Program-made: the position numbers and the translations under genes
Shown here: positions 1 to 64,000 of the stretch, in pieces
How the letters are laid out: each line of letters begins with the position of its first letter
How positions within the stretch are numbered: the first letter of the stretch is position 1
Notes under the pieces: generated by a model
Database searches by the model: none
What the model was told of the DNA's origin: nothing
The model's input: the letters and a program-made list of their open reading frames with translations, nothing else
NCBI GenBank assembly: GCA_041395785.1
Contig: JAWKZZ010000008.1
Location: 1,471 to 65,470, forward strand
DNA: 64,000 nucleotides
Reading direction: 5' to 3'
From: Pseudomonadales bacterium
GTDB lineage: Bacteria > Pseudomonadota > Gammaproteobacteria > Pseudomonadales > UBA7239

Positions 1-311
1 ACATCGCCCGCGCCGATCACTCCGCCTTCACCCGTAGAGTCACGGTGCGCCACTTCACCTTGGTAAACAATCGTCACGGTTTCAAAACCACGATGAGGAT
101 GCTGTCCCACACCGCGCCGCGCTGTGGTGGGTGAAAACTCCATAGGGCCTGCGCGATCCAACAATAAAAACGGGCTAATTTCCGCGCCAAATGTGTTGTA
201 AGAAAACAAGGAGCGCACAGGGAAACCATCGCCCACCCAGTGTTGTGCGGGTGCGTCGTGAACAGCTAACACTCGTTTTAGTACAGACACCGTAGCTCCT
301 GTTGATTGCAT
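1..311 (-). CDS. pirin family protein (5' part; gene runs off the left edge)
   Basis: Not in the ORF track because it is truncated. Manual minus-strand translation from ATG 311..309 gives MQSTGATVSVLKRVLAVHDAPAQHWVGDGFPVRSLFSYNTFGAEISPFLLLDRAGPMEFSPTTARRGVGQHPHRGFETVTIVYQGEVAHRDS. HPHRGFET is the pirin cupin signature. AGGAGG lies at 317-322. Confidence 0.8.
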   Translation of the reverse strand, partial: MQSTGATVSVLKRVLAVHDAPAQHWVGDGFPVRSLFSYNTFGAEISPFLLLDRAGPMEFSPTTARRGVGQHPHRGFETVTIVYQGEVAHRDSTGEGGVIGAGD

Positions 312-403
312 ACACACCTCCTGATTTCTTAGGGCGCGCCTGCTTGAAACACGCACAGCCATCACGCGATACTCTAGCGCGTTACCTCACCCGATGCACA
401 ACC

Positions 404-1825
404 ATGCTCAACGCCCTGCAATCCTATTTTTTCCACACCCGCCGCCTGTTGCTTTCACACCTATTTGAAATGGTGTTGTCGCTGGCTGCGCGCTGGTTGA
501 GCCGCACGCCGCCCAAGAAAAAACACGGCATCACTGAAGCATTACAACACCCGCAACGCCCAGAAGATTTTGCGCCCTTGGCACAAGAAAACTTCACGAA
601 TCCGTTTCCCTACTACCAAATGCTGCGCGATCAGTTTCCGGTGTACCGCTTGCCGCATACGCGTTTTTGGTTGGTGTCGCGCTACGAAGATATTGTGAAT
701 TTGGCGCGCGACACCGAAGTCTGTTCCTCACGCATCACTGAAATTTTGGTCAGCGGCAAACCAAAATCTATCGACAAAAACACACCTTCGCTGGCTGAGC
801 GTTTAGGCGCATGGGGTGTGGTGCCAGTGGATGTGCTCGCCGTGCAAGACCCGCCAATACACAGCGCCGAGCGCAAAATTGCGCACAGCGGTTTCAACGC
901 CCATTTTGTGAAAGCACTGGAACCGGAAGTGCAAAAGCTGTGCGATGAAATGCTAGATGAGCTGCTGCCACAAGGTTCATTTGAATTTGTGCAGCAATTT
1001 GCTTGGCGCTTGCCGATGCGGCTCATTATTCGTCTGCTCGGTTTGCCAGAAGAAGATTACGAACAAATAAAAAGCTGGTGCTGCGACAATATTCGTCAAC
1101 TGAGCGGCGTGATCACGCGCACAGAATCTCTAAAAACAGGCTGTTCCAGCGCGCAATTTGTACGCTATTTGTGGCGACACTATCTGCGCATGAAGAAAAA
1201 TCCACCGAACAATTTCACCGGCACTTTGATACGCGAAGCGAATGATCCCAACAGCATCATGACGGATCAACGCGCCATTTCTACGCTATTTCAACTATTG
1301 ATTGCCGGCTCCGATTCCTCCGCCAGCTCCATGGGCAATGCACTGCGCATGTTGGCACTGAATCCAGCTATCGAACAACAACTGCGGCGCGAACCTGAAA
1401 AAATCAACGACTTCATTGAAGAAGTGTTTCGCTTGGAATCGGCCTTCCAAGGGCATTTTCGTCTGACAAAAAAAGAAATCTCCCCGCACGGCGTCACCAT
1501 TCCCGCCAACCAGCGCGTATTTTTACTGTGGGCTTCCGGCAATCGCGACGAGCGTTTTTGGGAACAGCCAGACGCTATTGACCTCAACCGCCCCAACGGA
1601 AAAAAACATCTCACTTTTGGTCACGGCGTACACGCCTGCATTGGCCGCGAATTAGCGCGCATGGAAATTCGCATCGTGATCAGCAGCTTGCTCGCACGCA
1701 CAACATCCTTTGCGATTTGCGGCGATACGCCATTTGAAGCCAGCATGTTTGCGCGCACGCTGCTCGCACTGCCGTTGCGTTTTGAATTAACGAGCAAAGA
1801 AACTATCAACAAACCACACACATAA
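404..1825 (+). CDS. cytochrome P450
   Basis: Heme loop FGHGVHACIG, I-helix AGSDSS, ExxR (EVFR). The track ORF starts at TTG 302, which would overlap the divergent pirin start and RBS, so I chose the first ATG at 404. The start is uncertain (470 is also possible). Confidence 0.85.
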   Translation: MLNALQSYFFHTRRLLLSHLFEMVLSLAARWLSRTPPKKKHGITEALQHPQRPEDFAPLAQENFTNPFPYYQMLRDQFPVYRLPHTRFWLVSRYEDIVNLARDTEVCSSRITEILVSGKPKSIDKNTPSLAERLGAWGVVPVDVLAVQDPPIHSAERKIAHSGFNAHFVKALEPEVQKLCDEMLDELLPQGSFEFVQQFAWRLPMRLIIRLLGLPEEDYEQIKSWCCDNIRQLSGVITRTESLKTGCSSAQFVRYLWRHYLRMKKNPPNNFTGTLIREANDPNSIMTDQRAISTLFQLLIAGSDSSASSMGNALRMLALNPAIEQQLRREPEKINDFIEEVFRLESAFQGHFRLTKKEISPHGVTIPANQRVFLLWASGNRDERFWEQPDAIDLNRPNGKKHLTFGHGVHACIGRELARMEIRIVISSLLARTTSFAICGDTPFEASMFARTLLALPLRFELTSKETINKPHT

Positions 1826-1851
1826 AAAAACCTGCCGCAGCAGGTTTTTTC
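1824..1851. terminator. bidirectional rho-independent terminator
   Basis: Hairpin cctgc-cgca-gcagg (1831-1844) is flanked by A7 (1824-1830) and T6 (1845-1850). It serves the P450 gene (+) and the secG-tRNA-Leu transcript (-). Confidence 0.7.
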
Positions 1852-1876
1852 TCGCCGACTTCGTCGGACTATTTAA

Positions 1877-1961
1877 TGGTACCCGAGGCCGGACTCGAAC
1901 CGGCACAGCTTGCGCCACTACCACCTCAAGGTAGCGTGTCTACCAATTCCACCACCCGGGC
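1877..1961 (-). tRNA. leuU: tRNA-Leu (anticodon GAG)
   Basis: The minus strand reads GCCCGGGTGGTGGAATTGGTAGACACGCTACCTTGAGGTGGTAG...GGTTCGAGTCCGGCCTCGGGTACCA. It has the anticodon loop TTGAGGT, a long variable arm and an encoded CCA. It sits directly 3' of secG, as E. coli secG-leuU does. Confidence 0.93.
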
Positions 1962-1967
1962 TAAAAA

Positions 1968-2399
1968 TTATTTTCCTTTCGATGTTTCAGGCGCTGCGGG
2001 AACATCCGCCGCCGGTGTTGTCGTTTCTGGCGCTGCAGGCGCATCACCCGCTGGCACCGTTTTTTCTACCGCAGGCGCTGCGTTATCTACAGGCTGCTTA
2101 GCATCTTGGTTGTGCTGCTCAATCACAGCTGCGGAAGGAATGCCCTCTTCACTGCGACCGCCACCGGCTTTGTTTTTAGCCAACATCGCCAAACCGAAGC
2201 TAGTAACAAAAAATACAGCGACCAAAATGGCGGTGGTGTGGCTGAGAAAATTGCCGCTGCCGGTGCTGCCGAACAGGGTCTGCGAGCCGCCGCTGCCGAA
2301 AGAAGCGCCCATTTCGGCTCCTTTGCCCTGCTGCAACAAAATGAGCGCCACAATGGCGACGCTCACTAAGATGTGTAATGCAATAATTATCGGTTCCAT
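1968..2399 (-). CDS. secG: preprotein translocase subunit SecG (with Pro/Ala-rich C-terminal extension)
   Basis: 143-aa ORF with a SecG-typical N-terminus, MEPIIIALHILVSVAIVALILLQQGKGAEMGASFGSGGSQTLFG. Conserved tpiA-secG-tRNA-Leu context. Confidence 0.9.
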   Translation of the reverse strand: MEPIIIALHILVSVAIVALILLQQGKGAEMGASFGSGGSQTLFGSTGSGNFLSHTTAILVAVFFVTSFGLAMLAKNKAGGGRSEEGIPSAAVIEQHNQDAKQPVDNAAPAVEKTVPAGDAPAAPETTTPAADVPAAPETSKGK

Positions 2400-3166
2400 G
2401 CTTGTTCCGCTGCGTTAATGATGGCGCAAAACTGTTCGGGATCGAGTGCTGCGCCGCCCACCAAGCCGCCATCGACATCTGGCTGGGCAAAAAGAAGTCG
2501 CGCATTATCCGCTTTCACACTGCCCCCGTAAAGCACAGGCAGCACGGCGCTGTGATCGGCTTGCTGTTCAGCCCACACACGGCGAATAAAGGCGTGCACC
2601 GCCTGCGCCTGCTCCGGCGTGGCCGTGTGGCCGGTGCCTATCGCCCATACCGGCTCATAGGCCACCACTAGCTGCTGCAACTCCTCCGCCGCCAAATGGT
2701 GCAGCACTGCGTGTAGTTGGCGAGCGATCACCGTTTCCGTCACGCCCGCTTCGCGCTCAGCGAGCGTTTCACCAACACACAAGACCGGCACCACCCTCGC
2801 CGCCAATGCCTGCCGAATTTTGGCGACTACTTGGTCATCTGTCTCGGCATACAAAGAGCGGCGCTCTGAGTGACCAACCAACACATAGCGGCAATCGAAA
2901 TCCGCCAGCATCGCTGCCGCCACTTCGCCGGTGTAAGCACCCTGCGTGTGCTCACTCACATTTTGTGCACCCCAGTGAATAGCCGTACCTTTCAATTGCT
3001 CGCGGCACAGCGCCAAATACGGAAACGGCGCACACACTGCCATTTGCGTGTGCGCAATGTTTCTTGTGCCTTGCAGCAAAGCCTGCAGCAACGCGCTGTT
3101 GCTGGCTTGCGTGCCGTGCATTTTCCAATTACCGATCACCATCGGCTTGCGAGATGGATGCGTCAT
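2387..3166 (-). CDS. tpiA: triose-phosphate isomerase
   Basis: VIGNWKMHG, LVGHSERR and YEPVWAIGTG motifs. ATG 3166 (MTHPSRKPMVIGNWK) has GAGGA upstream. The longer track start at 3196 would overlap glmM. Confidence 0.92.
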   Translation of the reverse strand: MTHPSRKPMVIGNWKMHGTQASNSALLQALLQGTRNIAHTQMAVCAPFPYLALCREQLKGTAIHWGAQNVSEHTQGAYTGEVAAAMLADFDCRYVLVGHSERRSLYAETDDQVVAKIRQALAARVVPVLCVGETLAEREAGVTETVIARQLHAVLHHLAAEELQQLVVAYEPVWAIGTGHTATPEQAQAVHAFIRRVWAEQQADHSAVLPVLYGGSVKADNARLLFAQPDVDGGLVGGAALDPEQFCAIINAAEQAWNR

Positions 3167-3176
3167 CAATAAATCC

Positions 3177-4520
3177 TCAGGCCAATGCTTTTTCAACCAC
3201 GAGCGACAATTCGGTCGCCAAAGGCTTCACCACACCCAGTTCAGCGCCTTCCACCATCACCCGCACCACCGGCTCTGTGCCAGACGGGCGCAGCAACACG
3301 CGCCCCTTTCCACCTAATTTTTCTTCCGCTTGCTGCACGGCTTGCGCAATTACCGGGTATTCGTTGAGATCAAATTTTCTGCAGGCGCGCACATTGATCA
3401 TCACTTGCGGAAACTTGCGCATACCGCGACGCATTTCTGCCAATTTTTTGCCACTGTTGCGCAGCGCCAACAACACCTGCAGCGCCGACACCACGCCATC
3501 ACCCGTGGTAGTGAAATGATTGCAAATAATATGACCTGACGATTCGCCGCCGAGGTTCCAACTATTTTCTTGCATACCTTCAATCACATAGCGATCGCCA
3601 ACACGCGTGCGCACGAAAGGAATATTGCGTTCTTGCAGAGCCAACTCAAAGCCGAGATTGCTCATCTGCGTGCCGACCACACCTTTGCACATGCCGCGCT
3701 GCTGTTGATCGCAAGCGATAATAAATAGCAATTCATCGCCATCCACTAACTCGCCCGCATGATCGACAAACAACACGCGATCGCCATCGCCATCAAAAGC
3801 AATTCCCAAATCGGCCGCGTGCTCTAAAACGGCGCGCTGCAATTCACTGGGATGCGTAGAGCCGCAATTTTGGTTGATATTCAAACCGTCTGGCCTGCTC
3901 GCCAATTCAATAACTTCTGCGCCCTGCTCGCGCAACACATTGGGCGCGATGTGATAAGTGGCGCCGTTAGCACAATCCACCACGATGCGCATACCGCGCA
4001 AATGAAAAGTAAACGGCGTGGTGCTTTTACAAAATTCAATGTAGCGGCCCGCCGCATCCGCAATGCGTTTGGCTTTGCCGAGCAGCGTAGGATCTTCAAT
4101 CTGCATCGGCTCTTTCAACTGCGCTTCAATTTCCAATTCCACTTCATCCGGCAACTTTCTACCCTCGGCAGAAAAAAACTTGATGCCGTTGTCTTCATGC
4201 GGATTGTGTGAAGCGCTGATCACAATGCCAGCCTGCGCGTTAAAAGTGCGCGTGAGGTAGGCAATCGCCGGCGTGGGCATCGGCCCCAACAAACCGACAT
4301 TCACACCTGCACTGATCAAACCGGCTTCCAGCGCCGACTCAAACATATAGCCAGAAATGCGCGTGTCTTTGCCGATCAAAATCAGTTTGTTGCCGTCGTT
4401 GATATGGCGTGCAAACACTTTTCCCGCCGCCCAACCCAAACGCAACATAAAATCCGGCGTGATGGGGTATTCCCCCACGCGACCACGAATGCCGTCGGTA
4501 CCAAAAAATTCTCTGCTCAC
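3177..4520 (-). CDS. glmM: phosphoglucosamine mutase
   Basis: 447 aa. FGTDGIRG N-terminus, active-site SASHNP, GDGDR loop. Confidence 0.95.
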
Positions 4521-4535
4521 GACTCAAAATCCTTG

Positions 4536-5381
4536 TTAATTTTTTTCATGGATGGCTCGCCATACGCTCACCATATCAACCGTTTCTGCCACATCGTGCA
4601 CGCGCAAAATACGCGCGCCGCGATCCAATGCTATTTGTGCCAACGCCAGCGAAGCCGATAGGCGCTCCTGCACGGGTTTGCCGCTCAGTTTACCGGCTAG
4701 CGATTTGCGTGACAGCCCCACCAACATAGGACAAGGCTCTTGCGCCAATACATTTAATTGCCGCAGCAAATCGACATTGTGCTCCAGCGTTTTGCCAAAA
4801 CCAAAACCTGGGTCCAACACGATATTTTCTGGCGCGATACCCGCTTGCACCACCTGCGCCACACGCGCTTGCAACCAGTCGCGCACATCAACCACCACAT
4901 CGTCGTAGTGCGGATTTTCCTGCATATTTTCCGGCTCACCCTGCATGTGCATCAAGCACACCGGCAAGCCTGTCTGCACGGCTGCCTGCAGCGCACCTTC
5001 ACGCCGCAGCGCACGCACATCGTTAAGCATCCCCGCGCCGCGCGCAGCCGCTTCACGCATCAAGTGGGGGTTACTGGTATCAACTGAAATCACCACATCC
5101 AAACGCGCCGCAATCGCCTCCACCACCGGCAAGACGCGATCCATTTCTGCTTGCGAGGAAACCGGTTGCGCGTTCGGACGCGTGGATTCGCCACCGATAT
5201 CCAACACGCGCGCACCGTCGGCCAACATTTTTGCAGCGGCGCGCAAACAGTGATCGAGCTGCGAATGATTTTGACTAAAAAAAACGCCGCCATCAGAAAA
5301 TGAATCGGGCGTGATATTGAGGATGCCCATGACCACCGGGCTGGATAAATCCAGCTCACGGTTAGCACAGCGCAATTTCAT
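4536..5381 (-). CDS. folP: dihydropteroate synthase
   Basis: 281 aa. MGILNITPDSFSDGG and DIGGESTRP motifs. Conserved ftsH-folP-glmM order. Confidence 0.93.
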   Translation of the reverse strand: MKLRCANRELDLSSPVVMGILNITPDSFSDGGVFFSQNHSQLDHCLRAAAKMLADGARVLDIGGESTRPNAQPVSSQAEMDRVLPVVEAIAARLDVVISVDTSNPHLMREAAARGAGMLNDVRALRREGALQAAVQTGLPVCLMHMQGEPENMQENPHYDDVVVDVRDWLQARVAQVVQAGIAPENIVLDPGFGFGKTLEHNVDLLRQLNVLAQEPCPMLVGLSRKSLAGKLSGKPVQERLSASLALAQIALDRGARILRVHDVAETVDMVSVWRAIHEKN

Positions 5382-5422
5382 GGGAAAATAATTTCGCGAA
5401 AAAAAACAAACCAGCGCGACGC

Positions 5423-7348
5423 TTAATGCTCGCCCGCTGGCCCGCCTATCGGTGTCACATTATTGGGGGGTGTTTCCGCTGCCGCTTTTTCTACTTCGTT
5501 GCTACCGCCAGCAGCTCCGCCACCCGCCGATGTATTGTGCCAATCGCGCGGCGCTCGCACGGCGCGACGCGCCATCAAGTCATCCACCTGTTCGCTGTCT
5601 AAGGTTTCATATTCCAGCAGCGCATTTTTCATCGCTTCTAAAATGTCGGTATTGGCATTCAACAAATCGGTGGCGCGCGCATAACTCAAATCAAGAATGC
5701 TTTTGATTTCGCTGTCGATCAATTCCGCCGTATGCGCAGAAATATTTTTCTCACGAAACCCTTCGCCATCGCGCGCGTCGTAATCCAACGCACCCAGCTT
5801 TTCTGACAAACCGTAATTCACCACCATCGCGCGGGCGATGCTGGTTGCCATTTGAATATCGCTGTACGCGCCAGTGGAGACACCGTCCGCGCCGTAAATC
5901 ATTTCTTCTGCGATTCGACCGCCGTACGCCGTAGCAATATCACTCATCAACTTGCGCTTGCTGGTACTGATGCGATCCGCCTCCGGCAAAAACCAAGTAA
6001 TACCCAGTGCGCGACCGCGCGGGATGATGGTGACTTTGTGAATTGGATCGTGTTCCGGCATCAAATAGCCGACGATGGCGTGACCGGCTTCGTGATACGC
6101 CGTCATAGTTTTTTCTTTTTCTGACATCACCATCGATTTGCGCTCGGCGCCCATCATGATTTTGTCGCGCGCTTTTTCAAACTCTTCTGTCGTTACCAAA
6201 CGGCGATTGCCGCGCGCCGCAAACAGCGCCGCTTCGTTCACCAAGTTGGCGAGATCCGCGCCGGAAAACCCTGGCGTGCCGCGCGCAATCACAGAGGCGT
6301 CTACCGCTTCATCCAGCGGCACTTTGCGCATATGCACTTTCAAAATTTGTTCGCGACCACGAATATCCGGCAGCGCAACATGCACTTGGCGATCAAAACG
6401 ACCGGGGCGCAGCAGCGCTTTATCCAAGACATCAGGGCGGTTGGTGGCGGCGATGACAATCACGCCTTCACTGCCTTCAAAACCATCCATTTCTACCAAC
6501 AATTGGTTCAGTGTTTGTTCGCGCTCGTCGTTGCCACCACCGTGACCACCGCCGCGATGGCGACCCACTGCATCAATCTCGTCGATAAACACGATACACG
6601 GCGCTTGTTTCTTCGCCTGTTCAAACATATCGCGCACCCGCGATGCGCCGACACCGACAAACATCTCCACAAAATCCGAACCGGAAATTGAAAAGAACGG
6701 CACTTTCGCTTCGCCAGCAATTGCTTTGGCTAACAGGGTTTTACCCGTTCCCGGTGGACCAGACATCAATACGCCGCGCGGAATTTTTCCGCCCAGTTTT
6801 TGAAAGCGCGATGGATCGCGCAAAAATTCCACTAACTCGCTGACATCTTCTTTTGCTTCATCCACACCGGCCACATCAGCAAAGGTGGTTTTGATTTGAT
6901 CTTCCGACAGCAGACGCGCTTTGCTTTTGCCAAAACTCATCGGTCCGCCTTTGCCACCCATGCCGCCCTGCATCTGGCGCATAAAAAACATAAACACGCC
7001 GACGATCAGCAACACCGGCAATATGGCAAAGAAAATTTGTTGCAACAAACCGGGTTGCTCCGGTTCACGCCCTTCAACTTTGACATTGTTGCTGAGCAGG
7101 TCATCCATCAAATGCGTATCCAGCACATTGGGGCGCACGGTTTGAAATTCCGTGCCGTCTTTCATTTCACCGTTAATTTTTTGGCCGTCGATCACCACCG
7201 ATGCCACACGCTGCTGCTGCACTTCTTGGATAAAGGCGGAGTAGTCGAGTGCGCTGGCTTGTTGCTGCGGCGTGAGATTGCGGAATGCCGACATCAGCAC
7301 AAACAAAATTGCGCCCCACACCAACAAATTTCTGATCGTATCGTTCAA
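5423..7348 (-). CDS. ftsH: ATP-dependent zinc metalloprotease FtsH
   Basis: 641 aa. Walker A GPPGTGKT, the AAA second region of homology, zinc site HEAGHA. Confidence 0.97.
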
Positions 7349-7382
7349 AATAAAATCCTCTCGCTACCGCCTGTCTAAAACT

Positions 7383-7441
7383 CTACACCTGAAACACTGC
7401 GCCTTAAAACACTACACCTTAAAACACTACGCCTTAAAACC
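7383..7441. repeat. 4 tandem ~15-nt units duplicating the rlmE stop-codon context
   Basis: The minus strand reads GGTTTTAAGGCGTAG|TGTTTTAAGGTGTAG|TGTTTTAAGGCGCAG|TGTTTCAGGTGTAG. The first unit is the last 4 codons plus TAG of rlmE. Confidence 0.8.
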
Positions 7442-8107
7442 TTGCGCCAGCAAATACACTTCGCGCGATCTGGCGCGAGAGGCTTGCGGTTTGCGGGTAC
7501 TCACTTTTTTGTAGCGCCCTTTTAAGGCTTTCAACAGCTCATCAAAGCCTTCGCCGTGGAAGACCTTGGTGAGAAAAGCACCGTCTGGCCGCAACACTTG
7601 CGCGGCCATCTCGCTCGCCAGTTCCACCAAGTACATGGCGCGCGGCTGATCGACGCCGGCCATACCGCTCATGTTGGGGGCCATATCGGAAATCACAAGG
7701 TCTGCCTTGCGCTCACCCAGCACCGCCAGTATCTCTGCCAACACGGCTTCCTCGGTGAAATCGCCGTGGATAAAGTCCACCCCAGCCAGGGAATCCATCG
7801 GCAAAATATCACTGGCGATTACTCGACCATGATGCCCCACCAGCGCTACCGCCACTTGTGACCAGCCACCAGGCGCAGAACCCAAATCGACCACGGTCAT
7901 ACCCGGGCGAATCAGACGATCTTTTTCCTGTATTTCCAGCAATTTGAAACTGGCACGCGAGCGGTAACCCTGCTTTTGCGCTTCTTTCACATACGGGTCA
8001 TCGAAGTGCTCTTTGAGCCAGCGGCCGCTGCTGCGCGAGCGCCCCACCTTCTTGCCAGCGGGTTTGTTTTTACCCGCAGGGCTGCCTGCGGTGGAATCGG
8101 AAGTCAT
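7427..8107 (-). CDS. rlmE: 23S rRNA 2'-O-ribose U2552 methyltransferase RlmE (FtsJ)
   Basis: 226 aa. [40 protein letters not shown] (SAM motif), VISDMAPN. Upstream of ftsH as usual. Confidence 0.95.
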
Positions 8108-8194
8108 GCGTTTTTCCTGTAGCTGCGCTCATCATACCAGTTGGCTCCAGTAAAGCCGCTACAATGCGCCCCTGCCACGCACCGGACATTTACC

Positions 8195-8506
8195 ATGAGC
8201 CTCGACACCCAGACCCGCAAACAACTGAAAGCTCTCGGGCATGCACTCAACCCTGTAGTCACGGTGGCTGGCAAAGGACTATCTGACAGCGTGTTAGAAG
8301 AAATCCGCCGCGCCCTGCACGACCACGAGCTGATCAAAGTGAAATTTGCCGTCGGCGACCGCGCAGTAAAACAACAACTGATTGCCGAGATGTGCCAGCG
8401 CTGTGAGTGCGAGCTCGCGCAACAGATCGGCCACATCGCTCTGATATACAAGAAAAATCCGCAAGCCAAACTCGGTTTGAGCAATATTCGCAACAGCGTT
8501 GAGTAA
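8195..8506 (+). CDS. yhbY: ribosome assembly RNA-binding protein YhbY (CRM domain)
   Basis: MSLDTQTRKQLKALGHALNPVVTVAGKGLSDSVLEEIRRALHDHELIKVKF is a typical YhbY sequence. Divergent from rlmE as in E. coli. I preferred ATG 8195 over the upstream track start at 8141. Confidence 0.88.
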   Translation: MSLDTQTRKQLKALGHALNPVVTVAGKGLSDSVLEEIRRALHDHELIKVKFAVGDRAVKQQLIAEMCQRCECELAQQIGHIALIYKKNPQAKLGLSNIRNSVE

Positions 8507-8515
8507 AACACCCTC

Positions 8516-9211
8516 TCAACGCATCGGAATGGAAATTTTGAGTTCAGCGCCCTGAATGGTATCGAGATAATCGTTGCCGCCATTCTTTTTATCCTGACTA
8601 TTGCGGCTGGCTGTACTGTTGTCGTCGCCTTCCACAATCAAGTGTCCGCCTAATCGCACAGCGTTAGGATCACTTTTCGGCGCAAAAAAGTCTGGCATCT
8701 CTTTCTGTTTTTTCACTTCCCAGCGCGAGGTGTGGCCGTTGTACAGAGCGTCTTTTATGCGCAAACGCACGGCGTTCTTAGGCTCCGCTGTTGTTTTTTG
8801 GGTTTGCACTGGCGCCTGTGATTTAGTGTTAGCGGCAGCCACTGCTGGCTTACTAACAATCGCAGGCTTTGCCACTTCCTCCGGCTGTTTTATTGTTTCT
8901 ATTTTTTTTACATCTGTCGCGACACTAGGCACTTCGACGACTGCAGCAGGCGGTTGCGGTTGTGGCTGCGCCAAATCCACCTCACCTTCACTCACTTCTG
9001 GCGAGATAACCACCGCATCCGTTTTTTCACTCGCCAAGGGCAGCAATAAAGGCGCCTGCGGCACCGCGCCCTCCCAATGCGGCTGCACCATATTTCGCCA
9101 TTGAAAGTTCAAACTTTTTTCATATTCATGCACCGCAAACAGCAGCAGCAAAGACATCAACAACAAACCGAGAAAAATCGTCGTGCTGCGAATGACTGTA
9201 CTCTGCTGCAT
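8516..9211 (-). CDS. hypothetical membrane-anchored protein (N-terminal TM helix, Pro/Ala/Val-rich linker, ~90-aa C-terminal domain)
   Basis: 231-aa ORF starting 6 nt downstream of ygiQ on the same strand. Hydrophobic segment TTIFLGLLLMSLLLLFAV. I recognise no family. Confidence 0.55.
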   Translation of the reverse strand: MQQSTVIRSTTIFLGLLLMSLLLLFAVHEYEKSLNFQWRNMVQPHWEGAVPQAPLLLPLASEKTDAVVISPEVSEGEVDLAQPQPQPPAAVVEVPSVATDVKKIETIKQPEEVAKPAIVSKPAVAAANTKSQAPVQTQKTTAEPKNAVRLRIKDALYNGHTSRWEVKKQKEMPDFFAPKSDPNAVRLGGHLIVEGDDNSTASRNSQDKKNGGNDYLDTIQGAELKISIPMR

Positions 9212-9217
9212 CGTGGC

Positions 9218-11371
9218 TTACCGCGTTCGACGCGGGCGCTTGCCCGCTGCAGCGCCAGCCTTTCTTGCGCCTCTGGCTTTACTATCTTTGGCAGAAGGCT
9301 GCGGCGGCAAGCCGGTGTGTTGCGTCAACAATTTATTGGCGCGACGGCGATACATCGCATCGGCATTTTTGATGCGCGAGTCGATTTTTACCGGCTGCGT
9401 TTTGGGGATGAGGTGATGTGCGCCGTTGCCGATCAAATCTGCGCGCCCCATTTTGTGCAGTGCCGCGCGCAATAACGGCCAATTGTCAGGATCGTGATAG
9501 CGCAAAAACGCTTTGTGCAATTTGCGCTGATTGATGCCTTTCGGCACTGCCACTGTTTCGCTGTTGGCACGGATGCGTTTCAGTGGATTTTTTCCCGTGT
9601 GATACATCGCGCTCGCCATTGCCATTGGCGAGGGAATAAACGCCTGCACTTGGTCAGCTTGGAAGTTATATTTTTTTAACCACAGCGCCAAGTTCATCAT
9701 ATCTTCATCGCGCGTACCCGGATGCGCCGCAACAAAATACGGAATCAAATACTGCTCTTTGCCCGCTGCGCGCGAATATTTCTCAAACATGCCTTTGAAG
9801 CGATCATACGAGCCGATACCTGGCTTCATCATTTTTGTCAGCACACTTTCTTCCGTGTGCTCGGGCGCAATTTTCAAATAACCGCCCACATGGTGCGTGA
9901 CTAACTCTTTCACATACTCCGGCGTTTCTACCGCCAAGTCATAACGCAAACCGGAAGCGATCAGAATTTTTTTTATGCCGGGCAACGCCCGTGCTTTGCG
10001 GTACAGTTTCACCAACGGCATTTGGTTGGTGTCGAGATTGCTGCAAATACTCGGGTACACGCAGGACAAACGTCGACAACTCTGCTCGATTTTTTCATCC
10101 TTGCAATTCAGCCGCCACATATTTGCTGTGGGGCCACCGAGATCAGAAATCACACCCGTAAAGCCTGGCACTTTATCGCGAATGTCTTCAATTTCTTGCA
10201 GGATAGATTCTTCCGAACGGCTCTGAATAATGCGCCCTTCGTGTTCCGTGATGGAACAAAAAGTACAGCCGCCAAAACAGCCGCGCATGATGTTCACCGA
10301 GAAGCGAATCATTTCGTACGCGGGAAACTTGGCCTTGCCATACGAGGGATGCGGCTGACGCGAATACGGCAAACCAAACACGCCATCCATTTCTTGCGTG
10401 GACAGCGGCAGCGGTGGTGGATTCATCCACACCGCGCGATCGCCGTGCTGCTGTATCACTGCGCGCGCATTGCCGGGATTGGTTTCTTTGTGAAACACGC
10501 GCGAAGCGTGGGCGTACAACAGCGTGTCGCCACTCACGGCTTCAAACGAAGGCATGCGCACCACGGGCTCGCTTTGCGGTATTACTTTTTGTTCGGTTTT
10601 ATGTTCTGCATCATCTGGCGACAGCAACCGCACGACATCCGACACTTCTGGATCGGTTGCATCAATTTCTTGAAAACCGCCCAACACTTTTTTTGTCACA
10701 AACGCCGTGCCGCGAATATCGTGAATCTCGCGAATGTTTTCGCCAGCGGCTAAACGGTGCGCCAATTCCACCACTTGTCTTTCGGCATTGCCGTAAATCA
10801 GCATATCGGCTTTGCTGTCGAACAAAATCGAACGGCGCACTTTTTCTGACCAATAATCGAAATGCGCCAACCTGCGTAAACTCGCTTCAATGCCACCGAT
10901 GACCAGCGGCACATTAGGGAACGCTTCACGGCAGCGTTGACAATAAGTGAGCGTAGAGCGATCGGGTCTACGACCACCTTCACCGTTGGGTGAATACGCA
11001 TCATCGGAGCGAATTTTTTTATCCGCCGTGTAGCGGTTGATCATCGAATCCATATTGCCGGCGGTGACGCCAAAAAATAGATTCGGTTTGCCCAAGGCTT
11101 TGAACGCCTCGGCCGATTGCCAATCCGGTTGCGCGATGATACCCACGCGAAAGCCCTGCGCTTCCAGCGTGCGGCCGATAACGGCCATGCCAAAACTCGG
11201 GTGATCAATATAAGCATCGCCGGTGACGATGATGATGTCGCAACTGTCCCAGCCCAGTGCGTCCATTTCTGCGCGCGACATCGGCAACACAGGCGCGGCG
11301 CCAAAACGCTTCGCCCAAAATGGCTTGCGGCCAAACAAATCCGGCGCAAGAGCGGTACTGGCTGCTGACAT
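9218..11371 (-). CDS. ygiQ: YgiQ family radical SAM protein (UPF0313)
   Basis: 717 aa. Radical-SAM cluster motif [16 protein letters not shown]. Basic Lys/Arg-rich C-terminal tail typical of YgiQ. Confidence 0.88.
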
Positions 11372-11437
11372 GAACTTACCTCAACTCTCTGCGCACATCT
11401 TATACTGCACGCCGTTCTTTATTGTAGATCGACCACC

Positions 11438-12214
11438 ATGATCGAAGCACTGTGGCAAACCATACGCAGCACCGCCGAGCAGGAATCCGTGCAGGAGCCG
11501 ATGCTCGCCAGCTATTTGCACAACACCGTGTTGCGTCACCATAGCCTCTGCGCGGCGCTGGGTTTTCTGCTGGCGGACAAACTGGATTGCCAAGCCCTGC
11601 CCGCACTGACGCTCACCGAAGTGTTTGCCGAAGCGTTCTGCGGCGAAGCCAACATTACGGAAACCGTCGCGCGCGATATCGAAGCCATCGCCACCCGTGA
11701 CCCCGTGTGCCAGTCACCGCTGCAGGCAATGCTGTTTTACAAGGGCTTTCACGCACTGACCGCGTGGCGCGTGGCACATTGGCTGTGGCAGCAAGGGCGC
11801 AAACCACTGGCGTATTTTTTGCAAAATCGAATTTCCGTGACCTTCGCGGTGGATATCCACCCCGCTGCGCGCATTGGCAGCGGCGTGCTACTGGATCACG
11901 CGACCGGCATTGTGATCGGTGAGACGGCGGTTGTCGCGGACAATGTGTCGATTCTGCAAGATGTCACACTGGGCGGCACCGGCAAAGAAACTGGCGACCG
12001 CCACCCCAAAATCGGCGCCGGTGTGTTGATCGGCCCCGGCAGCAAAATTCTCGGCAATATTCATGTCGGCGCCTGCGCACAAATTGCAGCGGGCAGCGTC
12101 ATCCTCAAAGATGTACCCGATTGCGCTCTGATGGCCGGCGTGCCCGCGAAGCAAATCGGCCAGACCGATTGCGCGCAGCCGGCGCTAGAGATGCGCCAGA
12201 CGCTGAATCAGTAG
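11438..12214 (+). CDS. cysE: serine O-acetyltransferase
   Basis: 258 aa. SATase N-terminal helical domain followed by hexapeptide repeats (DIHPAARIGSGVLLDHATGIVIGETAVV...GDRHPKIGAGVLIG). Confidence 0.9.
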   Translation: MIEALWQTIRSTAEQESVQEPMLASYLHNTVLRHHSLCAALGFLLADKLDCQALPALTLTEVFAEAFCGEANITETVARDIEAIATRDPVCQSPLQAMLFYKGFHALTAWRVAHWLWQQGRKPLAYFLQNRISVTFAVDIHPAARIGSGVLLDHATGIVIGETAVVADNVSILQDVTLGGTGKETGDRHPKIGAGVLIGPGSKILGNIHVGACAQIAAGSVILKDVPDCALMAGVPAKQIGQTDCAQPALEMRQTLNQ

Positions 12215-12228
12215 TCAGCGACGCAACG

Positions 12229-12897
12229 ATGATCAATAAACTGCCGAGATGGGTCGAGACAGGTGGCTTCTTTCTGGCCTTCATTGCGGGCAGCATCAAC
12301 GCCATTGCGCTGCTCGGTTTCAATCATCAGGGCGTATCGCACCTGACTGGCAGTTCAACACTCCTGAGCGTCGAACTGGCGAGCGGGCATCTCCCGGAAG
12401 CACTGCATTTGCTGCTGATTCTGGTCAGTTTTGTGGTCGGTGCCGCCGTCAGCGGTTTCGTGATCGGCAATGAATCGCTGAAACTCGGCAGGCGCTACAG
12501 TGTCAGCCTGCTCGGTGAATCACTGCTGTTGCTGCTGGCGATGCTGCTCCTGAACCACGGCTCTGATCTAGGTCATTATCTAGCTGCCGGAGCCTGCGGT
12601 TTGCAGAATGCCATGACCAGCACATTCAGCGGAGCAGTCGTCCGCACCACACACGTCACCGGCATGTTTACCGACATGGGCATCACCGTCGGCTTATGGT
12701 TTCGCGGTCAACGCGCAGACAAAAGACGCATCGTGCTGTACTGCACACTGATTGCCGGTTTCATCGCTGGCGGTATTTTTGGTGCGAGCGGTTTCGGGCG
12801 CTTCGCGTTTTTCTCACTGATTGCGCCAGCCCTCATGTCTGCGCTGATGGCCGCGGCGTATCTCGTCTACTGGCACAAAAAGAAAAACTTTCGGTAA
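12229..12897 (+). CDS. YoaK/DUF1275 family membrane protein
   Basis: [44 protein letters not shown] is typical of DUF1275. Multi-TM. I chose ATG 12229; the track start at 12121 lies inside cysE. Confidence 0.75.
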
Positions 12898-13427
12898 TGC
12901 TGCAACTCCGCAATCGAATCGCGGATGTCATCCAGCGCCAGATGTGAGCTATTTTTCTTCACGCCGTCGGCAATTTCCGGTCGCCAGCGTTTCGCCAGTT
13001 CTTTGATCGAGCTGACATCCAAATTGCGGTAGTGAAAAAACGCTTCCAACTGCGGCATGCCGCGCCACAAAAAACGGCGGTCTTGGCAAATGCTGTTGCC
13101 GCACATCGGCGATGCGCCCGCCGGCACCCACTGCGCGAGAAACTCCAGTGTTTGTCTTTCTGCTTCAGCAGTATCTATCTCACTGTTCAACACGCGCTGT
13201 GTCAGCCCGCTGTGGCCGTGCTGGCGCGTATTCCACTCGTCCATGGCATCCATCGTCGCCTGCGATTGCCGTATCGCGAGCGATGGTCCTTCCGCCAGCA
13301 CTTTGAGATCGCTATCGGTCACGATGGTGGCGATTTCGATGATGACATCGCTATCTGGATTCAGCCCCGTCATCTCCAAATCAATCCAAATTAAATGGTT
13401 TTTATCCGCAACAGGCTTTGGTTGCAT
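12867..13427 (-). CDS. orn: oligoribonuclease
   Basis: 186 aa. [11 protein letters not shown] (DEDDh exo I), [22 protein letters not shown]. Confidence 0.93.
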
Positions 13428-13449
13428 CTCGCTGCTCTCTTGGTAAGGT

Positions 13450-14508
13450 GTGCGCCATTCTTACCGCTACGCCTGCCGATGTGAAGCCAACCCTGTGGCC
13501 AGACGCCTGACCGAACAACAACGCCGCCGTATTGCGATGCACCAAACGCGCCGCCGCAGCGCTGTGGACGATGAAACCGCGCTCGATGAAACACAGCTCG
13601 GCGCCGAACAAGAAGTGCTGGTGATTGCGCATTACGGCAGCCAAGTGGATGTAGAAACGCTGGACGCTACGCCGCGCAGCGTGCGCTGTTTTTTGCGCGC
13701 CAACCTCGAAGCGCTCGTCACGGGTGATCGCGTGATTGCCAAACTGCCGCCGCCGGACAGCGAGATCAGCAACGGCGTGGTGGTGGCGGGTTGCGCGCGC
13801 CGTTCGCTGTTGTCGCGCCCCGACAGTCGCGGTTTGTTGCGCCCTATCGCCGCGAATGTGGATCTGATGTTAATCACTCTTGCGCCCGCGCCGGAACCGT
13901 TTCCGTTTTTGGTGGATCGCTATTTGGTGGCCGCCAGTTTGTATGGCATTACCGCCGCCATTGTGTGCAACAAAACCGATTTACTCACGGCTGCAAATCG
14001 CAGTGTGATTGATCGCATGCTGCACATTTATCAACGCCTCGGTTATTCCGTGTTTTCGGTTTCCACACAACAAGCCGATAGCATGCAGACGCTGCGAGAG
14101 TTTTTGTGCGACAAAACAGCCGTGATTGTCGGGCAGTCCGGTGTAGGCAAATCGTCTTTGATTCGCACGCTGTTACCCGATATTGAAATTGCCATTGGCG
14201 AATTATCGGCCGGTGTAGAAAAAGGTCGCCACACCACCACCACCGCGCGTTTGTATCATTTACCCGAAGGTGGCGATTTGATCGACTCGCCCGGCATCCG
14301 CGAATTTGGTTTGCCGCTGATCAGCGCGCAAGAATTGCTGCCGCATTTTGTGGATTTGCAACAACAGGCGCAGCACTGTCGTTTTCGCGATTGCCAACAC
14401 GAACACGAACCCGATTGCGCCGTGCTCGCCGCCGAACAAACAGGCACCATTTTTCCCGAACGCTTGGCCAGCTATCGCCATTTGCTCGCCAATCTTCACT
14501 CCGCTTAA
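13450..14508 (+). CDS. rsgA: ribosome small-subunit-dependent GTPase A
   Basis: 352 aa. [17 protein letters not shown]-terminal zinc motif [14 protein letters not shown]. Divergent from orn. The start is GTG 13450 or GTG 13495. Confidence 0.9.
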
Positions 14509-14523
14509 TTTTTTTCTACCCGC

Positions 14524-15378
14524 ATGACTGAATCCGCTATCACCAAACTCGACCACAGCATCGCCATCACCAGCAACGGCAAACGCGCGATTGATTGGCT
14601 GGCGGAAAACACGCCGCTGTCGCGCATGCAACTCAAAAAAGCGATGGCGAACGGCGCGGTGTGGTTACAAATTGGCAAGAAACAAGAACGCATGCGCCGC
14701 GCTACGCGCGAGTTGCCTGCCAACAGCACTTTGCACATTCATTTTGATGCCGCCATTCTTGCGCTCACCGCGCCGATGCCAACTAAAATTGCCGAAGAAC
14801 GAAGCTACTCCGTGTGGTACAAACCCGCCGGCTTGTTGGCGCAAGGCACGCTGCAAGGCGATCACTGCTCGCTGTTGCGCATCGTCGAGCAACTCACACA
14901 GCGCAAAACATTTCTTGTGCATCGTTTAGATCGCGAAGCCAACGGCTTGATGTTGATTGCACACTCGGAAAAAGCAGCCGCCGCGCTATCAACTTTATTC
15001 CAACACAATCGCATCGAAAAACATTATCGCGCCAGCGTGCAGGGCGAATGGAATCTCACTGCCGAGACAGCGCTGCCGTACAAAATTGACGGCGCCATTG
15101 ATGGCAAACACGCTGTTACTTGGATAGACAGCGCCACTTACGATGCCGGCAATCACTGCACGCATGTGCGTTTGCATATCGACACCGGACGCAAGCATCA
15201 GATTCGTCGCCATCTTGCCGCGCTCGGCCATCCGATACTTGGCGATGCGCGCTACGGCACTGCCAATGGCAGCAACACACTGGCACTGACGGCGAGCAGC
15301 ATGGAATTTCTGTGTCCGCTCGCCAATCGCAAACGCTTGTTTACGCTGTCGGCTGAGCTTTTGGCGCCGTCACGCTAA
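14524..15378 (+). CDS. RluA-family pseudouridine synthase
   Basis: 284 aa. N-terminal S4-like region, catalytic HRLDREANGLMLIAHS, KHQIRRHLA motif. Confidence 0.8.
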   Translation: MTESAITKLDHSIAITSNGKRAIDWLAENTPLSRMQLKKAMANGAVWLQIGKKQERMRRATRELPANSTLHIHFDAAILALTAPMPTKIAEERSYSVWYKPAGLLAQGTLQGDHCSLLRIVEQLTQRKTFLVHRLDREANGLMLIAHSEKAAAALSTLFQHNRIEKHYRASVQGEWNLTAETALPYKIDGAIDGKHAVTWIDSATYDAGNHCTHVRLHIDTGRKHQIRRHLAALGHPILGDARYGTANGSNTLALTASSMEFLCPLANRKRLFTLSAELLAPSR

Positions 15379-15390
15379 TGGAGAAAAAAG

Positions 15391-16434
15391 ATGTTTGACC
15401 CACACGCTCTTTTTGCAGTGCGCGCTGTAAACAAAAACTTACAAGCGGATATCCAACACAAAATTGATCAAAAAACCAAACCGCTGGGTGCCTTGGGCAC
15501 ACTGGAAATGATTGCCCTGCAAATTGCCCTCATCCAGCAAACACTCACGCCAACATTGAAAAAACCACACATGCTGCTATTTGCGGGTGATCACGGCATT
15601 ACCGCAGAAGGCGTGAGCCCTTTTTCGCAAGTAGTGACACAACAAATGGTGCACAACTTTGCCAAAGGCGGCGCGGCGATCAATGTGTTTTGCCGTCAAC
15701 ACGGTATTGCAATTGATGTGGTGGATGCCGGCGTGAATGGCGACTTGCGCGGCCTGCCTATCAAACAAGTGAAGGTAGCGGAAGGTACGCGCAACTTTTT
15801 GCACGAACCCGCGATGACAGCCGCGCAGTGTGAGCAGGCGATTGCGCGCGGTGCGATGTTGGTGCGCGCCACAGCAGAAGCTGGCAGCAACATCATCGGC
15901 TTTGGTGAAATGGGCATCGGCAACACTTCTTCTGCTACGGCGTTGTTTGCGGCCTTATCAGGTACAGCGATTGAAGATTGCGTGGGGCGCGGCACGGGCT
16001 TGGACGATCAAGGCTTGCAACACAAAACGGCTGTATTAAAAGCTGCACTCGCCAAACATGGCACGCTCGCTAACCCGTTTGACATGTTGTGCACTTTTGG
16101 CGGTTTTGAAATTGCGATGATGGTGGGCGCAATACTCGCCGCCTGTGAGAAAAAAATGGTGGTGATGATCGATGGCTTTATCGCCAGCAGCGCCGCTGCC
16201 ATTGCTTTTGCACTGGAACCACCCGCGCGCGATTACTGCATTTTTTCGCATTTATCGAACGAATCCGGTCATAAAAAAATACTCGATTATTTACAAGTTT
16301 CACCTCTGGTATCGCTTGGCTTGCGTTTGGGTGAAGGCAGCGGCGTAGCTGTCACTTATCCACTGATTCAATCGGCGGTTTTATTTTTGAATGACATGGC
16401 GTCGTTTGACGATGCCGGTGTATCCAACCAATGA
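15391..16434 (+). CDS. cobT: nicotinate-nucleotide--dimethylbenzimidazole phosphoribosyltransferase
   Basis: 347 aa. [14 protein letters not shown] and LGEGSG motifs. Confidence 0.92.
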
Positions 16435-17912
16435 AAAATAATTTTCGCGCACAACACTGTTTGATGGTGCAAGGCTGCACTTCCGATGCCGGAAAAAGCA
16501 CTTTGGTGGCGGGTTTGTGTCGCGTGCTAGCGCGACGCGGCGTAAAAGTTGCGCCCTTCAAACCACAAAATATGGCGTTGAACAGCGCCGTCACCGTGGA
16601 TGGCGGCGAGATTGGTCGCGCACAAGCGGTGCAAGCGCAAGCGTGTTTTTTAGAACCGCACAGCGATATGAATCCGATTTTGCTGAAGCCCAACACCGAT
16701 ACCGGCGCACAAGTGATTGTGCACGGCAAAGCACTCAGCAATATGGATGCGCGCCACTATCACCACTACAAAACCGAAGCGATGCAGTTTGTACTGCAAT
16801 CGTTTGAGCGACTGTCTGCGCACTATGCATGTGTAATGGTGGAAGGCGCTGGCAGCCCCGCAGAAATCAATTTGCGCGATCGCGATGTCGCCAATATGGG
16901 CTTTGCCGAAGCGGTGGATTGCCCAGTAATTGTAGTGGCCGATATTGATCGCGGCGGCGTGTTCGCGCATTTGTGCGGCACGCTGGATTTATTGAGCGAT
17001 TCCGAACAACAGCGCGTCGCCGGTTTTGTGATTAACAAATTTCGCGGCGATGTTTCACTGCTACAACCCGGCATTGATTGGCTGGAGCAGCGCACCGGCA
17101 AACCTGTGTTAGCGGTGATGCCTTATTTACACGGCATGCACCTGGAAGCCGAAGACGCGATTGCGTATCAACAGCCAGAAAAAAATAGCGCGCAACGCTT
17201 ACGCGTGATCGTGCCAGTGATGCCGCGCATCAGCAATCACACCGATTTCGATGCGCTGCGTTTACACCCGCAAGTGGATCTCACTTTTGTGCGCGCGGGG
17301 GAAGTCATTCCAGCGGCCGACTTGGTGATATTGCCGGGCAGCAAAAGTGTGCGCAGCGATCTCGCTTTTTTGCGCGCGAACCACTGGGAACCGCATTTGC
17401 AAAAACACCTGCGCTACGGCGGCAAACTGATGGGAATTTGCGGCGGCTTTCAAATGCTGGGCAACAGCATTGCTGATCCGCACGCACTGGAAGGCACAGC
17501 GGGCACGGCGCAAGGTTTTGGTTTTTTGGATTTCGACACCGTGTTAGAACCAGAAAAACAATTGCTGCGCGTACAAGGGCAACTGCAAGCCACCGGCGCG
17601 CGCGTCAGCGGCTATGAAATTCATTGCGGCGTGAGTCGCGGTGCGGCGTTGGAAAATTCGGCACTGGAGCTCGGCGATCATCGCGACGGTGCGCTATCTG
17701 CTGACGGCAACATCCTCGGCAGCTATGTGCACGGCATTTTTGATGAGCAGGAATCGCTGACGAGTTTATTGGCGTGGGCGGGCTTGCGCGATGTAGAAGC
17801 GTTTGATTATCGCGCGCGCCAAGAAGCGGATATCGAGCGACTGGCCGATGCGGTGGAGCAACATTTCAACGCTCAGTGGCTGAATGCATTAACACCCTCG
17901 CCTCGCAGTTAA
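16431..17912 (+). CDS. cobQ: cobyric acid synthase
   Basis: 493 aa. [21 protein letters not shown]-terminus, GATase-1 domain with [13 protein letters not shown] overlap with cobT. Confidence 0.92.
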
Positions 17913-20900
17913 AACTCAGCGCCGTTTACTACCGTTACTTTGCCCACATCTTTCAGCAATTTGGTTTTGCCGTTCACCAGCACAGGCAGATCAAAACCCG
18001 GTATGCCGATGATGATGTCGGCCTTGCCATCGCTGTTGATGTCGCCAGCACTTACGGCTGCGCCGAAATAATCTTTCGTCACATCGCCATATTTTGTTGC
18101 ACCAATTTGGGCGTAACCATTGCCACTGAACACAACAACACTGCCCGCCATTTTGATCGGCTTTTTCGGATTGGCGGTCGGTTTGTTGTCTTTCCACGCA
18201 CCGGCAATGATGTCAGCTTTGTTGTCACCATTCACATCACCCGCTGCCATGCTGTAGCCGAGTTGCGCTTTGGCATTTGCTCCGTAAATTTTTGGTGTTA
18301 GTTCGTCACCGTTGATGCCTGAAAACACCGTGATGCTGCCAGCATCCTTATGTTTACTGTCGGCATCATCCAGCGGCGCACCGACAAGTACATCGTCATA
18401 ACTGTCACCACTCACATCGCCAACCGCAACCGCTTTACCAAACTGCGAACCTTTCACACCGCTTCTTGTGAAAAACGGCTCTACTGAATTTGTCAGCAAA
18501 TACGCTTTAACGCTGCCGGTGCCATTTTCATTCGGTGCACCGATAACAATGGCAGCACCATCGCTGTTCAGCGTGCCGATGGCGACGGCGGCGCCCGCGT
18601 AAGCCTTGGCACTTGCACCATAGAACGGTGTACCGAGTGGGGTGAGACCGCTGCCGGAATACACGGTCACACTGCCTGCCAGCTTCAAACCCGTATCACC
18701 CGTTGCTTTCGGTGCGCCCACCAGAATATCCGGCGTACTGTCGCCGTCCACATCACCCAGCGCCAGCGCCGCACCAAACTGTGATTTGACTTGCGAGCCG
18801 TTGATGATTGCATCCGCCTGGTTGTTGCAGTGATCCCCTCGCCCGTACAACACGGTCACGGTGCCAGTGCGTGTTGTGCCAGCATTCGGAGCACCTACTA
18901 CAACATCGTCACAGCCATCGCCGTCGATGTCTGCGCCACCCGCCACGGCCGTGCCCATGGCATCCTTGGCGGCGAAACCTTCAACGGAAGCCAGTTCCGT
19001 ACCGCCTTTACCGGAGATCACCACGGCGCGCCCGACATCCTTTTTTGCCTTTATTTTCAACGACTTGCTGGCAGGAAGATCGTGACTCGGCGTACCGATC
19101 ACATAGTCGCCATAACCATCGCCATTAAAGTCACCCGCAAAGGCGACTGCGCTGCCGGTCTTGTCGGCCTTCACCTCGCCCGGTACATCACCCAGCACTG
19201 GCACTGGATCATCACAAGCATCACCGATATCGTTGCCATCCCAATCCAGTTGATTCGGATTGAATACGGTTGGGCAGTTGTCAGCACTGTCACCAATGCC
19301 ATCATCATCCGTATCGAGCTTCACGGTGACGGTCAATACTCGGGCAACACCGGCGCTGAATGTAAATGTCAGGCTTGTGGTGCCTTCCGGCTGTGTCGCC
19401 AAATAGCTTTTCTGAATAATTACATCATTGCCTGTGATCCAATAATCCGTTCCAAACACGAGCATTTGCCCTTCATTGCTAATGTCCACGAGTGTGTTGC
19501 CGTTTAGTGCCAATGTTGTGACAACATCGACTTGCGCAGACAGTTTCTTGTCGAAGTTGGCTGTATCCGGACTGATGGTGCTGTCCAGCGGCGCATTGTC
19601 CAGTACAAAACGGTTGGATACCGCGCGAACCTCATTGCCTGCCGTATCTTTCCCTCGAATGTGTAAATACCAGTCGCCATCCACACCTTCTTTTGTCAGC
19701 GCACTGCCATTATTCAAGGGCAGCCAGCCAGCCGCAGGCTCAGCTGTGTCTTGTGTCCAGACATACTCCAGCGTGGACTCCACCAGTCCGCTGCCACCGC
19801 TATCGGTAACCGTCGTCGTTACTGAAGTACTCCGCACCAGCAATTCACTGCCGTTCGGGCTGAAGAGAACCGCTGGCTTGGTTCTGTCGATATTGACCGC
19901 GTATGGCGCAGACAAACTATTTCCCAGCGAATCCGTGACCGTGAACTCACCGGAATTCATACCATCGCTGATGAAAAATATCTCTCCCCCTGGCGTATAG
20001 ATTCCCTGATCTGCTCCGTTCATCGACCAAGTAACGGAAGTAATCGGTGAGGCTCCTGTTTCCGCCGTAGCAGACACCCGGACACTGCTGTTTGTCCATT
20101 CCCCGCTTGCATAATCATCGCCACCCGTCACCTTGACCTTGGTTATCGTCAGTTTCAGGTCACCCCTGCTGATCTTGACGGTGCGACTGTCCGTTTGCAC
20201 ATTGCCCATCCCATCTATCGCCTGAACAGCAATCGAATGGATACCCTCGTCCAATATCGTAATCGGGCCTGAATAATTCGCCCATGTTTTGCCACCATCC
20301 AGCGTATACCGCAATGAAGTCACGCCACTTAGTGCATCTGTTGCGTCTGCGGTAATTTTTACATCTTGATTGGTCCAGGTGTCATTTGAATAAATGCTCT
20401 CATCTGCGTTTTTCATCGTCACGGTCAACGCTGGAGCCGTGTTATCTATCAGAAATGCCGCTGACGCTGCATTCGCCAAATTCCCTGCATAATCCCTGGC
20501 TCTGACATGCAGATACCAGTTTCCGTCTGCTCCAGCGTATGTAAATTGCGCCACCGCCGCGTATGGAAGCAGGGAAAAAACACTCCAGCCACTGGCAGGT
20601 GCCGTGGCCGTTTGTGCCCAGGCATATTCGAGCGTGGACGCATCCAGACCACTCGTCGCATCCGTCACTGTCACCTGAGTATTGATGGTCCGGAGCGGTC
20701 CAACACTGCCGTTGGGGGCGAAGACGATAACCGGTGCAACGCGATCACGCGAGACGGTCAGCGTATAGGTCATGGCTTCGTTTGGCTTCAGATAAGGCAC
20801 CACTCTGACCTTGATCACTGCACCGGCAGCTGGAACCGGTACGGTGACCGTGGAGCCGCTGGTTTGCCGCTGGTCATTGATATACAACGCGGCATAAGTG

Positions 20901-21970
20901 GAGTCTTTCAAAACCGCGTTGATATGGACGCTTGTTGCCTCAGGAGCAATGTCATACTGATATGCGGTAACAGCTGAGGAAAAGGCAGGGGAAGGTGAGC
21001 CCTCCGCCAGTGTCAAACTGCTCAACTCGTTATCACCCGGCACAGAAGTCTGCGATCCCCAACTGACAACAGTGCCGTCACCCTGTAATGCCAGCGAGTG
21101 ATCGACACCGGCTGACACCGCGACAACATCCGCAAGCCCAGCAGGAGGAGCCACTTTGCCATCCGCATTGTCACCCCAACCGATAACCGTGCCGTCATTC
21201 TTCAGTGCCAATGCGTGCATATGATTTGCTGAAATGGCCGTGATACTAGACAGACCCGCTACATCCAGAATCCCGTTTCCGTTAAATTCCTTCCCCCACG
21301 CAACAACGGTACTGTTTGACTTTAATGCCAGCGCATACAAATATCCGGCATCAATCGCAACAACATCAGACAAATTCGATGGCTTGAGTGTCGCACCAGC
21401 ACCGTTTGACCCCCAATCGACGACTGTACCGTCGAATTTCAAGGCCATTGAGTAGTAACTGCCCGCGGCCACCTTGGTAACACCAACCTGCGCGTCAACC
21501 GGCACATTCGCTTGTCCATTCCCATTGAGTCCCCAGGCGTAAACCCTGCCAACATTGCCGACCACGCCTGTTTGCGAGACTGCCAAAGTGTGTTTGCCTG
21601 CTGCAGACATGGCGATAACCTTGGTCAGACCTTGAGGGATAACCGTCTCGCCTGCGTCATCGCTTCCCCAGGCAACCAGTGCCCCGTTCGATTTACGCGC
21701 AAGAAAGGTAGAGTCTTTGGCTGAGATCTCTACTACATCAGTCAGCCCTTCCGGGGGCTTGGCCCACGCGGTGACATTATTACCCCACGCGATAACAGTG
21801 CCATCCGATTTCAGGGCAATAGAATTATTTTGGGCTGCTGCAATCTGGACCACTTTTACCGTATCAGCCACGCCATTTTGCGCAAATGGAGTCATTGTTC
21901 CGGCAAAGAGCAACACCGCTGTTATCGCTACTCCAAACTTTCCCAATATTCTTTCAAAAGTGGGCCGCAC
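17909..21970 (-). CDS. large secreted mosaic protein: signal peptide, 7 RCC1-like repeats, cadherin-like beta-sandwich, Ig-like/'WYLH..D.AGN' modules, X2-like domain, thrombospondin type-3 repeats, 7 FG-GAP repeats
   Basis: 1353 aa. RCC1 blades (..[10 protein letters not shown].., [34 protein letters not shown]). [81 protein letters not shown] Ca-loops [80 protein letters not shown] and [16 protein letters not shown]. Confidence 0.85.
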
Positions 21971-22077
21971 TGTACAAACTCCCTACATTCCAGTTTCTTG
22001 TAGTGTTAGCCGCTATATAGTAATGCCTACTATTGTTGATACATCTCATCTTGCCAGAATGTGACAGAGTTGCCCCG

Positions 22078-22467
22078 TCAATAAACTGCATTGCGCGGAT
22101 CTTCCATCATCTGCGCGATGCGATATTTCCACGGTTCGATATCCGTGCCTTCCGATTCCATCAACAAAAACCCAACGAGATAATCTTTATCGCGTCCCAC
22201 TGTAGCTACCCATTTCACTTCACCAGTTAAATGGTAATGGCGCGGCTCGCCGATAAACTCCACACACAACTGCAAGATGCTGCCGGGCGGCGTGGGTTTG
22301 TCCATCACGATTTGCAAACCGTTAGCCGACAAATCGACAGTTTTGGATACCGCCACATTGGGCTTACGCGTCTCTCCCGTTGGCGAAGAGTAGGTTTCTA
22401 CAAACACCACCAATTCCTGACCAATGCGCAATTCCGAACGCTGACAAACAATCTCTTGATTTTCCAT
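22078..22467 (-). CDS. PilZ domain protein (c-di-GMP binding motifs intact)
   Basis: 129 aa. RxxxR (RSELR) near the N-terminus and DxSxxG (DLSANG). Confidence 0.75.
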   Translation of the reverse strand: MENQEIVCQRSELRIGQELVVFVETYSSPTGETRKPNVAVSKTVDLSANGLQIVMDKPTPPGSILQLCVEFIGEPRHYHLTGEVKWVATVGRDKDYLVGFLLMESEGTDIEPWKYRIAQMMEDPRNAVY

Positions 22468-22480
22468 GATTAGATCCCTG

Positions 22481-24316
22481 TTAATCTTTGCGCAAAGTTT
22501 GAATCACTTTCGCTAATGAATTTTCGAACTGATCGCCCTGTTGCACGACGCGCGCTTTATTATCTAACAGCATTTTGATCAATTCATCGCGACGCGGCTC
22601 GGCTAATTTCTTGCCGTCGCGCCCCACAAAAATTAATTTATCCGAAGCGTTAATCACCGCAGCCAATTTGCAGCGCTGGCGCTCGCCGTCGATTTCAATA
22701 TCCACCCACGCGCCAATGCCGAGTGCGCGCACGGTATGCTGCGCGGTTTCCCATTCGTCAATGCGCGCCTGTTTTTCTGCCTGCAACTGTCGATCGCGCT
22801 CCGCCTCTTCTTCTTTGCGTTTACGCTCGGCCGCTGCAATGGCTTCTTTTTCTGCCACCACCTTGGCATGTGCCGCTGCTTCCGCAGCGGCGCGCTCCGC
22901 TTCTTCTGCTTTTTGGCGCGCTTCCTCTGCCGCTTGGCGTGCAGCGGCTTCGGCAATTTTCGCCTGCTCTTCCGCTTGTTTGCGCGCTGCTTCTTCTGCG
23001 CGCACCTGCGCCTCTAAACGCTCTTGCGCGATGCGCTCTGCTTCGCGGCGCGCTTTTTCCTGTGCCTGCTTGCGGCGCTCCTGTTCAACGCGCTGCCGTT
23101 CATCCAACTCGGCTTGCAGCAGAGTTTGTCGTTGATACAACTGCAAAAATAGCGCGACCGTATCGCGAAAAACCTGTGAAAAATTGTTGTCGGAGTCCAA
23201 CAAAATAATTTGTCTACCCGTCAACAAATACGCAAACTCCTCTAGCGTTTTTTCCATGCACTTAGCGCCGAGCACATTGACAAATAGCAAGCGCTCACCA
23301 TCTGTCGATTTCAAAATTAAACGACAGCGCAAGCGTTCATTATTGTCACGCACATAAATTAGCCATTGTCCTTCGGGAATTTGTTTCACCTGATCCAACA
23401 GCGCGCTGCTGACATTAGCAGCAACGCCGGCTTCCACCCCGAGATCTGACAACGGTTCCGCCGGACGCACTTCCACTTTGTTGCCCAGCAACACTTGCAT
23501 GTGCAATTTTTCAATGCGCGTTACCCACGCCTCCAACTCCGCCGCATCAGAAATACTCACCAATTGTTTGGCCAGCTGCGGGATGATTTTCGGAATAGTT
23601 TCGTAAACCTGCTGCATGCCGGCTTCATCTTCTGCACCCAGCATTGAATCCACCAACATTTCACTCACACGCACGATGAGCTTCCAGTCATCACTGGCCT
23701 GTCCTTTGCTGAGATACACCACTTTCATCGAGTGCAGCAGCGGGCCTTTCAATAATTCTTCCACGACATCCGGCATCGGCGCGCGCGCCAACAGCGTGCG
23801 AATTTGTTGTCGCACGGCTTGATCGGCCGCTTCGCCTGCCATGGCACCCTGCGCTGTCTGACGAATGCGGTCTATCAAGGTATCGGCGCGCTGAAAATCT
23901 TTTGCCAGTTGTGCCACCAACTCATCCAACCAAGTTTGAAATGGCGCAGTAGCAGGATCGGCTTTGCGCAAACGCTGCAACATTTCCTCCAAGCGTTGGC
24001 GATATTTTTCACCGGGCTTACCCAACTCGGCACTCCAGTAGCGCCCCGCATCCCACAACTGATCTAACAAACGAAATAAAGGATGCTGTAAATCGCGCAG
24101 CACTGCCGGTTCGCGCAATAGCACCCCCGCCACCAAAGGTCGCAGCGCCAAAAACGGATGCAGCAACTCCGGCTCTAAATCATTTTGCGATTGCCCCTGC
24201 TCGAACACTTGATCGCAGAAGTACAACAAATTCGCTTCCCGCTGCGTGACAGGGTTAACGCCCCTGGGCGCTGCACCGCCCGCTGCAAAGGGATTCATCG
24301 GGCGGTAAATCCACAT
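22481..24316 (-). CDS. DUF1631-like protein with central E/A/R/K/Q coiled coil
   Basis: 611 aa. HPLFRLLDQL segment and two 'G.W......R.RC.L.......L.F....G' modules (IPEGQWLIYVRDNNERLRCRLILK; GIGAWVDIEIDGERQRCKLAAVIN) as I recall for DUF1631. Open frames on the same strand continue to an ATG at 24471 but need about 2 frameshifts, so the true 5' end may be 24471. Confidence 0.6.
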   Translation of the reverse strand: MWIYRPMNPFAAGGAAPRGVNPVTQREANLLYFCDQVFEQGQSQNDLEPELLHPFLALRPLVAGVLLREPAVLRDLQHPLFRLLDQLWDAGRYWSAELGKPGEKYRQRLEEMLQRLRKADPATAPFQTWLDELVAQLAKDFQRADTLIDRIRQTAQGAMAGEAADQAVRQQIRTLLARAPMPDVVEELLKGPLLHSMKVVYLSKGQASDDWKLIVRVSEMLVDSMLGAEDEAGMQQVYETIPKIIPQLAKQLVSISDAAELEAWVTRIEKLHMQVLLGNKVEVRPAEPLSDLGVEAGVAANVSSALLDQVKQIPEGQWLIYVRDNNERLRCRLILKSTDGERLLFVNVLGAKCMEKTLEEFAYLLTGRQIILLDSDNNFSQVFRDTVALFLQLYQRQTLLQAELDERQRVEQERRKQAQEKARREAERIAQERLEAQVRAEEAARKQAEEQAKIAEAAARQAAEEARQKAEEAERAAAEAAAHAKVVAEKEAIAAAERKRKEEEAERDRQLQAEKQARIDEWETAQHTVRALGIGAWVDIEIDGERQRCKLAAVINASDKLIFVGRDGKKLAEPRRDELIKMLLDNKARVVQQGDQFENSLAKVIQTLRKD

Positions 24317-24540
24317 TCTGTAAACCCACCAAACGCGCTAACAGCGTGGTGCGCGCGCGCTCGTCGCCCGCACTCACTTCGGCGGTGGAAAATCCCTTGA
24401 GCTAGGGCTTCTTGCAGCAAACCATCAACAGACATCGAGACAAACACAGCAGGCAATTTGTTCGGTGGCATAGCATTACAGGCAATCAGCGTCGCTGCTG
24501 TGCGTTATGCTGCCGCCTGATCAATAAATCCCTAGAAATT

Positions 24541-27267
24541 ATGAACCACGCAGACTGCATTCTGGTTGACGGCTCCTCCCATTTCTTACCGGGTGCCTTC
24601 CACGCCCTGCCGCCGCTGACCACCAGCAAGGGTCAACCCACCGGCGCAGTGAAAGGCGGGGACCATTAAGCTGCGCAGCCTGCGCAAGCAGTATCCGCAC
24701 AGCGCCATCGCCGTGTTCGACCCGAAAGGCGACACTTCGCAACGCGTTGTACGCCGACTACAAAGCCAATCGCCCACCCATGCCCGACGATTTGCGCGCA
24801 GATTGTGCACCGCCGCATCGCCGATTCGCGTGATGGGAATTCCACTGGCTGATCGTCGATGGTGTGGTGCCGATGATGTGATCGACATCGGCTGGCCGTG
24901 CAGGCGCGCAACCAACAACAAGCCGTGCTGATTTCCACCGGCGACAAAGACATGGCGCAGTTGGTGACGAGCATGTCACGCTGGGTCAACACCATGACCA
25001 ACACCGTGCTGGATCGCGTTATGGGTGACGAAAGTATTTGGCACCGGTAAGCCGGAGCAGATTGTCGATTACCTCGCCTTGATGGGTGACAAAGTCGACA
25101 ACATTCCTGGCGTGGATAAGTGCGGCCCCAAGACTGCGGTGAAGTGGCTGCAAGAATACGGCTCGCTAGCAAGCGTGATGGACAACGCCGAAAAAATTGG
25201 CGGCAAAATTGGCGAGAACTTGCGCGCTGCTTTGTCCTTTCTGCCGCTGTCGCAACAACTCGCCACCATCAAAACCGATGTAGAGATGCCCATCAACTGG
25301 CGCGACTTACAAGCGGGCGAAATGGATCGCGCTGCACTGCTCGAATGGTTTACCGAACTGGAAATTCAAAGTCTGGATTGCAGAAGTGAATAACGGCGGC
25401 GATGTGATTGCTGCCGCTACTGCACCAACAACGCAAACCGAAACTGTCCCCGCACAATACGACACCATTACCGACATGGATCACTTGCAACAGTGGATCT
25501 CACGCTTGCAGTCTGCACCGTATTTTGCACTCGACACGGAAACTGGATTCGCTCGATTACATGCGTAAGCCAATATTGTCGGGTTGTCCTTGCAGTCAAA
25601 ACAGGCGAAGCCGCTTATGTACCGTGGCGCACGATTATCTCGGCGCGCCAACACAATTATCACGCGAAGCCGTACCTAAAGCACTCCAACCATTACTGAA
25701 GATACTTCCATTAAAAAAGTGGATGCAGAACGGCAAATACGATATGAATGTGTTTCGTATGCCGGCATTCAATTGCGCGGTGTGGCGTATGACACAATGC
25801 TGGAATCTTAGCGCGTTTTAGATCTGCCGCTACGCGCCACAACATGGATGATCTCGCGAAAAATATTTGGATTACGACACGGTTGCTTTTGAAGATATCG
25901 CCGGCAAAGGTGCGAATCAATTGTCGTTCAATCAAATTGACTTAGAAAAGCAGCGTTTTATGCCGCTGAAGATGCCGATATCACCTTGCGCCTGCATCGA
26001 AAACCCTGTGGCCACAACCGAGCGCCACACCGGCGTTGCAATCAAGCCTTTTGACCACATCGAAATCCCTTGCTTCCTGCATTGTCGCGCATCGAGCGCA
26101 ACGGCGTGCTGGTCGATGTCAAACGCTTACACAAGCACAGCGTAGAACTGGCGAGCGCATGCAAGCACTCACGCAAGAAGCGTTCACACTCGCCGGGCAA
26201 GAATTTAATTTGAGCTCGCCCAAACAACTCGGCGAAATTTTGTACGGAAAATTGAAACCGGTTTGCGCTGAAAAAAACACCGACCGGACAACTGTCTACC
26301 GCCGAACCGGTGTTGGTGCAGAACTCGCACTGGATTACCCGCTGCCGAAAGTGATTATGGAATATCGCGCGTGAGCAAACTGAAATCGACTTACACCGAT
26401 AAATTGCCGCAGATGGCAGGTGACCCTGCAACTGGTCGCGTTCACACTTCGTATCACCAAGCGATTGCGTCTACAGGGCGTTTGCTTCCTTCAGATCCCA
26501 ATCTCCAAACATTCATCTTTCGCACGGAAGAAGGTCGTCGCGTGCGACTGGCGTTTATCGCGCCCAAAAATTACAAAATGCTCGCCGCGGATTACTCACA
26601 AAATTGAATTGCGCATCATGGCGCACTTATCTGCGGATGACGGTTTGCGCAACGCGTTTGTACAGCGTTTTTCGACATTCACCGCGCCACCGCTGCCGAA
26701 GTGTTTGATACCGCATTAGAAAAGTGACGACCGAACAATGCCGCAGCGCGAAAGCCATCAACTTTGGTTTGATTTACGGTATGTCAGCCTTTGGTTTAGC
26801 GAAACAATTGCACATCGGTCGCCATCAAGCACAGGAATACATTGATTTATATTTTTCGCGCTACCCCGGCGTACATTGCGTTACGGAGGAAACACGCCAA
26901 CAAGCCGCCGAACAGGGTTTTGTTGAAAACGCTGTTTGGTCGCCGTTTGTATCTGCCCGATATCCGCTCCAAAACGCCGGCTTGCGCCAAGCGGCTGAGC
27001 GCACGGCGATCAACGCGCCGATGCAGGGCACTGCAGCCGATATCATCGCGCGCGATGATCCGCGTCTCGGAATGGCTGCAACACACGAAAACCGATGCGC
27101 GCATGATCATGCAAGTACACGACGAGCTGGTGTTCGAGGTCGCTGAACGCGATGTCGAGACCGTGCGCGAGACAGTCTGTAGCCTGATGTCTGCCGCAGC
27201 CGAACTGCATGTACCACTGGTCGTCGATGCCGAAGGCATCGGCGACAACTGGGACGAAGCCCACTGA
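24541..27267 (+). pseudogene. polA: DNA polymerase I, multiply frameshifted as written
   Basis: Pol I peptides occur in all three + frames. Examples are MNHADCILVDGSS..ALPPLTTSKGQPTGAV (24541-), [110 protein letters not shown]|[29 protein letters not shown] and QVHDELVFEV...NWDEAH. The total span of 2727 nt fits about 909 aa. There are at least a dozen frame switches. Confidence 0.9.
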
Positions 27268-27281
27268 ATACAGCCAACCTC

Positions 27282-28173
27282 ATGAAACATTCACTGTTAT
27301 TGCAAACTTTGACAAGAGCCCCGCATGGACACCACGAACCCGATACTGAAACTTCGGCCGCACCCGCCATCATCGCTTTTGCCGGCATCAGCGTGCTGAC
27401 CTCGTCGTGGTACACCGTCGATGAAGGCGAGCGCGCCGTGATCCTTATGCAATGGTGCCGCCATCGGCACTGCCGAACCCGGCCTGCACTTCAAGATACC
27501 GGTCATCGACCGAGCTGCATAATTTCAGCAGACATTGAATGAGTTTGACCAGATGCCCGCCTACTCGAAAGACCAAGCCGGCCGAGATCAAGCTCTCGCC
27601 TACCCCACGCTTCCAGCGTGCAGTCCATCTATTCCACCTACGGCTGGTGGAAGGTCTCGTCGACCGCATCCTGCGCCCGCGTGTGAACGATTCCACCAAG
27701 GAAGTGTTCACGAAGTTCACCGCCGTGTCGGTGATCCAGGATCGCGCCAAGTTCGGCACGGATGTTCACCAGGCTGTCATCAAGATCGTCAAAGCAATGA
27801 CATGGTGACGAATCCATCCAGATCGAGAACATCGACTTCTCCAGCGCCTACGAACAGAGCATCGAGCAGCGCATGCTGGCCGAAGTCGAAGTGCAGAAAG
27901 TTCGCCAGAACTGGAGAAGGAAAAGTCTCCGCCGACATCACCCGCACCCGCGCACAGGCCGAAGCTGATGCCCGGTTGCATTGGCACAGGCCACGGCCGA
28001 CGCCAAGGCGATTGAACTGCGCGCCAGGCTGAAGCGGCCGCCATCCGCGCCAAGGCTGATGCGCTGCGCGAGCCCGAACCTCGTAACCCTGATCCAGGCC
28101 GAGCGCTGTGGACGGCAAACTGCCGGCGACGATGGTGCCGAAGCTCGGCGGAAAGCTGTTTATCGTGGGGTGA
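27282..28173 (+). pseudogene. SPFH/band-7 (prohibitin-like) family protein, frameshifted as written
   Basis: Fragments lie in several frames: SWYTVDEGERAVIL, NGAAIGTAEPGLHFKIPVID, LEGLVDRILRPRVNDSTKEVFTKFTAVSVIQDRAKFG, IQIENIDFSSAYEQSIEQRMLAEVEVQKVRQN, and ends ..KLFIVG* (TGA 28171-28173). Confidence 0.7.
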
Positions 28174-28185
28174 AATAACTTCACC

Positions 28186-28325
28186 ACCCGGCGCTGCGCC
28201 ATCCTGAATCCGTTCCTTACCCGGCGCTGCGCCACCCTCTCCCGAATCAGAGAGGGTTGAGATGCTGCCTGCTGTTTTTTCCTTCTCCCGCTGGCGGAGA
28301 AGGTGGCCGAAGGCCGGATGAGGGT
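28186..28325. repeat. cluster of REP-like palindromic elements
   Basis: Direct repeat ACCCGGCGCTGCGCCA at 28186-28201 and 28219-28234. Hairpins ccctctc/gagaggg (28235-28256), ccttctcc/ggagaagg (28281-28303) and ggcc-gaa-ggcc (28305-28315). Confidence 0.7.
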
Positions 28326-28620
28326 TATCTCGCCAGCGCATTCCGTATCTTGCCAAACATTTCCTCATCGTGATGCCACAACCACATCAGCGAGTTGTAT
28401 TCTTTTCGCGCCAGCAACTCCGCGCTGTATTCAAATCCATAGTCCACTTTTCCGTCAGCCGCTCTGGAAAGACAGCACCAGCAAATCGCCGTCTGCTGGC
28501 TGCAGTGCCACATCGAAAGCATCAACCTCCCGCAAACGCGCCATAGAATGTGTTCGCGATTAATCGCATCTACAGCAGGATCCAGATAATACGGCGGCTG
28601 GATGGTGCCTGATCATTTCA
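28325..28620 (-). pseudogene. small ORF of unknown function, apparently frame-broken
   Basis: The minus strand reads ..TIQPPYYLDPAVDAINREHILWRV / LREVDAFDVALQPADGDLLVLSFQSG / DGKVDYGFEYSAELLARKEYNSLMWLWHHDEEMFGKIRNALAR* across 2-3 frames. I recognise no family. Confidence 0.2.
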
Positions 28621-28734
28621 TTCTTGTCTTGCGCCTGACGATAAAAATCCAGTAGTGGGCACAATCTTTCCACATCAGCCGTCTTGCAATGGACACAGTT
28701 TGAATTTGTCTGATACTACGCACATGGCACACCC

Positions 28735-31700
28735 TCACATCCCGCAGAATTTCCCATCCTCCACCCTTACCTTCCCACCACCACCAGCATTTCCAGTATC
28801 GATGGCAGGCGTTTTTTCCAAGCGCCCTTGCCGGTGAAGTGCGCGGCGATGGCATCAATATCCAATGCAATTTTGCTGGCGGCGAGTATATGTCTGCCAC
28901 GGCCTTCGCTTGCGCAATACCTTCTTCGGCCACGGTTGTTTTTCACAGCAGCAACGATTGGCTCACTCAAGTACTTCCGGCTCCACATCCAGCGGTTTGC
29001 ACGGCAATGGTTTCAGCAGCGGCTTGGGCCTTGTGTGTTTTGTGCGCTCTTGTTTTGATATTCCGGCCGCAACCAACGCACGATGCCGCGCTGTTCTTCT
29101 TCAACGCGCTCGGCATTTAATGCAACAAGGCGCCCAATAAAACCCCATCCAATTCGCGCTTGATGTCGATGCGCAATGACCCTCCGCTGCTGACGTGGCA
29201 CCTCCCCTATTGCATAGGGGGAGGATTTATCTCCTTGCGAAGGAGTGGCGCGCAGCGCCGAGGGGGGTCACGCCATCTTCACCACCTGCATCATCTCCTG
29301 CAAGCATCTATTCCAGCCGTAAGCGTCGAGCACGGCGAGGTCGAGTTCATCGTGCAATTGCTTGAGCACGGATACCAGCCCCTGTTCGTGGATGGTTTTT
29401 TCCTTCGCTGTCAGCGCGTCGCCGCTTTTGAGCTTTTCCAGCACGCTGTACATGCCGGTGAGCGTCAGCTCCGGGTGCTGCGCCTGCTGTTTCTTGCGAT
29501 GTGCATCCAGCTGCCTTCGCCAATGCGCGAATTCGGATTTTCTGTTCTTCCGTGGCAGCTGGAAACGGGAAAGGCTCGAAGCAACGGTATTGTTGTAAAC
29601 GGGATCATTACCAACACCCAGCCTTGCGCCAGCAGCCAATGCCCATACAACATGAGATGCACTAGACAAAACCCCTAGAACATAACCATCGTCATGCGCA
29701 ACTACGCGTATCTTTTGGTCTGGCAAATAGTCAGATTCGATAAAGACAAATGTTCTGTGTTTGGCGGTTTCTGTTGTTCCTATATATCTTGAGCAATTTT
29801 GTATAGCCTCGCGCAAATCTGGACGCGCTCTACCAAATAACCACCAATTATCCCTGAAAAGCTTATCTCTGCTGGAATCTCTTTCCGGCTTTACCCGGTC
29901 AAAAATTCTTTGAAACTCTTTGGGATAGAGTTCCATTGCCTGTTTATCAGAAAGACCGAAGAAATCCACAACCCGACAATCTCTTGGCTTTTGCGTCAAA
30001 TCCCTGCCATTCATGTACTTCCTGATCACTGGCGAATTTACACCATGCAGAGGATCTTCAGGCTCCACAACAAAGCCACCACCAACAAGGATGACACCCA
30101 TGAATGAAAGACCAGTATTGGAACGTAATGCCGGCGCTGACGCAACGTTGGCTCCAACCCGCAAGTCTGAATGAATGAGGCCAGAAGCCGCTCTCAGCTT
30201 CACATCAACTTCAGAATCTTCGACCTCTTTCTTCTTCAACCTTCTTGAGCAAACCGGATTTTTTACCTGCTTCACCAACCGTCATCGCAATACCGCACAG
30301 CAGCACCATCAGCGTTATCAACCCACGGGTGATCAGGAATTGCGAACACCAGCGACAGCGGTGCCTTGGCTGAAAGGTGTGTATCAACAATTTTTCTGTT
30401 GAACGCCATCGTCAAGCTGTTCGTAGTAACTGTGCCCGAACCGCAGCATTTTTTTCAAGCGCACACTTTCAGCCGCATGGTGCCACCAATACATAAATTC
30501 AAATCGGCTGTATCCGGCACATCGGGCCACGCGGCGCGCAACGCTTCCACATAACCATCACCCAGTGCCACACGCATGCGCTTGTTACCAATAAACGGTG
30601 GATTCCCCACCACAAAGTCCGCCTGCGGCCACTCGGCCTTGCGCGGATTAACGTACTGATCGATGGTGATGCGCGCAGTTTCATCCGGCACATCTTCCCC
30701 CGTCACCGGGATGCTTCTTGAACGCCTTGCCATCCCAGCGCGACACCGGCACGCCTTTCTCATCCTGCAACAACTCGATGCCGTCATACGCCAGCACGGC
30801 ATCGCGGTTTTCAATGTTGTGGAAATCGCGCAACACCGGCTGCGGCGGCTGCGCCGAACCGTTGGTCTTGAAATGCCATTGCAGATAGCCGATCCACAAC
30901 ACCATCTCGGCAATGCTCGCCGCGCGTGGATTTAACTTCAATACCAAGAAACTGGTGCGGATCAACCGTTAAGCCTTCCGTCTCCAAACTCATTGATACA
31001 TTCAAATCGTGCAACTGGTTCAACACTTCGCCTTCCAGCCGTTTCAAGTGTTCCAGCGTTACATACAGAAAGTTTCCCGAACCGCAAGCAGGATCCAGCA
31101 CGCGCACATTGCACAAACGATGTTGAAATTCACGCAACACATTTTCGGCTTCTTTGTTTCTTTTTCTTCACTCGCCAGCATCAGTGCCGCCGTCTGCGCG
31201 GTGTTCTGTCCTTCGCGCAGCGGTTCAATTACGGTTGGCAACACTAAACGCTCGACACATGCGCGCGGCGTGTAATGCGCACTGAGCGCGTGACGCTCAG
31301 TCGGGTCGAGTGCGTTCCAGTAGCGTGCCAAAAATCGCTGGTTCTACTTGGCTCCAATCTTTTCTGCCCGCTTCAATTCAACAGCGCAATTTGATCGCGG
31401 TGGATCCAACGGCAACACATCTGTTGTTTGAACAACTTGCCATTAAAGCGCAACACATCGGCGCGCAGAGAAACGGTAAAACCGCCGCCATCCATCGTCT
31501 TCCTGCCAAATCTGGTTACCAGCGGCATAAATTGCCAGTAGTGCGTTGGCGAGTGATTCCAATAATTCAGTGAACGAACGCTTCGGCAGCAGGCCAACAT
31601 CTTCAGCAAAAAGTGGGAACAAGCAGCGCGTGAGAAATCCAGCCACGCGTTCGGCACCAGTTCGCGCTTTCCAATGCTTTCGCGGATACCGGCCAGTTGC

Positions 31701-32304
31701 GCGGCAATTTCGCGCGTGACTTTGGCAGATTGGCGCGTGGGATCCAACGAGAGCGGATCACACCAAAGAGTTCTCAAACGCTCGCGAATTCTTTTTCATC
31801 GCGCAGATCATCGAGCTTGATGCGGTGCGAGCGTGGATCAGGAAACGGTGCAGTAGTGGTTCGCGCCGCTGCGAGAGAACCCGGCATAAACATCAATGAG
31901 GTTACTAACATCCACTCACCAACAAAAATGGTGGGCGACCTTCACCGGGCTGGCAAAGGGCGATTGCTCGGCTTGTTTGTGCGCTCTTTAACAAATGCCA
32001 CACCGAAACCCTGCGTGTGCTCGCCCCAAGTTTTGAGTTTCTTGTTCTCCAGTACGAAAGCACCACGGCGGTAATAATCGATTCCGCCCTCCGCCGTTGA
32101 GCCATATCGGCATGATTAAAAATCACGCGCCGCTCAAACACATAGGCGTTGTCGCGGGTATCTTCGCTTGCGCAGGATCAGGCACCGGCACGGGTGAGCA
32201 GTTCGGTATAGGCTCGTGGCAAAACTCCGCGCTGGCAAGTTCCGTTGCCTAGCACCGCGCCAGCGTGATAAAAGATTCCACAGGAGAAATATCTGAAGTT
32301 CCAT
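28735..32304 (-). pseudogene. MmeI-family type IIL/IIG restriction-modification enzyme (fused PD-ExK nuclease, N6-adenine methyltransferase and TRD), multiply frameshifted and interrupted
   Basis: Fragments in at least 9 frame segments. N-terminus ..SRWRGA.., DTRDNAYVFERRVIFNHADGSTAEGGIDYYRRGAFVLENKK (D-X9-E-X-K, 32041-32082). PFPDPRSHRIKLDDL. MTase motif [13 protein letters not shown] (~31060-31100). Motif [11 protein letters not shown] (30593-30604). PDHPWV-type segment. TRD ORF 29268-30278. C-terminal tail VRWLRPEYQ...KGAWKKRLPSILEMLVVVGR(V)RVEDGKFCGM* (TGA at 28735-28737). Confidence 0.8.
29199..29266. repeat. REP-like palindromic element inside the R-M gene
   Basis: Hairpins cctcccc-tattgcata-ggggagg (29201-29223) and ctcctt-gcg-aaggag (29231-29245), plus GGCGCGCAGCGCCG. 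That last stretch is the reverse complement of the CGGCGCTGCGC core shared with the 28186-28325 elements. Confidence 0.6.
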
Positions 32305-32397
32305 GTTTTTGTGATCCATAGAAGTCGATAAGAACAACCTGCCGCAAGCGGCACAGCGTGATCCTTGATTTGCGCCCTTGCCCATCCGCCACAACTA

Positions 32398-32413
32398 CTG
32401 TATAAATAATCAC
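32398..32413 (+). promoter_or_regulatory. candidate LexA (SOS) box upstream of recN
   Basis: TACTGTATAAATAATCACTG reads CTG-N10-CAC (one mismatch to CTG-N10-CAG) with an AT-rich centre. It lies 33 nt upstream of the recN GTG. recN is a classic SOS gene. Confidence 0.4.
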
Positions 32414-32445
32414 TGTGAAAACCACTTCACCGAAGGGAGTGCGCC

Positions 32446-34113
32446 GTGCTGCTGCAACTGACTATCAAGGACTACGCCGTCGCCCGCGCGCTGGATGCCG
32501 AATGGCGTGCCGGTATGACTGCCATCACCGGCGAAACCGGTGCCGGCAAGTCCATTTTGCTAGATGCGCTGGGGCTGGCGCTGGGTGATCGCGCCGATGC
32601 CGAGGCCATTGCCAGCGGTGCGGAGCGCGCCGATATCGCTGCCCTGTTTGATCTGCAACACATTCCCGAAGCGCGCGATTGGCTGGAGGCGCAGGGCTTC
32701 CCGCAGCATGAACAACAGTGCTTGCTGCGGCGCGTGATACTGCGCGAAGGCCGCGCGCGCGCGTGGATCAACGGTCAGCCCGCCACGCTGGCGCAACTGC
32801 GCGAGCTGGGCGAAATGCTGATCGACATTCACAGCCAGCACGAACACCAATCGCTGCTGAAAAAAGACACGCATCTGCGCCTGCTCGATGCCTTTGGCCA
32901 ACACGCCAGCGCGCTGGAATCGGTGCAGGGTGTTTATCGCCAATGGCGCGATATTCGCCAGCAGATCGAACAACTGCAAGGCAGCAACCACGACACCACC
33001 GCGCGTTTGCAACTGATTGAATATCAAGTGGATGAATTGGATCGCATCGCACCACAACCCGATGAATTGGCCGCGCTGGAAGCCGAACAAAAACAACTGG
33101 CCAATGCCGACGAACTGATCACGCACTGCGAGCAATTATTGCAACTGTGCAGCGAAAACGAAGCCTTCAATGTGCAGCACGCCCTGAGCCACGCGCAGCA
33201 ATTGTTGGTGCGTTCGCCGCTGCGCGATGCGCTGCCCAGTGTGATGGACATGCTCAACAATGCGTTGATTCAAATTGACGAAGCGACACAAGACCTTGCG
33301 CGCTATCGCGATCATGTCAGCGTCAACCCAGAACGCCTGCATGAAGTGGAGCAACGCCTCAACACGCTGTACGAATTGGCGCGCAAACACCGCGTGCAAG
33401 CGCGCGAATTACCTGCACTGCACGAACAACTGCATCAAGAATTGACGCTGCTGCGCGACAGCGACGGCGCTATTGCGCGATTACAACAACAGCAATCCGC
33501 CCTAGAAATCGAGTTTCACAAACATGCCAGTGCGCTCAGCAAACAGCGCAAAAAAGTGGCGGAAAAACTGGCACGCGAAGTCAACGCGCAACTGGCGCAA
33601 CTCAAAATGGCACACTGCCGCTTTGAAATTGCTTTAACGCCACTGACCGATGCTGCGCCGCATTTACATGGCGCAGAGCAAGTGGAGTTTTTGATCAGCA
33701 CACAGCCCGACGCACCGGCGCGCAGTTTGGCGCGCGTGGCATCCGGCGGTGAGTTGTCGCGCATTTCGCTGGCGATCCAAGTCGTCACCGCCAGTACTTC
33801 GCGCACACCCACGCTGGTGTTTGATGAAGTGGATGTCGGCATCGGCGGGCCAACCGCCGTTGTTGTCGGCAAGTTATTGCGCCAGCTCGGCGAGCGCGGG
33901 CAAGTGCTGTGTGTGACGCATCAAGCACAAGTGGCCGCGCAAGCGCACCAACACTTACAAGTTTCTAAGCAACTGAAAGACAAACGCATGGAAACCGCAC
34001 TACAACATCTGCTGGATACACAACGCGTGGATGAAATCGCGCGCATGATAGGCGGCGAAAAAATCACCAAACAATCGCGTGCGCACGCGCAGGAAATTTT
34101 GTCGGTTCACTAA
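32446..34113 (+). CDS. recN: DNA repair protein RecN
   Basis: 555 aa. MLLQLTIKDYAV.., Walker A GETGAGKS, long coiled coil, SGGELSRISLAIQ signature, Walker B LVFDEVDVG. Confidence 0.95.
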   Translation: MLLQLTIKDYAVARALDAEWRAGMTAITGETGAGKSILLDALGLALGDRADAEAIASGAERADIAALFDLQHIPEARDWLEAQGFPQHEQQCLLRRVILREGRARAWINGQPATLAQLRELGEMLIDIHSQHEHQSLLKKDTHLRLLDAFGQHASALESVQGVYRQWRDIRQQIEQLQGSNHDTTARLQLIEYQVDELDRIAPQPDELAALEAEQKQLANADELITHCEQLLQLCSENEAFNVQHALSHAQQLLVRSPLRDALPSVMDMLNNALIQIDEATQDLARYRDHVSVNPERLHEVEQRLNTLYELARKHRVQARELPALHEQLHQELTLLRDSDGAIARLQQQQSALEIEFHKHASALSKQRKKVAEKLAREVNAQLAQLKMAHCRFEIALTPLTDAAPHLHGAEQVEFLISTQPDAPARSLARVASGGELSRISLAIQVVTASTSRTPTLVFDEVDVGIGGPTAVVVGKLLRQLGERGQVLCVTHQAQVAAQAHQHLQVSKQLKDKRMETALQHLLDTQRVDEIARMIGGEKITKQSRAHAQEILSVH

Positions 34114-34125
34114 CGCGACAAGCTA

Positions 34126-34767
34126 TTAAACCGCCGCGCCCACCGCGCGCATAAATGCCAAGGCCAGAGCCATGTGTCCGGTCTGACTGGGATGTATACG
34201 ATCCCAACACAAGGTCATCGGGTGCATGTGTTCCAGCAGGCCGTCCATCACTGCCTGTGTGTCGACAAAAACCGCGCCGTGTTTTTCGGCCAGTAAACGC
34301 ACCACATCACCGTAGGCATCCATCGCTTCGCGCATCGCATCGCTGCGATTGGATTCAATAAAAAACGGCGTCATCAACACCAAGCCTTGCAGGTTGGGTT
34401 TGACGCTGCGGATTAACGCATCCAACTCGCGTTCGTATTCGGCAATCGGCACATGCATTTCGGTGCGCAGTGGCGAATCAAACTGTCGCCACACATCGTT
34501 CACGCCGATCAAAATCGATAACCAGTGTGGCTCCAACTCCAACACATCTTGTCGCCAGCGCGCTTTCAAATCGCGCACGGTGTTGCCACTTACCCCTACA
34601 TTCAACACGCGAATGCCGTGCGCCGGATACAGCGCACCGAGCAGCGCATTGATATGGCTGACATAACCGTTGCCCAATTCATGCTCTTCACCCACCGGCC
34701 GTCCGCGCCCGCAATCCGTGAGCGAAGCACCGATCATCAACAACCTGCTACCCGGCTCAATCAACAT
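34126..34767 (-). CDS. SGNH/GDSL-family hydrolase
   Basis: 213 aa. Block I LLMIGASLTDCGR (Ser retained), block III GVNDVW, C-terminal D..H (WDRIHPS). Confidence 0.7.
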   Translation of the reverse strand: MLIEPGSRLLMIGASLTDCGRGRPVGEEHELGNGYVSHINALLGALYPAHGIRVLNVGVSGNTVRDLKARWRQDVLELEPHWLSILIGVNDVWRQFDSPLRTEMHVPIAEYERELDALIRSVKPNLQGLVLMTPFFIESNRSDAMREAMDAYGDVVRLLAEKHGAVFVDTQAVMDGLLEHMHPMTLCWDRIHPSQTGHMALALAFMRAVGAAV

Positions 34768-34788
34768 ACGCGCTACCTCGCTATAGGT

Positions 34789-35670
34789 TTAATGCAAAGT
34801 GGGTGAGATTTCTCCCAAAATTTTATCGATATCTCGTTCGGAGTATTGATAGATTTTTCCGCAGAAATGGCAATCCACTTTTACTACGGGCGTTTCTTTA
34901 AACAAATGCAGCAAATCTTCGCGCCCCAATGTAGCTAACGCTGTCGCCGAGCGCTCCGCACTGCACGAACACTGAAATTTTACCGGCTCTGCATCAAACA
35001 CGCGCAGCGTTTCTTGATGATACAAGCGATGCAATAACTGCTCACAGGGCAGCGACAACAATTCTTCGGCAGTTAGCGTGCTCGTCAGCGCGTGCAAATG
35101 CTGCCAACCGCTATCGTCTTCGCGCGCACCTGGCATCGCTTGCAGCAACAAACCGGCAGCCACTTCGCCATCCGATGCCAACCACAATGCCGTTTCCAAT
35201 TGTTCGGATTGTTGGAAATAACTGGCCAAGCAATCCTGCAAACGCTCACCTTGCAAAGGCACAACACCTTGATAACTGTCACCGACATCCGGCAATAGCG
35301 TCACCGCCAGATAGCCGTCACCCAACAACTCACGCAACGCTGTCTCTGCTGTTGTTTTTTGTTTTTCATCTTCATCCAATTCAATCACACCGCGCACGCC
35401 GGCATGCTGTGAGCTTTCTGCCACTAACAAACGCAACGCACCGTCTCCACGCGCTTGAATCGCCACGCGGCCTTCTAATTTGATATTGGCGCTGAGTAAA
35501 GCTGCTGCCGCTACGCTTTCACCCAACAACACTTTGCCTGCGCTCGACGCACTGGCGAATGCAGGCATTGCCTGCACACTGCGCTGCAAATACACCCACG
35601 CACCGCGCACTGGCGCATCTTCAAACAAGAAACGCACCCGTGCGTCTGGCTGTTTATCGCTACTACTCAT
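34789..35670 (-). CDS. hslO: Hsp33 family redox-regulated chaperone
   Basis: FLFEDAPVRGAWV.. N-terminus. C-terminal zinc centre CSCS...CHFCG. ATG 35670 overlaps the upstream TAA (TAATG) and has GGAG upstream. Confidence 0.9.
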   Translation of the reverse strand: MSSSDKQPDARVRFLFEDAPVRGAWVYLQRSVQAMPAFASASSAGKVLLGESVAAAALLSANIKLEGRVAIQARGDGALRLLVAESSQHAGVRGVIELDEDEKQKTTAETALRELLGDGYLAVTLLPDVGDSYQGVVPLQGERLQDCLASYFQQSEQLETALWLASDGEVAAGLLLQAMPGAREDDSGWQHLHALTSTLTAEELLSLPCEQLLHRLYHQETLRVFDAEPVKFQCSCSAERSATALATLGREDLLHLFKETPVVKVDCHFCGKIYQYSERDIDKILGEISPTLH

Positions 35671-36132
35671 TACATCTCCAATGGATACAAAGTTTGGCAA
35701 CTTGAACGCCGATAATCGCTGCGCCACTCTTCTAATTTTTTACCACGATCTTTTTCTAGCACAATTTCTTCATTGCCGTTTTCATCCAGAAAAATACCGC
35801 GATCACCCCTAGCAATGGCTGCAATATCTTCTTTCCATTTCTTGCAGCGCGCGCCTATTGCCTTCTCTAAGGCTTTCTTTTTCTTGGCCTCTAAATCTTT
35901 TTCATCCTGCGTTTTTTCTGTACTGACCACAACAGAAGAAACTGCAGCATTACTGCTGCCATGATCGATATTGACCTTGTTCAGTGCTTCATCAATCGCC
36001 TCCGCTTTTTTCAGTAGGCGCGCATCACCAAAAATGCACTTTGCCGTTTTCATCCGTCCACTTATACACTTCGGCGTACACCGACACACTCGCCAGCAAC
36101 AACAGCGCTCCCAGTAAGCATATTTTCTTCAC
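35670..36132 (-). pseudogene. DUF4124 domain protein, one frameshift in a homopolymer
   Basis: GTG 36132 (GGAGG 5 nt upstream) opens VKKICLLGALLLLASVSVYAEVYKWTDENGKVHFW*. Dropping one T from the T5 run (A5 on + at 36029-36033) joins it to ..VHFGDARLLKKAEAIDEALNKV.. (track ORF 35670-36089). The signal peptide plus YKWTDENG.VHF is the DUF4124 signature. Confidence 0.7.
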
Positions 36133-36154
36133 ACCAACCTCCGTTTTGCAGCAC

Positions 36155-36850
36155 TCAACACACAGGCAACACTTGATCGAAGTCTACTACTGCAGGAAAG
36201 TCTGTGACAGTACGCGGCGGCGACTGGCTATCCGGCTGCAAAATGCACAGCAAATGACGAATGCCGTAAGCTTGCGCCGCTTGCAACACAGATACAGTGT
36301 CATCCACAAACAATGTTCGTTCGACATTGAAGGCATGCCGTTTTTGCAAAGCATGCCAAAACGCCGACGATTCTTTTGCCACACCTAAATCATGCGAACT
36401 GATGATGTGATCCAGCCAAGGATGTAGCGACACTTGTTCCATTTTTAACTGGATGCTGTCTGCGTGCGCATTGGTGACCAACCACACAGACTTCCCAGCT
36501 GCGACGAGCGCGTCTAAAAACGCGACGCTGTGCGGTCGCATACCAATTAGATGGCGCACTTCGCGCTTTAACGCAACGATATCCAACTGCAATTCGCGTT
36601 GCCAAAAATCCAAGCAATACCAATTGAGTTTGCCGTGCTCCTCGGCAAAACGCGCCTCCAACTGCGCCCGCGCCGCCGCCTCTGCCATGCCGCGCACTTC
36701 GGCGTAACGGCGCGGCAAATGCGTCTGCCAAAAATAATTGTCGAAATGCAGATCGAGCAGCGTGCCGTCCATATCCAATAGTACGCAGTCGATCTCTCGC
36801 CAGGGCATTGCCACCGCAGCGTGCAGATGGGGTTTCAAATTTACTGTCAT
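36155..36850 (-). CDS. HAD-family hydrolase (YrfG-like GMP/IMP nucleotidase)
   Basis: 231 aa. HAD motif I LLDMDGTLLDL followed by HFDNYFWQTHLPRRYAE (YrfG-like). VTNAH. C-terminal FVDD. Context with hslO as in E. coli yrfG-hslR-hslO. Confidence 0.75.
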   Translation of the reverse strand: MTVNLKPHLHAAVAMPWREIDCVLLDMDGTLLDLHFDNYFWQTHLPRRYAEVRGMAEAAARAQLEARFAEEHGKLNWYCLDFWQRELQLDIVALKREVRHLIGMRPHSVAFLDALVAAGKSVWLVTNAHADSIQLKMEQVSLHPWLDHIISSHDLGVAKESSAFWHALQKRHAFNVERTLFVDDTVSVLQAAQAYGIRHLLCILQPDSQSPPRTVTDFPAVVDFDQVLPVC

Positions 36851-37003
36851 TGCATCACCGTGAGACCTACTTCACATTTAAACGACCCATATCAGCCCAG
36901 CCAATCTACCGTCCTTTACCGTTAGGGCGTTATAATCGGCCGCCCGTTCAGGCAGGTACTGCCTTTACCGTTCCATTTGATCTCACGGATGCCACTGCAG
37001 TCG

Positions 37004-37918
37004 ATGTACCAGCTTCGCTTCAAGGATACCAACCGCCCACTGTTCCCGATCACTGCCAATGTCTGCACATTGGGGAGAGGGCAGGGCAATACCGTTGTGC
37101 TCAATACCAGCACGGTAGACGAGTCGCATGCGCGCATTGTGCAGCACGACGGCAAATTATTTCTGCAAGACAACAAAAGTCAGCGCGGCTGTTTCGTCAA
37201 TGGCAAGAAGGTGAAATACAAAGACTTGCACAACGGCGACATGATCAGCATTGGCAATGTGCATTTTGAAATTGTGGAATCCGAAGACGCCGATCTGACT
37301 TCTACTCGCGTATCCACGCCCAACCATGCCCCAGTTGCGCGCTCTGCCGTGCATACCTCCGCCACTTGGCGTTTGGTTTCCGATAGCAGCTGGCTCGCTG
37401 GCAAAGTGTTTGAGTTGCAAGGCGATGCCACCTTATTAGGGCGCGGCAAAGATTGCGACATTGCCATCCCCGGCAACCACCTCTCGCGCAAACATGCCCA
37501 GATTTTTCACCACGGCGATTACCTCACCGTCATGGATCTGGATTCCGCCAATGGCAGTTATGTCAACGAAGTGCGCGTCCAAGGTGAGCAAGTCGTACGC
37601 CCCGGCGACCGGCTGCGTTTTGATGTTTACAGCTTCCGCGTACAAGGCCCAACCAATAACGGCAGCGCCGAAACAGAAACATCCACACGCAGCAACGGCA
37701 AAAAAGTTATCGATCTGCACAGCACGCTGCAGAACATCGAAGCGCTGAAAGCGCAAGAGTATCAACCCAAAGAATGGGTCACCAAACCCACTTCACACGG
37801 CAATCGCTATCACGAAGTTCCCATTCGCAAAGGGCATCACAGCCCCCTGCTCTGGGTTTCCGTGCTACTGGGCACAGGCGTTCTTGGCGTCCTCGGCTAT
37901 ATTGTTTTTAATATCTAA
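37004..37918 (+). CDS. tandem FHA-domain protein with C-terminal TM anchor
   Basis: Two FHA cores: TLGRGQGNTVVL..VDESHARI..LQDNKSQRGCFVNGKKV, and LLGRGKDCDIAIPGNHLSRKHAQI..VMDLDSANGSYVNEVRV. C-terminal hydrophobic LLWVSVLLGTGVLGVLGYIVF. The start is uncertain (36977 TTG, 36989 or 37004 ATG). Confidence 0.8.
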   Translation: MYQLRFKDTNRPLFPITANVCTLGRGQGNTVVLNTSTVDESHARIVQHDGKLFLQDNKSQRGCFVNGKKVKYKDLHNGDMISIGNVHFEIVESEDADLTSTRVSTPNHAPVARSAVHTSATWRLVSDSSWLAGKVFELQGDATLLGRGKDCDIAIPGNHLSRKHAQIFHHGDYLTVMDLDSANGSYVNEVRVQGEQVVRPGDRLRFDVYSFRVQGPTNNGSAETETSTRSNGKKVIDLHSTLQNIEALKAQEYQPKEWVTKPTSHGNRYHEVPIRKGHHSPLLWVSVLLGTGVLGVLGYIVFNI

Positions 37919-37934
37919 ACGCGCGTCATACTCC

Positions 37935-37969
37935 AAATAAAAAAGCCGGAACGATTACTCGCTCCGGCT
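37935..37969 (-). terminator. rho-independent terminator (strong on minus strand)
   Basis: Stem 37944-37950 / 37963-37969 (agccgga / tccggct) with a 12-nt loop. The minus strand continues TTTTTATTT (37943-37935). The plus strand continues only tgtgtt. Confidence 0.75.
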
Positions 37970-38138
37970 TTGTGTTCAGACTTTCATCTGCCCTTCCCGT
38001 TACCGATCCTTGGCAGTGTCTCTGTACTATTGTTGTGCTGTTATTATTGTTATTCAGCTTTTCTTCTTGTTATCGGCATAAGGCATTCGTTGTTTTTGTT
38101 ACCACTGCCGCTTCTTATTGTGATTTGTTGTTGTTGTA
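37935..38138 (-). ncRNA. candidate sigma-54-dependent, (ARN)n/AANAANAA-rich sRNA (CrcZ-like Hfq/Crc sponge architecture)
   Basis: It lies between a near-consensus -24/-12 promoter and a terminator. It holds 4-5 A-rich clusters (ACAACAACAACAAAUCACAAUAAGAAG, AACAAAAACAACGAA, AUAACAAGAAGAAAAG, AAUAACAAUAAUAACAGCACAACAAUAG). A long-range stem pairs GGCAGUG (38109-38103) with CACUGCC (38018-38012). There is no SD-preceded ORF over 10 codons. Confidence 0.6.
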
Positions 38139-38149
38139 CTTTTACTATC

Positions 38150-38164
38150 GCAAGCCGCGTGCCA
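38150..38164 (-). promoter_or_regulatory. sigma-54 (-24/-12) promoter
   Basis: The minus strand reads TTGGCACGCGGCTTGCG, which is TGGCAC-N5-TTGC with exact GG/GC spacing. Predicted TSS ~38138. Confidence 0.7.
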
Positions 38165-38225
38165 ACTTTTTATTCGCTTAAAAATCAAACAATTACTCAT
38201 TTAGCCTTCACCTAAATTGCCTATA

Positions 38226-38244
38226 GGTAACAAAAATTGTTACC
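38226..38244. promoter_or_regulatory. palindromic upstream activating sequence (candidate enhancer-binding-protein site)
   Basis: GGTAACAAAAATTGTTACC is a perfect 8-bp-arm inverted repeat (GTAACA-N5-TGTTAC) 63-81 nt upstream of the -24 element. Further GTTAC pentamers lie at 38251-38255 and 38261-38265. Confidence 0.5.
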
Positions 38245-38297
38245 GCGCGCGTTACGCTGCGTTACCGTTCGACTCATATCGCCACCAAAGCAATGGC

Positions 38298-38312
38298 TGG
38301 TATGCACATTGC
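38298..38312 (+). promoter_or_regulatory. weaker sigma-54-like element facing rppH-ptsP
   Basis: TGGTATGCACATTGC has GG and GC at consensus spacing (TGGYAY-N5-TTGC). It lies about 60 nt upstream of the rppH GTG, mirror-symmetric to the minus-strand promoter around the palindrome. Confidence 0.3.
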
Positions 38313-38373
38313 CGCACAAGTTTCTTTGTCTCGCTAACAATCTGTGGAACAATGCAGCAAATCGGAGGTATTT

Positions 38374-38877
38374 GTGGTAGACGCAGAAGGTTTTCGTCCC
38401 AATGTCGGCATCATGCTGGCCAACGCGCACGGAGAGTTGCTGTGGGCTCGCCGTGTCGGCGGTATGGATGCATGGCAATTTCCGCAGGGCGGCATCCAAG
38501 CACAAGAAGACCCAGAAGCCGCGCTGTTTCGCGAGCTGCGCGAAGAAGTAGGGCTAATACCGAACGATGTGCGCATCATGGGCTGCACGCGCGGTTGGTT
38601 GCGCTATCGCCTGCCACCTCGCCTTATCCGTCGCCATCAAAATCCACTCTGCATCGGCCAAAAACAGAAGTGGTTTTTTCTACAAATGCTCGGCGATGAA
38701 GCCAGCATCCATTTTGATAATAGCGATGAACCTCCCGAGTTTGACCACTGGCGCTGGGTCAGCTATTGGCATCCGCTGACACAAGTGGTGTCGTTCAAAC
38801 GCGAGGTCTACCGCAGCGCCCTCAAGGAACTGGCACCGTATCACTTGGCGTTGTCCAACCGTCTATCCCATGCCTAA
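38374..38877 (+). CDS. rppH: RNA pyrophosphohydrolase
   Basis: [15 protein letters not shown].. Nudix box [26 protein letters not shown] 38374 is preceded by GGAGG (38364-38368). The track start at 38344 is less likely. Confidence 0.9.
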
Positions 38878-38889
38878 GGATAGATGCCG

Positions 38890-41179
38890 ATGCTCAATGC
38901 ACTGAGAAAACTGGTACAGGAAGTCAACGCAGCCACCCACTTGGAGGAGGCCTTGTCATTGATTGTGCGTCGCGTGCGCACCGAGATGGCAACACAGGTC
39001 TGCTCCATTTATCTGCTCGACACCGACAGCCAGCGCTACATCCTGATGGCTACCGAAGGTTTGAATCAGGATGCCAGGGCAAAGTCAGTTTGGCAGTTGG
39101 CGAAGGTTTGGTTGGCTTGGCGGCTAAACGCGAAGAGCCGATCAACTTGGATGATGCTGAATCACATCCACAATACCGCTATTTTCCAGAAACGGGCGAA
39201 GAGCGCTTCGCTCCTTTCTCGGCACGCCGATCATCCACCACGGCAAAGTGACCGGCGTATTGGTCGTACAGCAAATCGAAGAACGACACTTTGACGAATC
39301 GGAGGAATCTTTCCTCGTCACACTCTCGGCGCAGTTGGCGGCCATCATCGCGCACGCTGAGGCGACGCGCTCGCTCGACCCACCCAGCCGCCTGCACGGC
39401 TATAAATCCCCAGAAGCCAATTTCAAAGGGATATCCGCCGTACAAGGCGTGGCACTGGGTGAGGTGGTGGTGGTCTATCCGCCCGCCGACCTCAATGGTA
39501 TCCCCATCGAGAAAACGGACGACATTGATGCTGAACTGATACTGCTCAATGCCGCACTGCAACGCGTGCGCCAGGATATGCAGCAATTGTCGAGCAGCTG
39601 CAAAACCGCTTGCGCGAGGAAGAGCGCGCTGTTTGCCGTCTATCTCGGCATGCTGACTGACAGTGCCTTAGGCGGCGAAATCAGTGCACTTATTCGCACT
39701 GACGCCCTACAAGCACGATCTGCACTGGCCAGCGTCATCCGTGAACACATACGCACTTTTGAAGACATGGAAGACGCTTACTTACGCGAACGCGCCACCG
39801 ATGTGCGCGACCTAGGTTTGCGCGTGTTGGCAGCCATGAACCTACAAAACCAGGACAACAAACGCACCGTATATCCGGCAAGAACCATTTTAGTAGCCGA
39901 AGAACTCAGCGCCTCCATGCTCGGTGAAGTGCCCGAAGGGCAGCTTGTCGGCTTGATCTCAGTGCGCGGCTCCAGCGCCTCACACGCTGCTATCCTCGCG
40001 CGCGCCATGGGCATCCCCACCGTGGTCGGTGTCACCAATCTGCCTTTCCAGCAACTGAATGGCCGCCACATTGTGCTCGACGGCTATCGTGGCAAGGTGT
40101 ACACCAACCCCTCCAAATTATTGCGCCGTCACTTTGAAAGTATTTGGCGCGAAGAACAGCAACTCTCACGCGACTACCACGCGCTGACACCACTGCCTTG
40201 CGAAACCAAAGATGGACAACGACTTCCTCTGTGGGCCAACACCGGCATGATGACCGATGTGGTGCGCTCACTGGACCGCGGCGCAGAAGGCGTCGGTCTC
40301 TACCGCACCGAAGTCGCTTTTTTGTTGCGCGACCGCTTCCCCAGTGAAGAAGAACAGCGCAGCTTGTATCGCGAACAGTTAAGCGCCTTTGCCCCCAACC
40401 CCGTCACCATGCGCACACTGGACATCGGCGGCGACAAATCCCTACCCTACTTTCCCATCCGCGAAGACAACCCGTTTCTCGGCTGGCGCGGGATTCGCGT
40501 ATCACTCGATCACCCTGAGATTTTCTTGGTGCAAGTGCGCGCGATGTTGAAAGCCAGTGAAGGCGTCAACAATCTGCGCATCATGTTGCCAATGATCACC
40601 AGCACCGCAGAATTGGATCAAGCTTTGCAATTAATTTATCGCGCGCGGCAAGAACTGCTGGAAGAAGGGCACGACATTCATCTGCCGCAAATCGGCGCGA
40701 TGATCGAAGTACCGGCTGCACTTTACCAAGTGCGCGAATTGGCACGCCGCACAGATTTCCTCTCAGTAGGCACTAACGATTTAACGCAATATTTGCTAGC
40801 GGTTGATCGCAATAACGCGCGCGTAGCAGGTCTTTACAGCCATTTGCACCCCGCCGTTTTGCAGGCGCTAGCTCATATTGCCAACGACGCGCACGCCGAA
40901 GGAAAAACGGTCAGCGTCTGCGGTGAAATGGCGGGCGATCCCTGCGCCGCCGTGTTGTTGATGGCGATGGGTTACGATGCGCTGTCCATGAATGCCAACA
41001 ATTTGCCGAAAATAAAATCTGTCATTCGCAATTTGCACCTGACAGATGCAAAAAAATTATTGTCAGAAGTATTGGCGATGAACGATGTGCGCTCCATCAG
41101 CAAACACGCCAACAGCACACTAGCGCGCTGGGGGGTTAGCAAACGCCTCTTGCACGCCGAGACAGAAGAAGACGCCTAA
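38890..41179 (+). CDS. ptsP: phosphoenolpyruvate-protein phosphotransferase PtsP (EI-Ntr), two single-nt frameshifts in the GAF domain as written
   Basis: The GAF N-terminus MLNALRKLVQEVN..YLLDTDSQRYILMATEGLNQDA switches frame at ~39075-39079 to GKVSLAVGEGLVGLAAKREEPINLDDAESHPQYRYFPETGEERFA. It switches again at ~39209-39216 to LGTPIIHHGKVTGVLVVQQ... The EI domain is then intact (GSSASHAAILARAMGIPTVVG, FLSVGTNDLTQY) through 41179. Each switch is a -1 shift. Confidence 0.9.
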
Positions 41180-41218
41180 TTTTTTCTGCGCTAGCATTGA
41201 CTCACCATTGCGTAGCGG

Positions 41219-41255
41219 AAAAAATAAACCCCGCAGCGCGTCCAGCGTTGCGGGG
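41219..41255 (-). terminator. rho-independent terminator (minus strand)
   Basis: Stem ccccgcagcgc / gcgttgcgggg (41229-41255). The minus strand continues TTTATTTTTT (41228-41219). Confidence 0.8.
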
Positions 41256-41462
41256 TTCGGGGTCCATCTGTTAGATGTCTTCCTTGTGCTCTCAATAAGT
41301 ACCTGCCGCTAGCAGGTCGCATCCTTGAGCGCCCTTCTAGATCAGTCCAATGCTCCATGCTCCTTGACTGATCTTTCCCTTTCGCCGTTTTACCGGCTGT
41401 CCGTTCGATTAGCACCTCCGTGTGTGCTGTCGTCCGTGTGTTGCCATTCTTGCTAAAACCCC
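41219..41462 (-). ncRNA. Csr/Rsm-family sRNA (CsrB/RsmY/RsmZ-like)
   Basis: About 10 GGA motifs, several in predicted loops. Stem AGCAC/GUGCU has loop ACACGGAG. The 8-bp stem GAUCAGUC/GACUGAUC encloses AAGGAGCAUGGAGCAUUG. CAAGGAUG and CAAGGAAG are also present. GacA-type box upstream and terminator downstream. The 5' end is approximate. Confidence 0.7.
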
Positions 41463-41495
41463 CTTGTGCGTATAGTCGCCAATGTCTCCAATTCA

Positions 41496-41513
41496 TGTAC
41501 GCGATTTCTTACA
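41496..41513 (-). promoter_or_regulatory. GacA/UvrY-type upstream activating box
   Basis: The minus strand reads TGTAAGAAATCGCGTACA against the consensus TGTAAG-N6-CTTACA (one mismatch). A possible -10 CTATAC/TATACG lies at 41469-41475. Confidence 0.6.
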
Positions 41514-41599
41514 AAACGCGACTGCTGGTATCGAAAATCCCACGCAGGCTTGCGTGTACCATAGCGCCCTGTTCACGGATGCCACGCAACGATTCGCTC

Positions 41600-42970
41600 A
41601 TGTCAAAAAATAAAACAGCCTTTGTATGCAATGACTGCGGTGCCGATTACACCAAGTGGGCGGGGCAATGCACTGCCTGCGGCGGTTGGAACACACTAGC
41701 TGAGGTACGCCTCGGCAGCAGTAAAAAAAGCAGCGCCCCTGCGCGGCGCGACGGATTTGCTGGCGGCACTGGCGGCGGCATCCAGACGCTGGATCAAATC
41801 GCACTGCAAGAACAGGCGCGCATTCATACCGGCAGCGCCGAATTGGATCGCGTACTCGGTGGCGGTTTGGTCGCGGGTTCCGCTGTATTGATCGGCGGCA
41901 ATCCGGGTGCTGGCAAAAGTACGCTGTTGTTACAGCTACTGTGCCAATTGGCCGCCACACAAACCTGTTTGTATGTCACCGGCGAAGAATCCCTGCAGCA
42001 AGTGGCGATGCGCGCGCGGCGTTTAGGCTTGCCTGTCGACAAGCTGCACACCTTATCGGAAACCAGCATTGAATCGCTGTTAGCAGCAGCGGAATCGCTC
42101 TCACCCGCCGTGATGGTGGTGGACTCCATTCAGGTAATGCATTGGCCTGAGTTGGCTTCCGCGCCTGGTTCCGTGAGTCAGGTGCGCGAATGCGCAGCGC
42201 TATTGACACGCTTTGCCAAACAAACCGGCACAGCCTTGATTCTGGTGGGACATGTAACGAAAGACGGCTCGCTCGCCGGCCCTAAAGTGTTGGAGCACAT
42301 GATCGATGCCTCCATCATGCTGGAAAGCACCGATGACTCTCGCTACCGCACACTGCGCAGTCACAAAAATCGCTTCGGCGCGGTCAATGAGCTCGGTGTG
42401 TTTGCCATGACAGAACAGGGCTTGCGCGAAGTAAATAACCCATCGGCAATTTTTTTGTCACGCAGCGATGAAGTTAGCAGCGGTTCGGTGGTGATGGTGG
42501 TATGGGAAGGCACACGCCCGCTGCTGGTAGAAATTCAGGCATTGGTGGATAGCAATGCGTATGGCAATCCACGGCGCGTGGCAGTTGGCTTGGATCAAAA
42601 TCGTTTGGCGATGTTGCTTGCTGTATTGCACCGCCACGGCGAGTTGATGCTGGGCGATCAAGATGTATTTGTGAATGTCGTGGGCGGTGTAAAAGTGAGC
42701 GAAACCAGTGCAGATCTCGCATCACTGTTGGCGATGGTTTCCAGCTTTCGCAATCGCCCACTGCCGCGAGACCTGGTAGTGTTTGGCGAAGTGGGTTTAT
42801 CGGGAGAGATCCGCCCAGTACCCAGCGGTCAAGAGCGCATTAAAGAAGCAGCCAAACACGGTTTTCGCAAAGCGATTGTTCCCGCATCCAACGCGCCGCG
42901 TGAAAAAATTGACGGCATGGAGGTTATTGGCGTTAAAAAACTAGCTGAGGCACTGGCTGCAGTGGAGTAA
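41600..42970 (+). CDS. radA: DNA repair protein RadA
   Basis: MSKNKTAFVCNDCGADYTKWAGQCTACGGWNT (zinc finger), Walker A GGNPGAGKST, KNRFG motif, Lon-like C-terminal domain. The track ORF start at 41420 is an upstream artefact. Confidence 0.93.
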   Translation: MSKNKTAFVCNDCGADYTKWAGQCTACGGWNTLAEVRLGSSKKSSAPARRDGFAGGTGGGIQTLDQIALQEQARIHTGSAELDRVLGGGLVAGSAVLIGGNPGAGKSTLLLQLLCQLAATQTCLYVTGEESLQQVAMRARRLGLPVDKLHTLSETSIESLLAAAESLSPAVMVVDSIQVMHWPELASAPGSVSQVRECAALLTRFAKQTGTALILVGHVTKDGSLAGPKVLEHMIDASIMLESTDDSRYRTLRSHKNRFGAVNELGVFAMTEQGLREVNNPSAIFLSRSDEVSSGSVVMVVWEGTRPLLVEIQALVDSNAYGNPRRVAVGLDQNRLAMLLAVLHRHGELMLGDQDVFVNVVGGVKVSETSADLASLLAMVSSFRNRPLPRDLVVFGEVGLSGEIRPVPSGQERIKEAAKHGFRKAIVPASNAPREKIDGMEVIGVKKLAEALAAVE

Positions 42971-42977
42971 CAAGAAA

Positions 42978-44540
42978 TCAGAACGACGATGACTTCGTGC
43001 GATACAAAGACACGCAGTTGCGGCCGTGCTCTTTACTTTCATACAAAGCCTGATCCGCCATTTCAATTAAATCACCGTAATGCAGCGCCTCTTCTGGCAC
43101 TACGCACGCTACCCCGATACTGACCGTCACCACGCCAAAATTAGAATTAGCCGCGTGTTCAATACCCAGCTCCTGCACAGACAGCCTACATTTTTCTGCC
43201 ACTTCACGAGCCGCCTCTAAAGTGGTTTCCGGCAAAATAATGGCAAACTCTTCACCACCGTAACGCGCCACCATATCACCTGGGCGATGTACACCTTTCT
43301 GCAGCGCCTGCGCCACATCGTGCAAGCAGCGATCGCCGCGCACATGGCCGTAAATATCATTGTATTTTTTGAAATTATCCACATCACAAAGAATGATTGT
43401 GAGTGGACGAAAAAAACGCTGTGCGCGCGGCCATTCTTTATGCATCACCTCAAAGAAACGGCGGCGATTGGGAATGCGCGTTAAACCGTCAATCAGCGCT
43501 GCGTCTTGCAACTCGTTATCCATGCGGCGCAGCACACGCAAATACGCTTCAATCATCAAAGAAAACAACAAAATACCAACGCCCAACATATAAGGGAACA
43601 ATGTACGCTGGCTACTGAAATAACTCTTAGATGGGGTGCCAACCAAAAACCACTGTAAATCTGCAATGGGAGATAACTGTCTTGAATAAACAAAACGCTC
43701 GTCATCAATAAGATCCGAGCCCACATGCTCAGATACACGAATTGACCCACCGCTCACCTGGCCAGAATTGTCATCCAAAGCAATATCGTTGGCCTCACTC
43801 CAATTCCACGCATTTTCCAAAACATCATTGAAAATAATGTCAATATCGTAAAGGCCGACAACAAAACCCTTAAGCGCTTTCTGACGATCTTCTTCACTCT
43901 CTGCGCTGTACGCATACAGAGGCAGCGAAATAAAATATAAATATTTTTGTTTACCATCTTCGGTAATTTTTAACGGCGCTGAAGCAATGGCCTGATCGTT
44001 CGATGTCGCCGTCTCCAACGCTGTACGCGTCACAATAGTAGATGCCAAGTCATAACCAACTGGCAGTTCTCTGCTGACTTCTGGCTCTGACATCATGATG
44101 GGGAAATACTCATCACTCACTGGAGAAAATGAGTAGCGATCCTTGCCTTCTTGCGACTCCGCCACATCCGTGATACCTGGAATAGCAAACTTATTTTTCA
44201 GCTCTGCCTCGAACGCTGGGCGATCATCATTCAACACGCGCGGCACCCACTTCATGCCATACACACCATCGTTGTATTCACGCGCATTGCGGCTAAATGT
44301 AGAAAATCCTCTTTCTTCGACCTGAGGAAATGCCTCATGAAAACTGCGAAAAGAATTCAAGACCGCAATATTTCTACCCAACTCTAGTTCCAAAGAGCTG
44401 GCAAACGCATCAACCTGCGAAGTGAATTCTTGAAAAATTTGCTGGCGTTCGTGTTTATACGACACCACAAATGATGTCACGGCCAGCGAAACGCCTAGCA
44501 ACAAATTTAAAACCCTTATGTATGTAAAGTGACTCAACAT
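42978..44540 (-). CDS. CHASE-domain sensor diguanylate cyclase (GGEEF, RxxD I-site)
   Basis: 520 aa. N-terminal TM, periplasmic CHASE-like region (WVPRV...RPAFE...YFPIMMSEP...GYDLAS), second TM, and GGDEF domain with RPGD-x5-GGEEF. Confidence 0.8.
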   Translation of the reverse strand: MLSHFTYIRVLNLLLGVSLAVTSFVVSYKHERQQIFQEFTSQVDAFASSLELELGRNIAVLNSFRSFHEAFPQVEERGFSTFSRNAREYNDGVYGMKWVPRVLNDDRPAFEAELKNKFAIPGITDVAESQEGKDRYSFSPVSDEYFPIMMSEPEVSRELPVGYDLASTIVTRTALETATSNDQAIASAPLKITEDGKQKYLYFISLPLYAYSAESEEDRQKALKGFVVGLYDIDIIFNDVLENAWNWSEANDIALDDNSGQVSGGSIRVSEHVGSDLIDDERFVYSRQLSPIADLQWFLVGTPSKSYFSSQRTLFPYMLGVGILLFSLMIEAYLRVLRRMDNELQDAALIDGLTRIPNRRRFFEVMHKEWPRAQRFFRPLTIILCDVDNFKKYNDIYGHVRGDRCLHDVAQALQKGVHRPGDMVARYGGEEFAIILPETTLEAAREVAEKCRLSVQELGIEHAANSNFGVVTVSIGVACVVPEEALHYGDLIEMADQALYESKEHGRNCVSLYRTKSSSF

Positions 44541-44678
44541 CTGCGCATCTTCCGTGCCTAGCCCTCACCCAAATATCCACCGCACCAACTGTTATTGTTT
44601 CTCTGCCTGCTGGAGCAAATGGTAGAATTGAGCCTGTAAGTTTTGTCGATAGTAGCAACCTCTCCGAGCAATAGCCAC

Positions 44679-45767
44679 ATGGCCGCCGTAATCCCCCAAA
44701 TTGAAACAGCCCTACAACACTGGACAGCGCCTTACCTACAAACCGACTTGGTTGCCGCCGGCTGTTTACGCCGTATCCGTGTCGATCAAAACATCGCATC
44801 TATTGAAGTGGAGTTTGGTTTTCCTCTTGCTGCACAACTGCGCAAATCCATCCAAAGCTCACTGCAACAGCATATTCAGCAGTCACAGCCTGAACTTACT
44901 CGTATTGATGTAGATATTCGCTGGCGCGTAGCCAATCATCTCAGCCACAGCAAAGCCGCTCCGATGCGCCGCGTGAGCAATTTGATCGCCGTCGCCTCCG
45001 GCAAAGGCGGCGTGGGCAAATCCACCACCGCCGTCAACTTGGCTCTAGCCTTGGCCGCCGAGGGTGCACGCGTGGGCCTACTGGATGCCGATATTTACGG
45101 CCCGAGCATTCCCGTAATGATGGGCATTGCACCTGATGCGCGACCCGACACCCGCGATCAAAAATATTTCGTCCCTATGCAGGCACACGGCGTGCAATTG
45201 ATGTCGATGGGTGTATTGGTGACTGAGCAAACGCCCATGGTGTGGCGCGGCCCGATGGCTAGCGGCGCATTGCAACAACTGCTCAACCAAACGCTGTGGG
45301 ATGATTTGGATTATCTGCTGATCGACATGCCGCCCGGTACCGGCGATATCCAACTGACGCTCTCGCAATCGGCACCTTTGACGGCTGCGGTTGTGGTGAC
45401 CACGCCGCAAGACATTGCGCTACTAGACGCACGCAAAGGCATTGAAGCATTTCGCAAAATTCATATCCCCGTGCTGGGCATCATCGAAAACATGAGCATG
45501 CACATTTGCAGTCAGTGCGGCCATGCCGAACACATTTTTGGCGAAGGCGGCGGCGAACGCATCGCGCAAGAATACGAAACCCCACTGCTGGGTTCGTTGC
45601 CGCTGGATCGCAGCATTCGCGAACAGGCGGGCAGCGGCTCGCCCACGGTGATCGCAGAACCTGCCGGCAAGCTGGCGGGGTATTACCGCGAGATTGCCCT
45701 AAATATGGCGGCACGGCTGTCACAACTGCCCGTCAGCAACAGCATCCCCGGCGTGGTGCAGAAGTGA
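44679..45767 (+). CDS. apbC: iron-sulfur cluster carrier protein ApbC/Mrp
   Basis: SGKGGVGKSTTAVNLALALA P-loop, CxxC (CSQCGH). I preferred ATG 44679 over TTG 44643. Confidence 0.9.
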   Translation: MAAVIPQIETALQHWTAPYLQTDLVAAGCLRRIRVDQNIASIEVEFGFPLAAQLRKSIQSSLQQHIQQSQPELTRIDVDIRWRVANHLSHSKAAPMRRVSNLIAVASGKGGVGKSTTAVNLALALAAEGARVGLLDADIYGPSIPVMMGIAPDARPDTRDQKYFVPMQAHGVQLMSMGVLVTEQTPMVWRGPMASGALQQLLNQTLWDDLDYLLIDMPPGTGDIQLTLSQSAPLTAAVVVTTPQDIALLDARKGIEAFRKIHIPVLGIIENMSMHICSQCGHAEHIFGEGGGERIAQEYETPLLGSLPLDRSIREQAGSGSPTVIAEPAGKLAGYYREIALNMAARLSQLPVSNSIPGVVQK

Positions 45768-45828
45768 AAACGAGTAAGCCACTGCTACAATTCCGCCGCT
45801 TTTTTACCCACCCGCACGAGACAACATC

Positions 45829-46365
45829 ATGAGCTATAACGACCTGCCCCCTGGCAAAGAACTCCCGCACGACATTTATGTGGCTATCGAAATTCCAGCC
45901 AACCACGCGCCGATCAAGTATGAAATCGACAAAGACAGCGACTGCCTGATGGTCGACCGCTTCATGGCGACGCCGATGTTCTACCCCACCAACTACGGCT
46001 ATATCCCAGGCACTTTGTCAGAAGACGGCGACGCGCTGGATGTGCTGGTAGTAACACCGTATCCCGTTACACCGGGCTCTGTGATTCGCGCACGCCCCAT
46101 CGGCATCCTGAATATGTCTGACGAAGCCGGCAAAGATGCCAAACTGCTCGCCGTGCCGCACAAAAAACTGTCGGCGCTGTACGACAATGTGAAAGAAATT
46201 TCTGATCTGCCACAACTGCTGATCAAACAGATCGAACATTTCTTTGAAAACTACAAAGATTTGGAGCCTGGCAAATGGGTGAAAGTCGACGGCTGGCAAG
46301 ACGCTAAAGCCGCAGAAGCAGAAATCCTCAAAGCTCGCGATGCTTATTTGAAAGAAAACGCTTAA
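45829..46365 (+). CDS. ppa: inorganic pyrophosphatase
   Basis: 178 aa. [19 protein letters not shown] signature. Confidence 0.95.
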
Positions 46366-46385
46366 TTTTCTTTTGCATCAAGCAT

Positions 46386-46416
46386 AAAAAAGGCCGCTAT
46401 CTCAGCGGCCTTTTTT
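46386..46416. terminator. bidirectional rho-independent terminator between convergent ppa and fba
   Basis: ggccgct-atctc-agcggcc (46392-46410) flanked by A6 and T6. Confidence 0.8.
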
Positions 46417-46442
46417 ATTGCGTCAGCTTCCTGCTGCGAGCT

Positions 46443-47507
46443 TCATTTTACCTGCTGGTTTAATTCGCCTTTTGTATAGCGCTCGGTCATCACATCCAAT
46501 GACAACGGTTTGATTTTGCTCGCCTGACCTGCGGTGCCAAACGCTTCATAGCGTTGGATACACACATCGCGCATCGCGCCAACCGTTTCTTTCAAGTATT
46601 TGCGCGGATCAAACTCGGCAGGATTTTTTGCCATAAAGCGGCGAATAGCGCCTGTAGATGCCAAACGCAAATCGGTGTCGATATTCACTTTGCGCACGCC
46701 GTGTTTGATGGCTTCAACAATTTGCTCCACCGGCACACCGTAAGTTTCTTTGATGTCGCCGCCGTACTCGTTGATGATGGCGAGCCAATCTTGCGGCACT
46801 GACGAAGAACCGTGCATCACCAAATGTGTATTCGGGATGCGCGCGTGTATCGCTTTCACTTGTTCTATCGCCAAAATATCGCCCGTCGGTGGGCGCGTAA
46901 ATTTGTACGCACCGTGCGAGGTGCCAATTGCAATGGCCAATGCGTCCACACCAGTATCGCGCACAAAATTGGCTGCTTCTTCTGGATCGGTCAGCAGTTG
47001 CGAATGATCCAGCACGCCTTCGGCGCCGTGACCATCTTCTTCGCCCATCATGCCGGTTTCCAAAGAACCTAAGCAGCCGATTTCACCTTCTACCGACACG
47101 CCACATGCGTGTGCAAAATCGACCACTGTTTTGGTTACGCGCGCGTTGTAGGCGTAATCCATCGGGGTTTTGCCATCTTCACCCAAAGAGCCGTCCATCA
47201 TCACCGATGAAAAACCGAGCTGGATAGAACGCTGACACACAGCTGGGCTCACGCCGTGATCTTGGTGCATAACCACAGGAATATGTGGAAATTCTTCCAC
47301 CGCTGCCAAAATCAAATGGCGCAAAAAAGGAGCGCCGGCGTATTTGCGCGCGCCGGCAGACGCCTGCACGATTACCGGCGAATCGGTTTTATCGGCCGCT
47401 TCCATGATGGCGCGCATCTGCTCCAGGTTATTCACATTGAATGCAGGAACGCCGTAATTATTTTCTGCTGCGTGATCCAGCAACTGACGCAAACTTACCA
47501 AGGCCAT
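46443..47507 (-). CDS. fba: class II fructose-bisphosphate aldolase
   Basis: [30 protein letters not shown].., [23 protein letters not shown] 47507 with GGAG upstream. Confidence 0.93.
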
Positions 47508-47524
47508 AACCAATCTCCGTTAAA

Positions 47525-48739
47525 TTATTGTTTCGCGCGTTCACGCAGAATCGCCACCGCAGGCAGTTCTTTTCCTTCCACAAACTCCAGAAAAGCACCA
47601 CCGCCGGTAGATATATAAGAAATGTTTTCTGCGACACCGTATTTATCAATGGCCGCCAGCGTGTCGCCGCCGCCAGCAATAGAAAACGCGCTGCTGTTTG
47701 CAATCGCGCGCGACATCACTTCTGTGCCTTTGCCGTAAGCATCAACCTCGAACACACCGACAGGGCCATTCCACAACACGGTTTTGGCCGCGTTCAACAT
47801 ATCGGCAAATTGCTGCGCAGTTTGCGGGCCGATATCGAGAATCATATCGTTGTCGTTAATATCTGCTGCCGCTTTCACCACAGGTTTGCTATTAGCGACA
47901 AACGCCATAAAGTCATCGCCGATATGCGATGCGTCGGTCACCACCACATCCACTGGCAGTGGCACTTTCACTTTCGCAGCGATTTGTTTTGCGGTATCAA
48001 TCAAATCGTGTTCACACAGCGATTTCCCCACCTTGTACCCCGCTGCCGCGAGAAAGGTATTCGCAATACCGCCGCCCACAATCAACTGATCGCAAATGGT
48101 GGCCAGTGAATTCAATACATCTAATTTGGTTGACACTTTAGAGCCAGCAACAATCGCCACCATCGGTCGCGCCGGATTACCCAAGGCTTTGCCTAAAGCA
48201 TCTAACTCTGCGGCCAACAATGGGCCTGCGCAGGCCACTTCGGCAAACTTCGCCACGCCGTGTGTAGAGCCTTCTGCGCGGTGGGCGGTGCCAAAAGCAT
48301 CCATGACAAATACATCGCACAAGGCCGCATATTTTTGCGCCAATTCGTCGCTATTTTTCTTTTCACCTTTGTTGAAGCGCACATTTTCAAACAACACCAC
48401 TTCGCCCGCTTTTACTTCCACGCCGGCGAGGTAATCCTGCAGCAATGCCACTTCTTGCCCCAGCGCCTTACTGAGGTAATCCGCCACCGGCTGCATCGAA
48501 TTTTCTGCAGAAAACTCGCCCTCTGTCGGGCGGCCGAGATGCGAACACACCATCACCGCCGCGCCTTTTTGCAGCGCCAAACGAATCGTCGGCAGCGCGG
48601 CAATCAGACGCGCATCGGAAGTGATTTTGCCGTTTTTGACCGGCACATTGAGATCTTCACGGATCAACACGCGTTTACCGGCGAGATCTAACTCAGCCAT
48701 GGTGATAACAGATTGAGGGGTAGATGGGCTAGCCGACAC
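47525..48739 (-). CDS. pgk: phosphoglycerate kinase
   Basis: [25 protein letters not shown]-terminal [13 protein letters not shown] 48739 with GGGAG upstream (ATG 48700 is an alternative). Confidence 0.93.
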
Positions 48740-48825
48740 GAACAGAACTCCCGTTGTTGTTAGTCAGAGGTTGTGGATCCGAGCGGGGCATTATAGCCAG
48801 TGGCCGCAAGTCGCCCAACAGACAC

Positions 48826-48860
48826 AAAAAAACCCTTTCTGGCGGGGGCGCCAGAAAGGG
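48826..48860 (-). terminator. rho-independent terminator after ftsZ
   Basis: 12-bp stem ccctttctggcg / cgccagaaaggg (48833-48860). The minus strand continues T7. Confidence 0.85.
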
Positions 48861-48888
48861 CTCGATGCTTTACGCAATGCAGTGCAGA

Positions 48889-50130
48889 TTAATCCGCTTG
48901 GCGGCGAATGAATGCAGGCACATCGAAATACTCTTGCTGATCCGCAGAAGCGGCAGGTGATGCATACTCCGCTTCACTGCGTATCGCGGCTGAAGCGCGC
49001 GGCGAATAAGCGTCCAAGCCACTCGAATAAGACTGGCTGTAGCTGTCGCGCTGCTGACGACGCATGACCGCAGGACGATCCAACTCGTCGTAGTTAGGTG
49101 CCGCACCGGCACTCGCCACACGCGATTGACCCATCGTGTTATCCACCACCTTGGTTGGTTTTTCAGCGGTTGGTTTGTGACCCAAGCCGGTAGCGACCAC
49201 GGTGACGCGCAACTCGTCGCTCATGTCTGGATCGATGACCGTGCCGATAACGATAGTGGCATTTTCGGATGCAAACTCGTGAATGGTGCGGCCGACTTCA
49301 TCATATTCACCCAATTCAAGATCAAAGCCTGCAGTGACATTGATTAAGATACCGCGCGCACCTTGCAGATCGACATTTTCCAGCAGCGGGCAGCGAATAG
49401 CTGCTTCGGCGGCAGCGCGTGCGCGACCTTCGCCCGACGCTTTGCCTGTACCCATCATCGCCACGCCCATTTCTGACATCACGGTGCGCACATCAGCGAA
49501 ATCGACATTGATCAAACCTTCTTTCATGATCAATTCAGAGATGCCCTGCACAGCACCCAGCAACACATCATTGGCCGCTTGGAACGCAGTATGCAATTTC
49601 ACATTTTTATCCAATGCTGCCAGCAATTTCTCATTGGGCACAGTGATTAATGAATCGACATACTCGGACAATTCCAGCAAACCCTGCTGTGCCACCGCCA
49701 TGCGCTTTTTGCCTTCAAACGGGAAGGGCTTGGTGACGACGGCAACCGTCAAAATACCCATCTCGCGCGCCACTTGCGCCACGATCGGCGCGGCACCGGT
49801 GCCCGTGCCACCGCCCATACCGGCAGTGATAAACACCATATCCGCGCCGCGCAGCACTTCGGTGATGCGCTCTTTGTCTTCCAGCGCCGCTTGGCGGCCT
49901 ACATCAGGGTTGGCGCCCGCACCCAAACCTTTGGTAACACCACCACCGATTTTGAGCACGGTGCTGTCTTTCATTTTGTTCAGCGCCTGCGCATCGGTAT
50001 TGGCGCAAATGAACTCTACATCGCTGACATTGTTCTCCACCATGTGGAGCACGGCGTTGCCGCCGCCACCGCCGACACCGATGACTTTAATAACTGCGTT
50101 TTGTGCTAAGTTTTCGACTAATTCAAACAT
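48889..50130 (-). CDS. ftsZ: cell division protein FtsZ
   Basis: [19 protein letters not shown] tubulin signature, C-terminal [11 protein letters not shown] peptide. Confidence 0.97.
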
Positions 50131-50185
50131 GGCTATCCCCCACCTTGTTTTTGTTAAACAGCTGTATGTGAAACTTCCCTAATGG

Positions 50186-51408
50186 TTAGAAATTTTTATT
50201 GATCCAACGCTTTATTTTTTCCAGCACTCCCGTGCCGTCTATCTCCCCATCCGCACTCGGTTTGCCTTCTTTCAGTTGCTTAATGCCGTAAAGCAGCAAC
50301 CCGACCCCCGTGGCATGGATAGGATTTTTCACAATATCGTGTCCTTTGATATTTGCTGGCGCCCCCACGCGTACCGGCATGTGAAAAATCTCTTCCGCTA
50401 ACTCCACTGCTCCTTCAATTTTTGCAGTGCCGCCTGTCAATACAATCCCTGCGCCGATGAACCCCTCTAAGCCACTGCGACACAGTTCTGCGCGAATCAG
50501 CGTAAACAGTTCATCGTACCGTGGTTCTACCACTTCTGCCAGTGTTTGACGCGATAATTCGCGAGTATTTCTTTCACCAACACTAGGAACATTTATCAAT
50601 TCATTCGCGCGTGTCAGTTGCGTCAATGCACACGCATATTTCACTTTGATTTCTTCTGCGGATTGCGTCGATGTACGCAATGCCATCGCAATATCATTCG
50701 TCACTTGATCACCCGCAATTGGAATCACTGCGGTGTGTTTAATCGAGCCTTCCGTGAATACAGCGATGTCGGTTGTGCCACCGCCGATATCCACCAAACA
50801 GACACCCAATTCTTTCTCATCTTCCGTCAACACCGAATAACTGGACGCCAGTTGCTCCAACACGATGTCTTCCACTTCCAAACCACAGCGGCGGATACAT
50901 TTCTCGACATTCTGCGCAGCATTCACTGCACATGTGACCAAATGCACTTTGGCTTCCAAGCGCACGCCCGACATACCAATCGGCTCGCGCACACCTTCTT
51001 GGCTGTCGATGATGTATTCCTGCGGCAGAATGTGCAGCACTTTTTGATCTGCAGGAATCGCCACCGCCTGCGCCGCTTCGATGACACGCTCCACATCTGC
51101 TTGCTGCACTTCACGGTCGCGAATCCCCACCACACCGTGCGAATTCAAGCTGCGAATATGGCTGCCGGCGATGCCCGCATACACCGAATGTATTTGAATG
51201 CCTGTCATCAATTCTGCTTCTTCCACCGCGCGCTGAATCGATTGCACAGTGGATTCAATATCCACCACCACGCCTTTGCGCAAGCCCGTCGATTTGTGAC
51301 TTCCAAAGCCAATAATTTCCAACTGCCCATCGGCGTTCACTTCGCCCACTAACGCCACCACCTTGGAGGTGCCAATATCCAATGCAACGATGCGATTTTG
51401 ATCGCCAT

Positions 51409-51412
<4 letters not shown>
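50186..51412 (-). CDS. ftsA: cell division protein FtsA
   Basis: 408 aa. Actin-fold ALDIGTSKV.., DIGGGTTDIAVF. Confidence 0.95.
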
Positions 51413-53259
<1,847 letters not shown>

Positions 53260-53267
<8 letters not shown>

Positions 53268-54711
53268 GTTTACCACCGCTTTTTTCTAAAGCGCCCGCCA
53301 AAATAGCCGCCAGAGCACCAACATTGCCCGCTCCTTGCGTCACAACAATGTCACCTGCTTGCAGCAGCGGCGCCAAAATTTCTGGCACGGCATCAATGGA
53401 TTCCACAAACACCGGATCGACATGCCCGCGCTGACGAATACTGCGCGCCAATGCGCGGCTATCTGCCCCTGCAATAAAAGCTTCGCCTGCGGAATACACA
53501 TCCAATAACAACAATACATCCACTTTAGACAGCACTTGCACAAAATCATCGTAGAGATCGCGCGTGCGCGTATAGCGATGCGGTTGATACACCATTACCA
53601 AACGACGCTCCGGCCAACCTTTGCGCACCGCGTGAATCACCGATTCCACTTCGCGCGGATGATGACCGTAATCATCCACCAACATCGCCGTACCTGTGTT
53701 AACCGGATACTCGCCGTAAACTTGAAAGCGTCGTCCAACACCTTGAAATTTTTCCAACGCGCGCACGATGACTTCATCGGCAATCCCTTCATCCGTTGCC
53801 ACAGCAATCGCCGCTGCCGCATTTTGCACATTGTGGATGCCGGGCAAATTGATCGTCGCTGTAATCGGTGGATGCTCAGGGCGCAACACGGTAAACCGAC
53901 TCTGCATTTTTTCTTGCGCCACATCCACGATGCGAAAATCCGCCGTTTCACTCATACCATAAGTCAGCAGTGGACGGCCAACTTCTGGCAAAATCTCGCA
54001 CAGCGGTTTGTCATCCACACAAACAACAGCCACACCATAAAACGGCAAATTGTGTAAAAACTGCACATAGGTTTGTTGCAACTTTTTAAAATCACCGCCA
54101 TAGGTTTCCATGTGGTCGGCATCGATATTGGTCACCACCGACACCATCGGCTGCAAATGCAAAAACGAAGCGTCACTTTCATCCGCTTCTGCTACTAAAT
54201 AACGGCTAGCGCCCAAGCGCGCGTTGCTGCCAGAACTGTTGAGCAAACCGCCAATCACATAGGTGGGGTCGCGCCCCGCTTCTGCCAACACAGACGCAAT
54301 CAAACTGGTGGTGGTGGTTTTTCCATGTGCGCCTGCCACAGCAATTCCGTGACGATAGCGCATGATTTCCGCCAACATTTCTGCACGGCGCACCACAGGG
54401 ATACGGCGCTCGCGCGCAGCCAATAATTCTGGATTTTTTGGATCAATTGCCGTCGACACCACCACCACATCTACAGCGACAACATTATCTGCTGCATGAC
54501 CGATGACTACTTCCGCGCCCAAGTTGCGCAAACGCGACACCACCGGTCCTTCGCGCAAATCAGAGCCAGAAATGAGATAGCCCTGATTTAACAACACTTC
54601 CGCAATACCACACATACCGGCACCGCCAATGCCGATGAAATGAATGCGGCGAATGCGGCGCATATCGGGCACAAAAAAGTTAGCGTCTGTCATGCGTTGT
54701 GGATCAGTCAC
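53260..54711 (-). CDS. murC: UDP-N-acetylmuramate--L-alanine ligase
   Basis: 483 aa. [27 protein letters not shown]. Confidence 0.95.
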
Positions 54712-55801
54712 GCGATCCTTCCTCTACGAAAATATCTTCACAAATGGTGGCAACTTTGCTAGCAGCATCCGGCTGCGCCAATCCTTTCATGGCATGCGAC
54801 ATCGCCTGCAAAGTTTTGCGATCTTGCATCAATGTTTGAATCTCGCGCGCCAGTGTTTTGGCGTCCAATGTTGTCTGCGGCAACACACGCGCCGCTTTCA
54901 CTTTTTCAAACCAGCGCGCATTGACCGTTTGATGATCGTCAATAGCCGTTGGCAGTGGGATCAACAACGCGGGCAATTGTGCGCAAGCCAATTCATACAG
55001 CGTCATTGCACCGGCGCGGCACACGACAAAATCTGTTTGCTGGTATCTTTCCATCATGTTTTCAACAAACGGTTCAATACGCGCAGTCACTTGCGCTTTG
55101 GCATAGCTTTTAACTGTTTCTTGCAATAAATCACGACCGGCTTGATGAAAAACTTCTGGTCTTTCATGTTCCGGCAACAATGACAAGGCTTGTGGCAACA
55201 AAGTATTCAGCGCACGCGCGCCTTGACTACCGCCTAGCACCAACATGCGCAGGCGCACCGGCGGCAGTTCAATTTTCTTGGGTGAAAATGCCAGCGTCGC
55301 AATATCGTCGCGCACAGGGTTGCCTACCAATTCACCTTGTGCAAACACTTCCGGAAAAGCGAATAAGCGTTTGCGTGCGTAACGCGCCAAAATGCGATTC
55401 GTTGTACCGGCAACGGCATTCTGCTCGTGCACAACTAGCGGGATACGCAACCAGCGTGCAACTAAACCACCCGGCCCTGCAGCAAAGCCTCCCATACCGA
55501 GCACTACATCTGGACGGAAGTGGCGCAAGATGCGCCACGACTGCCAATGCGCGCGCAACAATTGCCACGGTGCCGCCAATAACTTTTGCAAACTTTTGCC
55601 GCGCAAACCTACGGCTGTGATGCAGTGCAGTGGAATATTTTCAGCAGGCACCACGCGCGCTTCAATGCCGTTTTGCGTGCCCAACCACTCCACTTGCCAG
55701 CCGCGCTGACGCAGCACTTTAGCCACTGCAATGGCAGGAAAAACATGGCCGCCGGTGCCGCCGGCCATAATCAGTGCACGACCTTTTCGTTTCGCACTCA
55801 T
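54704..55801 (-). CDS. murG: undecaprenyldiphospho-muramoylpentapeptide beta-N-acetylglucosaminyltransferase
   Basis: 365 aa. [17 protein letters not shown]-terminus. Confidence 0.95.
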
Positions 55802-57018
55802 CCCTTCACCACATGCGGTTTGACCGCCAATCGATTTTCAAAACTCAGGCGCAAAACCATTGCCGCCATCGCCACACTAACCATCAAACTGCTGCCGCCA
55901 TAACTGATAAAAGGCAGCGTCAATCCTTTGGTCGGCAACAAGCCCGATGCCACGCCGATATTGATAAACGCTTGAAATGCGATCACCAAGGCCAAGCCCA
56001 TCGCCACCAAGGCGCCAAAAATTTCGCCGCGATCTGCAGCCACACGCGCCACACAAAACATGCGCCACACCAAAGCCGCGAACAATCCAATCACGACTAC
56101 GCAGCCTGCCAAACCGGCTTCTTCCGCCCAAATACTGAATACAAAATCCGTGTGTGCCTCAGGCAAATAAAAGAGCTTTTGCACACTGTGGCCCAAACCC
56201 ACACCCAAGCCTTCACCGCGACCAAAAGCGATCAAGGACTGCGTGAGCTGATAACCACTTTTGTACATCACCGCTTCATCCCACGGATCGACAAACGCCA
56301 TCAAGCGCGCAAAGCGATAGGATTTTGTTACGGCCAACACACCCGCCGCTAATAGCGCCAGCACAAAAAACGGCAAAAAGCGTTTTAACGGAGCGCCGGC
56401 AAGAAAGAGCAGTGCCAGTGTCGATAAACCGATAACAACAGCTGCGCCAAAATCCGGCTCAGCCAGCAATAAAAACGCCAAACCAATCAACACAATGAAC
56501 GGTTTACCAAAGCCCCACCAGCTGGCATACATTTCATCACGCCGCCGCACCAAATAACCGGAGAAGAAAACAACAGCGGCACATTTTGCAATTTCCGATA
56601 CTTGCAGGGTCATGAAACCCAAACTGATCCAACGCTGACTACCATTAACACGCTTACCGATATGCGGCACCAACACCAACAACAACAGCACGACAGCCAG
56701 CACCAAAAATGAAGTATCCACTCTTTTCCAAACGGTAAATGGAATGCGCAATACCACGGCACCCAACATCAACGCCATCAAGGCATACACACCATGGCGC
56801 TTGGAAAAATAAAAGGTATCGCCCATTTTTTGCGCGGCGTAATCCAAAGATGCCGAGCTGACCATCACCCAACTAATGCACAACAATGCCAGCGTAATCA
56901 CCAACAACGGCGTATCCATTTCCCACACCAAATTGCCGCGATGATTACTGCGCACAGGATAATCGCCGGCGGCAACACGAGCCCACACCGTGCGCGTTTT
57001 TGACATCAACGCATTCAT
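55798..57018 (-). CDS. ftsW: cell division peptidoglycan polymerase FtsW
   Basis: SEDS-family multi-TM protein. ATG 57018 forms an ATGA overlap with the murD stop. The longer track ORF to 57195 overlaps murD. Confidence 0.9.
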   Translation of the reverse strand: MNALMSKTRTVWARVAAGDYPVRSNHRGNLVWEMDTPLLVITLALLCISWVMVSSASLDYAAQKMGDTFYFSKRHGVYALMALMLGAVVLRIPFTVWKRVDTSFLVLAVVLLLLVLVPHIGKRVNGSQRWISLGFMTLQVSEIAKCAAVVFFSGYLVRRRDEMYASWWGFGKPFIVLIGLAFLLLAEPDFGAAVVIGLSTLALLFLAGAPLKRFLPFFVLALLAAGVLAVTKSYRFARLMAFVDPWDEAVMYKSGYQLTQSLIAFGRGEGLGVGLGHSVQKLFYLPEAHTDFVFSIWAEEAGLAGCVVVIGLFAALVWRMFCVARVAADRGEIFGALVAMGLALVIAFQAFINIGVASGLLPTKGLTLPFISYGGSSLMVSVAMAAMVLRLSFENRLAVKPHVVKG

Positions 57019-58367
57019 GTCAACGCCTCCACTGCAGCACAAAATTGTCGCCCGCGATCTTCGTAGCTCTGAAACATATCGAAACTGGCGCACGCCGGTG
57101 ACAACAAAACCACATCGCCGTTTTGCGCAATGCCGGCGGCTTGCTGCACCGCATCCACCATAGACAGCGCTCGAAACTGCGGCACGCGCTGACAACTGGC
57201 GGCAATCATGTCAGCGTCGCGACCAATCAATACCAAGGCGCGCACATAGCGCTCTACCACGGGCGACAGCACGGAAAAGTCCGCCCCTTTGCCTTCACCG
57301 CCGGCAATCAACACCACACTTTTTTCTTGGCCGAGACCTTCAACGGCCGCGATGGTGGCGCCGACATTGGTGCCTTTCGAATCGTTATAAAAACGCACGG
57401 CATTTTTTTCTGCCACCCACTGACAGCGGTGCGGCAGGCCATTAAATGTGCGCACTGCCGCTGCGCATTTTTCTAAATCCCATCCCGCTGCAGCTGCCAA
57501 TGCAAAAGCTGCGGCCACATTCGCGACATTGTGCATACCGGCAATGCGAATATCAGCGAGTGGCAATAATTTTTTGTTGCTGCCTAACACCAACCACGCC
57601 TGATTATCTATCTCTCGCACGCAAACCGACTGTTCAGTATCCACAGAACTATCAACACCAAAAGACCAACGCGGCGCAGAAACCGTTTCATCTGCCTGCG
57701 TCAATGTATCAGCGCGATTGAATACAATATTTTTTGCGCGCTGATAAATCCTGTGCTTGGCGCGAGTGTAATCCGCCACACCGGCATAGCGGTCCATGTG
57801 GTCGTCGCTAATATTCAACACCGTTGCCACTTGCGCGCTCAGACTGTGCGTGGTTTCCAACTGAAAACTGGACAACTCCAGCACATAACAATCCGTAACC
57901 GCATCGCACTGCAGCATGTCCAGCACCGGCGTGCCCAAGTTGCCACCCACACCGGCGCGCAAACCGCAAGCCGCCGCCATTTCGCCGACCAGCGTGGTCA
58001 CTGTGCTTTTGGCATTGGAACCGGTGATGGCAATAATCGGCTTCGAGGTTGCACGCACAAACAATTCAATATCGCCCAACAAAGCCACGCCGGCAGCAGC
58101 AGCCGTTTGCAGCGCCGGCTCCCGCACAGACACACCGGGACTGACAATAATCTCACTCGCTTCACACAACAGCGCGGCATTTAACGCGCCGCAGTAAAAA
58201 TCCACAGCGGGATATTGCGCGCGCAGTGCATCCAGATTGGCAACTGTTACGCGCGTATCACACCACACAAACGCCTCACCGCGACTTTGCAAAAATTGCG
58301 CGCAGGACTGGCCCGTTTTGCCCATCCCAATAATCGCGCGTTTTTTTGCAGTCACACTCACAACCAA
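57015..58367 (-). CDS. murD: UDP-N-acetylmuramoylalanine--D-glutamate ligase
   Basis: IIGMGKTGQS, ITGSNAKSTV. The start is TTG 58367 or GTG 58361 (GAGGG upstream). Confidence 0.93.
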   Translation of the reverse strand: MVVSVTAKKRAIIGMGKTGQSCAQFLQSRGEAFVWCDTRVTVANLDALRAQYPAVDFYCGALNAALLCEASEIIVSPGVSVREPALQTAAAAGVALLGDIELFVRATSKPIIAITGSNAKSTVTTLVGEMAAACGLRAGVGGNLGTPVLDMLQCDAVTDCYVLELSSFQLETTHSLSAQVATVLNISDDHMDRYAGVADYTRAKHRIYQRAKNIVFNRADTLTQADETVSAPRWSFGVDSSVDTEQSVCVREIDNQAWLVLGSNKKLLPLADIRIAGMHNVANVAAAFALAAAAGWDLEKCAAAVRTFNGLPHRCQWVAEKNAVRFYNDSKGTNVGATIAAVEGLGQEKSVVLIAGGEGKGADFSVLSPVVERYVRALVLIGRDADMIAASCQRVPQFRALSMVDAVQQAAGIAQNGDVVLLSPACASFDMFQSYEDRGRQFCAAVEALT

Positions 58368-58374
58368 CCCTCTG

Positions 58375-59457
58375 TTAACGCAGCTTCAGCGTTGCCAATC
58401 CAATCAAAATCAGAATGACGGTGATAATCCAAAACCGCACAATCACGCGCGGCTCTGGCCAGCCTTTCAATTCAAAGTGATGATGTATCGGCGCCATGCG
58501 AAAGATGCGCTTGCCTGTCAATTTGAACGATGCCACTTGCAAAATCACCGACACGGTTTCCATCACAAACACACCACTCATGATGAAGAACACAATTTCA
58601 TGCCGCACAATGACTGCAATCAAACCCAAGGCTGCACCCAAGGCCAAGGCACCCACATCGCCCATAAACACTTGCGCGGGATACGTGTTAAACCAGAGAA
58701 AACCCAAACCAGCACCGACAAATGCGCCGCAAAAAACAATCAGCTCACCTGCACCTTCGATATAGGGCAAATTCAAATAGCCCGCGAATTTAAAATTGCC
58801 CACCGCGTAAGCAAAAACAGCCAAGGCACCGGCGATCATCACCGAAGGCATGATGGCCAAACCGTCTAAACCATCCGTCAAATTCACTGCATTGCTGGAA
58901 CCAACAATCACGAAGTAAACGAAAGGCACATAAAACCAGCCGAGATTGATTGCCACATTTTTGAAAAATGGCACATACAACTGCAACTCCACAGGCGTTT
59001 TCGCTGTTTCATATAAAAACAGTGCCGCAGCCAAGCCAAATACTGACTGCCAAAAATATTTCCAACGCGACGGCAAGCCGCGCGAATTTTTTTCCACCAC
59101 CTTGCGCCAGTCGTCCACCCAGCCGATAGCGGCAAAACACACCGTGGTCAGCACCACTACCCACACATAGCGATTGTCTAATTTTGCCCACAACAATGTA
59201 CTCAAACAGATGGACAACAAAATCAACACACCACCCATCGTGGGTGTGCCAGATTTTCCTAAATGCGTTTGCGGGCCGTCGGTGCGCACGGATTGGCCGA
59301 TTTTCAAACGCTGCAGATAGGCGATAACGGCCGGCCCCATCAGCAGAGAAAATATCAACGCGGTTAACACACCCATCACCGCGCGCAGCGTTTGGTACTG
59401 CACCACATTAAAGGCGCTCCAATACTGCGCCAAATATTCAGACAACCATATCAACAT
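58375..59457 (-). CDS. mraY: phospho-N-acetylmuramoyl-pentapeptide-transferase
   Basis: 360 aa. 10-TM MraY with [13 protein letters not shown]. Confidence 0.96.
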
Positions 59458-60818
59458 ACCAATTCCTCTGTGGCGGCCAATTGATCAGCAACTCTGTCCA
59501 TACCGGCACTGCGCGATCCCTTAATCAAAAAAACACTCTGTTCATTAGCCAATGCAACACACTGCTGCGCCAACAATTCCCAACTAGAGAAATGTTTTGC
59601 ACCTGTACCAAATGCTTCTGCAGTTGCACGCGATAACTCACCCGTGACCAGCAATGTTTTTACACCCACTTCTTTGGCGTAAGCACCAATGCCGGCATGC
59701 AGCGCGCGCGCATCCGCGCCCAACTCCGCCATATCACCGAGCACCAAAATTTTCTCGCCGGCACACAACTGCAACACATCAATCGCGGCGCGCACCGAAG
59801 TGGGATTCGCGTTATAGCTGTCGTCAATCACACGACAACTTTTAATACCCTTGCGCGTTTGCAAACGCCCTTTGTACGGTTGCGCCACATGCAAGCCCGC
59901 GCAAACAACATCCAGCGCCAAACCGAGCGCCAAACAACTGGCCGCCGCCGCTAACGCATTGCTGACATTGTGCACACCGAGAAATTGCAGCGCGATATGA
60001 CGACTTTCATGATTGGCGTGCAATGTAAAATTCACACCACTCGCCGACTGCGCAATATCCGTCGCCAATACATCCGCTGGTTTTTCGGCAGAAAAAGTGA
60101 TGGTTTTTATAGCGGCGGGCAGCAGCTCCAAGGTGGCGGCTGTCCAACTATTGTCGAGATTGATTACCGCAATTCCGTTTGCTGCTAAGCCCTCAAAAAT
60201 TTCGCACTTGCCCGCAGCTATATTGTCGACAGAACCAAACCCCTCGAGATGCGCGGTACCCACATTGGTAACCAGTGCCACATCTGGCTTTACCAAATGC
60301 GTGAGGTAGCGAATCTCACCCACTGCACTGGCACCCATTTCAACAACCGCACAGTCGTGCTCGGGCGACAATGACAACAGCGTCAACGGCACCCCGAGAT
60401 GATTATTGAGATTACCTTGTGTCACCAAGGGTTTGCCTTGTTGCGCAAGGATGGCCGCGATCATTTCTTTGGTGGTGGTTTTTCCCGCGCTGCCGGTTAA
60501 GCCAATCACCCTGCCTTGAAAACACCGCCTATTCAGCTCGGCAATTTTTCCCAAAGCCAACACCGTGTCTGGCACACACAACTGTGGCAGCGACAAATCT
60601 GAATGGATTTTTTCCACCAAGGCAGCCGCTGCCTCGGCCCGCTGCACATCAGCTAAAAAATTATGCGCATCAAAGTTTTCACCCTTGAGCGCAACAAACA
60701 AATCACCAGTTTGTACTTGGCGGCTATCTGTCACTACGCGCGAAAATGTCGTGTCCACTGCACTGCGCGCTACGCTGCAAGCGTCTGCCACAGCAAACAA
60801 AGACTGCGGCCGCATCAT
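59451..60818 (-). CDS. murF: UDP-N-acetylmuramoyl-tripeptide--D-alanyl-D-alanine ligase
   Basis: 455 aa. [13 protein letters not shown]. Confidence 0.94.
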
Positions 60819-62317
60819 GCGCGCACCTCTGCATTTTGTAGACGGCGCTGCTGCAATTGGCTTTGCGCTTGTTCAATATCAGAAAACGGCAGGCGCACAC
60901 CGAGCACTTCCTGATAATTCTCGTGACCTTTTCCCGCTAACAACACCACATCACCGCGCGCTGCATTGCGAACGGCATAGGCAATTGCCTCTGCACGATC
61001 AACAATAACGCGGTGCCGCGACAGCGAACCGGCACTCGCTGAAAAACCCGCCACAATATCCGCAATAATATTTTCTGATCTTTCATTGCGTGGATTGTCG
61101 CTAGTGACGACCACTTCATCGGCAAATGCCTGCGCTACTTGCGCCATTTGCGAGCGTTTACCTGCATCGCGATTGCCGCCACAACCAAATACACACCACA
61201 GTTTTTCTGTCGTTTGCGGCCGCAGCGCTTGCAGAATTTTTTGCAGCGCATCCGGCGTGTGCGCGTAATCCACCACCACCAAAATCTCGTCGCTCTGTTC
61301 ACTCACAATGTGTGTGCGCCCCGGCACGGCTTGTAACTGTGCAACTGCATGTAACACAGCGTCCAAGCGCATGCCGTGACCACACAGGGTGGCTACAACC
61401 GCTAACGCGTTCAACAGGTTATACCCCCCCGGGAACCTGCTGTGTAGCTCACCCTTCCCCCAAGGCGTACGGATACTGGCAGCGATTCCCTGTCCAGTTA
61501 CCTCATAACGCTCCACTCCGAGTTCACTTGTTTTGCTTTCCAGTGCATAACCAAACACTGTTTTTCCTGCACGCTGCATGTGTTGAATCAATTGCTGACC
61601 AAATGCATCGTCAGCATTGATCACCGCAAATTGCAGCGATGCCACATCAAACAGTTTTTGTTTTTCTGCCGCGTAATTTTCCATCGTGCCGTGATAATCG
61701 AGATGGTCGCGCGTCAAATTGGTAAAAATAGCGGAAGCAAATTGCACATGATCGACACGCTGTTGACTCAGTGCATGCGACGACACTTCCATCGCCACCA
61801 TTTGCGCACCTTGCTGCACAAAATTGGCCAACAAATGTTGCACGGTTAAGACATCAGGCGTGGTCATGCCTGTTTCATCGCGATACGCATGCGCAATCAT
61901 GCCGCATCCCAGTGTGCCGATGATGGCTGCATCACCAGATACCTGTTGCCACGCTTGCGCCAGCCAATGTGAGCACGAGGTTTTTCCATTCGTGCCAGTT
62001 ACACCGATCACTTTGCAGCGCAGCGATGGCTCACCGTAAAACGCACTGGCTATCGCGCCCAACTTAGCTTTGAGATTTTCAACCGCAATCAGCGGCACTG
62101 CACTGGAGACACTAAATTGCTTTTCCTGATCGACAACGACAGCAGCCGCACCTTGCGCGATGGCTTGCGCAATATGCGCCGCCATGGCTTGTTCGCCTGC
62201 CAGCGCAAAAAAGACATCGTTGGCACTCACGACGCGGCTATCCAATTGCAAATGGGCTATCGCCGTATGCGTCAACACATCACCCAGCCATGGCTGCATC
62301 GCTGCCACGCCACTCAT
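60815..62317 (-). CDS. murE: UDP-N-acetylmuramoyl-L-alanyl-D-glutamate--2,6-diaminopimelate ligase
   Basis: 500 aa. GVTGTNGKTS, DNPR motif (VTSDNPRNE). Confidence 0.94.
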   Translation of the reverse strand: MSGVAAMQPWLGDVLTHTAIAHLQLDSRVVSANDVFFALAGEQAMAAHIAQAIAQGAAAVVVDQEKQFSVSSAVPLIAVENLKAKLGAIASAFYGEPSLRCKVIGVTGTNGKTSCSHWLAQAWQQVSGDAAIIGTLGCGMIAHAYRDETGMTTPDVLTVQHLLANFVQQGAQMVAMEVSSHALSQQRVDHVQFASAIFTNLTRDHLDYHGTMENYAAEKQKLFDVASLQFAVINADDAFGQQLIQHMQRAGKTVFGYALESKTSELGVERYEVTGQGIAASIRTPWGKGELHSRFPGGYNLLNALAVVATLCGHGMRLDAVLHAVAQLQAVPGRTHIVSEQSDEILVVVDYAHTPDALQKILQALRPQTTEKLWCVFGCGGNRDAGKRSQMAQVAQAFADEVVVTSDNPRNERSENIIADIVAGFSASAGSLSRHRVIVDRAEAIAYAVRNAARGDVVLLAGKGHENYQEVLGVRLPFSDIEQAQSQLQQRRLQNAEVRA

Positions 62318-64000
62318 GCGGAGGCACCTTTCACAACCGATTTTGCATTGACATCTTTTTTATTTTTGTCTGCCGTTTGCGGTTTTGCTTCAACGGGTGG
62401 CAACGCATCGGGCACCGAACCCGTCAATTGCAATACGCCCTGCATTAAACGACCAAAAACGGGCGCCGCGGCTTCACCGCCGAAATATTGACCATTGCTC
62501 GGCTCATCAATCATGACCGCCATCGCATAACGCGGATTGCTCATCGGTGCTATGCCCGCAAACAACGCGGAATAGCGATTGGGGCTGTAGCCGCGGCCAT
62601 CCAGTTTATGCACGGTGCCTGTTTTGCCGCCTACGCGAAAACCAGGCACTTGCGCGCGCGTCGCCGTGCCGCCTGGGTGCGTGACGGCTTCCAACATCGG
62701 AATAATTTGACGCGCCACTTTTTCCGCCAACACGCGCTCACCAGAAGTGGCCCGAGACTCCGCGTCGCGGCGCAGTATCGACAGCGGCATTTTTACGCCT
62801 TCGTTAGCAAAAATGCTGTAAGCGTGCGCCAACTGCAAGGTGGTGACAGAAACACCGTAACCAAATGCCATGGTGACGCGATCCAAATCGCGCCAGCGCT
62901 GATAGCTCGGCAGCACACCAGAGCCCTCACCCGGAAAGCCAATCCCTGTCGCCTGCCCCAAACCAAAACGATGAAAAACACTGCGCAAAAAATCAGGATC
63001 TAGCGACAACGCAATTTTTGATGTGCCCACCTGACTGGATTTTGCAATCACGGTCGTCAAATCAATCACGCCGTAATTGCGGTGATCTTCCAATTTTTTG
63101 CCCTGCACATAAATGCTGCCAGGATTGGTATCGATCACCATTTCCGGCTTCCACTTACCGCTCTCCAATGCGGCCGCCATGGTGATGGGCTTCATGGTTG
63201 AACCCGGCTCAAACAAATCCACAATCGCGCGATTGCGCATTTGCACCGGCTTAATACCGACGCGATTGTTGGGGTTGTAAGATGGCCAGTTGACAATGGC
63301 GAGCACCTCACCCGTTTTTACATCCACCACCACAGCCGAGCCGCCTTGCGCCTTAAAATCTTCCACCGTTTTTTTCAAAATGGTGTGCGCGAAATACTGC
63401 AGGCGCAAATCAATACTCAACGCAATATCCACGCCATTTTGTTCTGGGCGCTGCAAACCTAAATCTTTTACAACGCGCCCTTTTAAATCTTTAATGACGC
63501 GACGCTTGCCTTCCGCACCCGTCAAGGCTTCATTAAATTCCAACTCGATGCCTTCCTGTCCTTGATCGTCGATATTGGTAAACCCGACCAAGCTGGCAAC
63601 CACATCGCCCGCTGGATAAAATCGCTTGTATTCGCGCTGTCCATATACGCCATCTATGCCTTGCGCCAACACCGCTTCCGCTTCTTCCGGCGATACTTGG
63701 CGACGCAAATACACAAACTCTTTGTTGCTGTATTGCGCCATTTTCTCGCGCACTTCCTGCTCGCTCCATGCCATGACATGACCAATGGCACGCCATTTAT
63801 CGACATCCTGTCTAATCACTTTTGGATTAGCCCACAGCGTCACCACCGGCGTACTGACCGCCAACGGCTCTCCATTGCGATCGGTAATCATGCCGCGGTG
63901 CGCTTGAATTTTTTCCGTGCGCACCGTGCGCGCTTCGCCTTGTTTTTCTAAAAACGCGTGATTCATCAACACTTGATGATCCGCAATACGCATAACCAAC
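62314..64000 (-). CDS. ftsI: peptidoglycan D,D-transpeptidase FtsI (PBP3), N-terminus beyond right edge
   Basis: At least 561 aa. RGMITDRNGEPLA, the active-site SxxK read as STMK, the SxN box read as SSQ, and KTGT. Confidence 0.93.
   Translation of the reverse strand, partial: LVMRIADHQVLMNHAFLEKQGEARTVRTEKIQAHRGMITDRNGEPLAVSTPVVTLWANPKVIRQDVDKWRAIGHVMAWSEQEVREKMAQYSNKEFVYLRRQVSPEEAEAVLAQGIDGVYGQREYKRFYPAGDVVASLVGFTNIDDQGQEGIELEFNEALTGAEGKRRVIKDLKGRVVKDLGLQRPEQNGVDIALSIDLRLQYFAHTILKKTVEDFKAQGGSAVVVDVKTGEVLAIVNWPSYNPNNRVGIKPVQMRNRAIVDLFEPGSTMKPITMAAALESGKWKPEMVIDTNPGSIYVQGKKLEDHRNYGVIDLTTVIAKSSQVGTSKIALSLDPDFLRSVFHRFGLGQATGIGFPGEGSGVLPSYQRWRDLDRVTMAFGYGVSVTTLQLAHAYSIFANEGVKMPLSILRRDAESRATSGERVLAEKVARQIIPMLEAVTHPGGTATRAQVPGFRVGGKTGTVHKLDGRGYSPNRYSALFAGIAPMSNPRYAMAVMIDEPSNGQYFGGEAAAPVFGRLMQGVLQLTGSVPDALPPVEAKPQTADKNKKDVNAKSVVKGASA

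Follow-up and report, generated by a model that had tools for sequence, protein, structure and literature searches.

The locus considered here raises the question of whether a bacterium has recently lost a run of adjacent genes that includes polA, or whether its assembled sequence is at fault. It lies in a window of 64,000 nucleotides from a contig of a Pseudomonadales metagenome-assembled genome (MAG), and comprises 8.2 kb in which dense insertions and deletions of 1–2 nt, together with scattered substitutions, are found in coding and intergenic DNA alike. Five genes are broken: the 5′ end of a DUF1631-family gene, polA, an SPFH gene, a 115-aa ORF that has no match in Pfam or PADLOC, and a 3.56-kb gene of the MmeI family (Table 1). 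The first-pass annotation placed the block at 24290–32310 and listed four broken genes. The block is real and all four are indeed broken, but the 115-aa ORF had been missed, and small indels continue into the intergenic DNA as far as 32440, which marks the right edge of the patch. This edge lies 6 nt before the start of recN, and the left edge falls inside the DUF1631 coding sequence.

Table 1. Features in and around the damaged block (window coordinates; L086 is the sister MAG GCA_041395665.1).
Feature	Coordinates	Strand	Observations
DUF1631-family gene	22481–24476	−	First ∼80 codons (24245–24476) with 3–4 frameshifts; other ∼590 codons intact
Error-rich patch	24245–32440		First and last window-specific small indels at these coordinates
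polA (DNA polymerase I)	24541–27264	+	37 frame changes; frame-corrected product 93% identical to L086 PolA (903 aa, intact)
Different-ancestry segment	24680–32420		91–100% identity to L086 per 100 nt, against 67–82% in the flanks
SPFH/Band_7 gene	27325–28170	+	14–15 frame changes; 95% identical to L086 286-aa protein after frame correction
115-aa ORF	28328–28673	−	7 frame changes; frame-corrected product 99% identical to that of L086
MmeI-family Type IIL/IIG restriction-modification gene	28738–32299	−	43 frame changes; 1189 aa in L086
Divergent module	29500–30600	−	∼50–65% identity to L086; C-terminal methyltransferase part and target recognition domain of the MmeI-like gene
Frameshift-free stretch	29587–30234	−	647 nt, target-recognition part of the MmeI-like gene, unshared with L086
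RecN-like gene, clean right flank	32446–34113	+	0 frame changes; 86–88% amino acid identity to relatives

Frameshift-aware alignment against intact orthologues, one of the checks proposed with the first-pass annotation, locates 104 frame changes between 24245 and 32266 and none in ∼25 kb of similar coding sequence from the flanks, which bears out the description of every gene in the block as shredded. The changes are denser than the frame hops every ∼100–400 nt first described, their mean spacing being 77 nt. Damage density is similar in all five genes and in the spacers, that is, in essential, accessory and intergenic DNA, and the mean longest-ORF length is ∼400–570 nt within the block compared with 1,000–4,000 nt elsewhere. 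Between 24316 and 32446 only the stretch 29268–30278 yields an ORF longer than ∼200 aa. It had been reported as the sole long uninterrupted stretch, and it is the only ORF of such length, but it conceals a compensating −1/+1 pair at ∼29587 and 29514, and its stop codon arises from frameshifts at ∼29265–29278. Only 29587–30234 is truly free of frameshifts; at the rate of the block, ∼14 indels not divisible by three would be expected there (P(0) ∼6e-7).

One possible explanation is that the frame changes are biologically meaningful, reflecting programmed frameshifting, phase variation or editing. Some restriction-modification (RM) genes phase-vary via simple repeats, and this is the one general point for phase variation besides the frameshifts themselves. 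The 104 changes, however, affect five unrelated genes on both strands, the sites are neither slippery nor simple-repeat sequences and include many random-base insertions, intergenic DNA is equally affected, and the orthologues are intact without such frame changes. Mapping of the frame changes, the indel spectrum and the intact orthologues effectively refute this explanation already, and we consider it virtually inconceivable.

A close reference for the block is provided by the sister MAG GCA_041395665.1 (L086), whose flanks are those of a different species. There DUF1631, polA, Band_7, the 115-aa ORF, the MmeI-like gene and RecN follow the same order and none is broken, and the frame-corrected products of the block are 93–99% identical to its proteins. 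The frame-corrected PolA aligns along residues 1–903 both to this orthologue and to that of L001 (83% identity). PolA orthologues carry PF02739, PF01367, PF01612 and PF00476, and the DUF1631–polA synteny is conserved. The underlying gene, of ∼900 aa at a conserved locus, is thus predicted to encode a DNA polymerase I with 5′-3′ exonuclease, 3′-5′ exonuclease and family-A polymerase domains. In the deposited sequence its conserved motif DPNLQNIPIR is corrupted over a short stretch, at ∼26505–26525.

The MmeI-like gene can be recognised in the same way. In the window its Pfam domains are spread across frames and an NPPFIG motif is present, and the L086 orthologue has the Pfam domains MmeI_N, MmeI_hel, MmeI_Mtase and MmeI_TRD and matches the PADLOC model REase_MTase_IIG (PDLC03627) end to end (positions 4–1131 of 1136; 1550 bits). 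From this domain architecture the underlying gene is predicted to encode an MmeI-family Type IIL/IIG RM enzyme, and it resembles other members of the family in having MmeI_N, a helicase-spacer, a gamma-class methyltransferase with the NPPF motif and a target recognition domain (TRD). Its product of ∼1189 aa includes a C-terminal extension and is presumably longer than MmeI itself. Enzymes of this family change specificity via the TRD, and the methyltransferase C-terminal/TRD module is the only part of the shared segment that differs strongly between the window and L086. The gene differs from its family in being unreadable as deposited in the window, owing to the artefact argued for below, and its restriction and single-strand modification activity at a defined site is putative. 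The homologue on L085 carries an IS110 insertion.

The nature of the damage becomes clear on comparison with L086. Over 6,379 aligned nt of the block, 152 indel events are seen, or one per 42 nt, together with 249 mismatches, about one third of which are found no more than 5 nt from an indel. Insertions number 82 and deletions 70, for a net length change of +17 nt; 99 events involve 1 nt and 42 involve 2 nt (together 93%), and the largest is 6 nt. In 25 of the 54 single-base insertions the inserted base is unlike either neighbour. Runs of three or more contain a moderate excess of deletions, most indels lie outside such runs, and long homopolymers are fewer in the block than in the rest of the window. 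Individual breaks quoted in the first-pass annotation are real (A4 where A3 fits at 26600–26603, A4 where A5 fits at 26720–26723, and a 2-nt loss at ∼24737), but in the block as a whole homopolymer length changes are not the main class of indel. A homopolymer-only error model, of the kind associated with 454, Ion Torrent or nanopore data, was rejected, since most indels fall outside runs of at least three and many insertions are of random bases.

Substitutions tell a consistent story once the reference is close enough. With identical alignment parameters the indel/mismatch ratio is 0.55 for polA in the block, compared with 0.02–0.07 for natural intact gene pairs; over the whole alignment to L086 it is ∼0.6. 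The 167 substituted codons free of indels comprise 86 synonymous and 81 nonsynonymous differences and no nonsense differences, a distribution that fits ∼1.4% real divergence plus ∼1.8% random error. The apparent error is made up of ∼1.8% substitutions, 1.3% insertions and 1.1% deletions, ∼4% in total. After frame correction there are no nonsense codons, where random substitution at the rate estimated here should have produced ∼3–5; this deficit is informative as a test of random substitution only with the L086 comparison in hand. Against the more distant relatives L001 and L002 (∼80% nucleotide identity) the block seemed to carry ∼5–6% excess substitutions, and against L001–L004 it showed a ts:tv ratio of ∼1.5, elevated dN and a doubled dN/dS. 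The apparent excess arises because the block has a different ancestry, not from decay, and an explanation by substitution noise or relaxed selection, based on L001–L004 alone, was dropped once L086 had revealed that ancestry. The initial characterisation of the block as having many indels and few substitutions likewise looked wrong against L001 and L002 and holds against L086.

Genuine and very recent decay would require that the whole 8-kb block, with polA in it, ceased to be under selection after its acquisition, and that real mutations then broke the five genes. The frameshifts are present in the deposited sequence, RM islands are often inactivated, as the L085 homologue illustrates, and several frameshifts per gene in adjacent genes recall the pseudogenes of Mycobacterium leprae, Rickettsia and recently host-restricted symbionts. 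A weaker point is that no intact second polA of this MAG is found among the best 120 matches, given that MAGs are incomplete and the database may lack it; the only closer PolA among those matches belongs to another assembly. The spectrum, however, is not that of decay. Natural small indels in bacteria amount to ∼5–10% of base substitutions, with a deletion bias and a long size tail. In the block the indel/substitution ratio is 10–25 times that of the natural comparisons and more than ten times too high for pseudogenes; deletion bias, large deletions and nonsense codons are lacking, and net length is conserved. We know of no mutational process by which random single bases would be added to non-repetitive DNA at intervals of ∼40 nt.

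The distribution of the damage also argues against decay. The damage is as heavy in an important core gene as in accessory genes and in spacers, a clean island of 647 nt lies inside one gene, and a near-identical intact copy of the block exists in a sister genome. The block ends inside DUF1631, the remainder of which has none of the ∼25 indels expected at the rate of the block and keeps normal constraint, its dN/dS of 0.056 being the value found between relatives. We consider decay very improbable, and the same judgement applies to a newly imported ∼8-kb segment, with the polA of the genome at its native locus, destroyed by an unfamiliar process, with balanced 1–2-nt indels every ∼40 nt and few substitutions, that left no functional Pol I at the locus. 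The “remarkable” alternative raised in the first-pass annotation, a genuine decay of polA, thus finds no support, and its preferred reading of an unpolished or low-coverage assembly patch is strengthened by the balanced indels, the 6-nt size limit, the absence of nonsense codons and the edge inside DUF1631.

We conclude that the shredding is very probably a technical artefact, an uncorrected assembly patch on a strain-variable locus, and not gene decay; in the organism itself the genes beneath it are almost certainly unbroken. In long-read and hybrid (meta)genome assemblies, unpolished regions give rise to spurious frameshifted “pseudogenes”, and repeats and low-coverage paths are left uncorrected by polishers. 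The block resembles such errors in its local run of 1–2-nt indels, comparable in number to substitutions and found in both coding and non-coding DNA, in its sharp edges unrelated to gene boundaries, and in its clean flanks, its MAG origin and the sparse single-base frameshifts elsewhere. These last, all four of which had been listed in the first-pass annotation and are confirmed, lie in ddl (near 52590), in ptsP (near 39090 and 39190) and in a T5 run of the DUF4124 gene (near 36020). They point to a long-read-type assembly with residual errors, in which a low background of frameshifts extends even to the essential gene ddl. The block departs from a finished long-read or hybrid consensus in its unusually high density, its ∼4% total apparent error being nearer to that of a single raw read, and in indels that are only moderately associated with homopolymers, with insertions at least as frequent as deletions. 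In raw reads of the nanopore type, mismatches, insertions and deletions occur together at an error level of a few percent; the slight excess of insertions is not the usual nanopore consensus bias, and counts against the artefact reading.

On the artefact reading the patch would be of near-raw long-read quality, missed by consensus correction or polishing in an otherwise well-polished contig, and the total apparent error would correspond to a single uncorrected long read or a very small number of them. That coverage was low over the patch, or that polishing failed there, is something we infer from the sequence rather than observe. The patch lies on the polA–recN gap and nearly coincides with a segment of ∼7.7 kb, comprising most of polA, the SPFH gene, the 115-aa ORF and the MmeI-family RM gene, that is almost identical to its counterpart in L086, a genome of the same NCBI submission series. 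Identity to L086 is 93–98.6% per 500 nt in the block and 67–82% in the flanks; the error-corrected estimate for the patch is ∼98.6%, the flanks being at ∼78%. The earlier suggestion of a mixed-strain patch is to this extent upheld, the patch nearly coinciding with a segment common to another genome.

Two routes to such a patch can be envisaged. The assembly path through a variable or shared region may have been backed by one or a few long reads, from a minor strain variant or from a read bridging a gap or repeat; alternatively, reads ambiguous between two genomes that share the segment may have caused polishing to be skipped. The target-recognition core, unique to this genome, would in the latter case have been corrected and so appear clean. 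The edges of the noise and of the shared segment are not identical. The noise starts ∼430 nt before the L086-like identity (24245 compared with ∼24680) and also covers ∼370 nt (30234–30600) of the zone that is not L086-like; at the right-hand end the two agree within ∼40 nt. Simple versions of both routes were rejected. Multi-mapped short reads that left a shared repeat unpolished would account for the clean TRD core and the right edge, but not for the 430-nt overhang or the 370 noisy unshared nt, and one raw bridging read would account for the uniform error density, but is insufficient for the clean 647 nt.

A variant of the artefact reading, compatible with it, is that the patch is chimeric, the L086-like segment being foreign to this genome and derived from low-coverage reads of a co-occurring L086-like organism that were spliced in where the two sequences are homologous, with one junction in polA and the other upstream of recN. 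The step in identity between patch and flanks, the near coincidence of the right-hand ends, and the position of the ancestry switch in polA, in a stretch conserved among all relatives, are consistent with this, and the protein accessions of the two MAGs are close (MEZ5494745 and MEZ5539062), suggesting one project. The leftmost ∼430 noisy nt (24245–24680), however, group with L001 and L002, as does the window to the left of ∼24650, so that both ancestries are represented in the noisy read or reads. The divergent module is moreover contiguous with noisy L086-like parts and includes the clean stretch, implying that a distinct haplotype exists, and its TRD has no second copy in the database, the next best match being 56% identical. 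We regard a chimera as unlikely, though considerably less so than decay.

Being a sister genome that differs in species in its flanks, L086 does not supply a second, independent assembly of this genome or population. In a metagenome-contig scan with RecN for a population of the same species the best match was only 85% identical at the amino acid level, exact-protein look-ups with flanking proteins of the window returned no independent assembly on record, and a literature search on the accession of the sister assembly, for its sequencing platform, found no match. Taking the artefact reading as the basis, the locus itself is strain-variable and probably laterally exchanged. The polA–recN gap is a variable hotspot, and the ∼7.7-kb segment, which holds an MmeI-family RM gene and the greater part of a core replication gene, seems to have been transferred between lineages with ∼20% divergence elsewhere, its target-recognition module being swapped, a modestly interesting lead. 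Because of the quality of the patch, the case for lateral exchange calls for read-level confirmation.

The main value of the analysis lies in quality control. As deposited, the MAG seems to have no functional polA, SPFH gene or RM enzyme, and these genes would be wrongly counted in any automated survey that scores pseudogenes, genome reduction, the content of defence systems or the loss of essential genes. Such a patch is misleading in that, against distant relatives, it mimics fast, relaxed evolution, its error signature being visible only with a close reference. The ORF at 29268–30278 is 100% identical to NCBI MEZ5494745.1 (“MAG: ... R3E61_09310 [Pseudomonadales bacterium]”), encoded on a 150-kb contig, and NCBI already holds a spurious 335-aa “hypothetical protein” from the frameshifted fragment.

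Between positions 24316 and 32446 of the window, an ORF scan finds a single long ORF, 29268-30278. Over 25-32 kb the longest ORF per kb averages ~400-570 nt, against 1,000-4,000 nt elsewhere, and Pfam matches to MmeI_hel, MmeI_Mtase and MmeI_TRD are fragments spread across three minus-strand frames, with a Band_7/SPFH fragment on the plus strand. These ORF lengths and scattered fragments bear out, in outline, the first-pass annotation, which described a run of shredded genes containing one long ORF. Frame changes were counted with a purpose-written frameshift-aware protein-to-DNA aligner, the first round giving 37 in polA, 15 in the SPFH gene, ~31-35 in the MmeI-like gene and, in the DUF1631 gene, four in the first ~80 codons and none beyond. 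With proteins of a sister MAG (locus L086) as references, 104 frame changes are seen across 24245-32266 and none in RecN; the block is confirmed, with its limits, originally 24290-32310, refined to 24245-32440 and its counts revised. No frame changes occur in the ~25 kb of flanking genes, a 1,357-aa gene among them, that could be compared with relatives L001 and L002. In a five-way alignment, all 42 window-specific indels fall in 24248-27235, with none in the adjoining 2.2 kb of DUF1631.

L086, on contig JAWLAB010000002.1 of GCA_041395665.1, was reached with a frame-corrected PolA query, which matched the intact 903-aa PolA MEZ5539062.1. The error spectrum was measured against it over 6,379 aligned nt, taken from the L086-like parts of the block only, where 249 mismatches stand beside 152 indel events. 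Insertions and deletions are balanced (82 and 70; net +17 nt) and small (99 single-nucleotide events, 42 of two nucleotides, maximum 6 nt). Almost half of the single-base insertions (25/54) match neither neighbour, runs of three or more hold moderately more of the single-base deletions than expected (19/45, compared with 14%), and 82 of the 249 mismatches are no more than 5 nt from an indel. Indel-free codons show 86 synonymous, 81 nonsynonymous and no nonsense changes, where random change would give 29%, 68% and 3.2%; a simple mixture estimate is ~1.4% true divergence plus ~1.8% substitution error. Indel events per mismatch reach 0.55 in the block polA, compared with 0.02-0.07 in natural intact pairs aligned with identical settings (recN and DUF1631, window versus L086; polA, L001 versus L086 and L001 versus L002).

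The high ratio of indels to mismatches, the small size and balance of the indels and the intact genes of L086 support the earlier reading of the block as an assembly artefact, and its pattern matches uncorrected long-read-type error, ~4% in total. Evolutionary decay is for practical purposes excluded by several features combined: 1-2-nt insertions and deletions balance one another every ~40 nt, inserted bases are random and total length is kept; there are no nonsense codons, and core gene, accessory genes and spacers are damaged equally; and the block edge falls inside DUF1631, the remainder of which is under normal purifying selection. Genuine decay of polA is most improbable, and we conclude that the shredding is not a real biological feature.

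Comparison with relatives at first seems to add substitutions to this damage. Four loci from Pseudomonadales/Cellvibrionales MAGs (L001-L004; 70-83% nucleotide identity), retrieved by scanning a genome collection with the intact part of DUF1631, all keep DUF1631-polA synteny. At sites invariant in the four, window-private changes amount to 8-9% in the block and 3% in the flank, and polA dN is 0.104 for the window versus L001/L002 against 0.028 for L001 versus L002. The block ts:tv ratio versus L001/L002 is ~1.5, and some of the changes cluster: DPNLQNIPIR, a Pol I motif that is universally conserved, is locally garbled. In-frame stop codons are almost absent, though random substitutions at the apparent level should yield them. 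Reading these substitutions as error or decay is misleading, since the block belongs to a different, L086-like lineage and the divergence is real, which also accounts for the missing stop codons.

Features of the block, its surroundings and the compared loci
Feature	Position	Observation
L086 gene order		Same as window, all intact: DUF1631 (650 aa), polA (903 aa), Band_7 (286 aa), 115-aa ORF, MmeI-like (1189 aa), RecN (555 aa), then GDSL, HSP33, DUF4124
L086-like segment	window 24680-32420; L086 10146-17873	~98.6% identical (error-corrected estimate); flanks group with L001/L002
ORF115 (115 aa)	window 28328-28673, minus; L086 13784-14131	Between SPFH and MmeI-like 3' end in both MAGs
C-terminal methyltransferase and target-recognition module	window 29500-30600, minus	~50-65% identical to L086
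1,357-aa gene	window 17912-21982, minus	Also in L002 (88% aa identity); not at syntenic position in L001 or L086
polA-recN gap	window 27265-32445	SPFH, ORF115, MmeI-like; same in L086
polA-recN gap	L001 4956-7013	660-aa B12-binding radical-SAM protein, PADLOC candidate PDC-M51A match
polA-recN gap	L002 302-313	Empty; polA directly abuts recN-like gene
polA-recN gap	L003 1-2489	SPFH and ORF of at least 477 aa
MmeI-like copy	L085 (another database locus) 1445-6086	Interrupted by IS110 transposase
Isolated frameshift	window ~52590	ddl, outside block
Isolated frameshifts	window ~39090 and ~39190	ptsP, outside block
Isolated frameshift	window ~36012-36033	DUF4124, outside block

Nucleotide identity to L086 is 67-82% in the flanks and 93-98.6% per 500 nt in the block (gaps ignored), except at 29500-30600, where it is ~60%. 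Compared in 100-nt steps, the window sides with L001/L002 as far as ~24650, is L086-like (91-100%) from ~24700 and remains so to ~32400. After frame correction, PolA, SPFH and ORF115 are 93%, 95% and 99% identical to their L086 counterparts; the products of the flanking genes, DUF1631 and RecN, reach 80% and 86%. The L086-like segment, which spans most of polA, the SPFH gene, ORF115 and the MmeI-family gene, would represent either a candidate lateral exchange, in which most of polA was replaced and a restriction-modification island gained, or a chimeric join of foreign sequence into this contig. A chimera seems unlikely: at its left end the noisy patch is of the window's own lineage, and its target recognition domain differs from that of L086, two points that favour a real recombinant. 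If the segment truly belongs to this genome, lateral exchange would have replaced most of polA and supplied the island, with its target-recognition module swapped.

The noisy patch has almost the same limits as the segment that L086 shares, and its sole frameshift-free stretch, 29587-30234, where ~14 non-3n indels would be expected (P ~6e-7), lies inside the module not common to L086. Together these tie the poor consensus to a locus that is variable or shared. The poor consensus probably arose from a low-coverage variant path, from a single read bridging a repeat, or from reads that two co-assembled genomes could both claim. Each of these simple mechanisms leaves some edge unaccounted for: the noise begins 430 nt to the left of the shared segment and also extends over 370 nt of unique sequence (30234-30600).

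Both the stop at 29268 and the seeming intactness of the 336-aa ORF 29268-30278 were created by frameshifts, and a -1/+1 pair at 29587/29514 conceals the conserved motif RCFEPFPFP in a different frame. This ORF is 100% identical to NCBI MEZ5494745.1 ('MAG: hypothetical protein R3E61_09310 [Pseudomonadales bacterium]'), encoded on a 150-kb contig, which shows that the window derives from a metagenome-assembled genome. That annotated 335-aa protein is a piece of the MmeI-like gene produced by artefact: it ends at a false stop codon, and 24 of its codons, lying between two frameshifts that compensate each other, are read in the wrong frame.

Outside the block, the four isolated frameshifts noted in ddl, ptsP (twice) and DUF4124 are confirmed as single-base events, all in short runs (T5 where T4 fits; CC and GGG). 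They point to a sparse background of indel errors in the assembly, even in the essential gene ddl, and are most likely residual consensus errors; the ptsP pair, ~100 nt apart, could mark a small uncorrected patch.

The genes beneath the patch are ordinary: polA, SPFH/Band_7, ORF115 and a restriction-modification gene of the MmeI family (Type IIL/IIG). In L086 the orthologue of the last aligns along its whole length with PADLOC REase_MTase_IIG (PDLC03627) and contains the four MmeI Pfam domains. For the 29500-30600 module the protein database offers no other close copy (the next-best hit is 56% identical), and a swap of the specificity module seems to have taken place. ORF115, with no match in Pfam or PADLOC, might be an accessory of the restriction-modification gene. 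The polA-recN gap is a hotspot of variation across the window, L086, L001, L002 and L003, and the 1,357-aa gene is a further presence/absence polymorphism close to the block. Homologues of the MmeI-like gene (P0025/P0128, P0002-P0240) often occur as two ORFs, of ~600-700 aa (N-terminal) and ~500-590 aa (C-terminal), split just after the NPPF motif; such splits may reflect genes that are often inactivated, errors in other assemblies or the make-up of the database itself. A single 2.4-Mb contig of Candidatus Accumulibacter ACC007 carries both halves.

What the first reader, a model, noticed from the sequence alone, without database searches (positions are those of the whole stretch)
37935..38138. 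Unannotated sigma-54-driven, AANAANAA-rich sRNA: a CrcZ-like Hfq/Crc sponge at a non-canonical locus
Seen:
- The minus strand carries TTGGCACGCGGCTTGCG (38150-38166), matching TGGCAC-N5-TTGC with exact spacing.
- From ~12 nt downstream, a ~200-nt A/C-rich transcript would contain 4-5 clusters fitting AANAANAA/(ARN)n: ACAACAACAACAAAUCACAAUAAGAAG, AACAAAAACAACGAA, AUAACAAGAAGAAAAG and AAUAACAAUAAUAACAGCACAACAAUAG.
- GGCAGUG (38109-38103) can pair with CACUGCC (38018-38012) around the central clusters.
- The RNA ends in a 7-bp hairpin followed by UUUUUAUUU, on the minus strand only.
- The longest ATG ORFs are about 10 codons without an SD. The 81-aa and 69-aa plus-strand track ORFs are Leu/Cys/Phe-rich translations of the T-rich complement.

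Established: Pseudomonas CrcZ/CrcY/CrcX are RpoN/CbrB-dependent sRNAs that sequester Hfq (with Crc) through AANAANAA motifs, and (ARN)n tracts bind the Hfq distal face.

Inference: this is a functional analogue controlling catabolite repression or an Hfq regulon. It is about half the size of CrcZ and lies between an FHA gene and rppH-ptsP rather than cbrB-pcnB, so standard annotation would miss it.
Basis: partly seen in the sequence, partly recalled or inferred. Interest (0 to 1): 0.8.

Follow-up and report, generated by a model that had tools for sequence, protein, structure and literature searches.

The report
Compact CrcZ-like small RNA outside Pseudomonas
An unannotated ~200-base RNA gene, with a nitrogen-type (sigma-54) promoter and rows of A-rich motifs, is conserved in an uncultured marine-type bacterial lineage and most likely soaks up the RNA chaperone Hfq, as CrcZ does in Pseudomonas, where this circuit was thought to be unique.

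Summary
On the minus strand, a sigma-54 -24/-12 element (38164-38150) precedes an A-rich ~199-nt transcript (about 38137-37939) that ends in a strong intrinsic terminator.

Ten distinct homologues were recovered. All come from uncultured 'Pseudomonadales bacterium' MAGs or metagenomes, and all lie between a convergent FHA gene and divergent rppH-ptsP.

Phylogenetic footprinting shows a fixed promoter architecture:
- two GTAAC(A/G) hexamers exactly 16 bp apart, about 80 and 102 bp upstream of TGGCA; these are the published CbrB subsites with the published R1-R2 spacing;
- an exact IHF consensus in 7 of 10 loci;
- TGGCA-N6-TTGC.

The RNA body keeps 3-7 unpaired (AAN)n tracts, but their number and the total length (144-234 nt) vary. 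A GNRA hairpin, a local 5' hairpin and the terminator covary.

No Rfam family matches; CrcZ scores 14.8 bits against a threshold of 95. The lineage is not Pseudomonadaceae: its RecN is only 51-53% identical to that of Oceanicoccus, Dasania and Porticoccus.

Best reading: a compact CrcZ-type Hfq sponge driven by a CbrB-like activator. Hfq binding, and the presence of cbrB or crc in this lineage, could not be tested. A universally conserved GGAUC...GGAAGG module remains unexplained.

The parts
38238..38265 (-). Upstream activator sequence. It holds GTAACG (38265-38260, R1), an extra GTAACG (38255-38250) and GTAACA (38243-38238, R2). R1 and R2 are separated by 16 bp.
   Evidence: R1 and R2 sit at -101/-102 and -79/-80 from TGGCA in 9 of 10 homologous loci. 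The pattern is unique in the window (0 of 100 shuffles) and occurs once per homologous locus. The hexamers and the N16 spacing equal the published CbrB R1-N15-19-R2 arrangement (PMC8871633, PMC6296734).
38227..38232 (-). Forward-type subsite TGTTAC, 5 bp downstream of R2. With R2 it forms the palindrome GGTAACAATTTTTGTTACC.
   Evidence: It is present in the window and L006, as CGTTAC in L012, and degenerate in L007 and L001 (TGTCAC). Three other relatives (L001, L017, L019) carry a T/CGTTAC at -132 instead.
38183..38195 (+). IHF consensus AATCAAACAATTA (WATCAANNNNTTR), lying between the activator sites and the -24 element.
   Evidence: There is an exact consensus at the same position (-31/-32) in 7 of 10 loci. 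Shuffles give 0.14 loci on average, with a maximum of 3.
38150..38164 (-). Sigma-54 -24/-12 promoter TGGCACgcggcTTGC.
   Evidence: TGGCA and TTGC are invariant in all 10 homologues, with identical spacing.
37939..38137 (-). Predicted sRNA of about 199 nt. The 5' end (+/- 2 nt) is inferred from the promoter geometry, and the 3' end from the U-run.
   Evidence: homologues are 144-234 nt, and 7 of the 10 begin ACAA 12 nt after TTGC; the nhmmer profile hits one copy per locus; there is no conserved ORF.
38111..38135 (-). A-rich tracts 1a and 1b: AACAACAACAAA and AAUAAGAAG, at the 5' end of the RNA.
   Evidence: They are predicted to be unpaired.
38074..38110 (-). Local 5' hairpin, CGGCA-GUG[...]UGC-N4-UGCCG. 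It displays A-rich tract 2 (AACAAAAACAAC, 38100-38089) in its loop.
   Evidence: Helix 1 has a compensatory C-G to U-A change in L012 and wobble changes in L008. Helix 2 is 83% paired.
38026..38071 (-). A-rich tracts 3-5: AACAAGAAGAAAAGC, AAUAACAAUAAUAACAGC and AACAAUAGU. Tract 4 sits in the loop of a GCUG/CAGC stem.
   Evidence: The number of tracts in this segment varies among relatives, from 0 to 5 extra tracts.
37988..38011 (-). Universally conserved 3' module, AAGGAUCG-N5-GGGAAGGGCAG. Its function is unexplained.
   Evidence: It is present in all 10 variants with a 6-8 nt gap. GGAAGG is predicted mostly unpaired (P 0.67-1.0).
37977..37990 (-). GNRA-tetraloop hairpin, CAGAU-GAAA-GUCUG.
   Evidence: It is the RNAalifold consensus helix. 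Pair 224-246 is A-U in 5 sequences, C-G in 2, U-A in 1 and U-G in 1.
37939..37971 (-). Rho-independent terminator: a 13-pair stem, a GUAA loop and a U6 tail.
   Evidence: 13 pairs, 8 with changes on both sides, 94.6% of cells paired.

Best explanation
This is a stand-alone, non-coding sRNA gene.

Transcription is by sigma-54 RNA polymerase. It is activated from two (in some relatives three) GTAACA/TGTTAC subsites about 105-130 bp upstream of the start by an NtrC-family enhancer-binding protein with CbrB-like DNA specificity. An IHF-induced bend assists activation.

The ~200-nt product carries four to six unpaired (A-A-N)n tracts of 3-6 triplets. Some are displayed in hairpin loops. It ends in a Hfq-type terminator with a U-tail.

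Each tract can fill the A-R-N pockets of the distal face of one Hfq hexamer. When the activator is on, presumably on poor carbon sources or C/N imbalance, the RNA therefore titrates Hfq (with Crc, if the lineage has it) away from mRNAs that carry A-rich motifs at their ribosome-binding sites. This relieves translational repression.

Shown: the sequence elements, their conservation and fixed geometry, the non-coding nature, the RNA helices, and the restriction of the locus to one uncultured lineage.

Inferred: transcription itself, RpoN and activator dependence, the identity of the activator, Hfq binding, and the physiological signal.
For: Promoter:
- TGGCA-N6-TTGC is invariant in 10 homologues.
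- GTAAC[AG]-N16-GTAAC[AG] sits at a fixed distance in 9 of 10 loci, with diverged spacers around it.
- The pattern is unique in the window, with 0 of 100 shuffles matching, and occurs once per locus.
- The hexamers and the R1-R2 spacing match the CbrB consensus TGTTAC-N12-14-GTAACA-N15-19-GTAACA, and IHF assists PcrcZ.
- An exact IHF consensus is present in 7 of 10 loci, against 0.14 expected.
- In the paper library, CbrB is the only sigma-54 activator linked to GTAACA.

RNA:
- AANAANAA density is 60-fold above the window mean.
- The tracts are predicted unpaired, with P 0.8-0.9 against about 0.4 elsewhere.
- Tract number varies from 3 to 7, as expected for a sponge.
- The RNA starts ACAACAACAA, like the Rfam CrcZ consensus ACAAcAAcAAuAAcAAGCA.
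- The terminator and hairpins covary.
- There is no conserved ORF.

Precedent: CrcZ is 407 nt with six A-rich stretches and binds the Hfq distal face, one hexamer per stretch.
Against: - There are no expression data.
- The Rfam CrcZ model does not recognise it (14.8 and 12.7 bits against 95), and none of the relatives is recognised either.
- The F1 subsite is absent, or lies at N24 rather than N12-14.
- The gene is not next to a cbrB-like gene. No enhancer-binding protein or hfq gene is in the window or in any locus held.
- CbrAB is described as unique to Pseudomonadaceae, and this lineage is not in that family.
- Strict A-R-N periodicity exceeds composition-matched shuffles in only 5 of 10 variants. 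L017 and L001 keep only about 3 short motifs.
- The most conserved RNA segment (GGAUC...GGAAGG) is not required by the sponge model.
Confidence: 0.6

Rival explanations
1. A base-pairing, Hfq-dependent (class II-like) sRNA. In this reading the A-rich tracts only anchor it to the Hfq distal face. The conserved 3' module (GGAUC...GGAAGG), or an A-rich segment, acts as the seed that pairs with specific mRNAs. It would be comparable to sigma-54/NtrC-dependent NrsZ (own knowledge).
For: - The GGAUC-N6-8-GGAAGG element is conserved in all 10 variants and is predicted accessible.
- The terminator and U-tail are typical of Hfq-binding sRNAs.
- Some relatives have few A-rich tracts.
Against: - No complementary site stands out in the 64 kb window.
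- An SD-like GGAAGG seed would need CCUUCC targets, which are unusual at translation-initiation regions.
- Four to seven tracts are more than an anchor needs.
- The number of tracts changes freely while the tracts themselves persist, which is the pattern of a titrating RNA.
Confidence: 0.2
2. A sponge or decoy for a different RNA-binding protein. In particular, a CsrA/RsmA dimer could be bound through the two GGA motifs 12 nt apart, either alone or in addition to Hfq. The dual reading resembles McaS of E. coli (own knowledge).
For: - AAGGAUC resembles the CsrA SELEX core ARGGAU (own knowledge).
- The two GGA motifs keep a fixed spacing in all variants and are mostly unpaired. In L020 and L017 one motif sits in a hairpin loop.
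Against: - There are only 2 accessible GGA motifs per RNA (3-5 GGA in total), against many in CsrB/Rsm RNAs.
- The repeated and expanded element is AAN, not GGA.
- No Rfam Csr/Rsm family matches.
Confidence: 0.1
3. Not an RNA gene. The conserved block would be DNA-level regulatory sequence for the divergent rppH-ptsP operon or the convergent FHA gene, and the sigma-54 match and terminator would be incidental.
For: - The sigma-54 consensus alone is expected 0.6 times per window.
- The activator sites lie only about 110-140 bp upstream of the likely rppH start.
Against: - Compensatory changes in three helices on the minus-strand transcript.
- The terminator is strand-specific.
- The promoter-to-ACAA distance is fixed in 7 of the 10 loci.
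- The conserved elements extend 200 bp beyond any plausible rppH promoter, up to the 3' end of the FHA gene.
Confidence: 0.04

Closest known systems
CrcZ / CrcY / CrcX of Pseudomonas and Azotobacter (Rfam RF01675 for CrcZ)
   Same: - A sigma-54 promoter.
- Upstream GTAACA/TGTTAC subsites with R1-R2 spacing in the CbrB range.
- An IHF site between the subsites and the promoter.
- An RNA that begins ACAACAACAA.
- Several unpaired AAnAAnAA / (A-R-N)n tracts.
- An intrinsic terminator.
- No coding potential.

   Different: - About half the length: 199 nt here (144-234 in relatives) against 407 nt.
- Not recognised by the Rfam model (14.8 bits against 95).
- Located between an FHA gene and rppH-ptsP, not downstream of cbrB.
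- The F1 subsite is missing or one helical turn further away.
- It has an extra universally conserved GGAUC...GGAAGG module and a GNRA hairpin.
- The host lineage is outside Pseudomonadaceae.
GlmY of Enterobacteriaceae (own knowledge)
   Same: It is a sigma-54-dependent sRNA whose promoter combines enhancer-binding-protein sites (GlrR/QseF) with IHF. It acts by sequestering a protein (RapZ) rather than by base pairing.
   Different: It has a different activator motif (TGTC-N10-GACA), no A-rich repeats and a different protein partner. There is no sequence or Rfam match.
NrsZ of Pseudomonas aeruginosa (own knowledge)
   Same: It is a sigma-54-dependent sRNA activated by an NtrC-family regulator, with a modular repeated structure.
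   Different: NrsZ is NtrC-dependent, is processed into repeated stem-loop modules, and acts by base pairing on rhlA. No NtrC-type sites (GCACC...GGTGC) are present here.
CsrB / RsmY / RsmZ protein-sponge RNAs, and the dual-function McaS (own knowledge)
   Same: The sponge logic is shared: a short binding motif repeated a variable number of times and displayed in loops or linkers. Two GGA motifs are present, as in McaS.
   Different: The repeated motif here is AAN, not GGA. The promoter is sigma-54 rather than GacA-dependent sigma-70. There is no Rfam match.

Membership tests
CrcZ (Rfam RF01675) | Scores at or above the family's gathering threshold (95 bits) with the Rfam covariance model. | tested here: not met
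   There are two partial hits of 14.8 and 12.7 bits (E 0.14 and 0.57), to A-rich stretches only. No hit with E<=1 was found in nine related loci.
CrcZ/CrcY/CrcX functional class | A sigma-54 (-24 GG / -12 GC) promoter directly upstream of the RNA. | tested here: met
   TGGCACgcggcTTGC lies at 38164-38150. TGGCA and TTGC are invariant in 10 homologues.
CrcZ/CrcY/CrcX functional class | A CbrB binding site of the form TGTTAC-N12-14-GTAACA-N15-19-GTAACA upstream of the promoter. | tested here: inconclusive
   The R1-N16-R2 arrangement with GTAAC[AG] hexamers is met in 9 of 10 loci. F1 is absent in the window at the canonical position; a TGTTAC lies downstream of R2 instead. In L001, L017 and L019, F1 lies at N24. 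The consensus is taken from PMC8871633.
CrcZ/CrcY/CrcX functional class | An IHF site between the activator sites and the promoter. | tested here: met
   There is an exact WATCAANNNNTTR at -31/-32 in 7 of 10 loci, including the window.
CrcZ/CrcY/CrcX functional class | Several (about 5-6) A-rich AAnAAnAA stretches in unpaired regions. | tested here: met
   There are 10 overlapping AANAANAA matches in 4-6 tracts. P(unpaired) is 0.85 in the tracts and 0.40 elsewhere.
CrcZ | The gene lies immediately downstream of cbrB, as in all Pseudomonas genomes analysed (PMC5113210). | tested here: not met
   The neighbours are an FHA gene and rppH-ptsP. No GAFTGA-type activator gene is in the window or in any locus held.
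CrcZ | A length of about 370-410 nt. | tested here: not met
   The window RNA is 199 nt, and relatives are 144-234 nt.
CrcZ/CrcY/CrcX functional class | Binds the distal face of Hfq (with Crc) and relieves translational repression. | not testable with these tools
   This needs EMSA, co-IP or genetics.
CrcZ/CrcY/CrcX functional class | The host genome encodes CbrA/CbrB, Crc, Hfq and RpoN. | not testable with these tools
CsrB/Rsm sponge RNAs | Many GGA motifs in loops or single-stranded regions. | tested here: not met
   There are 3 GGA in the window RNA, of which 2 are accessible. There is no Rfam hit.
Protein-coding gene (the plus-strand 81-aa and 69-aa ORFs, or a minus-strand mini-ORF) | The reading frame is conserved in relatives. 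| tested here: not met
   The antisense ORFs are 16-99 aa, in different frames and of low complexity. The AUG of the MKV mini-ORF is CUG, ACG or UUG in relatives.

The most novel reading that the evidence does not exclude
The CbrB-CrcZ type of carbon-catabolite circuit is not a Pseudomonadaceae invention. It also exists in an uncultured lineage of the former Cellvibrionales, in a miniaturised form. Its sRNA additionally carries a universally conserved 25-nt module with two GGA motifs that binds a second global regulator (CsrA/RsmA or another protein). One sigma-54-controlled RNA would then couple the Hfq and Csr post-transcriptional networks.
Probability: 0.12. Interest if true: 0.8.

Novelty: new variant of a known kind. 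Interest (0 to 1): 0.6.

Why it matters
Reviews describe CbrAB and its CrcZ-type RNAs as exclusive to Pseudomonas and Azotobacter. This finding places a conserved RNA with the same promoter logic (sigma-54, GTAACA subsites, IHF) and the same A-rich sponge design in an uncultured lineage. The nearest cultured relatives of that lineage are Oceanicoccus, Dasania and Porticoccus.

If confirmed, three things follow:
- The phylogenetic range of Hfq-titration-based catabolite control would be wider than thought.
- There would be a natural minimal version (about 150-230 nt, 3-7 tracts) for dissecting how many A-rich tracts a sponge needs.
- An unrecognised CbrB-like regulator would be implied in these bacteria.

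It also defines an RNA family that is absent from Rfam 15.

Tried and rejected
- **Rfam.** I searched at the gathering threshold on the window, at E<=10 on the region, and at E<=1 on nine relatives. The only hits were sub-threshold A-rich or terminator-driven ones to CrcZ, SdsR and AgvB.
It forms in the window, but position 6 is a C.A mismatch in the four closest relatives, and there is no covariation. Rejected in favour of a local hairpin.
- **The alternative helix CUGCC/GGCAG.** It competes with the GNRA hairpin. Its apparent compensation in L020 rests on non-homologous alignment. Left open.
- **Coding potential.** The antisense ORFs and the SD-like GGAAGG plus AUG-AAA-GUC-UGA mini-ORF are not conserved.
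- **Base-pairing targets** for the 3' module within the window: nothing stands out.
- **Second copies or paralogues** in the window and all loci, searched with an nhmmer profile: none.
- **Synteny in more distant relatives.**
  - L002 and L011, whose FHA proteins are 60-62% identical, have other neighbours and no sRNA beside the FHA gene.
  - The same holds for Cellvibrio japonicus (39% identical).
- **Enhancer-binding-protein or hfq genes** in the window and all loci: none.
- **Literature** on CrcZ-like RNAs outside Pseudomonas: none in the library.
- **Metagenome DNA-pattern scan** for the 3' module: it found only members of the same clade, at the same locus.
Full report
**1. What is in the sequence**

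Reading the minus strand of 38400-37700 gives the following elements in order.
- A cluster of GTAAC(A/G)/TGTTAC hexamers at 38265-38227.
- An A/T-rich stretch.
- TGGCACgcggcTTGC at 38164-38150, the only exact TGGCAC-N5-TTGC in the window.
- Starting 12 nt after TTGC, an A-rich sequence beginning ACAACAACAACAAA.
- A 13-pair hairpin with a GUAA loop and a U-run at 37971-37939, which the terminator scan finds on the minus strand only.

The sigma-54 match on its own is not improbable: 0.61 are expected per window. The A-rich cluster is the extreme outlier of the window.
- It has 10-11 AANAANAA matches per 200 nt, against a mean of 0.17 and a next-best of 4.
- The RNA has 10 matches, against 1.05 +/- 1.17 in composition-matched shuffles of itself.

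**2. Context and host**

The element lies in the 425-bp gap between an FHA-domain gene (36977-37918, +, convergent) and rppH (NUDIX) followed by ptsP (+, divergent). The rest of the window is housekeeping chromosome:
- the ftsH, folP, glmM and tpiA genes;
- the recN and hslO genes;
- the radA and ppa genes;
- the fba and pgk genes;
- the dcw cluster.

RecN of the window is 100% identical to NCBI protein MEZ5494750.1, annotated 'MAG: Pseudomonadales bacterium', from a 150-kb contig. Related MAG proteins form a clade down to about 61% identity. The nearest cultured organisms (Oceanicoccus, Dasania, Motiliproteus, Porticoccus) are only 51-53% identical, and no Pseudomonas sequence appears among the best 120 hits. 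The host is therefore an uncultured family-level lineage near the former Cellvibrionales, not a member of the Pseudomonadaceae.

**3. Relatives**

I used the FHA protein as an anchor and ran one metagenome scan with a DNA pattern from the RNA's 3' part. This recovered ten distinct versions of the element.
- They are the window, L001, L006 (=L014), L007, L008 (=L009, L010, L015), L012 (=L013), L016, L017, L019 and L020.
- In every case the order is FHA gene, sRNA on the opposite strand, then rppH-ptsP.
- FHA-protein identity to the window ranges from 95% down to 65%.
- More distant FHA homologues have other neighbours and no such element beside them. These are L002 and L011 at about 60-62% identity, and Cellvibrio japonicus at 39%.
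- An nhmmer profile of the ten sequences finds exactly one copy per locus and no second copy in the window.

**4. Promoter architecture (phylogenetic footprint)**

When the ten upstream regions are anchored on TGGCA, the conserved positions form islands in otherwise diverged sequence.
- **-24/-12 element.** TGGCA and TTGC are invariant.
- **IHF site.** An exact IHF consensus WATCAANNNNTTR sits at -31/-32 in 7 of 10 loci. Shuffles give 0.14 loci on average, with a maximum of 3.
- **Activator subsites.** Two GTAAC(A/G) hexamers lie at -79/-80 and -101/-102 in 9 of 10 loci, so they are always 16 bp apart. L020 has GTAGCG at the distal site.
- **Uniqueness.** GTAACR-N16-GTAACR occurs once in the 64-kb window (0 of 100 shuffles). 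It occurs once in each homologous locus, always at this promoter.
- **Forward subsite.** Three loci (L001, L017, L019) add a T/CGTTAC at -132. Three of the closest relatives (window, L006, L012) carry a T/CGTTAC 5 bp downstream of the proximal site instead.

The published CbrB site is TGTTAC-N12-14-GTAACA-N15-19-GTAACA. In P. putida, IHF assists activation, and R2 is the most important subsite at PcrcZ (PMC8871633, PMC6296734). The hexamers and the R1-R2 spacing are therefore the same. The F1 position differs, being 24 bp away (roughly one helical turn further) or absent. In the paper library, CbrB is the only sigma-54 activator associated with GTAACA.

The activator's identity remains an inference. 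No GAFTGA-type gene lies in the window or in any locus I hold.

**5. The RNA**

Predicted lengths are 144-234 nt. Seven of the ten variants begin ACAA at the same distance from the promoter.

Shared features:
- Three to seven (A-R-N)n>=3-4 tracts. The window has six: 38135-38124, 38119-38111, 38100-38089, 38071-38057, 38054-38037 and 38034-38026.
- The tracts are predicted unpaired, with P 0.8-0.9 against 0.35-0.49 elsewhere.
- Several tracts are displayed in the loops of short G+C-rich stems whose sequences differ between lineages. Examples are CGGCA/UGCCG, CCCCC/GGGGG, GACGU/GCGUC and CGGCG/CGCCG.
- The middle of the RNA gains and loses whole tracts between close relatives.

One caveat applies. 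Strict triplet register exceeds composition-matched shuffles in only five of the ten variants. The universal trait is extreme A-richness (34-45% A over the whole RNA; 39-51% once the terminator is excluded) with at least three AAnAAnA-type motifs.

**6. Structure**

RNAalifold predicts two consensus helices: the terminator, and a hairpin CAGAU-GAAA-GUCUG with a GNRA loop. Nine of the 18 predicted pairs show compensatory changes.

I added a local 5' hairpin to this structure. It is CGGCA-GYG[loop with AACAAAAACAAC]YGC-N-UGCCG, and it shows a C-G to U-A change in L012. For the combined structure:
- 87% of cells are paired;
- the covariation score is 0.393, against 0.228 in shuffles, with 0 of 500 shuffles reaching it;
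- every slid control falls below 48% paired.

Its U-A pair is a C.A mismatch in the four closest relatives. I reject it as a conserved feature.

**7. An unexplained module**

All ten variants keep (A/U/G)GGAUC(G/A)-N6-8-(G/A)GGAAGG(G/A)(C/U)AG just upstream of the GNRA hairpin. In the window this is 38011-37988.
- GGAAGG is predicted mostly unpaired.
- The helices around it differ between lineages, so it is the primary sequence that is conserved.
- The sponge model does not require this module.
- It could be a CsrA/RsmA dimer site (two GGA 12 nt apart, with AAGGAUC close to the SELEX core; own knowledge), a Shine-Dalgarno mimic, a contact for another protein, or a stability determinant.
- I found no complementary target in the window.
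- It is not a conserved mini-ORF start: the AUG is CUG, ACG or UUG elsewhere.

**8. Not coding, and not a known family**

The plus-strand 81-aa and 69-aa ORFs are low-complexity translations of the T-rich complement. In relatives they are replaced by ORFs of 16-99 aa in other frames.

Rfam 15 has no match at gathering thresholds in the window. At E<=10, the region gives two CrcZ fragments of 14.8 and 12.7 bits (threshold 95), and terminator-driven SdsR and AgvB hits. Nine related loci give nothing relevant at E<=1. A literature search found no CrcZ-like RNA described outside Pseudomonas.

**9. Interpretation**

The anatomy parallels CrcZ point by point: a sigma-54 promoter, CbrB-type subsites, IHF, a 5' end of ACAACAACAA, and multiple unpaired A-rich tracts. 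In P. aeruginosa each such tract binds one Hfq hexamer through the distal face; CrcZ is 407 nt with six stretches (PMC4063720).

The most likely function is therefore a compact Hfq-titrating RNA made when a CbrB-like activator is phosphorylated (confidence 0.6). It is not a member of the CrcZ family as Rfam defines it, for these reasons:
- it is half the size;
- it sits at a different locus, whereas all Pseudomonas crcZ genes follow cbrB (PMC5113210);
- it carries an extra 3' module;
- it occurs in a lineage where CbrAB has not been described.

Whether it shares ancestry with CrcZ or is convergent cannot be settled from such low-complexity sequence. The shared activator motif favours a common regulatory origin.

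Rivals:
- a base-pairing class II-like sRNA (0.2);
- a sponge for another protein such as CsrA, alone or in addition to Hfq (0.1);
- no RNA at all (0.04).

**10. Limits**

There are no expression data and no whole genome. The 5' end is inferred to within +/- 2 nt.

Noticed in passing
window 38884-41179 (+), indel near 39208: ptsP is split into two overlapping frames (136 aa and 643 aa) by a 1-nt deletion relative to L006 and L007. Relatives encode an intact 761-764-aa GAF-PtsP. This is either an assembly error or a pseudogene in this MAG.
   Followed up: partly
window 52554-53276 (-): The ddl ORF is only 240 aa and matches positions 3-216 of a 305-position D-Ala-D-Ala ligase profile. It may be another frameshift or truncation, which hints at assembly errors in this contig.
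   Followed up: no
window ~50143-50157 (-), just upstream of the ftsZ start at 50130: The ftsZ leader reads UUUAACAAAAACAAGGUGGGGGAUAGCCAUG. It carries an (A-R-N)4 tract abutting the Shine-Dalgarno sequence, so ftsZ is a candidate Hfq distal-face target. This is the second-densest AANAANAA spot in the window.
   Followed up: no
window 38318-38376 (+): A block, TTGTCT...CTGTGGAACAATG, is conserved in all relatives upstream of rppH. It is probably the rppH promoter or 5' UTR. The real rppH start is probably the GTG at 38374, after GGAGG, which gives the 167 aa called in relatives rather than the 177-aa ORF that starts at 38344.
   Followed up: partly
window ~24600-32400: This stretch holds many short ORFs with no Pfam or NCBIfam hits. 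They include fragments with an NPPF methyltransferase-like motif (30455-30913) and a 336-aa ORF (29268-30278). It looks like a degraded restriction-modification or mobile island between a DUF1631 gene and recN.
   Followed up: no
window 38097-38102 and 37999-38003 (-): GTAACA/GTAAC hexamers, the same as the activator subsites, also occur inside the transcribed region: in the 5' hairpin loop and within the 3' module. They are conserved only in the closest relatives and are probably coincidental.
   Followed up: partly
L019 3418-3603 (-): This variant has a tandem duplication (GCAGUAAAAGAC / GGUAGUAAAAGAC) in place of the GNRA hairpin. L020 lacks the hairpin altogether. The hairpin is therefore not universal, whereas the GGAUC...GGAAGG module is.
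   Followed up: partly
L002 4800-5500; L011 3913-6912; L018 4326-4951: More distant homologues of the FHA protein (about 60-62% identity, and 39% in Cellvibrio japonicus) are followed by unrelated genes: an MobA-like gene, a 1376-aa protein and ppa respectively. The FHA-sRNA-rppH arrangement is thus confined to a subclade. I could not check whether those genomes carry the RNA elsewhere.
   Followed up: partly
window 17909-21970 (-): A 1353-aa protein combines RCC1-like, cadherin-like, CBM_X2 and FG-GAP repeats. It is probably a large secreted or adhesion protein.
   Followed up: no

What the first reader, a model, noticed from the sequence alone, without database searches (positions are those of the whole stretch)
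38150..38312. A divergent pair of -24/-12 elements symmetric about a GTAACA-N5-TGTTAC palindrome, suggesting a shared enhancer for the sRNA and rppH-ptsP
Seen: the strong minus-strand promoter lies at 38150-38164. A weaker plus-strand TGGTATGCACATTGC lies at 38298-38312 with correct GG/GC spacing, ~60 nt before the rppH GTG. The perfect palindrome GGTAACAAAAATTGTTACC (38226-38244) sits almost midway between them, followed by GTTAC at 38251 and 38261. GTTACC also recurs inside the sRNA region (~38000 and ~38098). Established: bacterial enhancer-binding proteins bind palindromic UAS sites 70-150 bp upstream of sigma-54 promoters. From memory, the CbrB sites described for Pseudomonas crcZ use TGTTAC/GTAACA half-sites with a longer spacer. 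PtsP is EI of the nitrogen PTS, which is functionally tied to the rpoN operon. Inference: one activator may co-regulate the sRNA and the rppH-ptsP operon. The plus-strand element could equally be a chance match.
Basis: partly seen in the sequence, partly recalled or inferred. Interest (0 to 1): 0.55.

Follow-up and report, generated by a model that had tools for sequence, protein, structure and literature searches.

The report
One-way enhancer of a CrcZ-like sRNA
The palindrome is one of two conserved activator-binding sites that drive only the leftward sigma-54 small-RNA gene. The supposed rightward sigma-54 promoter for rppH-ptsP is a chance match, and rppH has its own widely conserved ordinary promoter.

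Summary

**Minus-strand promoter.** TGGCACGCGGCTTGC (38150-38164) is the only perfect sigma-54 match in 64 kb. All 10 relatives that carry the sRNA keep a perfect match to the same consensus.

**Enhancer.** Upstream of the promoter, all 11 sequences (window included) share one layout:
- GTAAC(A/G)-N16-GGTAACA, 22 bp start to start;
- then 73-75 nt (86 in one) to the -24 element;
- an IHF consensus at a fixed offset in 7 of 11.

Its distal half (TGTTACC on the plus strand) is invariant. The other half is kept only in the closest relatives.

**Comparison with CbrB.** The half-sites, the 22-bp spacing and the likely IHF requirement match the R1-R2 part of the published Pseudomonas CbrB site. The F1 subsite is missing here.

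**The sRNA.** The transcript (about 38138 to 37937) has six (ARN)n tracts, like the Hfq sponge CrcZ. It does not match Rfam's CrcZ model.

**Plus-strand element.** TGGTATGCACATTGC is a 2-mismatch match (119 in the window, 128 expected) and is absent from every relative. rppH carries a TGTGGAACAAT extended -10-like motif shared across many families.

Shared divergent control of rppH-ptsP is not supported.

The parts
38150..38164 (-). Sigma-54 -24/-12 promoter of the sRNA (TGGCACGCGGCTTGC). The predicted start is about 38138.
   Evidence: It is the only 0-mismatch match in 64 kb. A perfect match to TGGCAC-N5-TTGC is found at the same place in L001-L003, L098-L104, L106 and L107. The start site is inferred from the usual 11-12 nt after the -12 GC.
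38183..38195 (+). IHF-consensus site AATCAAACAATTA (WATCAANNNNTTR), between the enhancer and the promoter.
   Evidence: A consensus match lies 18-19 nt from the -24 element in 7 of 11 sequences, and at 33 nt in one more. Binding was not tested.
38226..38244 (.). The invariant half is 38238-38244 (GGTAACA in the sRNA orientation, equivalent to CbrB subsite R2). The half at 38226-38232 is specific to the close lineage.
   Evidence: GGTAACA is invariant in 11 of 11 sequences and lies 73-75 nt from -24 (86 nt in L104). The other half is 6/6 in the window and L098, 5/6 in L001, L002 and L101, and absent in L003, L103, L104, L106 and L107.
38260..38266 (.). Enhancer site 1: CGTTACC on the plus strand, GGTAACg in the sRNA orientation (equivalent to CbrB subsite R1).
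   Evidence: GTAAC sits exactly 22 bp upstream of site 2 in 11 of 11 sequences.
38251..38255 (.). Extra GTTAC between the two sites. It is not conserved and is probably incidental.
   Evidence: The aligned position reads GTGAC in L001 and unrelated sequence in L002, L003 and others.
38298..38312 (+). Plus-strand sigma-54-like string TGGTATGCACATTGC, a chance match.
   Evidence: It has 2 mismatches: 119 such matches in the window against 128 expected. It is absent in all relatives.
38325..38353 (+). Probable sigma-70 promoter of rppH: a -35-like TTTGTC/TTGTCT (38325-38331), a 16-17 nt spacer, then an extended -10 TGg-AACAAT (38345-38353).
   Evidence: TG[GA]AACAAT lies 26-69 nt before the rppH start in 57 of 89 loci from many families, usually preceded by TTTGCC. 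The simple consensus scanner did not call it, because it scores 8 of 12. The assignment rests on conservation.
38374..38877 (+). rppH (NUDIX RNA pyrophosphohydrolase), starting at a GTG.
   Evidence: Translation, Pfam NUDIX, homologues.
37937..38138 (-). A-rich sRNA of about 200 nt with six (ARN)n>=3 tracts and an intrinsic terminator (stem 37942-37971).
   Evidence: There are 10 AAnAAnAA motifs against 1.07 +/- 1.2 in shuffles, the densest stretch in the window. Terminator. Fold z-score -6.6, with the A-rich tracts unpaired. Homologues in 10 relatives. Among about 107 loci, only these sRNA loci score high.
38891..41179 (+). ptsP (EI-Ntr), split across three reading frames in this window.
   Evidence: tblastn with the intact L098 PtsP places residues 1-65, 64-110 and 99-763 in three different frames. 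Relatives have intact proteins of 759-764 aa.

Best explanation
The interval 38150-38266 is the one-directional control region of a sigma-54-dependent small RNA gene read leftwards.

**Proposed mechanism.**
1. An NtrC-family enhancer-binding protein with CbrB-like DNA specificity binds two GTAACA subsites. These lie 22 bp (two helical turns) apart, centred about -102 and -124 from the predicted start.
2. In this genome the proximal subsite has been extended into a perfect GTAACA-N5-TGTTAC dyad.
3. IHF, bound at about -51, bends the DNA so that the activator contacts sigma-54 RNA polymerase at the -24/-12 promoter.
4. The product is an RNA of about 200 nt that displays six (ARN)n tracts. It most likely titrates Hfq in the manner of CrcZ.

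**The other direction.** rppH-ptsP is transcribed rightwards from its own sigma-70 extended -10 promoter (38325-38353). The plus-strand -24/-12 look-alike at 38298-38312 is a chance match.

**Shown:** the motifs, their conservation, their fixed phasing and the RNA's composition.

**Inferred:** protein binding, the identity of the activator, the transcription start sites and Hfq sequestration.
For: **Sigma-54 promoter.** It is unique in the window at 0 mismatches, and every sRNA-bearing relative keeps a perfect consensus match.

**Enhancer architecture.**
- GTAAC(A/G)-N16-GGTAACA is present in 11 of 11 sequences, while the flanking columns are unconserved.
- The enhancer-to-promoter gap is 73-75 nt in 10 of 11 and 86 nt (about one more helical turn) in the eleventh.
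- The distance to the rppH -10 motif varies from 55 to 160 nt.
- An IHF consensus lies at a fixed offset.

**Published CbrB sites.** They use the same hexamers with R1-N15-19-R2 spacing, and activation depends on IHF (PMC8871633, PMC6296734).

**The sRNA.**
- It is enriched in AAnAAnAA motifs.
- CrcZ is described as a 407-nt RNA with six A-rich stretches bound by the Hfq distal face (PMC4063720).
- The sRNA stays next to rppH even where the other flank differs (L104, L106, L107).

**rppH promoter.** The motif occurs in 57 of 89 loci across families.

**Plus-strand element.** It is at chance level and not conserved.
Against: - No enhancer-binding-protein gene lies in the window or in any fetched locus, so the activator is unidentified.
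- The literature describes CbrAB as exclusive to Pseudomonadaceae.
- The F1 subsite of the CbrB consensus is missing in the window. In L002, L003, L103 and L106 a TGTTACC lies 24-30 nt upstream of R1, not 12-14 nt.
- Rfam's CrcZ model gives only weak local hits: 14.8 and 12.7 bits against a gathering score of 95.
- The sigma-70 assignment for rppH fails the simple consensus scanner.
- There are no expression data.
Confidence: 0.8

Rival explanations
1. The palindrome is a shared bidirectional enhancer: one activator drives both the sRNA promoter and a weak plus-strand sigma-54 promoter (38298-38312) for rppH-ptsP.
For: The plus-strand string has the correct GG-N10-GC spacing and lies 62 nt before the rppH GTG. 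Enhancers work in either orientation (established knowledge). The sRNA and rppH stay adjacent across rearrangements of the other flank.
Against: The element is a 2-mismatch match at chance frequency. It is absent in all 10 relatives, including the one with 96% RppH identity. Site 1 ends only 32 nt upstream of its -24, and no IHF site lies between them. The enhancer-to-rppH distance is not held constant. rppH has a conserved sigma-70-like motif that is shared by families without the sRNA.
Confidence: 0.04
2. The architecture is as in the best explanation, but the activator is another NtrC-family protein unrelated to carbon control. In this model the sRNA acts by base-pairing or some other mechanism, not as a CrcZ-like Hfq sponge.
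For: No CbrB gene could be linked to this clade. TGTTAC/GTAACA half-sites also occur in tandem dyads upstream of sigma-54 promoters on unrelated high-GC metagenome contigs (L082, L090, L091, L094, L095), so the half-site alone does not identify CbrB. The RNA fails the Rfam CrcZ model. Other sigma-54-dependent sRNAs with different functions exist, such as Qrr, GlmY and NrsZ (established knowledge).
Against: Three features coincide: the hexamer, the 22-bp spacing and the IHF site all match the CbrB layout. The extreme (ARN)n density is kept in all homologues while the rest of the RNA diverges. That pattern fits a protein sponge better than a seed-pairing sRNA.
Confidence: 0.12
3. The GTAACA repeats are operators for a conventional, non-sigma-54 regulator of the rppH-ptsP promoter, and their position near the sRNA promoter is incidental.
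For: The sites lie 55-160 nt upstream of the rppH -10 motif, a range that class I activators or repressors can use.
Against: Their distance is fixed relative to the sigma-54 promoter, not to rppH. L105 lacks the sRNA promoter, and no GTAAC pair was seen in the 320 nt upstream of its rppH, yet it keeps the rppH motif. The dozens of families with the rppH motif have no such repeats.
Confidence: 0.03

Closest known systems
CbrB-dependent crcZ/crcY promoters of Pseudomonas and Azotobacter (sigma-54 plus IHF; subsites TGTTAC-N12-14-GTAACA-N15-19-GTAACA)
   Same: The hexamers are identical (GTAACA/TGTTAC). The R1-N16-R2 spacing falls within the published N15-19. An IHF site lies between the enhancer and the -24/-12 promoter. 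The product is an A-rich, multi-(ARN)n sRNA.
   Different: - There is no F1 subsite at N12-14.
- The proximal site carries an inverted partner after N5, which makes a dyad; CbrB sites are described as non-palindromic.
- The gene is not downstream of cbrB but divergent from rppH.
- The host is an uncultured clade labelled Pseudomonadales/Cellvibrionales, outside Pseudomonadaceae.
- The RNA is about 110-230 nt, not 407 nt, and is not recognised by RF01675.
NtrC-type enhancers (tandem 17-bp dyads, hexamer-N5-hexamer, upstream of sigma-54 promoters such as glnAp2)
   Same: Site 2 in the window has hexamer-N5-hexamer geometry. There are two sites on the same face of the helix about 100-125 bp upstream. 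The comparison rests on established knowledge of NtrC sites.
   Different: The half-site sequence differs from NtrC's TGCACC. Only one half of each dyad is conserved across relatives.
Other sigma-54 / enhancer-binding-protein / IHF-controlled sRNA genes (glmY and glmZ with GlrR; qrr genes with LuxO)
   Same: An sRNA gene driven by a -24/-12 promoter, with upstream activator sites and, for glmY/glmZ, IHF sites (established knowledge).
   Different: The binding motifs differ (GlrR TGTC-N10-GACA; LuxO TTGCA-N3-TGCAA). Those sRNAs are not (ARN)n-rich. None of their Rfam models matches here.

Membership tests
Sigma-54 (-24/-12) promoter, minus strand 38150-38164 | TGGCAC-N5-TTGC with GG and GC 10 nt apart, conserved in relatives | tested here: met
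   0 mismatches and unique in the window. All 10 sRNA-bearing relatives keep a perfect consensus match.
Sigma-54 (-24/-12) promoter, plus strand 38298-38312 | A consensus match above chance that is conserved at the orthologous position | tested here: not met
   2 mismatches; 119 observed against 128 expected. Absent in all relatives.
CbrB-type enhancer | R1 and R2 GTAACA subsites separated by N15-19 (centres 20-25 bp apart) | tested here: met
   GTAAC(A/G)-N16-GTAACA in 11 of 11 sequences. Consensus taken from PMC8871633.
CbrB-type enhancer | F1 subsite TGTTAC 12-14 nt upstream of R1 | tested here: not met
   Nothing resembles it in the window, L098 or L001. L002, L003, L103 and L106 have TGTTACC 24-30 nt upstream instead.
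CbrB-type enhancer | An IHF site between the enhancer and the promoter | tested here: met
   WATCAANNNNTTR at 38183-38195, at the same offset in 7 of 11 sequences. This is a sequence match only.
CbrB-type enhancer | A CbrA/CbrB orthologue encoded in the genome (crcZ lies immediately downstream of cbrB in Pseudomonadaceae) | not testable with these tools
   No GAFTGA-type activator in the 64-kb window or in any fetched locus. The adjacency to cbrB is therefore not met. The rest of the genome is out of reach.
CrcZ RNA family (Rfam RF01675) | A score at or above the gathering threshold of the covariance model | tested here: not met
   Two local hits of 14.8 and 12.7 bits against a threshold of 95. 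Nothing at gathering.
CrcZ-like Hfq sponge (functional class) | Several unpaired (ARN)n>=3 / AAnAAnAA tracts in a sigma-54-driven, terminator-ended RNA | tested here: met
   Six tracts; 10 motifs against 1.07 +/- 1.2 in shuffles. The tracts are unpaired in the predicted fold and the pattern is conserved in homologues. Hfq binding itself cannot be tested here.
Sigma-70 extended -10 promoter (rppH) | TGn plus a -10 hexamer and a -35 hexamer at 16-18 nt, upstream of the gene | tested here: inconclusive
   TTGTCT-N16-(TGg)AACAAT is conserved in 57 of 89 loci. It scores 8 of 12 on the hexamers and was not called by the scanner. No start site is mapped.

The most novel reading that the evidence does not exclude
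An uncultured marine gammaproteobacterial clade outside Pseudomonadaceae carries an undescribed family of miniature (about 110-230 nt) CrcZ-like Hfq-sponge RNAs. They are driven by a CbrB-like enhancer and are always divergent from rppH-ptsP. That would mean the CbrB/CrcZ type of catabolite control is not exclusive to Pseudomonadaceae. The conserved linkage to the RNA pyrophosphohydrolase and EI-Ntr operon might reflect a functional tie, for example activator or IHF binding modulating the neighbouring sigma-70 promoter.
Probability: 0.4. Interest if true: 0.55.

Novelty: new variant of a known kind. Interest (0 to 1): 0.33.

Why it matters
The specific claim, a divergent sigma-54 pair sharing one enhancer and linking an sRNA to the nitrogen PTS, does not hold, so no new regulatory logic follows from it.

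What remains is useful on a smaller scale:
- It is a clean example of phylogenetic footprinting. Two GTAACA subsites lie 22 bp apart, with fixed phasing to a -24/-12 promoter and an IHF site between them.
- It points to a CbrB-like activator and a CrcZ-like RNA in a lineage where that system has been said not to exist.
- It gives a precise genome-wide search pattern (GTAACA-N16-GTAACA-N73-75-TGGCAC-N5-TTGC) for predicting this activator's regulon in these uncultured bacteria.

Tried and rejected
- **Rfam.** At gathering thresholds only a tRNA was found elsewhere. A permissive scan gave weak local CrcZ, SdsR and AgvB hits driven by A-rich runs and the terminator.
- **Sigma-70/terminator scanner.** It found the sRNA terminator but no sigma-70 site by its criteria.
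- **Activator gene.** A search for GAFTGA, ELFGH or Walker A motifs in all six frames of the window found none. A GAFTGA-type search of every fetched locus found none in frame.
- **Pfam.** Scans of 30 window ORFs show housekeeping genes only.
- **Metagenome pattern scan.** The scan for the full enhancer-promoter architecture gave 17 loci. Three are the same clade (L087, L093, L089). The rest are unrelated organisms with protein-coding targets, so it added no new sRNA homologues.
- **Species-representative genomes.** Of 80 loci, only the three closest (L001-L003) carry the sRNA promoter.
- **Palindrome on its own.** It was rejected as evidence, because 7-N5-7 palindromes occur at about chance frequency.
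- **GGTAAC inside the sRNA.** The copies at 37999-38004 and 38097-38103 were considered as downstream binding sites. They are conserved only in the closest relatives and one overlaps an A-rich tract, so they were treated as part of the RNA.
- **TGGAACAAT as another kind of element.** It was considered as a sigma-54 -24 element or a sigma-E -35 element. It was rejected because nothing is conserved downstream at the right spacing, and in this clade it lies only about 26-33 nt from the start codon.
- **Literature.** Searches found no report of CrcZ-like RNAs or CbrB outside Pseudomonadaceae.

Full report
**1. What is in the sequence**

- TGGCACGCGGCTTGC lies on the minus strand at 38150-38164.
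- TGGTATGCACATTGC lies on the plus strand at 38298-38312.
- The perfect 19-bp palindrome GGTAACAAAAATTGTTACC lies at 38226-38244.
- GTTAC lies at 38251-38255 and GTTACC at 38261-38266.
- Two further GTTACC copies lie inside the transcribed region (37999-38004 and 38097-38103).

rppH starts at the GTG at 38374 (Pfam NUDIX).

Left of the promoter, on the minus strand, lies an A-rich transcript of about 200 nt. It ends in a strong intrinsic terminator with its stem at 37942-37971.

The local gene order is recN, GDSL lipase, hslO, HAD hydrolase, a double-FHA protein, [sRNA], rppH, ptsP, radA.

**2. Chance levels**

- The minus-strand promoter is the only 0-mismatch match to TGGCAC-N5-TTGC in 64 kb.
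- The plus-strand string has two mismatches. Strings of that quality occur 119 times in the window against 128 +/- 12 in shuffles, roughly one per 540 bp counting both strands.
- A perfect 7-N5-7 palindrome is not rare either: 6 in the window against 3.4 +/- 1.9 expected.

Significance therefore has to come from position and conservation.

**3. Relatives**

- A genome scan with RppH gave 80 loci. Only the three closest (L001-L003; RppH 84-93% identical; labelled uncultured Pseudomonadales/Cellvibrionales) have a sigma-54 promoter divergent from rppH.
- A protein search and contig look-ups added distinct relatives down to 71% RppH identity.
- Ten of eleven distinct relatives keep a perfect TGGCAC-N5-TTGC on the strand opposite to rppH, followed by an A-rich, terminator-ended RNA.
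- This holds even where the other flank is different: MtmB and a pterin-binding protein in L104, prmC-thiF-cobT in L106 and L107. L105 has an RseA-like gene upstream and lacks the sRNA.
- The metagenome pattern scan returned only the same clade plus unrelated organisms.

**4. The enhancer**

Anchoring the 11 sequences (window plus 10 relatives) on the promoter shows one invariant layout: GTAAC(A/G)-N16-GGTAACA, 22 bp start to start. The flanking columns are unconserved.
- The gap from the proximal hexamer to the -24 element is 73-75 nt in ten sequences and 86 nt in L104, about one extra helical turn.
- The distance from the distal hexamer to the rppH promoter motif ranges from 55 to 160 nt. 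The sites are therefore phased to the sRNA promoter, not to rppH.
- A WATCAANNNNTTR match (38183-38195 in the window) lies 18-19 nt from the -24 element in 7 of 11 sequences.

- Its TGTTACC half (plus strand, 38238-38244) is invariant.
- The GGTAACA half (38226-38232) is perfect only in the window and L098.
- That half is one base off in L001, L002 and L101, and absent in the more distant relatives.
- The GTTACC at 38261 is the invariant distal site. The GTTAC at 38251 is not conserved.

**5. Comparison with CbrB**

The literature gives the CbrB site as TGTTAC-N12-14-GTAACA-N15-19-GTAACA (subsites F1, R1, R2). Centres are 20-25 bp apart, the sites are described as non-palindromic, and activation depends on IHF and sigma-54. 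The best-studied targets are the sRNA genes crcZ and crcY (PMC6296734, PMC8871633).
- The two invariant sites here match R1-N16-R2 in both sequence and spacing.
- F1 is missing in the window. A TGTTACC lies 24-30 nt upstream of R1 in L002, L003, L103 and L106.
- The same papers call CbrAB exclusive to Pseudomonadaceae.
- No activator gene lies in the window or in any fetched locus, so the activator is inferred, not identified.
- Caution is needed. Unrelated high-GC metagenome contigs carry tandem TGTTACC-N3-GGTAACA dyads upstream of sigma-54 promoters. The half-site alone does not prove CbrB.

**6. The RNA**

- The predicted transcript (38138 to 37937) is 43% A. It has six (ARN)n>=3 tracts and 10 overlapping AAnAAnAA motifs, against 1.07 +/- 1.2 in composition-matched shuffles.
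- It is the densest such region on either strand of the window.
- Among all of about 107 fetched loci, only the homologous sRNA loci score high.
- In the predicted fold (z = -6.6) the tracts are unpaired.
- Homologues vary from about 110 to 230 nt by gain and loss of AACAAUAACAA modules, often shown in hairpin loops. They share a GGGAAGGRCAG segment before the terminator.
- CrcZ is a 407-nt RNA with six A-rich stretches that titrate the distal face of Hfq (PMC4063720).
- Rfam's CrcZ model gives only 14.8 and 12.7 bits against a threshold of 95. The RNA works like CrcZ on paper but is not a detectable member of that family.
- No paper on CrcZ-like RNAs outside Pseudomonadaceae was found.

**7. 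rppH's own promoter**

- The plus-strand -24/-12 look-alike is not kept in any relative. L098 and L001 differ at the key bases, and L002 and L003 lack the segment.
- In contrast, TGTGGAACAAT (38343-38353) occurs 26-69 nt before the rppH start in 57 of 89 loci. These include Halieaceae, Spongiibacteraceae, Marinobacterium, Nitrincola and Pseudomonas, nearly all without the sRNA. It is usually preceded by TTTGCC at a distance suitable for a -35 element.
- It reads as an extended -10 sigma-70 promoter: TTGTCT-N16-TGg-AACAAT.
- The simple scanner did not call it because it matches 8 of 12 hexamer positions. The assignment rests on conservation, and no start site is mapped.

**8. Verdict**

- The region is a CbrB-like, IHF-assisted enhancer that serves only the leftward sigma-54 sRNA promoter.
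- The conserved unit is two direct GTAACA subsites. In this lineage the palindrome is an elaboration of the proximal one.
- Co-regulation of rppH-ptsP through a divergent sigma-54 promoter is not supported.
- The conserved adjacency of the sRNA to rppH is real but unexplained. It may simply be inherited synteny.
- ptsP in this window is broken into three frames, while relatives have intact genes. This is either sequencing error or decay.

Noticed in passing
window 38891-41179 (breaks near 39084 and 39200-39218): ptsP is split across three reading frames: residues 1-65, 64-110 and 99-763 of the L098 orthologue align in different frames. Relatives encode intact proteins of 759-764 aa. The cause is either indel errors in the assembly or a pseudogene.
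   Followed up: partly
window 38343-38353; L001-L107, 26-69 nt upstream of rppH: TGTGGAACAAT, usually preceded by TTTGCC about 16-17 nt upstream, is conserved before rppH in 57 of 89 loci spanning many gammaproteobacterial families. It is probably a deeply conserved extended -10 promoter of rppH-ptsP.
   Followed up: partly
L082, L090, L091, L094, L095 (metagenome contigs, high GC): Tandem dyads TGTTACC-N3-GGTAACA lie about 22 bp apart, about 75-90 nt upstream of TGGCAC-N5-TTGC, before protein-coding genes. The hexamers are the same as here but the dyad orientation is opposite. They presumably serve a different enhancer-binding protein in an unrelated lineage.
   Followed up: no
L083 and L097 (metagenome contigs, AT-rich): Two direct copies of TGGTAACAATCTTA(T/C)CA lie 22 bp apart. 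An ATCAA-rich stretch and TGGCACGGCTATTGC follow, ahead of a protein-coding gene with a strong ribosome-binding site. This is the same two-direct-repeat architecture in an apparently unrelated organism.
   Followed up: no
sRNA homologues: window 37975-38030 (minus strand); alignment A2 columns about 160-200: The segment CUGCC...GGGAAGG(A/G)CAG just before the terminator is conserved across most sRNA homologues, while the A-rich modules vary in number. It could be a second functional module, such as a protein-binding or processing site.
   Followed up: no
L002 at -63, and L024 and L027 at about -75 from rppH: One-mismatch sigma-54-like strings on the rppH strand (CGGCACCGGCTTTGC and TGGCAGGCTATTTGC) overlap the conserved TTTGC of the -35 region. 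They occur in only two lineages and do not align with the window's element, so they are probably by-products of the -35 motif.
   Followed up: partly
L104, L106, L107 compared with the window, L098-L103: The sRNA stays divergent from rppH although the gene on its other side changes: the FHA protein in most, MtmB and a pterin-binding protein in L104, cobT in L106 and L107. The sRNA, its enhancer and the rppH promoter region appear to be inherited as a unit.
   Followed up: partly
window 37970-38215 (plus strand): Mechanical ORFs of 69-81 aa lie antisense to the sRNA. They are T-rich, have TTG or GTG starts, and are almost certainly spurious.
   Followed up: no

What the first reader, a model, noticed from the sequence alone, without database searches (positions are those of the whole stretch)
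41219..41513. Unannotated Csr/Rsm-family sRNA with a GacA/UvrY box in the ptsP-radA spacer
Seen: the minus strand carries TGTAAGAAATCGCGTACA (41513-41496; one mismatch to TGTAAG-N6-CTTACA). A possible -10 (CTATAC/TATACG) follows, then ~245 nt containing ~10 GGA motifs: ACACGGACG, ACACGGAGG, AACGGACA, AAGGGAAA, CAAGGAGCAUGGAGCAUUGGACUG, CAAGGAUG, CAAGGAAG and GAUGGACC. Several sit in loops of obvious hairpins (AGCAC/GUGCU; the 8-bp GAUCAGUC/GACUGAUC; ACCUGC/GCAGGU). The RNA ends with an 11-bp terminator plus UUUAUUUUUU. The 101-aa track ORF here has no SD and an implausible composition. Established: CsrB/RsmX/Y/Z sRNAs titrate CsrA/RsmA through repeated (A/C)NGGA loops and are activated by GacA/UvrY through this palindromic box. 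Inference: this is the (or a) Gac-controlled RsmA/CsrA antagonist of this organism.
Basis: partly seen in the sequence, partly recalled or inferred. Interest (0 to 1): 0.65.

Follow-up and report, generated by a model that had tools for sequence, protein, structure and literature searches.

The report
Likely CsrA-sponge small RNA, new family
Between ptsP and radA lies a highly conserved non-coding RNA gene of about 220-245 nt with all the sequence hallmarks of the small RNAs that soak up the global regulator CsrA/RsmA; it is an expected kind of regulator, but it matches no catalogued RNA family.

Summary
The minus strand 41513-41219 carries a one-mismatch GacA/UvrY-type box. Downstream is a structured stretch (MFE z = -5.9) with 11 GGA, 9 ANGGA and no UCC. 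It ends in an intrinsic terminator followed by UUUAUUUUUU.

Five related loci (one MAG, four metagenome or Logan contigs) share the ptsP-RNA-radA arrangement. There the RNA is 95-99.6% identical, against 78-92% for radA and 79-94% for ptsP. The rest of the spacer does not align in the more distant relatives. The 101-aa ORF loses its start codon and its frame in those relatives, so the element is non-coding.

It meets four of the five published criteria for CsrA-regulating sRNAs. Its numbers resemble those of E. coli CsrB run as a positive control. The fifth criterion, a conserved upstream box, is inconclusive because the box has two mismatches in all three relatives that cover it.

No Rfam model (CsrB, CsrC, RsmX/Y/Z or any other) matches, even at E <= 10. 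It is therefore not a member of those families but an uncatalogued family of the same functional kind. It was found only in one clade of uncultured Cellvibrionales-like bacteria.

The presence of csrA and gacA in this genome, transcription of the RNA, and CsrA binding could not be tested. Verdict: probable CsrA/RsmA antagonist (about 0.7); Gac control plausible (about 0.5). Interest is modest.

The parts
41496..41513 (-). GacA/UvrY-type palindromic box TGTAAGAAATCGCGTACA (one mismatch to TGTAAG-N6-CTTACA)
   Evidence: 2 matches with <=1 mismatch in 64 kb vs 0.03 expected. The position is kept in L001, L081 and L082, but with 2 mismatches each. The left half TTTGTAAGAAAT is the conserved part. 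E. coli csrB also has a one-mismatch box.
41472..41495 (-).
   Evidence: Nearly invariant in window, L081, L001 and L082. No sigma-70 -35/-10 pair was found by the scan. CTATAC resembles the RpoS-type -10 CTATACT quoted in PMC2375449. Its function is inferred.
41446..41451 (-). Alternative -10 candidate AAGAAT (AACAAT in L001 and L082). It would give a start near 41441-41439 and place the box centre near -65.
   Evidence: Read from the sequence. Near-invariance of the RNA begins at about 41441, while 41471-41442 carries most of the substitutions. Inference only; the start site is undetermined.
41219..41465 (-). sRNA body (5' end uncertain: about 41465 or about 41440) with 11 GGA motifs at 41435-33, 41419-17, 41402-00, 41378-76, 41363-61, 41356-54, 41348-46, 41324-22, 41283-81, 41265-63 and 41243-41
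   Evidence: Identity to L081 is 99.6%, to L001 96.7% and to L082 94.8%, against 92/83/78% for radA. All 11 GGA are invariant in every relative that covers them.
41411..41428 (-). Hairpin AGCAC-ACACGGAG-GUGCU, with GGA in the loop
   Evidence: MFE and consensus structure. P(unpaired) of its GGA is 0.99.
41339..41374 (-). 9-bp hairpin AGAUCAGUC / GACUGAUCU with an 18-nt loop AAGGAGCAUGGAGCAUUG; three GGA in all, the third straddling loop and 3' stem arm
   Evidence: P(unpaired) is 0.64, 0.99 and 0.33 for the three GGA.
41288..41332 (-). Composite helix: outer GC.CUCAA/UUGAG.GC enclosing the hairpin ACCUGCU-AGC-GGCAGGU, with CAAGGAUG in the internal loop
   Evidence: The A-to-G change in L082 keeps the pair as G-U. 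The U-run 3' of the hairpin varies in length (2-4 U) between relatives.
41265..41277 (-). Hairpin CAUCU-AAC-AGAUG; its terminal G (41265) is the first G of GGA 41265-41263, and ACAAGGAAG lies single-stranded just upstream
41219..41258 (-). Intrinsic terminator: stem 41258-41226 (core CCCCGCA/UGCGGGG, inner CGC/GCG, loop UGGAC) and U-tract UUUAUUUUUU to 41219
   Evidence: The C-to-U change in L082 keeps the pair as U-G. Sequence conservation between relatives collapses a few dozen nt downstream of the U-tract.

Best explanation
A stand-alone gene for a small non-coding RNA of about 220-245 nt is transcribed from the minus strand of the ptsP-radA spacer and ended by its own intrinsic terminator.

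The RNA displays about nine accessible GGA motifs, most in the (C)ANGGA(N)G context that CsrA/RsmA proteins recognise. The motifs sit in hairpin loops and in single-stranded linkers. The most likely mechanism is molecular mimicry: the RNA binds several CsrA/RsmA dimers at once and titrates them away from GGA-containing mRNA leaders, relieving CsrA-dependent translational control. This is how CsrB, CsrC, RsmX, RsmY and RsmZ work.

Its transcription is probably activated by the GacA/UvrY-type response regulator through the half-conserved palindrome at 41513-41496.

Shown: the motifs, the predicted fold, the terminator, the conservation and the non-coding nature.
Inferred: transcription, CsrA binding and Gac control.
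For: Intergenic position between ptsP and radA, both on the other strand.

Motif density:
- 9 ANGGA in 252 nt, against a window-wide mean of 0.7 (sd 1.0) and a next-best of 6.
- P = 0.0002 against dinucleotide shuffles of the element.
- 4 CANGGANG within 160 nt on one strand, where about 0.06 are expected.
- 0 UCC, so nothing in the RNA can pair with the GGA motifs.
- 9 of 11 GGA predicted unpaired, against 44% of all positions.

Fold: z = -5.9. Strong terminator.

Positive control with the same script, E. coli CsrB: 22 GGA in 369 nt, 7 ANGGA, 2 UCC, 19 of 22 GGA unpaired, and a box with one mismatch.

Conservation:
- The RNA is 99.6, 96.7 and 94.8% identical in L081, L001 and L082. radA is 92, 83 and 78% and ptsP 94, 82 and 79%.
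- The spacer outside the box-to-terminator block is unalignable in L001 and L082.
- All GGA are invariant. 8 of about 11 variable columns of the body are unpaired and 2 are wobble-compatible.

Non-coding: the ORF start codon is lost and the frame is broken in L001 and L082.

Box: 2 matches with <=1 mismatch in the window against 0.03 expected, one of them directly upstream of the RNA.

Lineage: GacS/GacA and CsrA are reported in Cellvibrionaceae genomes (Teredinibacter, Saccharophagus, Cellvibrio; PMC2699552).

Criteria: the element meets criteria i-iv of Kulkarni et al. 2006 for CsrA-regulating sRNAs (PMC1488887).
Against: - No Rfam Csr/Rsm model matches, even at E <= 10.
- The raw GGA count is not above what the element's own dinucleotide composition gives (P = 0.14).
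- Only 4 motifs fit the stricter AGGA/ARGGA definition used for CsrB.
- The box carries 2 mismatches in all three relatives that cover it, and it varies more than the RNA does.
- No sigma-70 promoter was detected and the start site is unknown.
- The stems are invariant, so there is no covariation support.
- There is no csrA, gacA or uvrY in the 64 kb window or in the fetched flanks, so their presence in this organism is only inferred from the lineage.
- Conservation across the whole RNA is higher than a sponge that needs only GGA hairpins would strictly require.
Confidence: 0.7

Rival explanations
1. A structured, conserved small RNA with a function unrelated to CsrA, such as a base-pairing sRNA or a ligand for another RNA-binding protein. 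The GGA motifs would be a by-product of its purine-rich composition, and the palindrome would serve another regulator or none.
For: - No Csr/Rsm family hit in Rfam.
- The GGA count is not significant against dinucleotide shuffles.
- Near-total conservation of stems and linkers alike (95-99.6%) suggests constraints beyond GGA display.
- The box is degenerate in relatives.
- csrA was not seen.
Against: - ANGGA and CANGGANG clustering is far beyond chance.
- There is no UCC at all, and 9 of 11 GGA are exposed.
- The metrics equal those of the CsrB control.
- Csr/Rsm sRNAs are known not to be recoverable by homology across genera (PMC1488887).
Confidence: 0.15
2. A CsrA/RsmA sponge that is not under GacA control. 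Its promoter would be driven by another factor, for example RpoS through the CTATAC -10, or a regulator that binds the invariant TTGGAGACATTGGCGACTAT block. The TGTAAG palindrome would be incidental or vestigial.
For: - Two of the 12 specified box positions vary among four close relatives, while the adjacent block 41495-41472 is nearly invariant.
- CTATAC resembles the RpoS-type -10 quoted in PMC2375449.
- RsmW of P. aeruginosa is an RsmA-binding RNA that is not activated by GacA (PMC4950607).
Against: - The chance of a <=1-mismatch box anywhere in 64 kb is about 0.03, yet one lies directly upstream of the RNA.
- The left half-site and the spacer (TTTGTAAGAAAT) are conserved in three of four sequences.
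- Functional boxes tolerate mismatches: E. coli csrB has TGTGAG and P. fluorescens rsmZ has CTTACT (PMC4353343).
Confidence: 0.3
3. A cis-acting 5' leader or attenuator of the small 67-aa gene that follows on the same strand in relatives.
For: All five relatives have a conserved 67-aa ORF 40-70 nt downstream of the terminator, on the same strand.
Against: - The window has lost that ORF but keeps the RNA at 99.6% identity to L081.
- The terminator is strong, with a 10-nt U-tract, and no alternative anti-terminator is evident.
- No riboswitch or leader family matches.
Confidence: 0.05
4. A real protein-coding gene: the 101-aa ORF 41496-41191.
For: The ORF is open in the window and in L081. A gene caller predicted it once in a public assembly (P0001).
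Against: - In L001 the ATG is ACG and an in-frame TAG follows.
- In L082 the ATG is GCA, with an in-frame stop and two frame-shifting indels.
- No family match.
- One homologue among 5.8 billion clustered proteins, 97% identical.
- The ORF reads through the terminator hairpin.
Confidence: 0.01

Closest known systems
RsmY / RsmZ / RsmX of Pseudomonas (GacA-dependent RsmA/RsmE-sequestering sRNAs)
   Same: - A stand-alone intergenic gene with a palindromic TGTAAG-N6-CTTACA-type upstream box and no obvious -35.
- Multiple GGA motifs in (A/U)CANGGANG-like contexts, exposed in hairpin loops and linkers.
- A GGA near the 5' end if transcription starts near 41440.
- A rho-independent terminator.
- The taxonomically closest group with characterised Csr-type sRNAs (Pseudomonadales in the broad sense).
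   Different: - About twice as long (about 220-245 nt, against about 110-135 nt; PMC4353343).
- 11 GGA, against 7-8.
- No match to any Rfam covariance model and no detectable sequence homology.
- A different genomic neighbourhood (ptsP/radA).
- A more degenerate box whose distance to the start site is unknown.
CsrB / CsrC of Enterobacterales and CsrB1-4 of Vibrionaceae (UvrY/VarA-dependent CsrA sponges)
   Same: Same predicted mechanism and the same five descriptive criteria (PMC1488887). GGA density and exposure are comparable to E. coli CsrB measured with the same script: 4.5 vs 6.0 GGA per 100 nt, 9 of 11 vs 19 of 22 unpaired, and a one-mismatch box in both.
   Different: - Shorter (about 245 nt against 369-420 nt).
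- The motifs are mostly ACGGA, AUGGA and AAGGA rather than the AGGA/ARGGA typical of CsrB.
- No CM match.
- The box lies close to the promoter (about -40 or about -65) rather than at -182 as in E. coli csrB.
RsmW / RsmV of P. aeruginosa (RsmA-binding sRNAs not activated by GacA)
   Same: Multi-GGA RsmA-binding RNAs outside the classical families. They show that the sponge architecture arises repeatedly and can be decoupled from GacA (PMC4950607).
   Different: RsmW is processed from the 3' UTR of an mRNA and has no nearby GacA box. The element here has its own conserved promoter region, a nearby box, and no upstream gene on its strand.

Membership tests
CsrA/RsmA-regulating sRNAs, functional class (criteria of Kulkarni et al. 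2006, PMC1488887) | (i) Located in an intergenic region | tested here: met
   Lies in the 420-nt spacer between ptsP (ends 41179, +) and radA (starts 41600, +), on the opposite strand. The only overlapping ORF is not conserved.
CsrA/RsmA-regulating sRNAs, functional class (criteria of Kulkarni et al. 2006, PMC1488887) | (ii) High concentration of the CsrA-binding motif (AGGA/ARGGA; more broadly ANGGA or CANGGANG) | tested here: met
   9 ANGGA and 11 GGA in 252 nt, the top of all windows in 64 kb. P = 0.0002 for ANGGA against dinucleotide shuffles. 4 CANGGANG within 160 nt. Caveats: only 4 sites are strict AGGA/ARGGA, and the raw GGA count is not above the element's own dinucleotide expectation.
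CsrA/RsmA-regulating sRNAs, functional class (criteria of Kulkarni et al. 2006, PMC1488887) | (iii) Rho-independent terminator | tested here: met
   G+C-rich stem 41258-41226 followed by UUUAUUUUUU. Invariant in five relatives apart from one wobble-compatible change.
CsrA/RsmA-regulating sRNAs, functional class (criteria of Kulkarni et al. 2006, PMC1488887) | (iv) Predicted structure with repeated GGA in loops and free regions | tested here: met
   9 of 11 GGA have ensemble P(unpaired) >= 0.5, against 44% of all positions. There is no UCC in the RNA. The E. coli CsrB control gives 19 of 22.
CsrA/RsmA-regulating sRNAs, functional class (criteria of Kulkarni et al. 2006, PMC1488887) | (v) Conserved upstream site of the csrB, csrC or rsmY type (GacA/UvrY box) | tested here: inconclusive
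   One mismatch in the window. Same position but two mismatches in each of L081, L001 and L082. The distance to the start site is unknown.
CsrA/RsmA-regulating sRNAs, functional class | The organism encodes CsrA/RsmA, and the RNA binds it | not testable with these tools
   No csrA in the 64 kb window or in 80 flanking loci. Presence in the lineage is inferred from PMC2699552. Binding needs an experiment.
CsrA/RsmA-regulating sRNAs, functional class | Transcription depends on GacS/GacA (BarA/UvrY) | not testable with these tools
   Needs expression data from a gacA or gacS mutant. There is no gacA or uvrY in the window.
Rfam families CsrB, CsrC, RsmY, PrrB_RsmZ and rsmX (homology families) | Match to the family covariance model at or near its gathering score | tested here: not met
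   Nothing at the gathering threshold in the window or in 16 related loci. On 41100-41700 at E <= 10 there are only four chance-level hits, to unrelated families, and none to a Csr/Rsm family.
Protein-coding gene (101-aa ORF) | Reading frame and start codon conserved in relatives | tested here: not met
   Start codon lost, in-frame stops and frame-shifting indels in L001 and L082. No family match.
Riboswitch or cis-regulatory leader | Match to a known aptamer family, and a regulated gene directly downstream on the same strand | tested here: not met
   No Rfam match. In the window the downstream same-strand sequence runs antisense to the end of ptsP. The small ORF present in relatives is absent here.

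The most novel reading that the evidence does not exclude
The RNA may be more than a generic CsrA sponge. It is almost frozen in sequence (95-99.6% identical, where radA and ptsP have drifted to 78-94%), and this holds for stems and linkers that a sponge would not need to conserve. It may therefore carry a second, sequence-specific function, such as base-pairing with mRNAs, binding a second protein, or a dedicated turnover signal. Alternatively it may titrate an RNA-binding protein other than CsrA. Either way it would be the founder of a new RNA family limited to an uncultured Cellvibrionales-like clade from wastewater-type habitats.
Probability: 0.12. Interest if true: 0.6.

Novelty: new member of a known kind. 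Interest (0 to 1): 0.35.

Why it matters
The Gac/Csr cascade is the main post-transcriptional switch of Gammaproteobacteria, covering carbon flow, biofilm, motility and secondary metabolism. It can only be studied in a lineage once its sponge RNAs are known, and these RNAs are not recoverable by homology.

In the held paper library no Csr-type sRNA turned up for Cellvibrionales, a group of interest for polysaccharide degradation. This element gives that group a concrete, testable candidate with mapped motifs, and a seed alignment of six sequences for a new covariance model.

It also shows that a gene caller turned the RNA into a spurious 101-107-aa hypothetical protein.

If confirmed it would extend an established mechanism to a new lineage. 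It would not change how the pathway is understood.

Tried and rejected
1. Rfam at the gathering threshold on the whole window, at E <= 10 on the spacer and on 16 related loci: no Csr/Rsm family. Family membership rejected.

2. A search for the element next to radA in 80 genomes, by nhmmer, by box scan, by ANGGA density and by eye. Only L001 has it. Only L001 also has ptsP next to radA, so the junction itself is specific to this clade.

3. Covariation: the stems are invariant, so the analysis is uninformative. I did not build a covariance model, because six near-identical sequences would not reach further than nhmmer did.

4. The spurious ORF used as a probe:
- In the protein database it gave one hit, which led to L081.
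- In metagenome contigs it gave L082-L084. This was the only route that produced more homologues.

5. A sigma-54 promoter in TTGGCGACTATACGCA: rejected, because the GG-to-GC spacing is wrong and the -12 region is not conserved (read).

6. A CrcZ-type Hfq/Crc sponge: rejected, because there are no A-rich AANAANAA motifs (read from the sequence).

7. The neighbouring GGDEF protein as CsrD: rejected. The match covers the GGDEF domain only, at 32 bits against a cut-off of 663.

8. A second GGA-rich stretch at 28453-28202 (-): it lies among broken ORFs of a decayed MmeI-like gene, with purine runs and no hairpin-plus-terminator layout.

9. The second box at 15426-15443: inside cobT, with no GGA cluster nearby.

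10. An exact look-up of the window's RadA to identify the source genome: not on record.
Full report
**Setting**

The finding lies in the 420-nt spacer between two plus-strand genes. ptsP ends at 41179 and scores 662 bits against the PtsP equivalog. radA runs from 41600 to 42970 and scores 697 bits against TIGR00416. RadA places the organism among uncultured Cellvibrionales-like Gammaproteobacteria. The best genome hit is a MAG labelled "Pseudomonadales bacterium STL-PRO114" (96% amino-acid identity). Next come MAGs labelled uncultured Pseudomonadales (87%) and Cellvibrionales (83%), then Marinimicrobium, Cellvibrionaceae and related MAGs and genera at 72-75%.

**Checking the observation**

- *Box.* TGTAAGAAATCGCGTACA sits at 41513-41496. 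With at most one mismatch to TGTAAG-N6-CTTACA the window holds two sites, against 0.03 expected. The other site is 36 nt inside cobT and looks incidental.
- *Motif counts.* The minus strand 41470-41219 contains 11 GGA (one more than listed, in the terminator loop), 9 ANGGA and no UCC.
- *Significance against the window.* Across all 252-nt windows of the 64 kb, ANGGA averages 0.7 (sd 1.0) on that strand. This element is the maximum with 9, and the runner-up has 6.
- *Significance against its own composition.* Against dinucleotide-preserving shuffles of the element, ANGGA is enriched (9 vs 2.5, P = 0.0002). The raw GGA count is not (11 vs 8.4, P = 0.14). The signal therefore lies in the motif context, not merely in G+A richness.
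- *CANGGANG.* This is the core of the RsmE/CsrA recognition consensus as I recall it. It occurs 29 times in the window, exactly the chance expectation. Four of those sites fall on this strand within 160 nt.
- *Fold.* The stretch folds at -90.3 kcal/mol, z = -5.9, and none of 200 shuffles does as well.
- *Exposure.* Nine of the 11 GGA are predicted unpaired, against 44% of all positions.
The simple scans detect neither the promoter nor the terminator. The terminator is missed because its inner 3-bp helix makes the loop too long for that scan.

**Is it a real gene, and of what kind?**

Two probes found relatives. The RadA search of genomes gave L001. Using the spurious 101-aa ORF as a probe gave L081, from a Logan assembly, and L082-L084, from metagenome contigs, one of them labelled activated sludge. 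All five keep the order ptsP - element - radA.

| Segment | L081 | L001 | L082 |
|---|---|---|---|
| RNA | 99.6% | 96.7% | 94.8% |
| radA | 92.1% | 83.2% | 78.4% |
| 3' part of ptsP | 94.0% | 82.2% | 79.3% |

These are nucleotide identities to the window.

- In L001 and L082 the spacer upstream of about 41540, and the stretch a few dozen nt beyond the U-tract, cannot be aligned with the window.
- A block running from just upstream of the box to the terminator, more conserved than the essential genes around it, is the signature of a gene that acts at the nucleotide level.
- It is not a protein gene. In L001 the ATG is ACG and is followed by an in-frame TAG. In L082 the ATG is GCA, and there is an in-frame stop plus a 1-nt deletion and a 2-nt insertion.
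- Within the RNA all GGA triplets are invariant. Of about 11 variable columns, 8 are unpaired in the consensus fold, 2 are wobble-compatible (A-U to G-U, C-G to U-G) and 1 removes a terminal pair.
- No stem pair changes on both sides, so covariation says nothing for or against the fold.
- The element is single-copy in the window.

**The 5' end**

It cannot be fixed by computation.

It would start the RNA near 41465 and centre the box near -40.
- However, 41471-41442 carries most of the substitutions between relatives, and near-invariance begins at about 41441 (ACACACGGACG...).
- A second candidate -10, AAGAAT at 41451-41446 (AACAAT in L001 and L082), would start the RNA near 41440. That would centre the box near -65, closer to the -75 reported for P. 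aeruginosa rsmY (PMC4950607).
- Either start leaves all 11 GGA inside the RNA.

**Mechanism**

The element meets four of the five features that Kulkarni et al. call defining for CsrA-regulating sRNAs (PMC1488887): an intergenic position, dense binding motifs, an intrinsic terminator, and GGA in loops and free regions.

As a positive control I ran the same script on E. coli CsrB (L085). It has 22 GGA in 369 nt, 7 ANGGA, 2 UCC, 19 of 22 GGA unpaired, and a one-mismatch box (TGTGAG...CTTACA) centred at -182. The element here is quantitatively of the same kind: 4.5 GGA per 100 nt, 3.6 ANGGA per 100 nt, 0 UCC, 9 of 11 unpaired.

I therefore commit to the following mechanism. The RNA binds several CsrA/RsmA dimers through its exposed GGA motifs and titrates them away from mRNA leaders. 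With about 9 accessible sites and two sites per dimer, it could hold about 4-5 dimers. That figure is an inference from established knowledge of CsrB and RsmZ.

**The Gac part is weaker**

The fifth criterion, a conserved upstream site, is inconclusive.

| Sequence | Box | Mismatches |
|---|---|---|
| window | TGTAAG AAATCG CGTACA | 1 |
| L081 | TGTAGG ...... CGTACA | 2 |
| L001 | TGTAAG ...... CGCACA | 2 |
| L082 | TGTAAG ...... CGTACG | 2 |

- The position and the left half (TTTGTAAGAAAT) are kept, but the box varies more than the RNA does.
- Functional boxes with mismatches are known: CTTACT at P. fluorescens rsmZ (PMC4353343) and TGTGAG at E. coli csrB. The box therefore remains a reasonable candidate, at roughly even odds.

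**Membership versus mechanism**

No Rfam 15 family reaches its gathering score in the window except one tRNA. A permissive scan of 41100-41700 at E <= 10 returns only four chance-level hits to unrelated families, mostly on the terminator and one internal hairpin, and none to CsrB, CsrC, RsmY, RsmZ or RsmX.

The RNA is thus not a member of those homology families. This lowers the claim "it is an RsmY/CsrB" but not the claim "it works like one". Csr-type sRNAs are known to escape homology searches between genera (PMC1488887).

**What could not be shown**

- No csrA, rsmA, uvrY or gacA is present in the 64 kb window or in the fetched flanks, and the rest of the genome is out of reach.
- Their presence is inferred from the lineage. 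Teredinibacter turnerae encodes GacS and GacA, and csrA/rsmA is annotated in Teredinibacter, Saccharophagus and Cellvibrio (PMC2699552).
- Transcription, CsrA binding and Gac dependence all need experiments.

**Distribution and novelty**

- Among the 80 radA loci, only L001 has the element, and only L001 has ptsP next to radA.
- The gene, like the junction that hosts it, is confined to one clade, roughly genus-level.
- A full-text search found no paper linking Cellvibrio, Saccharophagus or Teredinibacter with RsmY, RsmZ or CsrB.
- I rate it a new member of a known kind: an uncatalogued RNA family with the established sponge architecture, expected in a gammaproteobacterium that has the Gac/Csr cascade.
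- The one feature a specialist might find odd is how completely the sequence is frozen compared with the flanking genes. This leaves room for a second function (novel case, about 0.12).

**Rivals**

- A conserved sRNA unrelated to CsrA: 0.15.
- A CsrA sponge that is not Gac-controlled: 0.3. This is a sub-case of the main explanation.
- A leader of the 67-aa ORF that follows in relatives: 0.05. The window has lost that ORF yet keeps the RNA.
- A protein-coding gene: 0.01.

Noticed in passing
window 38890-39250 (+): The 5' end of ptsP is split over three reading frames: aa 1-65 in frame 1, aa 64-110 in frame 3, and aa 99-763 in frame 2. The close relative L081 has an intact 764-aa ptsP. This is either a pseudogene or indel errors in the assembly.
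   Followed up: partly
window 27000-30300, both strands: This stretch has only short, broken ORFs. One fragment (29268-30278, -) carries an MmeI target-recognition domain, so this looks like a decayed restriction-modification gene. Its minus strand is also GGA-rich (28453-28202: 12 GGA, 6 ANGGA) but has no sRNA-like layout.
   Followed up: partly
window 15426-15443: The second one-mismatch GacA-type palindrome, TGTAAACAAAAACTTACA, lies 36 nt inside the cobT-like gene (DBI_PRT domain, 15391-16434, +). No GGA cluster is nearby, so it is probably incidental, although only 0.03 such sites are expected per window.
   Followed up: partly
L081 5321-5524 (+); also L001 3349-3549 (-), L082 687-887, L083 281-481, L084 194-394: A conserved 67-aa ORF (MSIKS..., hydrophobic N-terminus, 81% identity between relatives, no Pfam match) follows the sRNA terminator on the same strand in all five relatives. 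It is deleted in the window.
   Followed up: partly
L039 (Marinobacter daqiaonensis) 5955-6204 (+), about 600 nt downstream of radA: An intergenic stretch with 13 GGA and 7 ANGGA. It has hairpins that present AGGGA and CAGGAG in their loops, for example GACGAGCGCC-AGGGA-CGGCGCTCGTC. It may be an Rsm-type sRNA of Marinobacter. There is no Rfam hit at the gathering threshold.
   Followed up: no
window 41514-41540 (-): About 25 nt upstream of the box (TTTCGATAC...AGTCGCGTTT) are partly conserved in L001 and L082, while the rest of the spacer is not. This could be a further regulatory site of the sRNA promoter.
   Followed up: no
L081 2263-3564 (+): The closest relative has an extra GT87-family glycosyltransferase gene between radA and the CHASE-GGDEF gene. 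In the window the GGDEF gene (42978-44540, -) directly follows radA.
   Followed up: no
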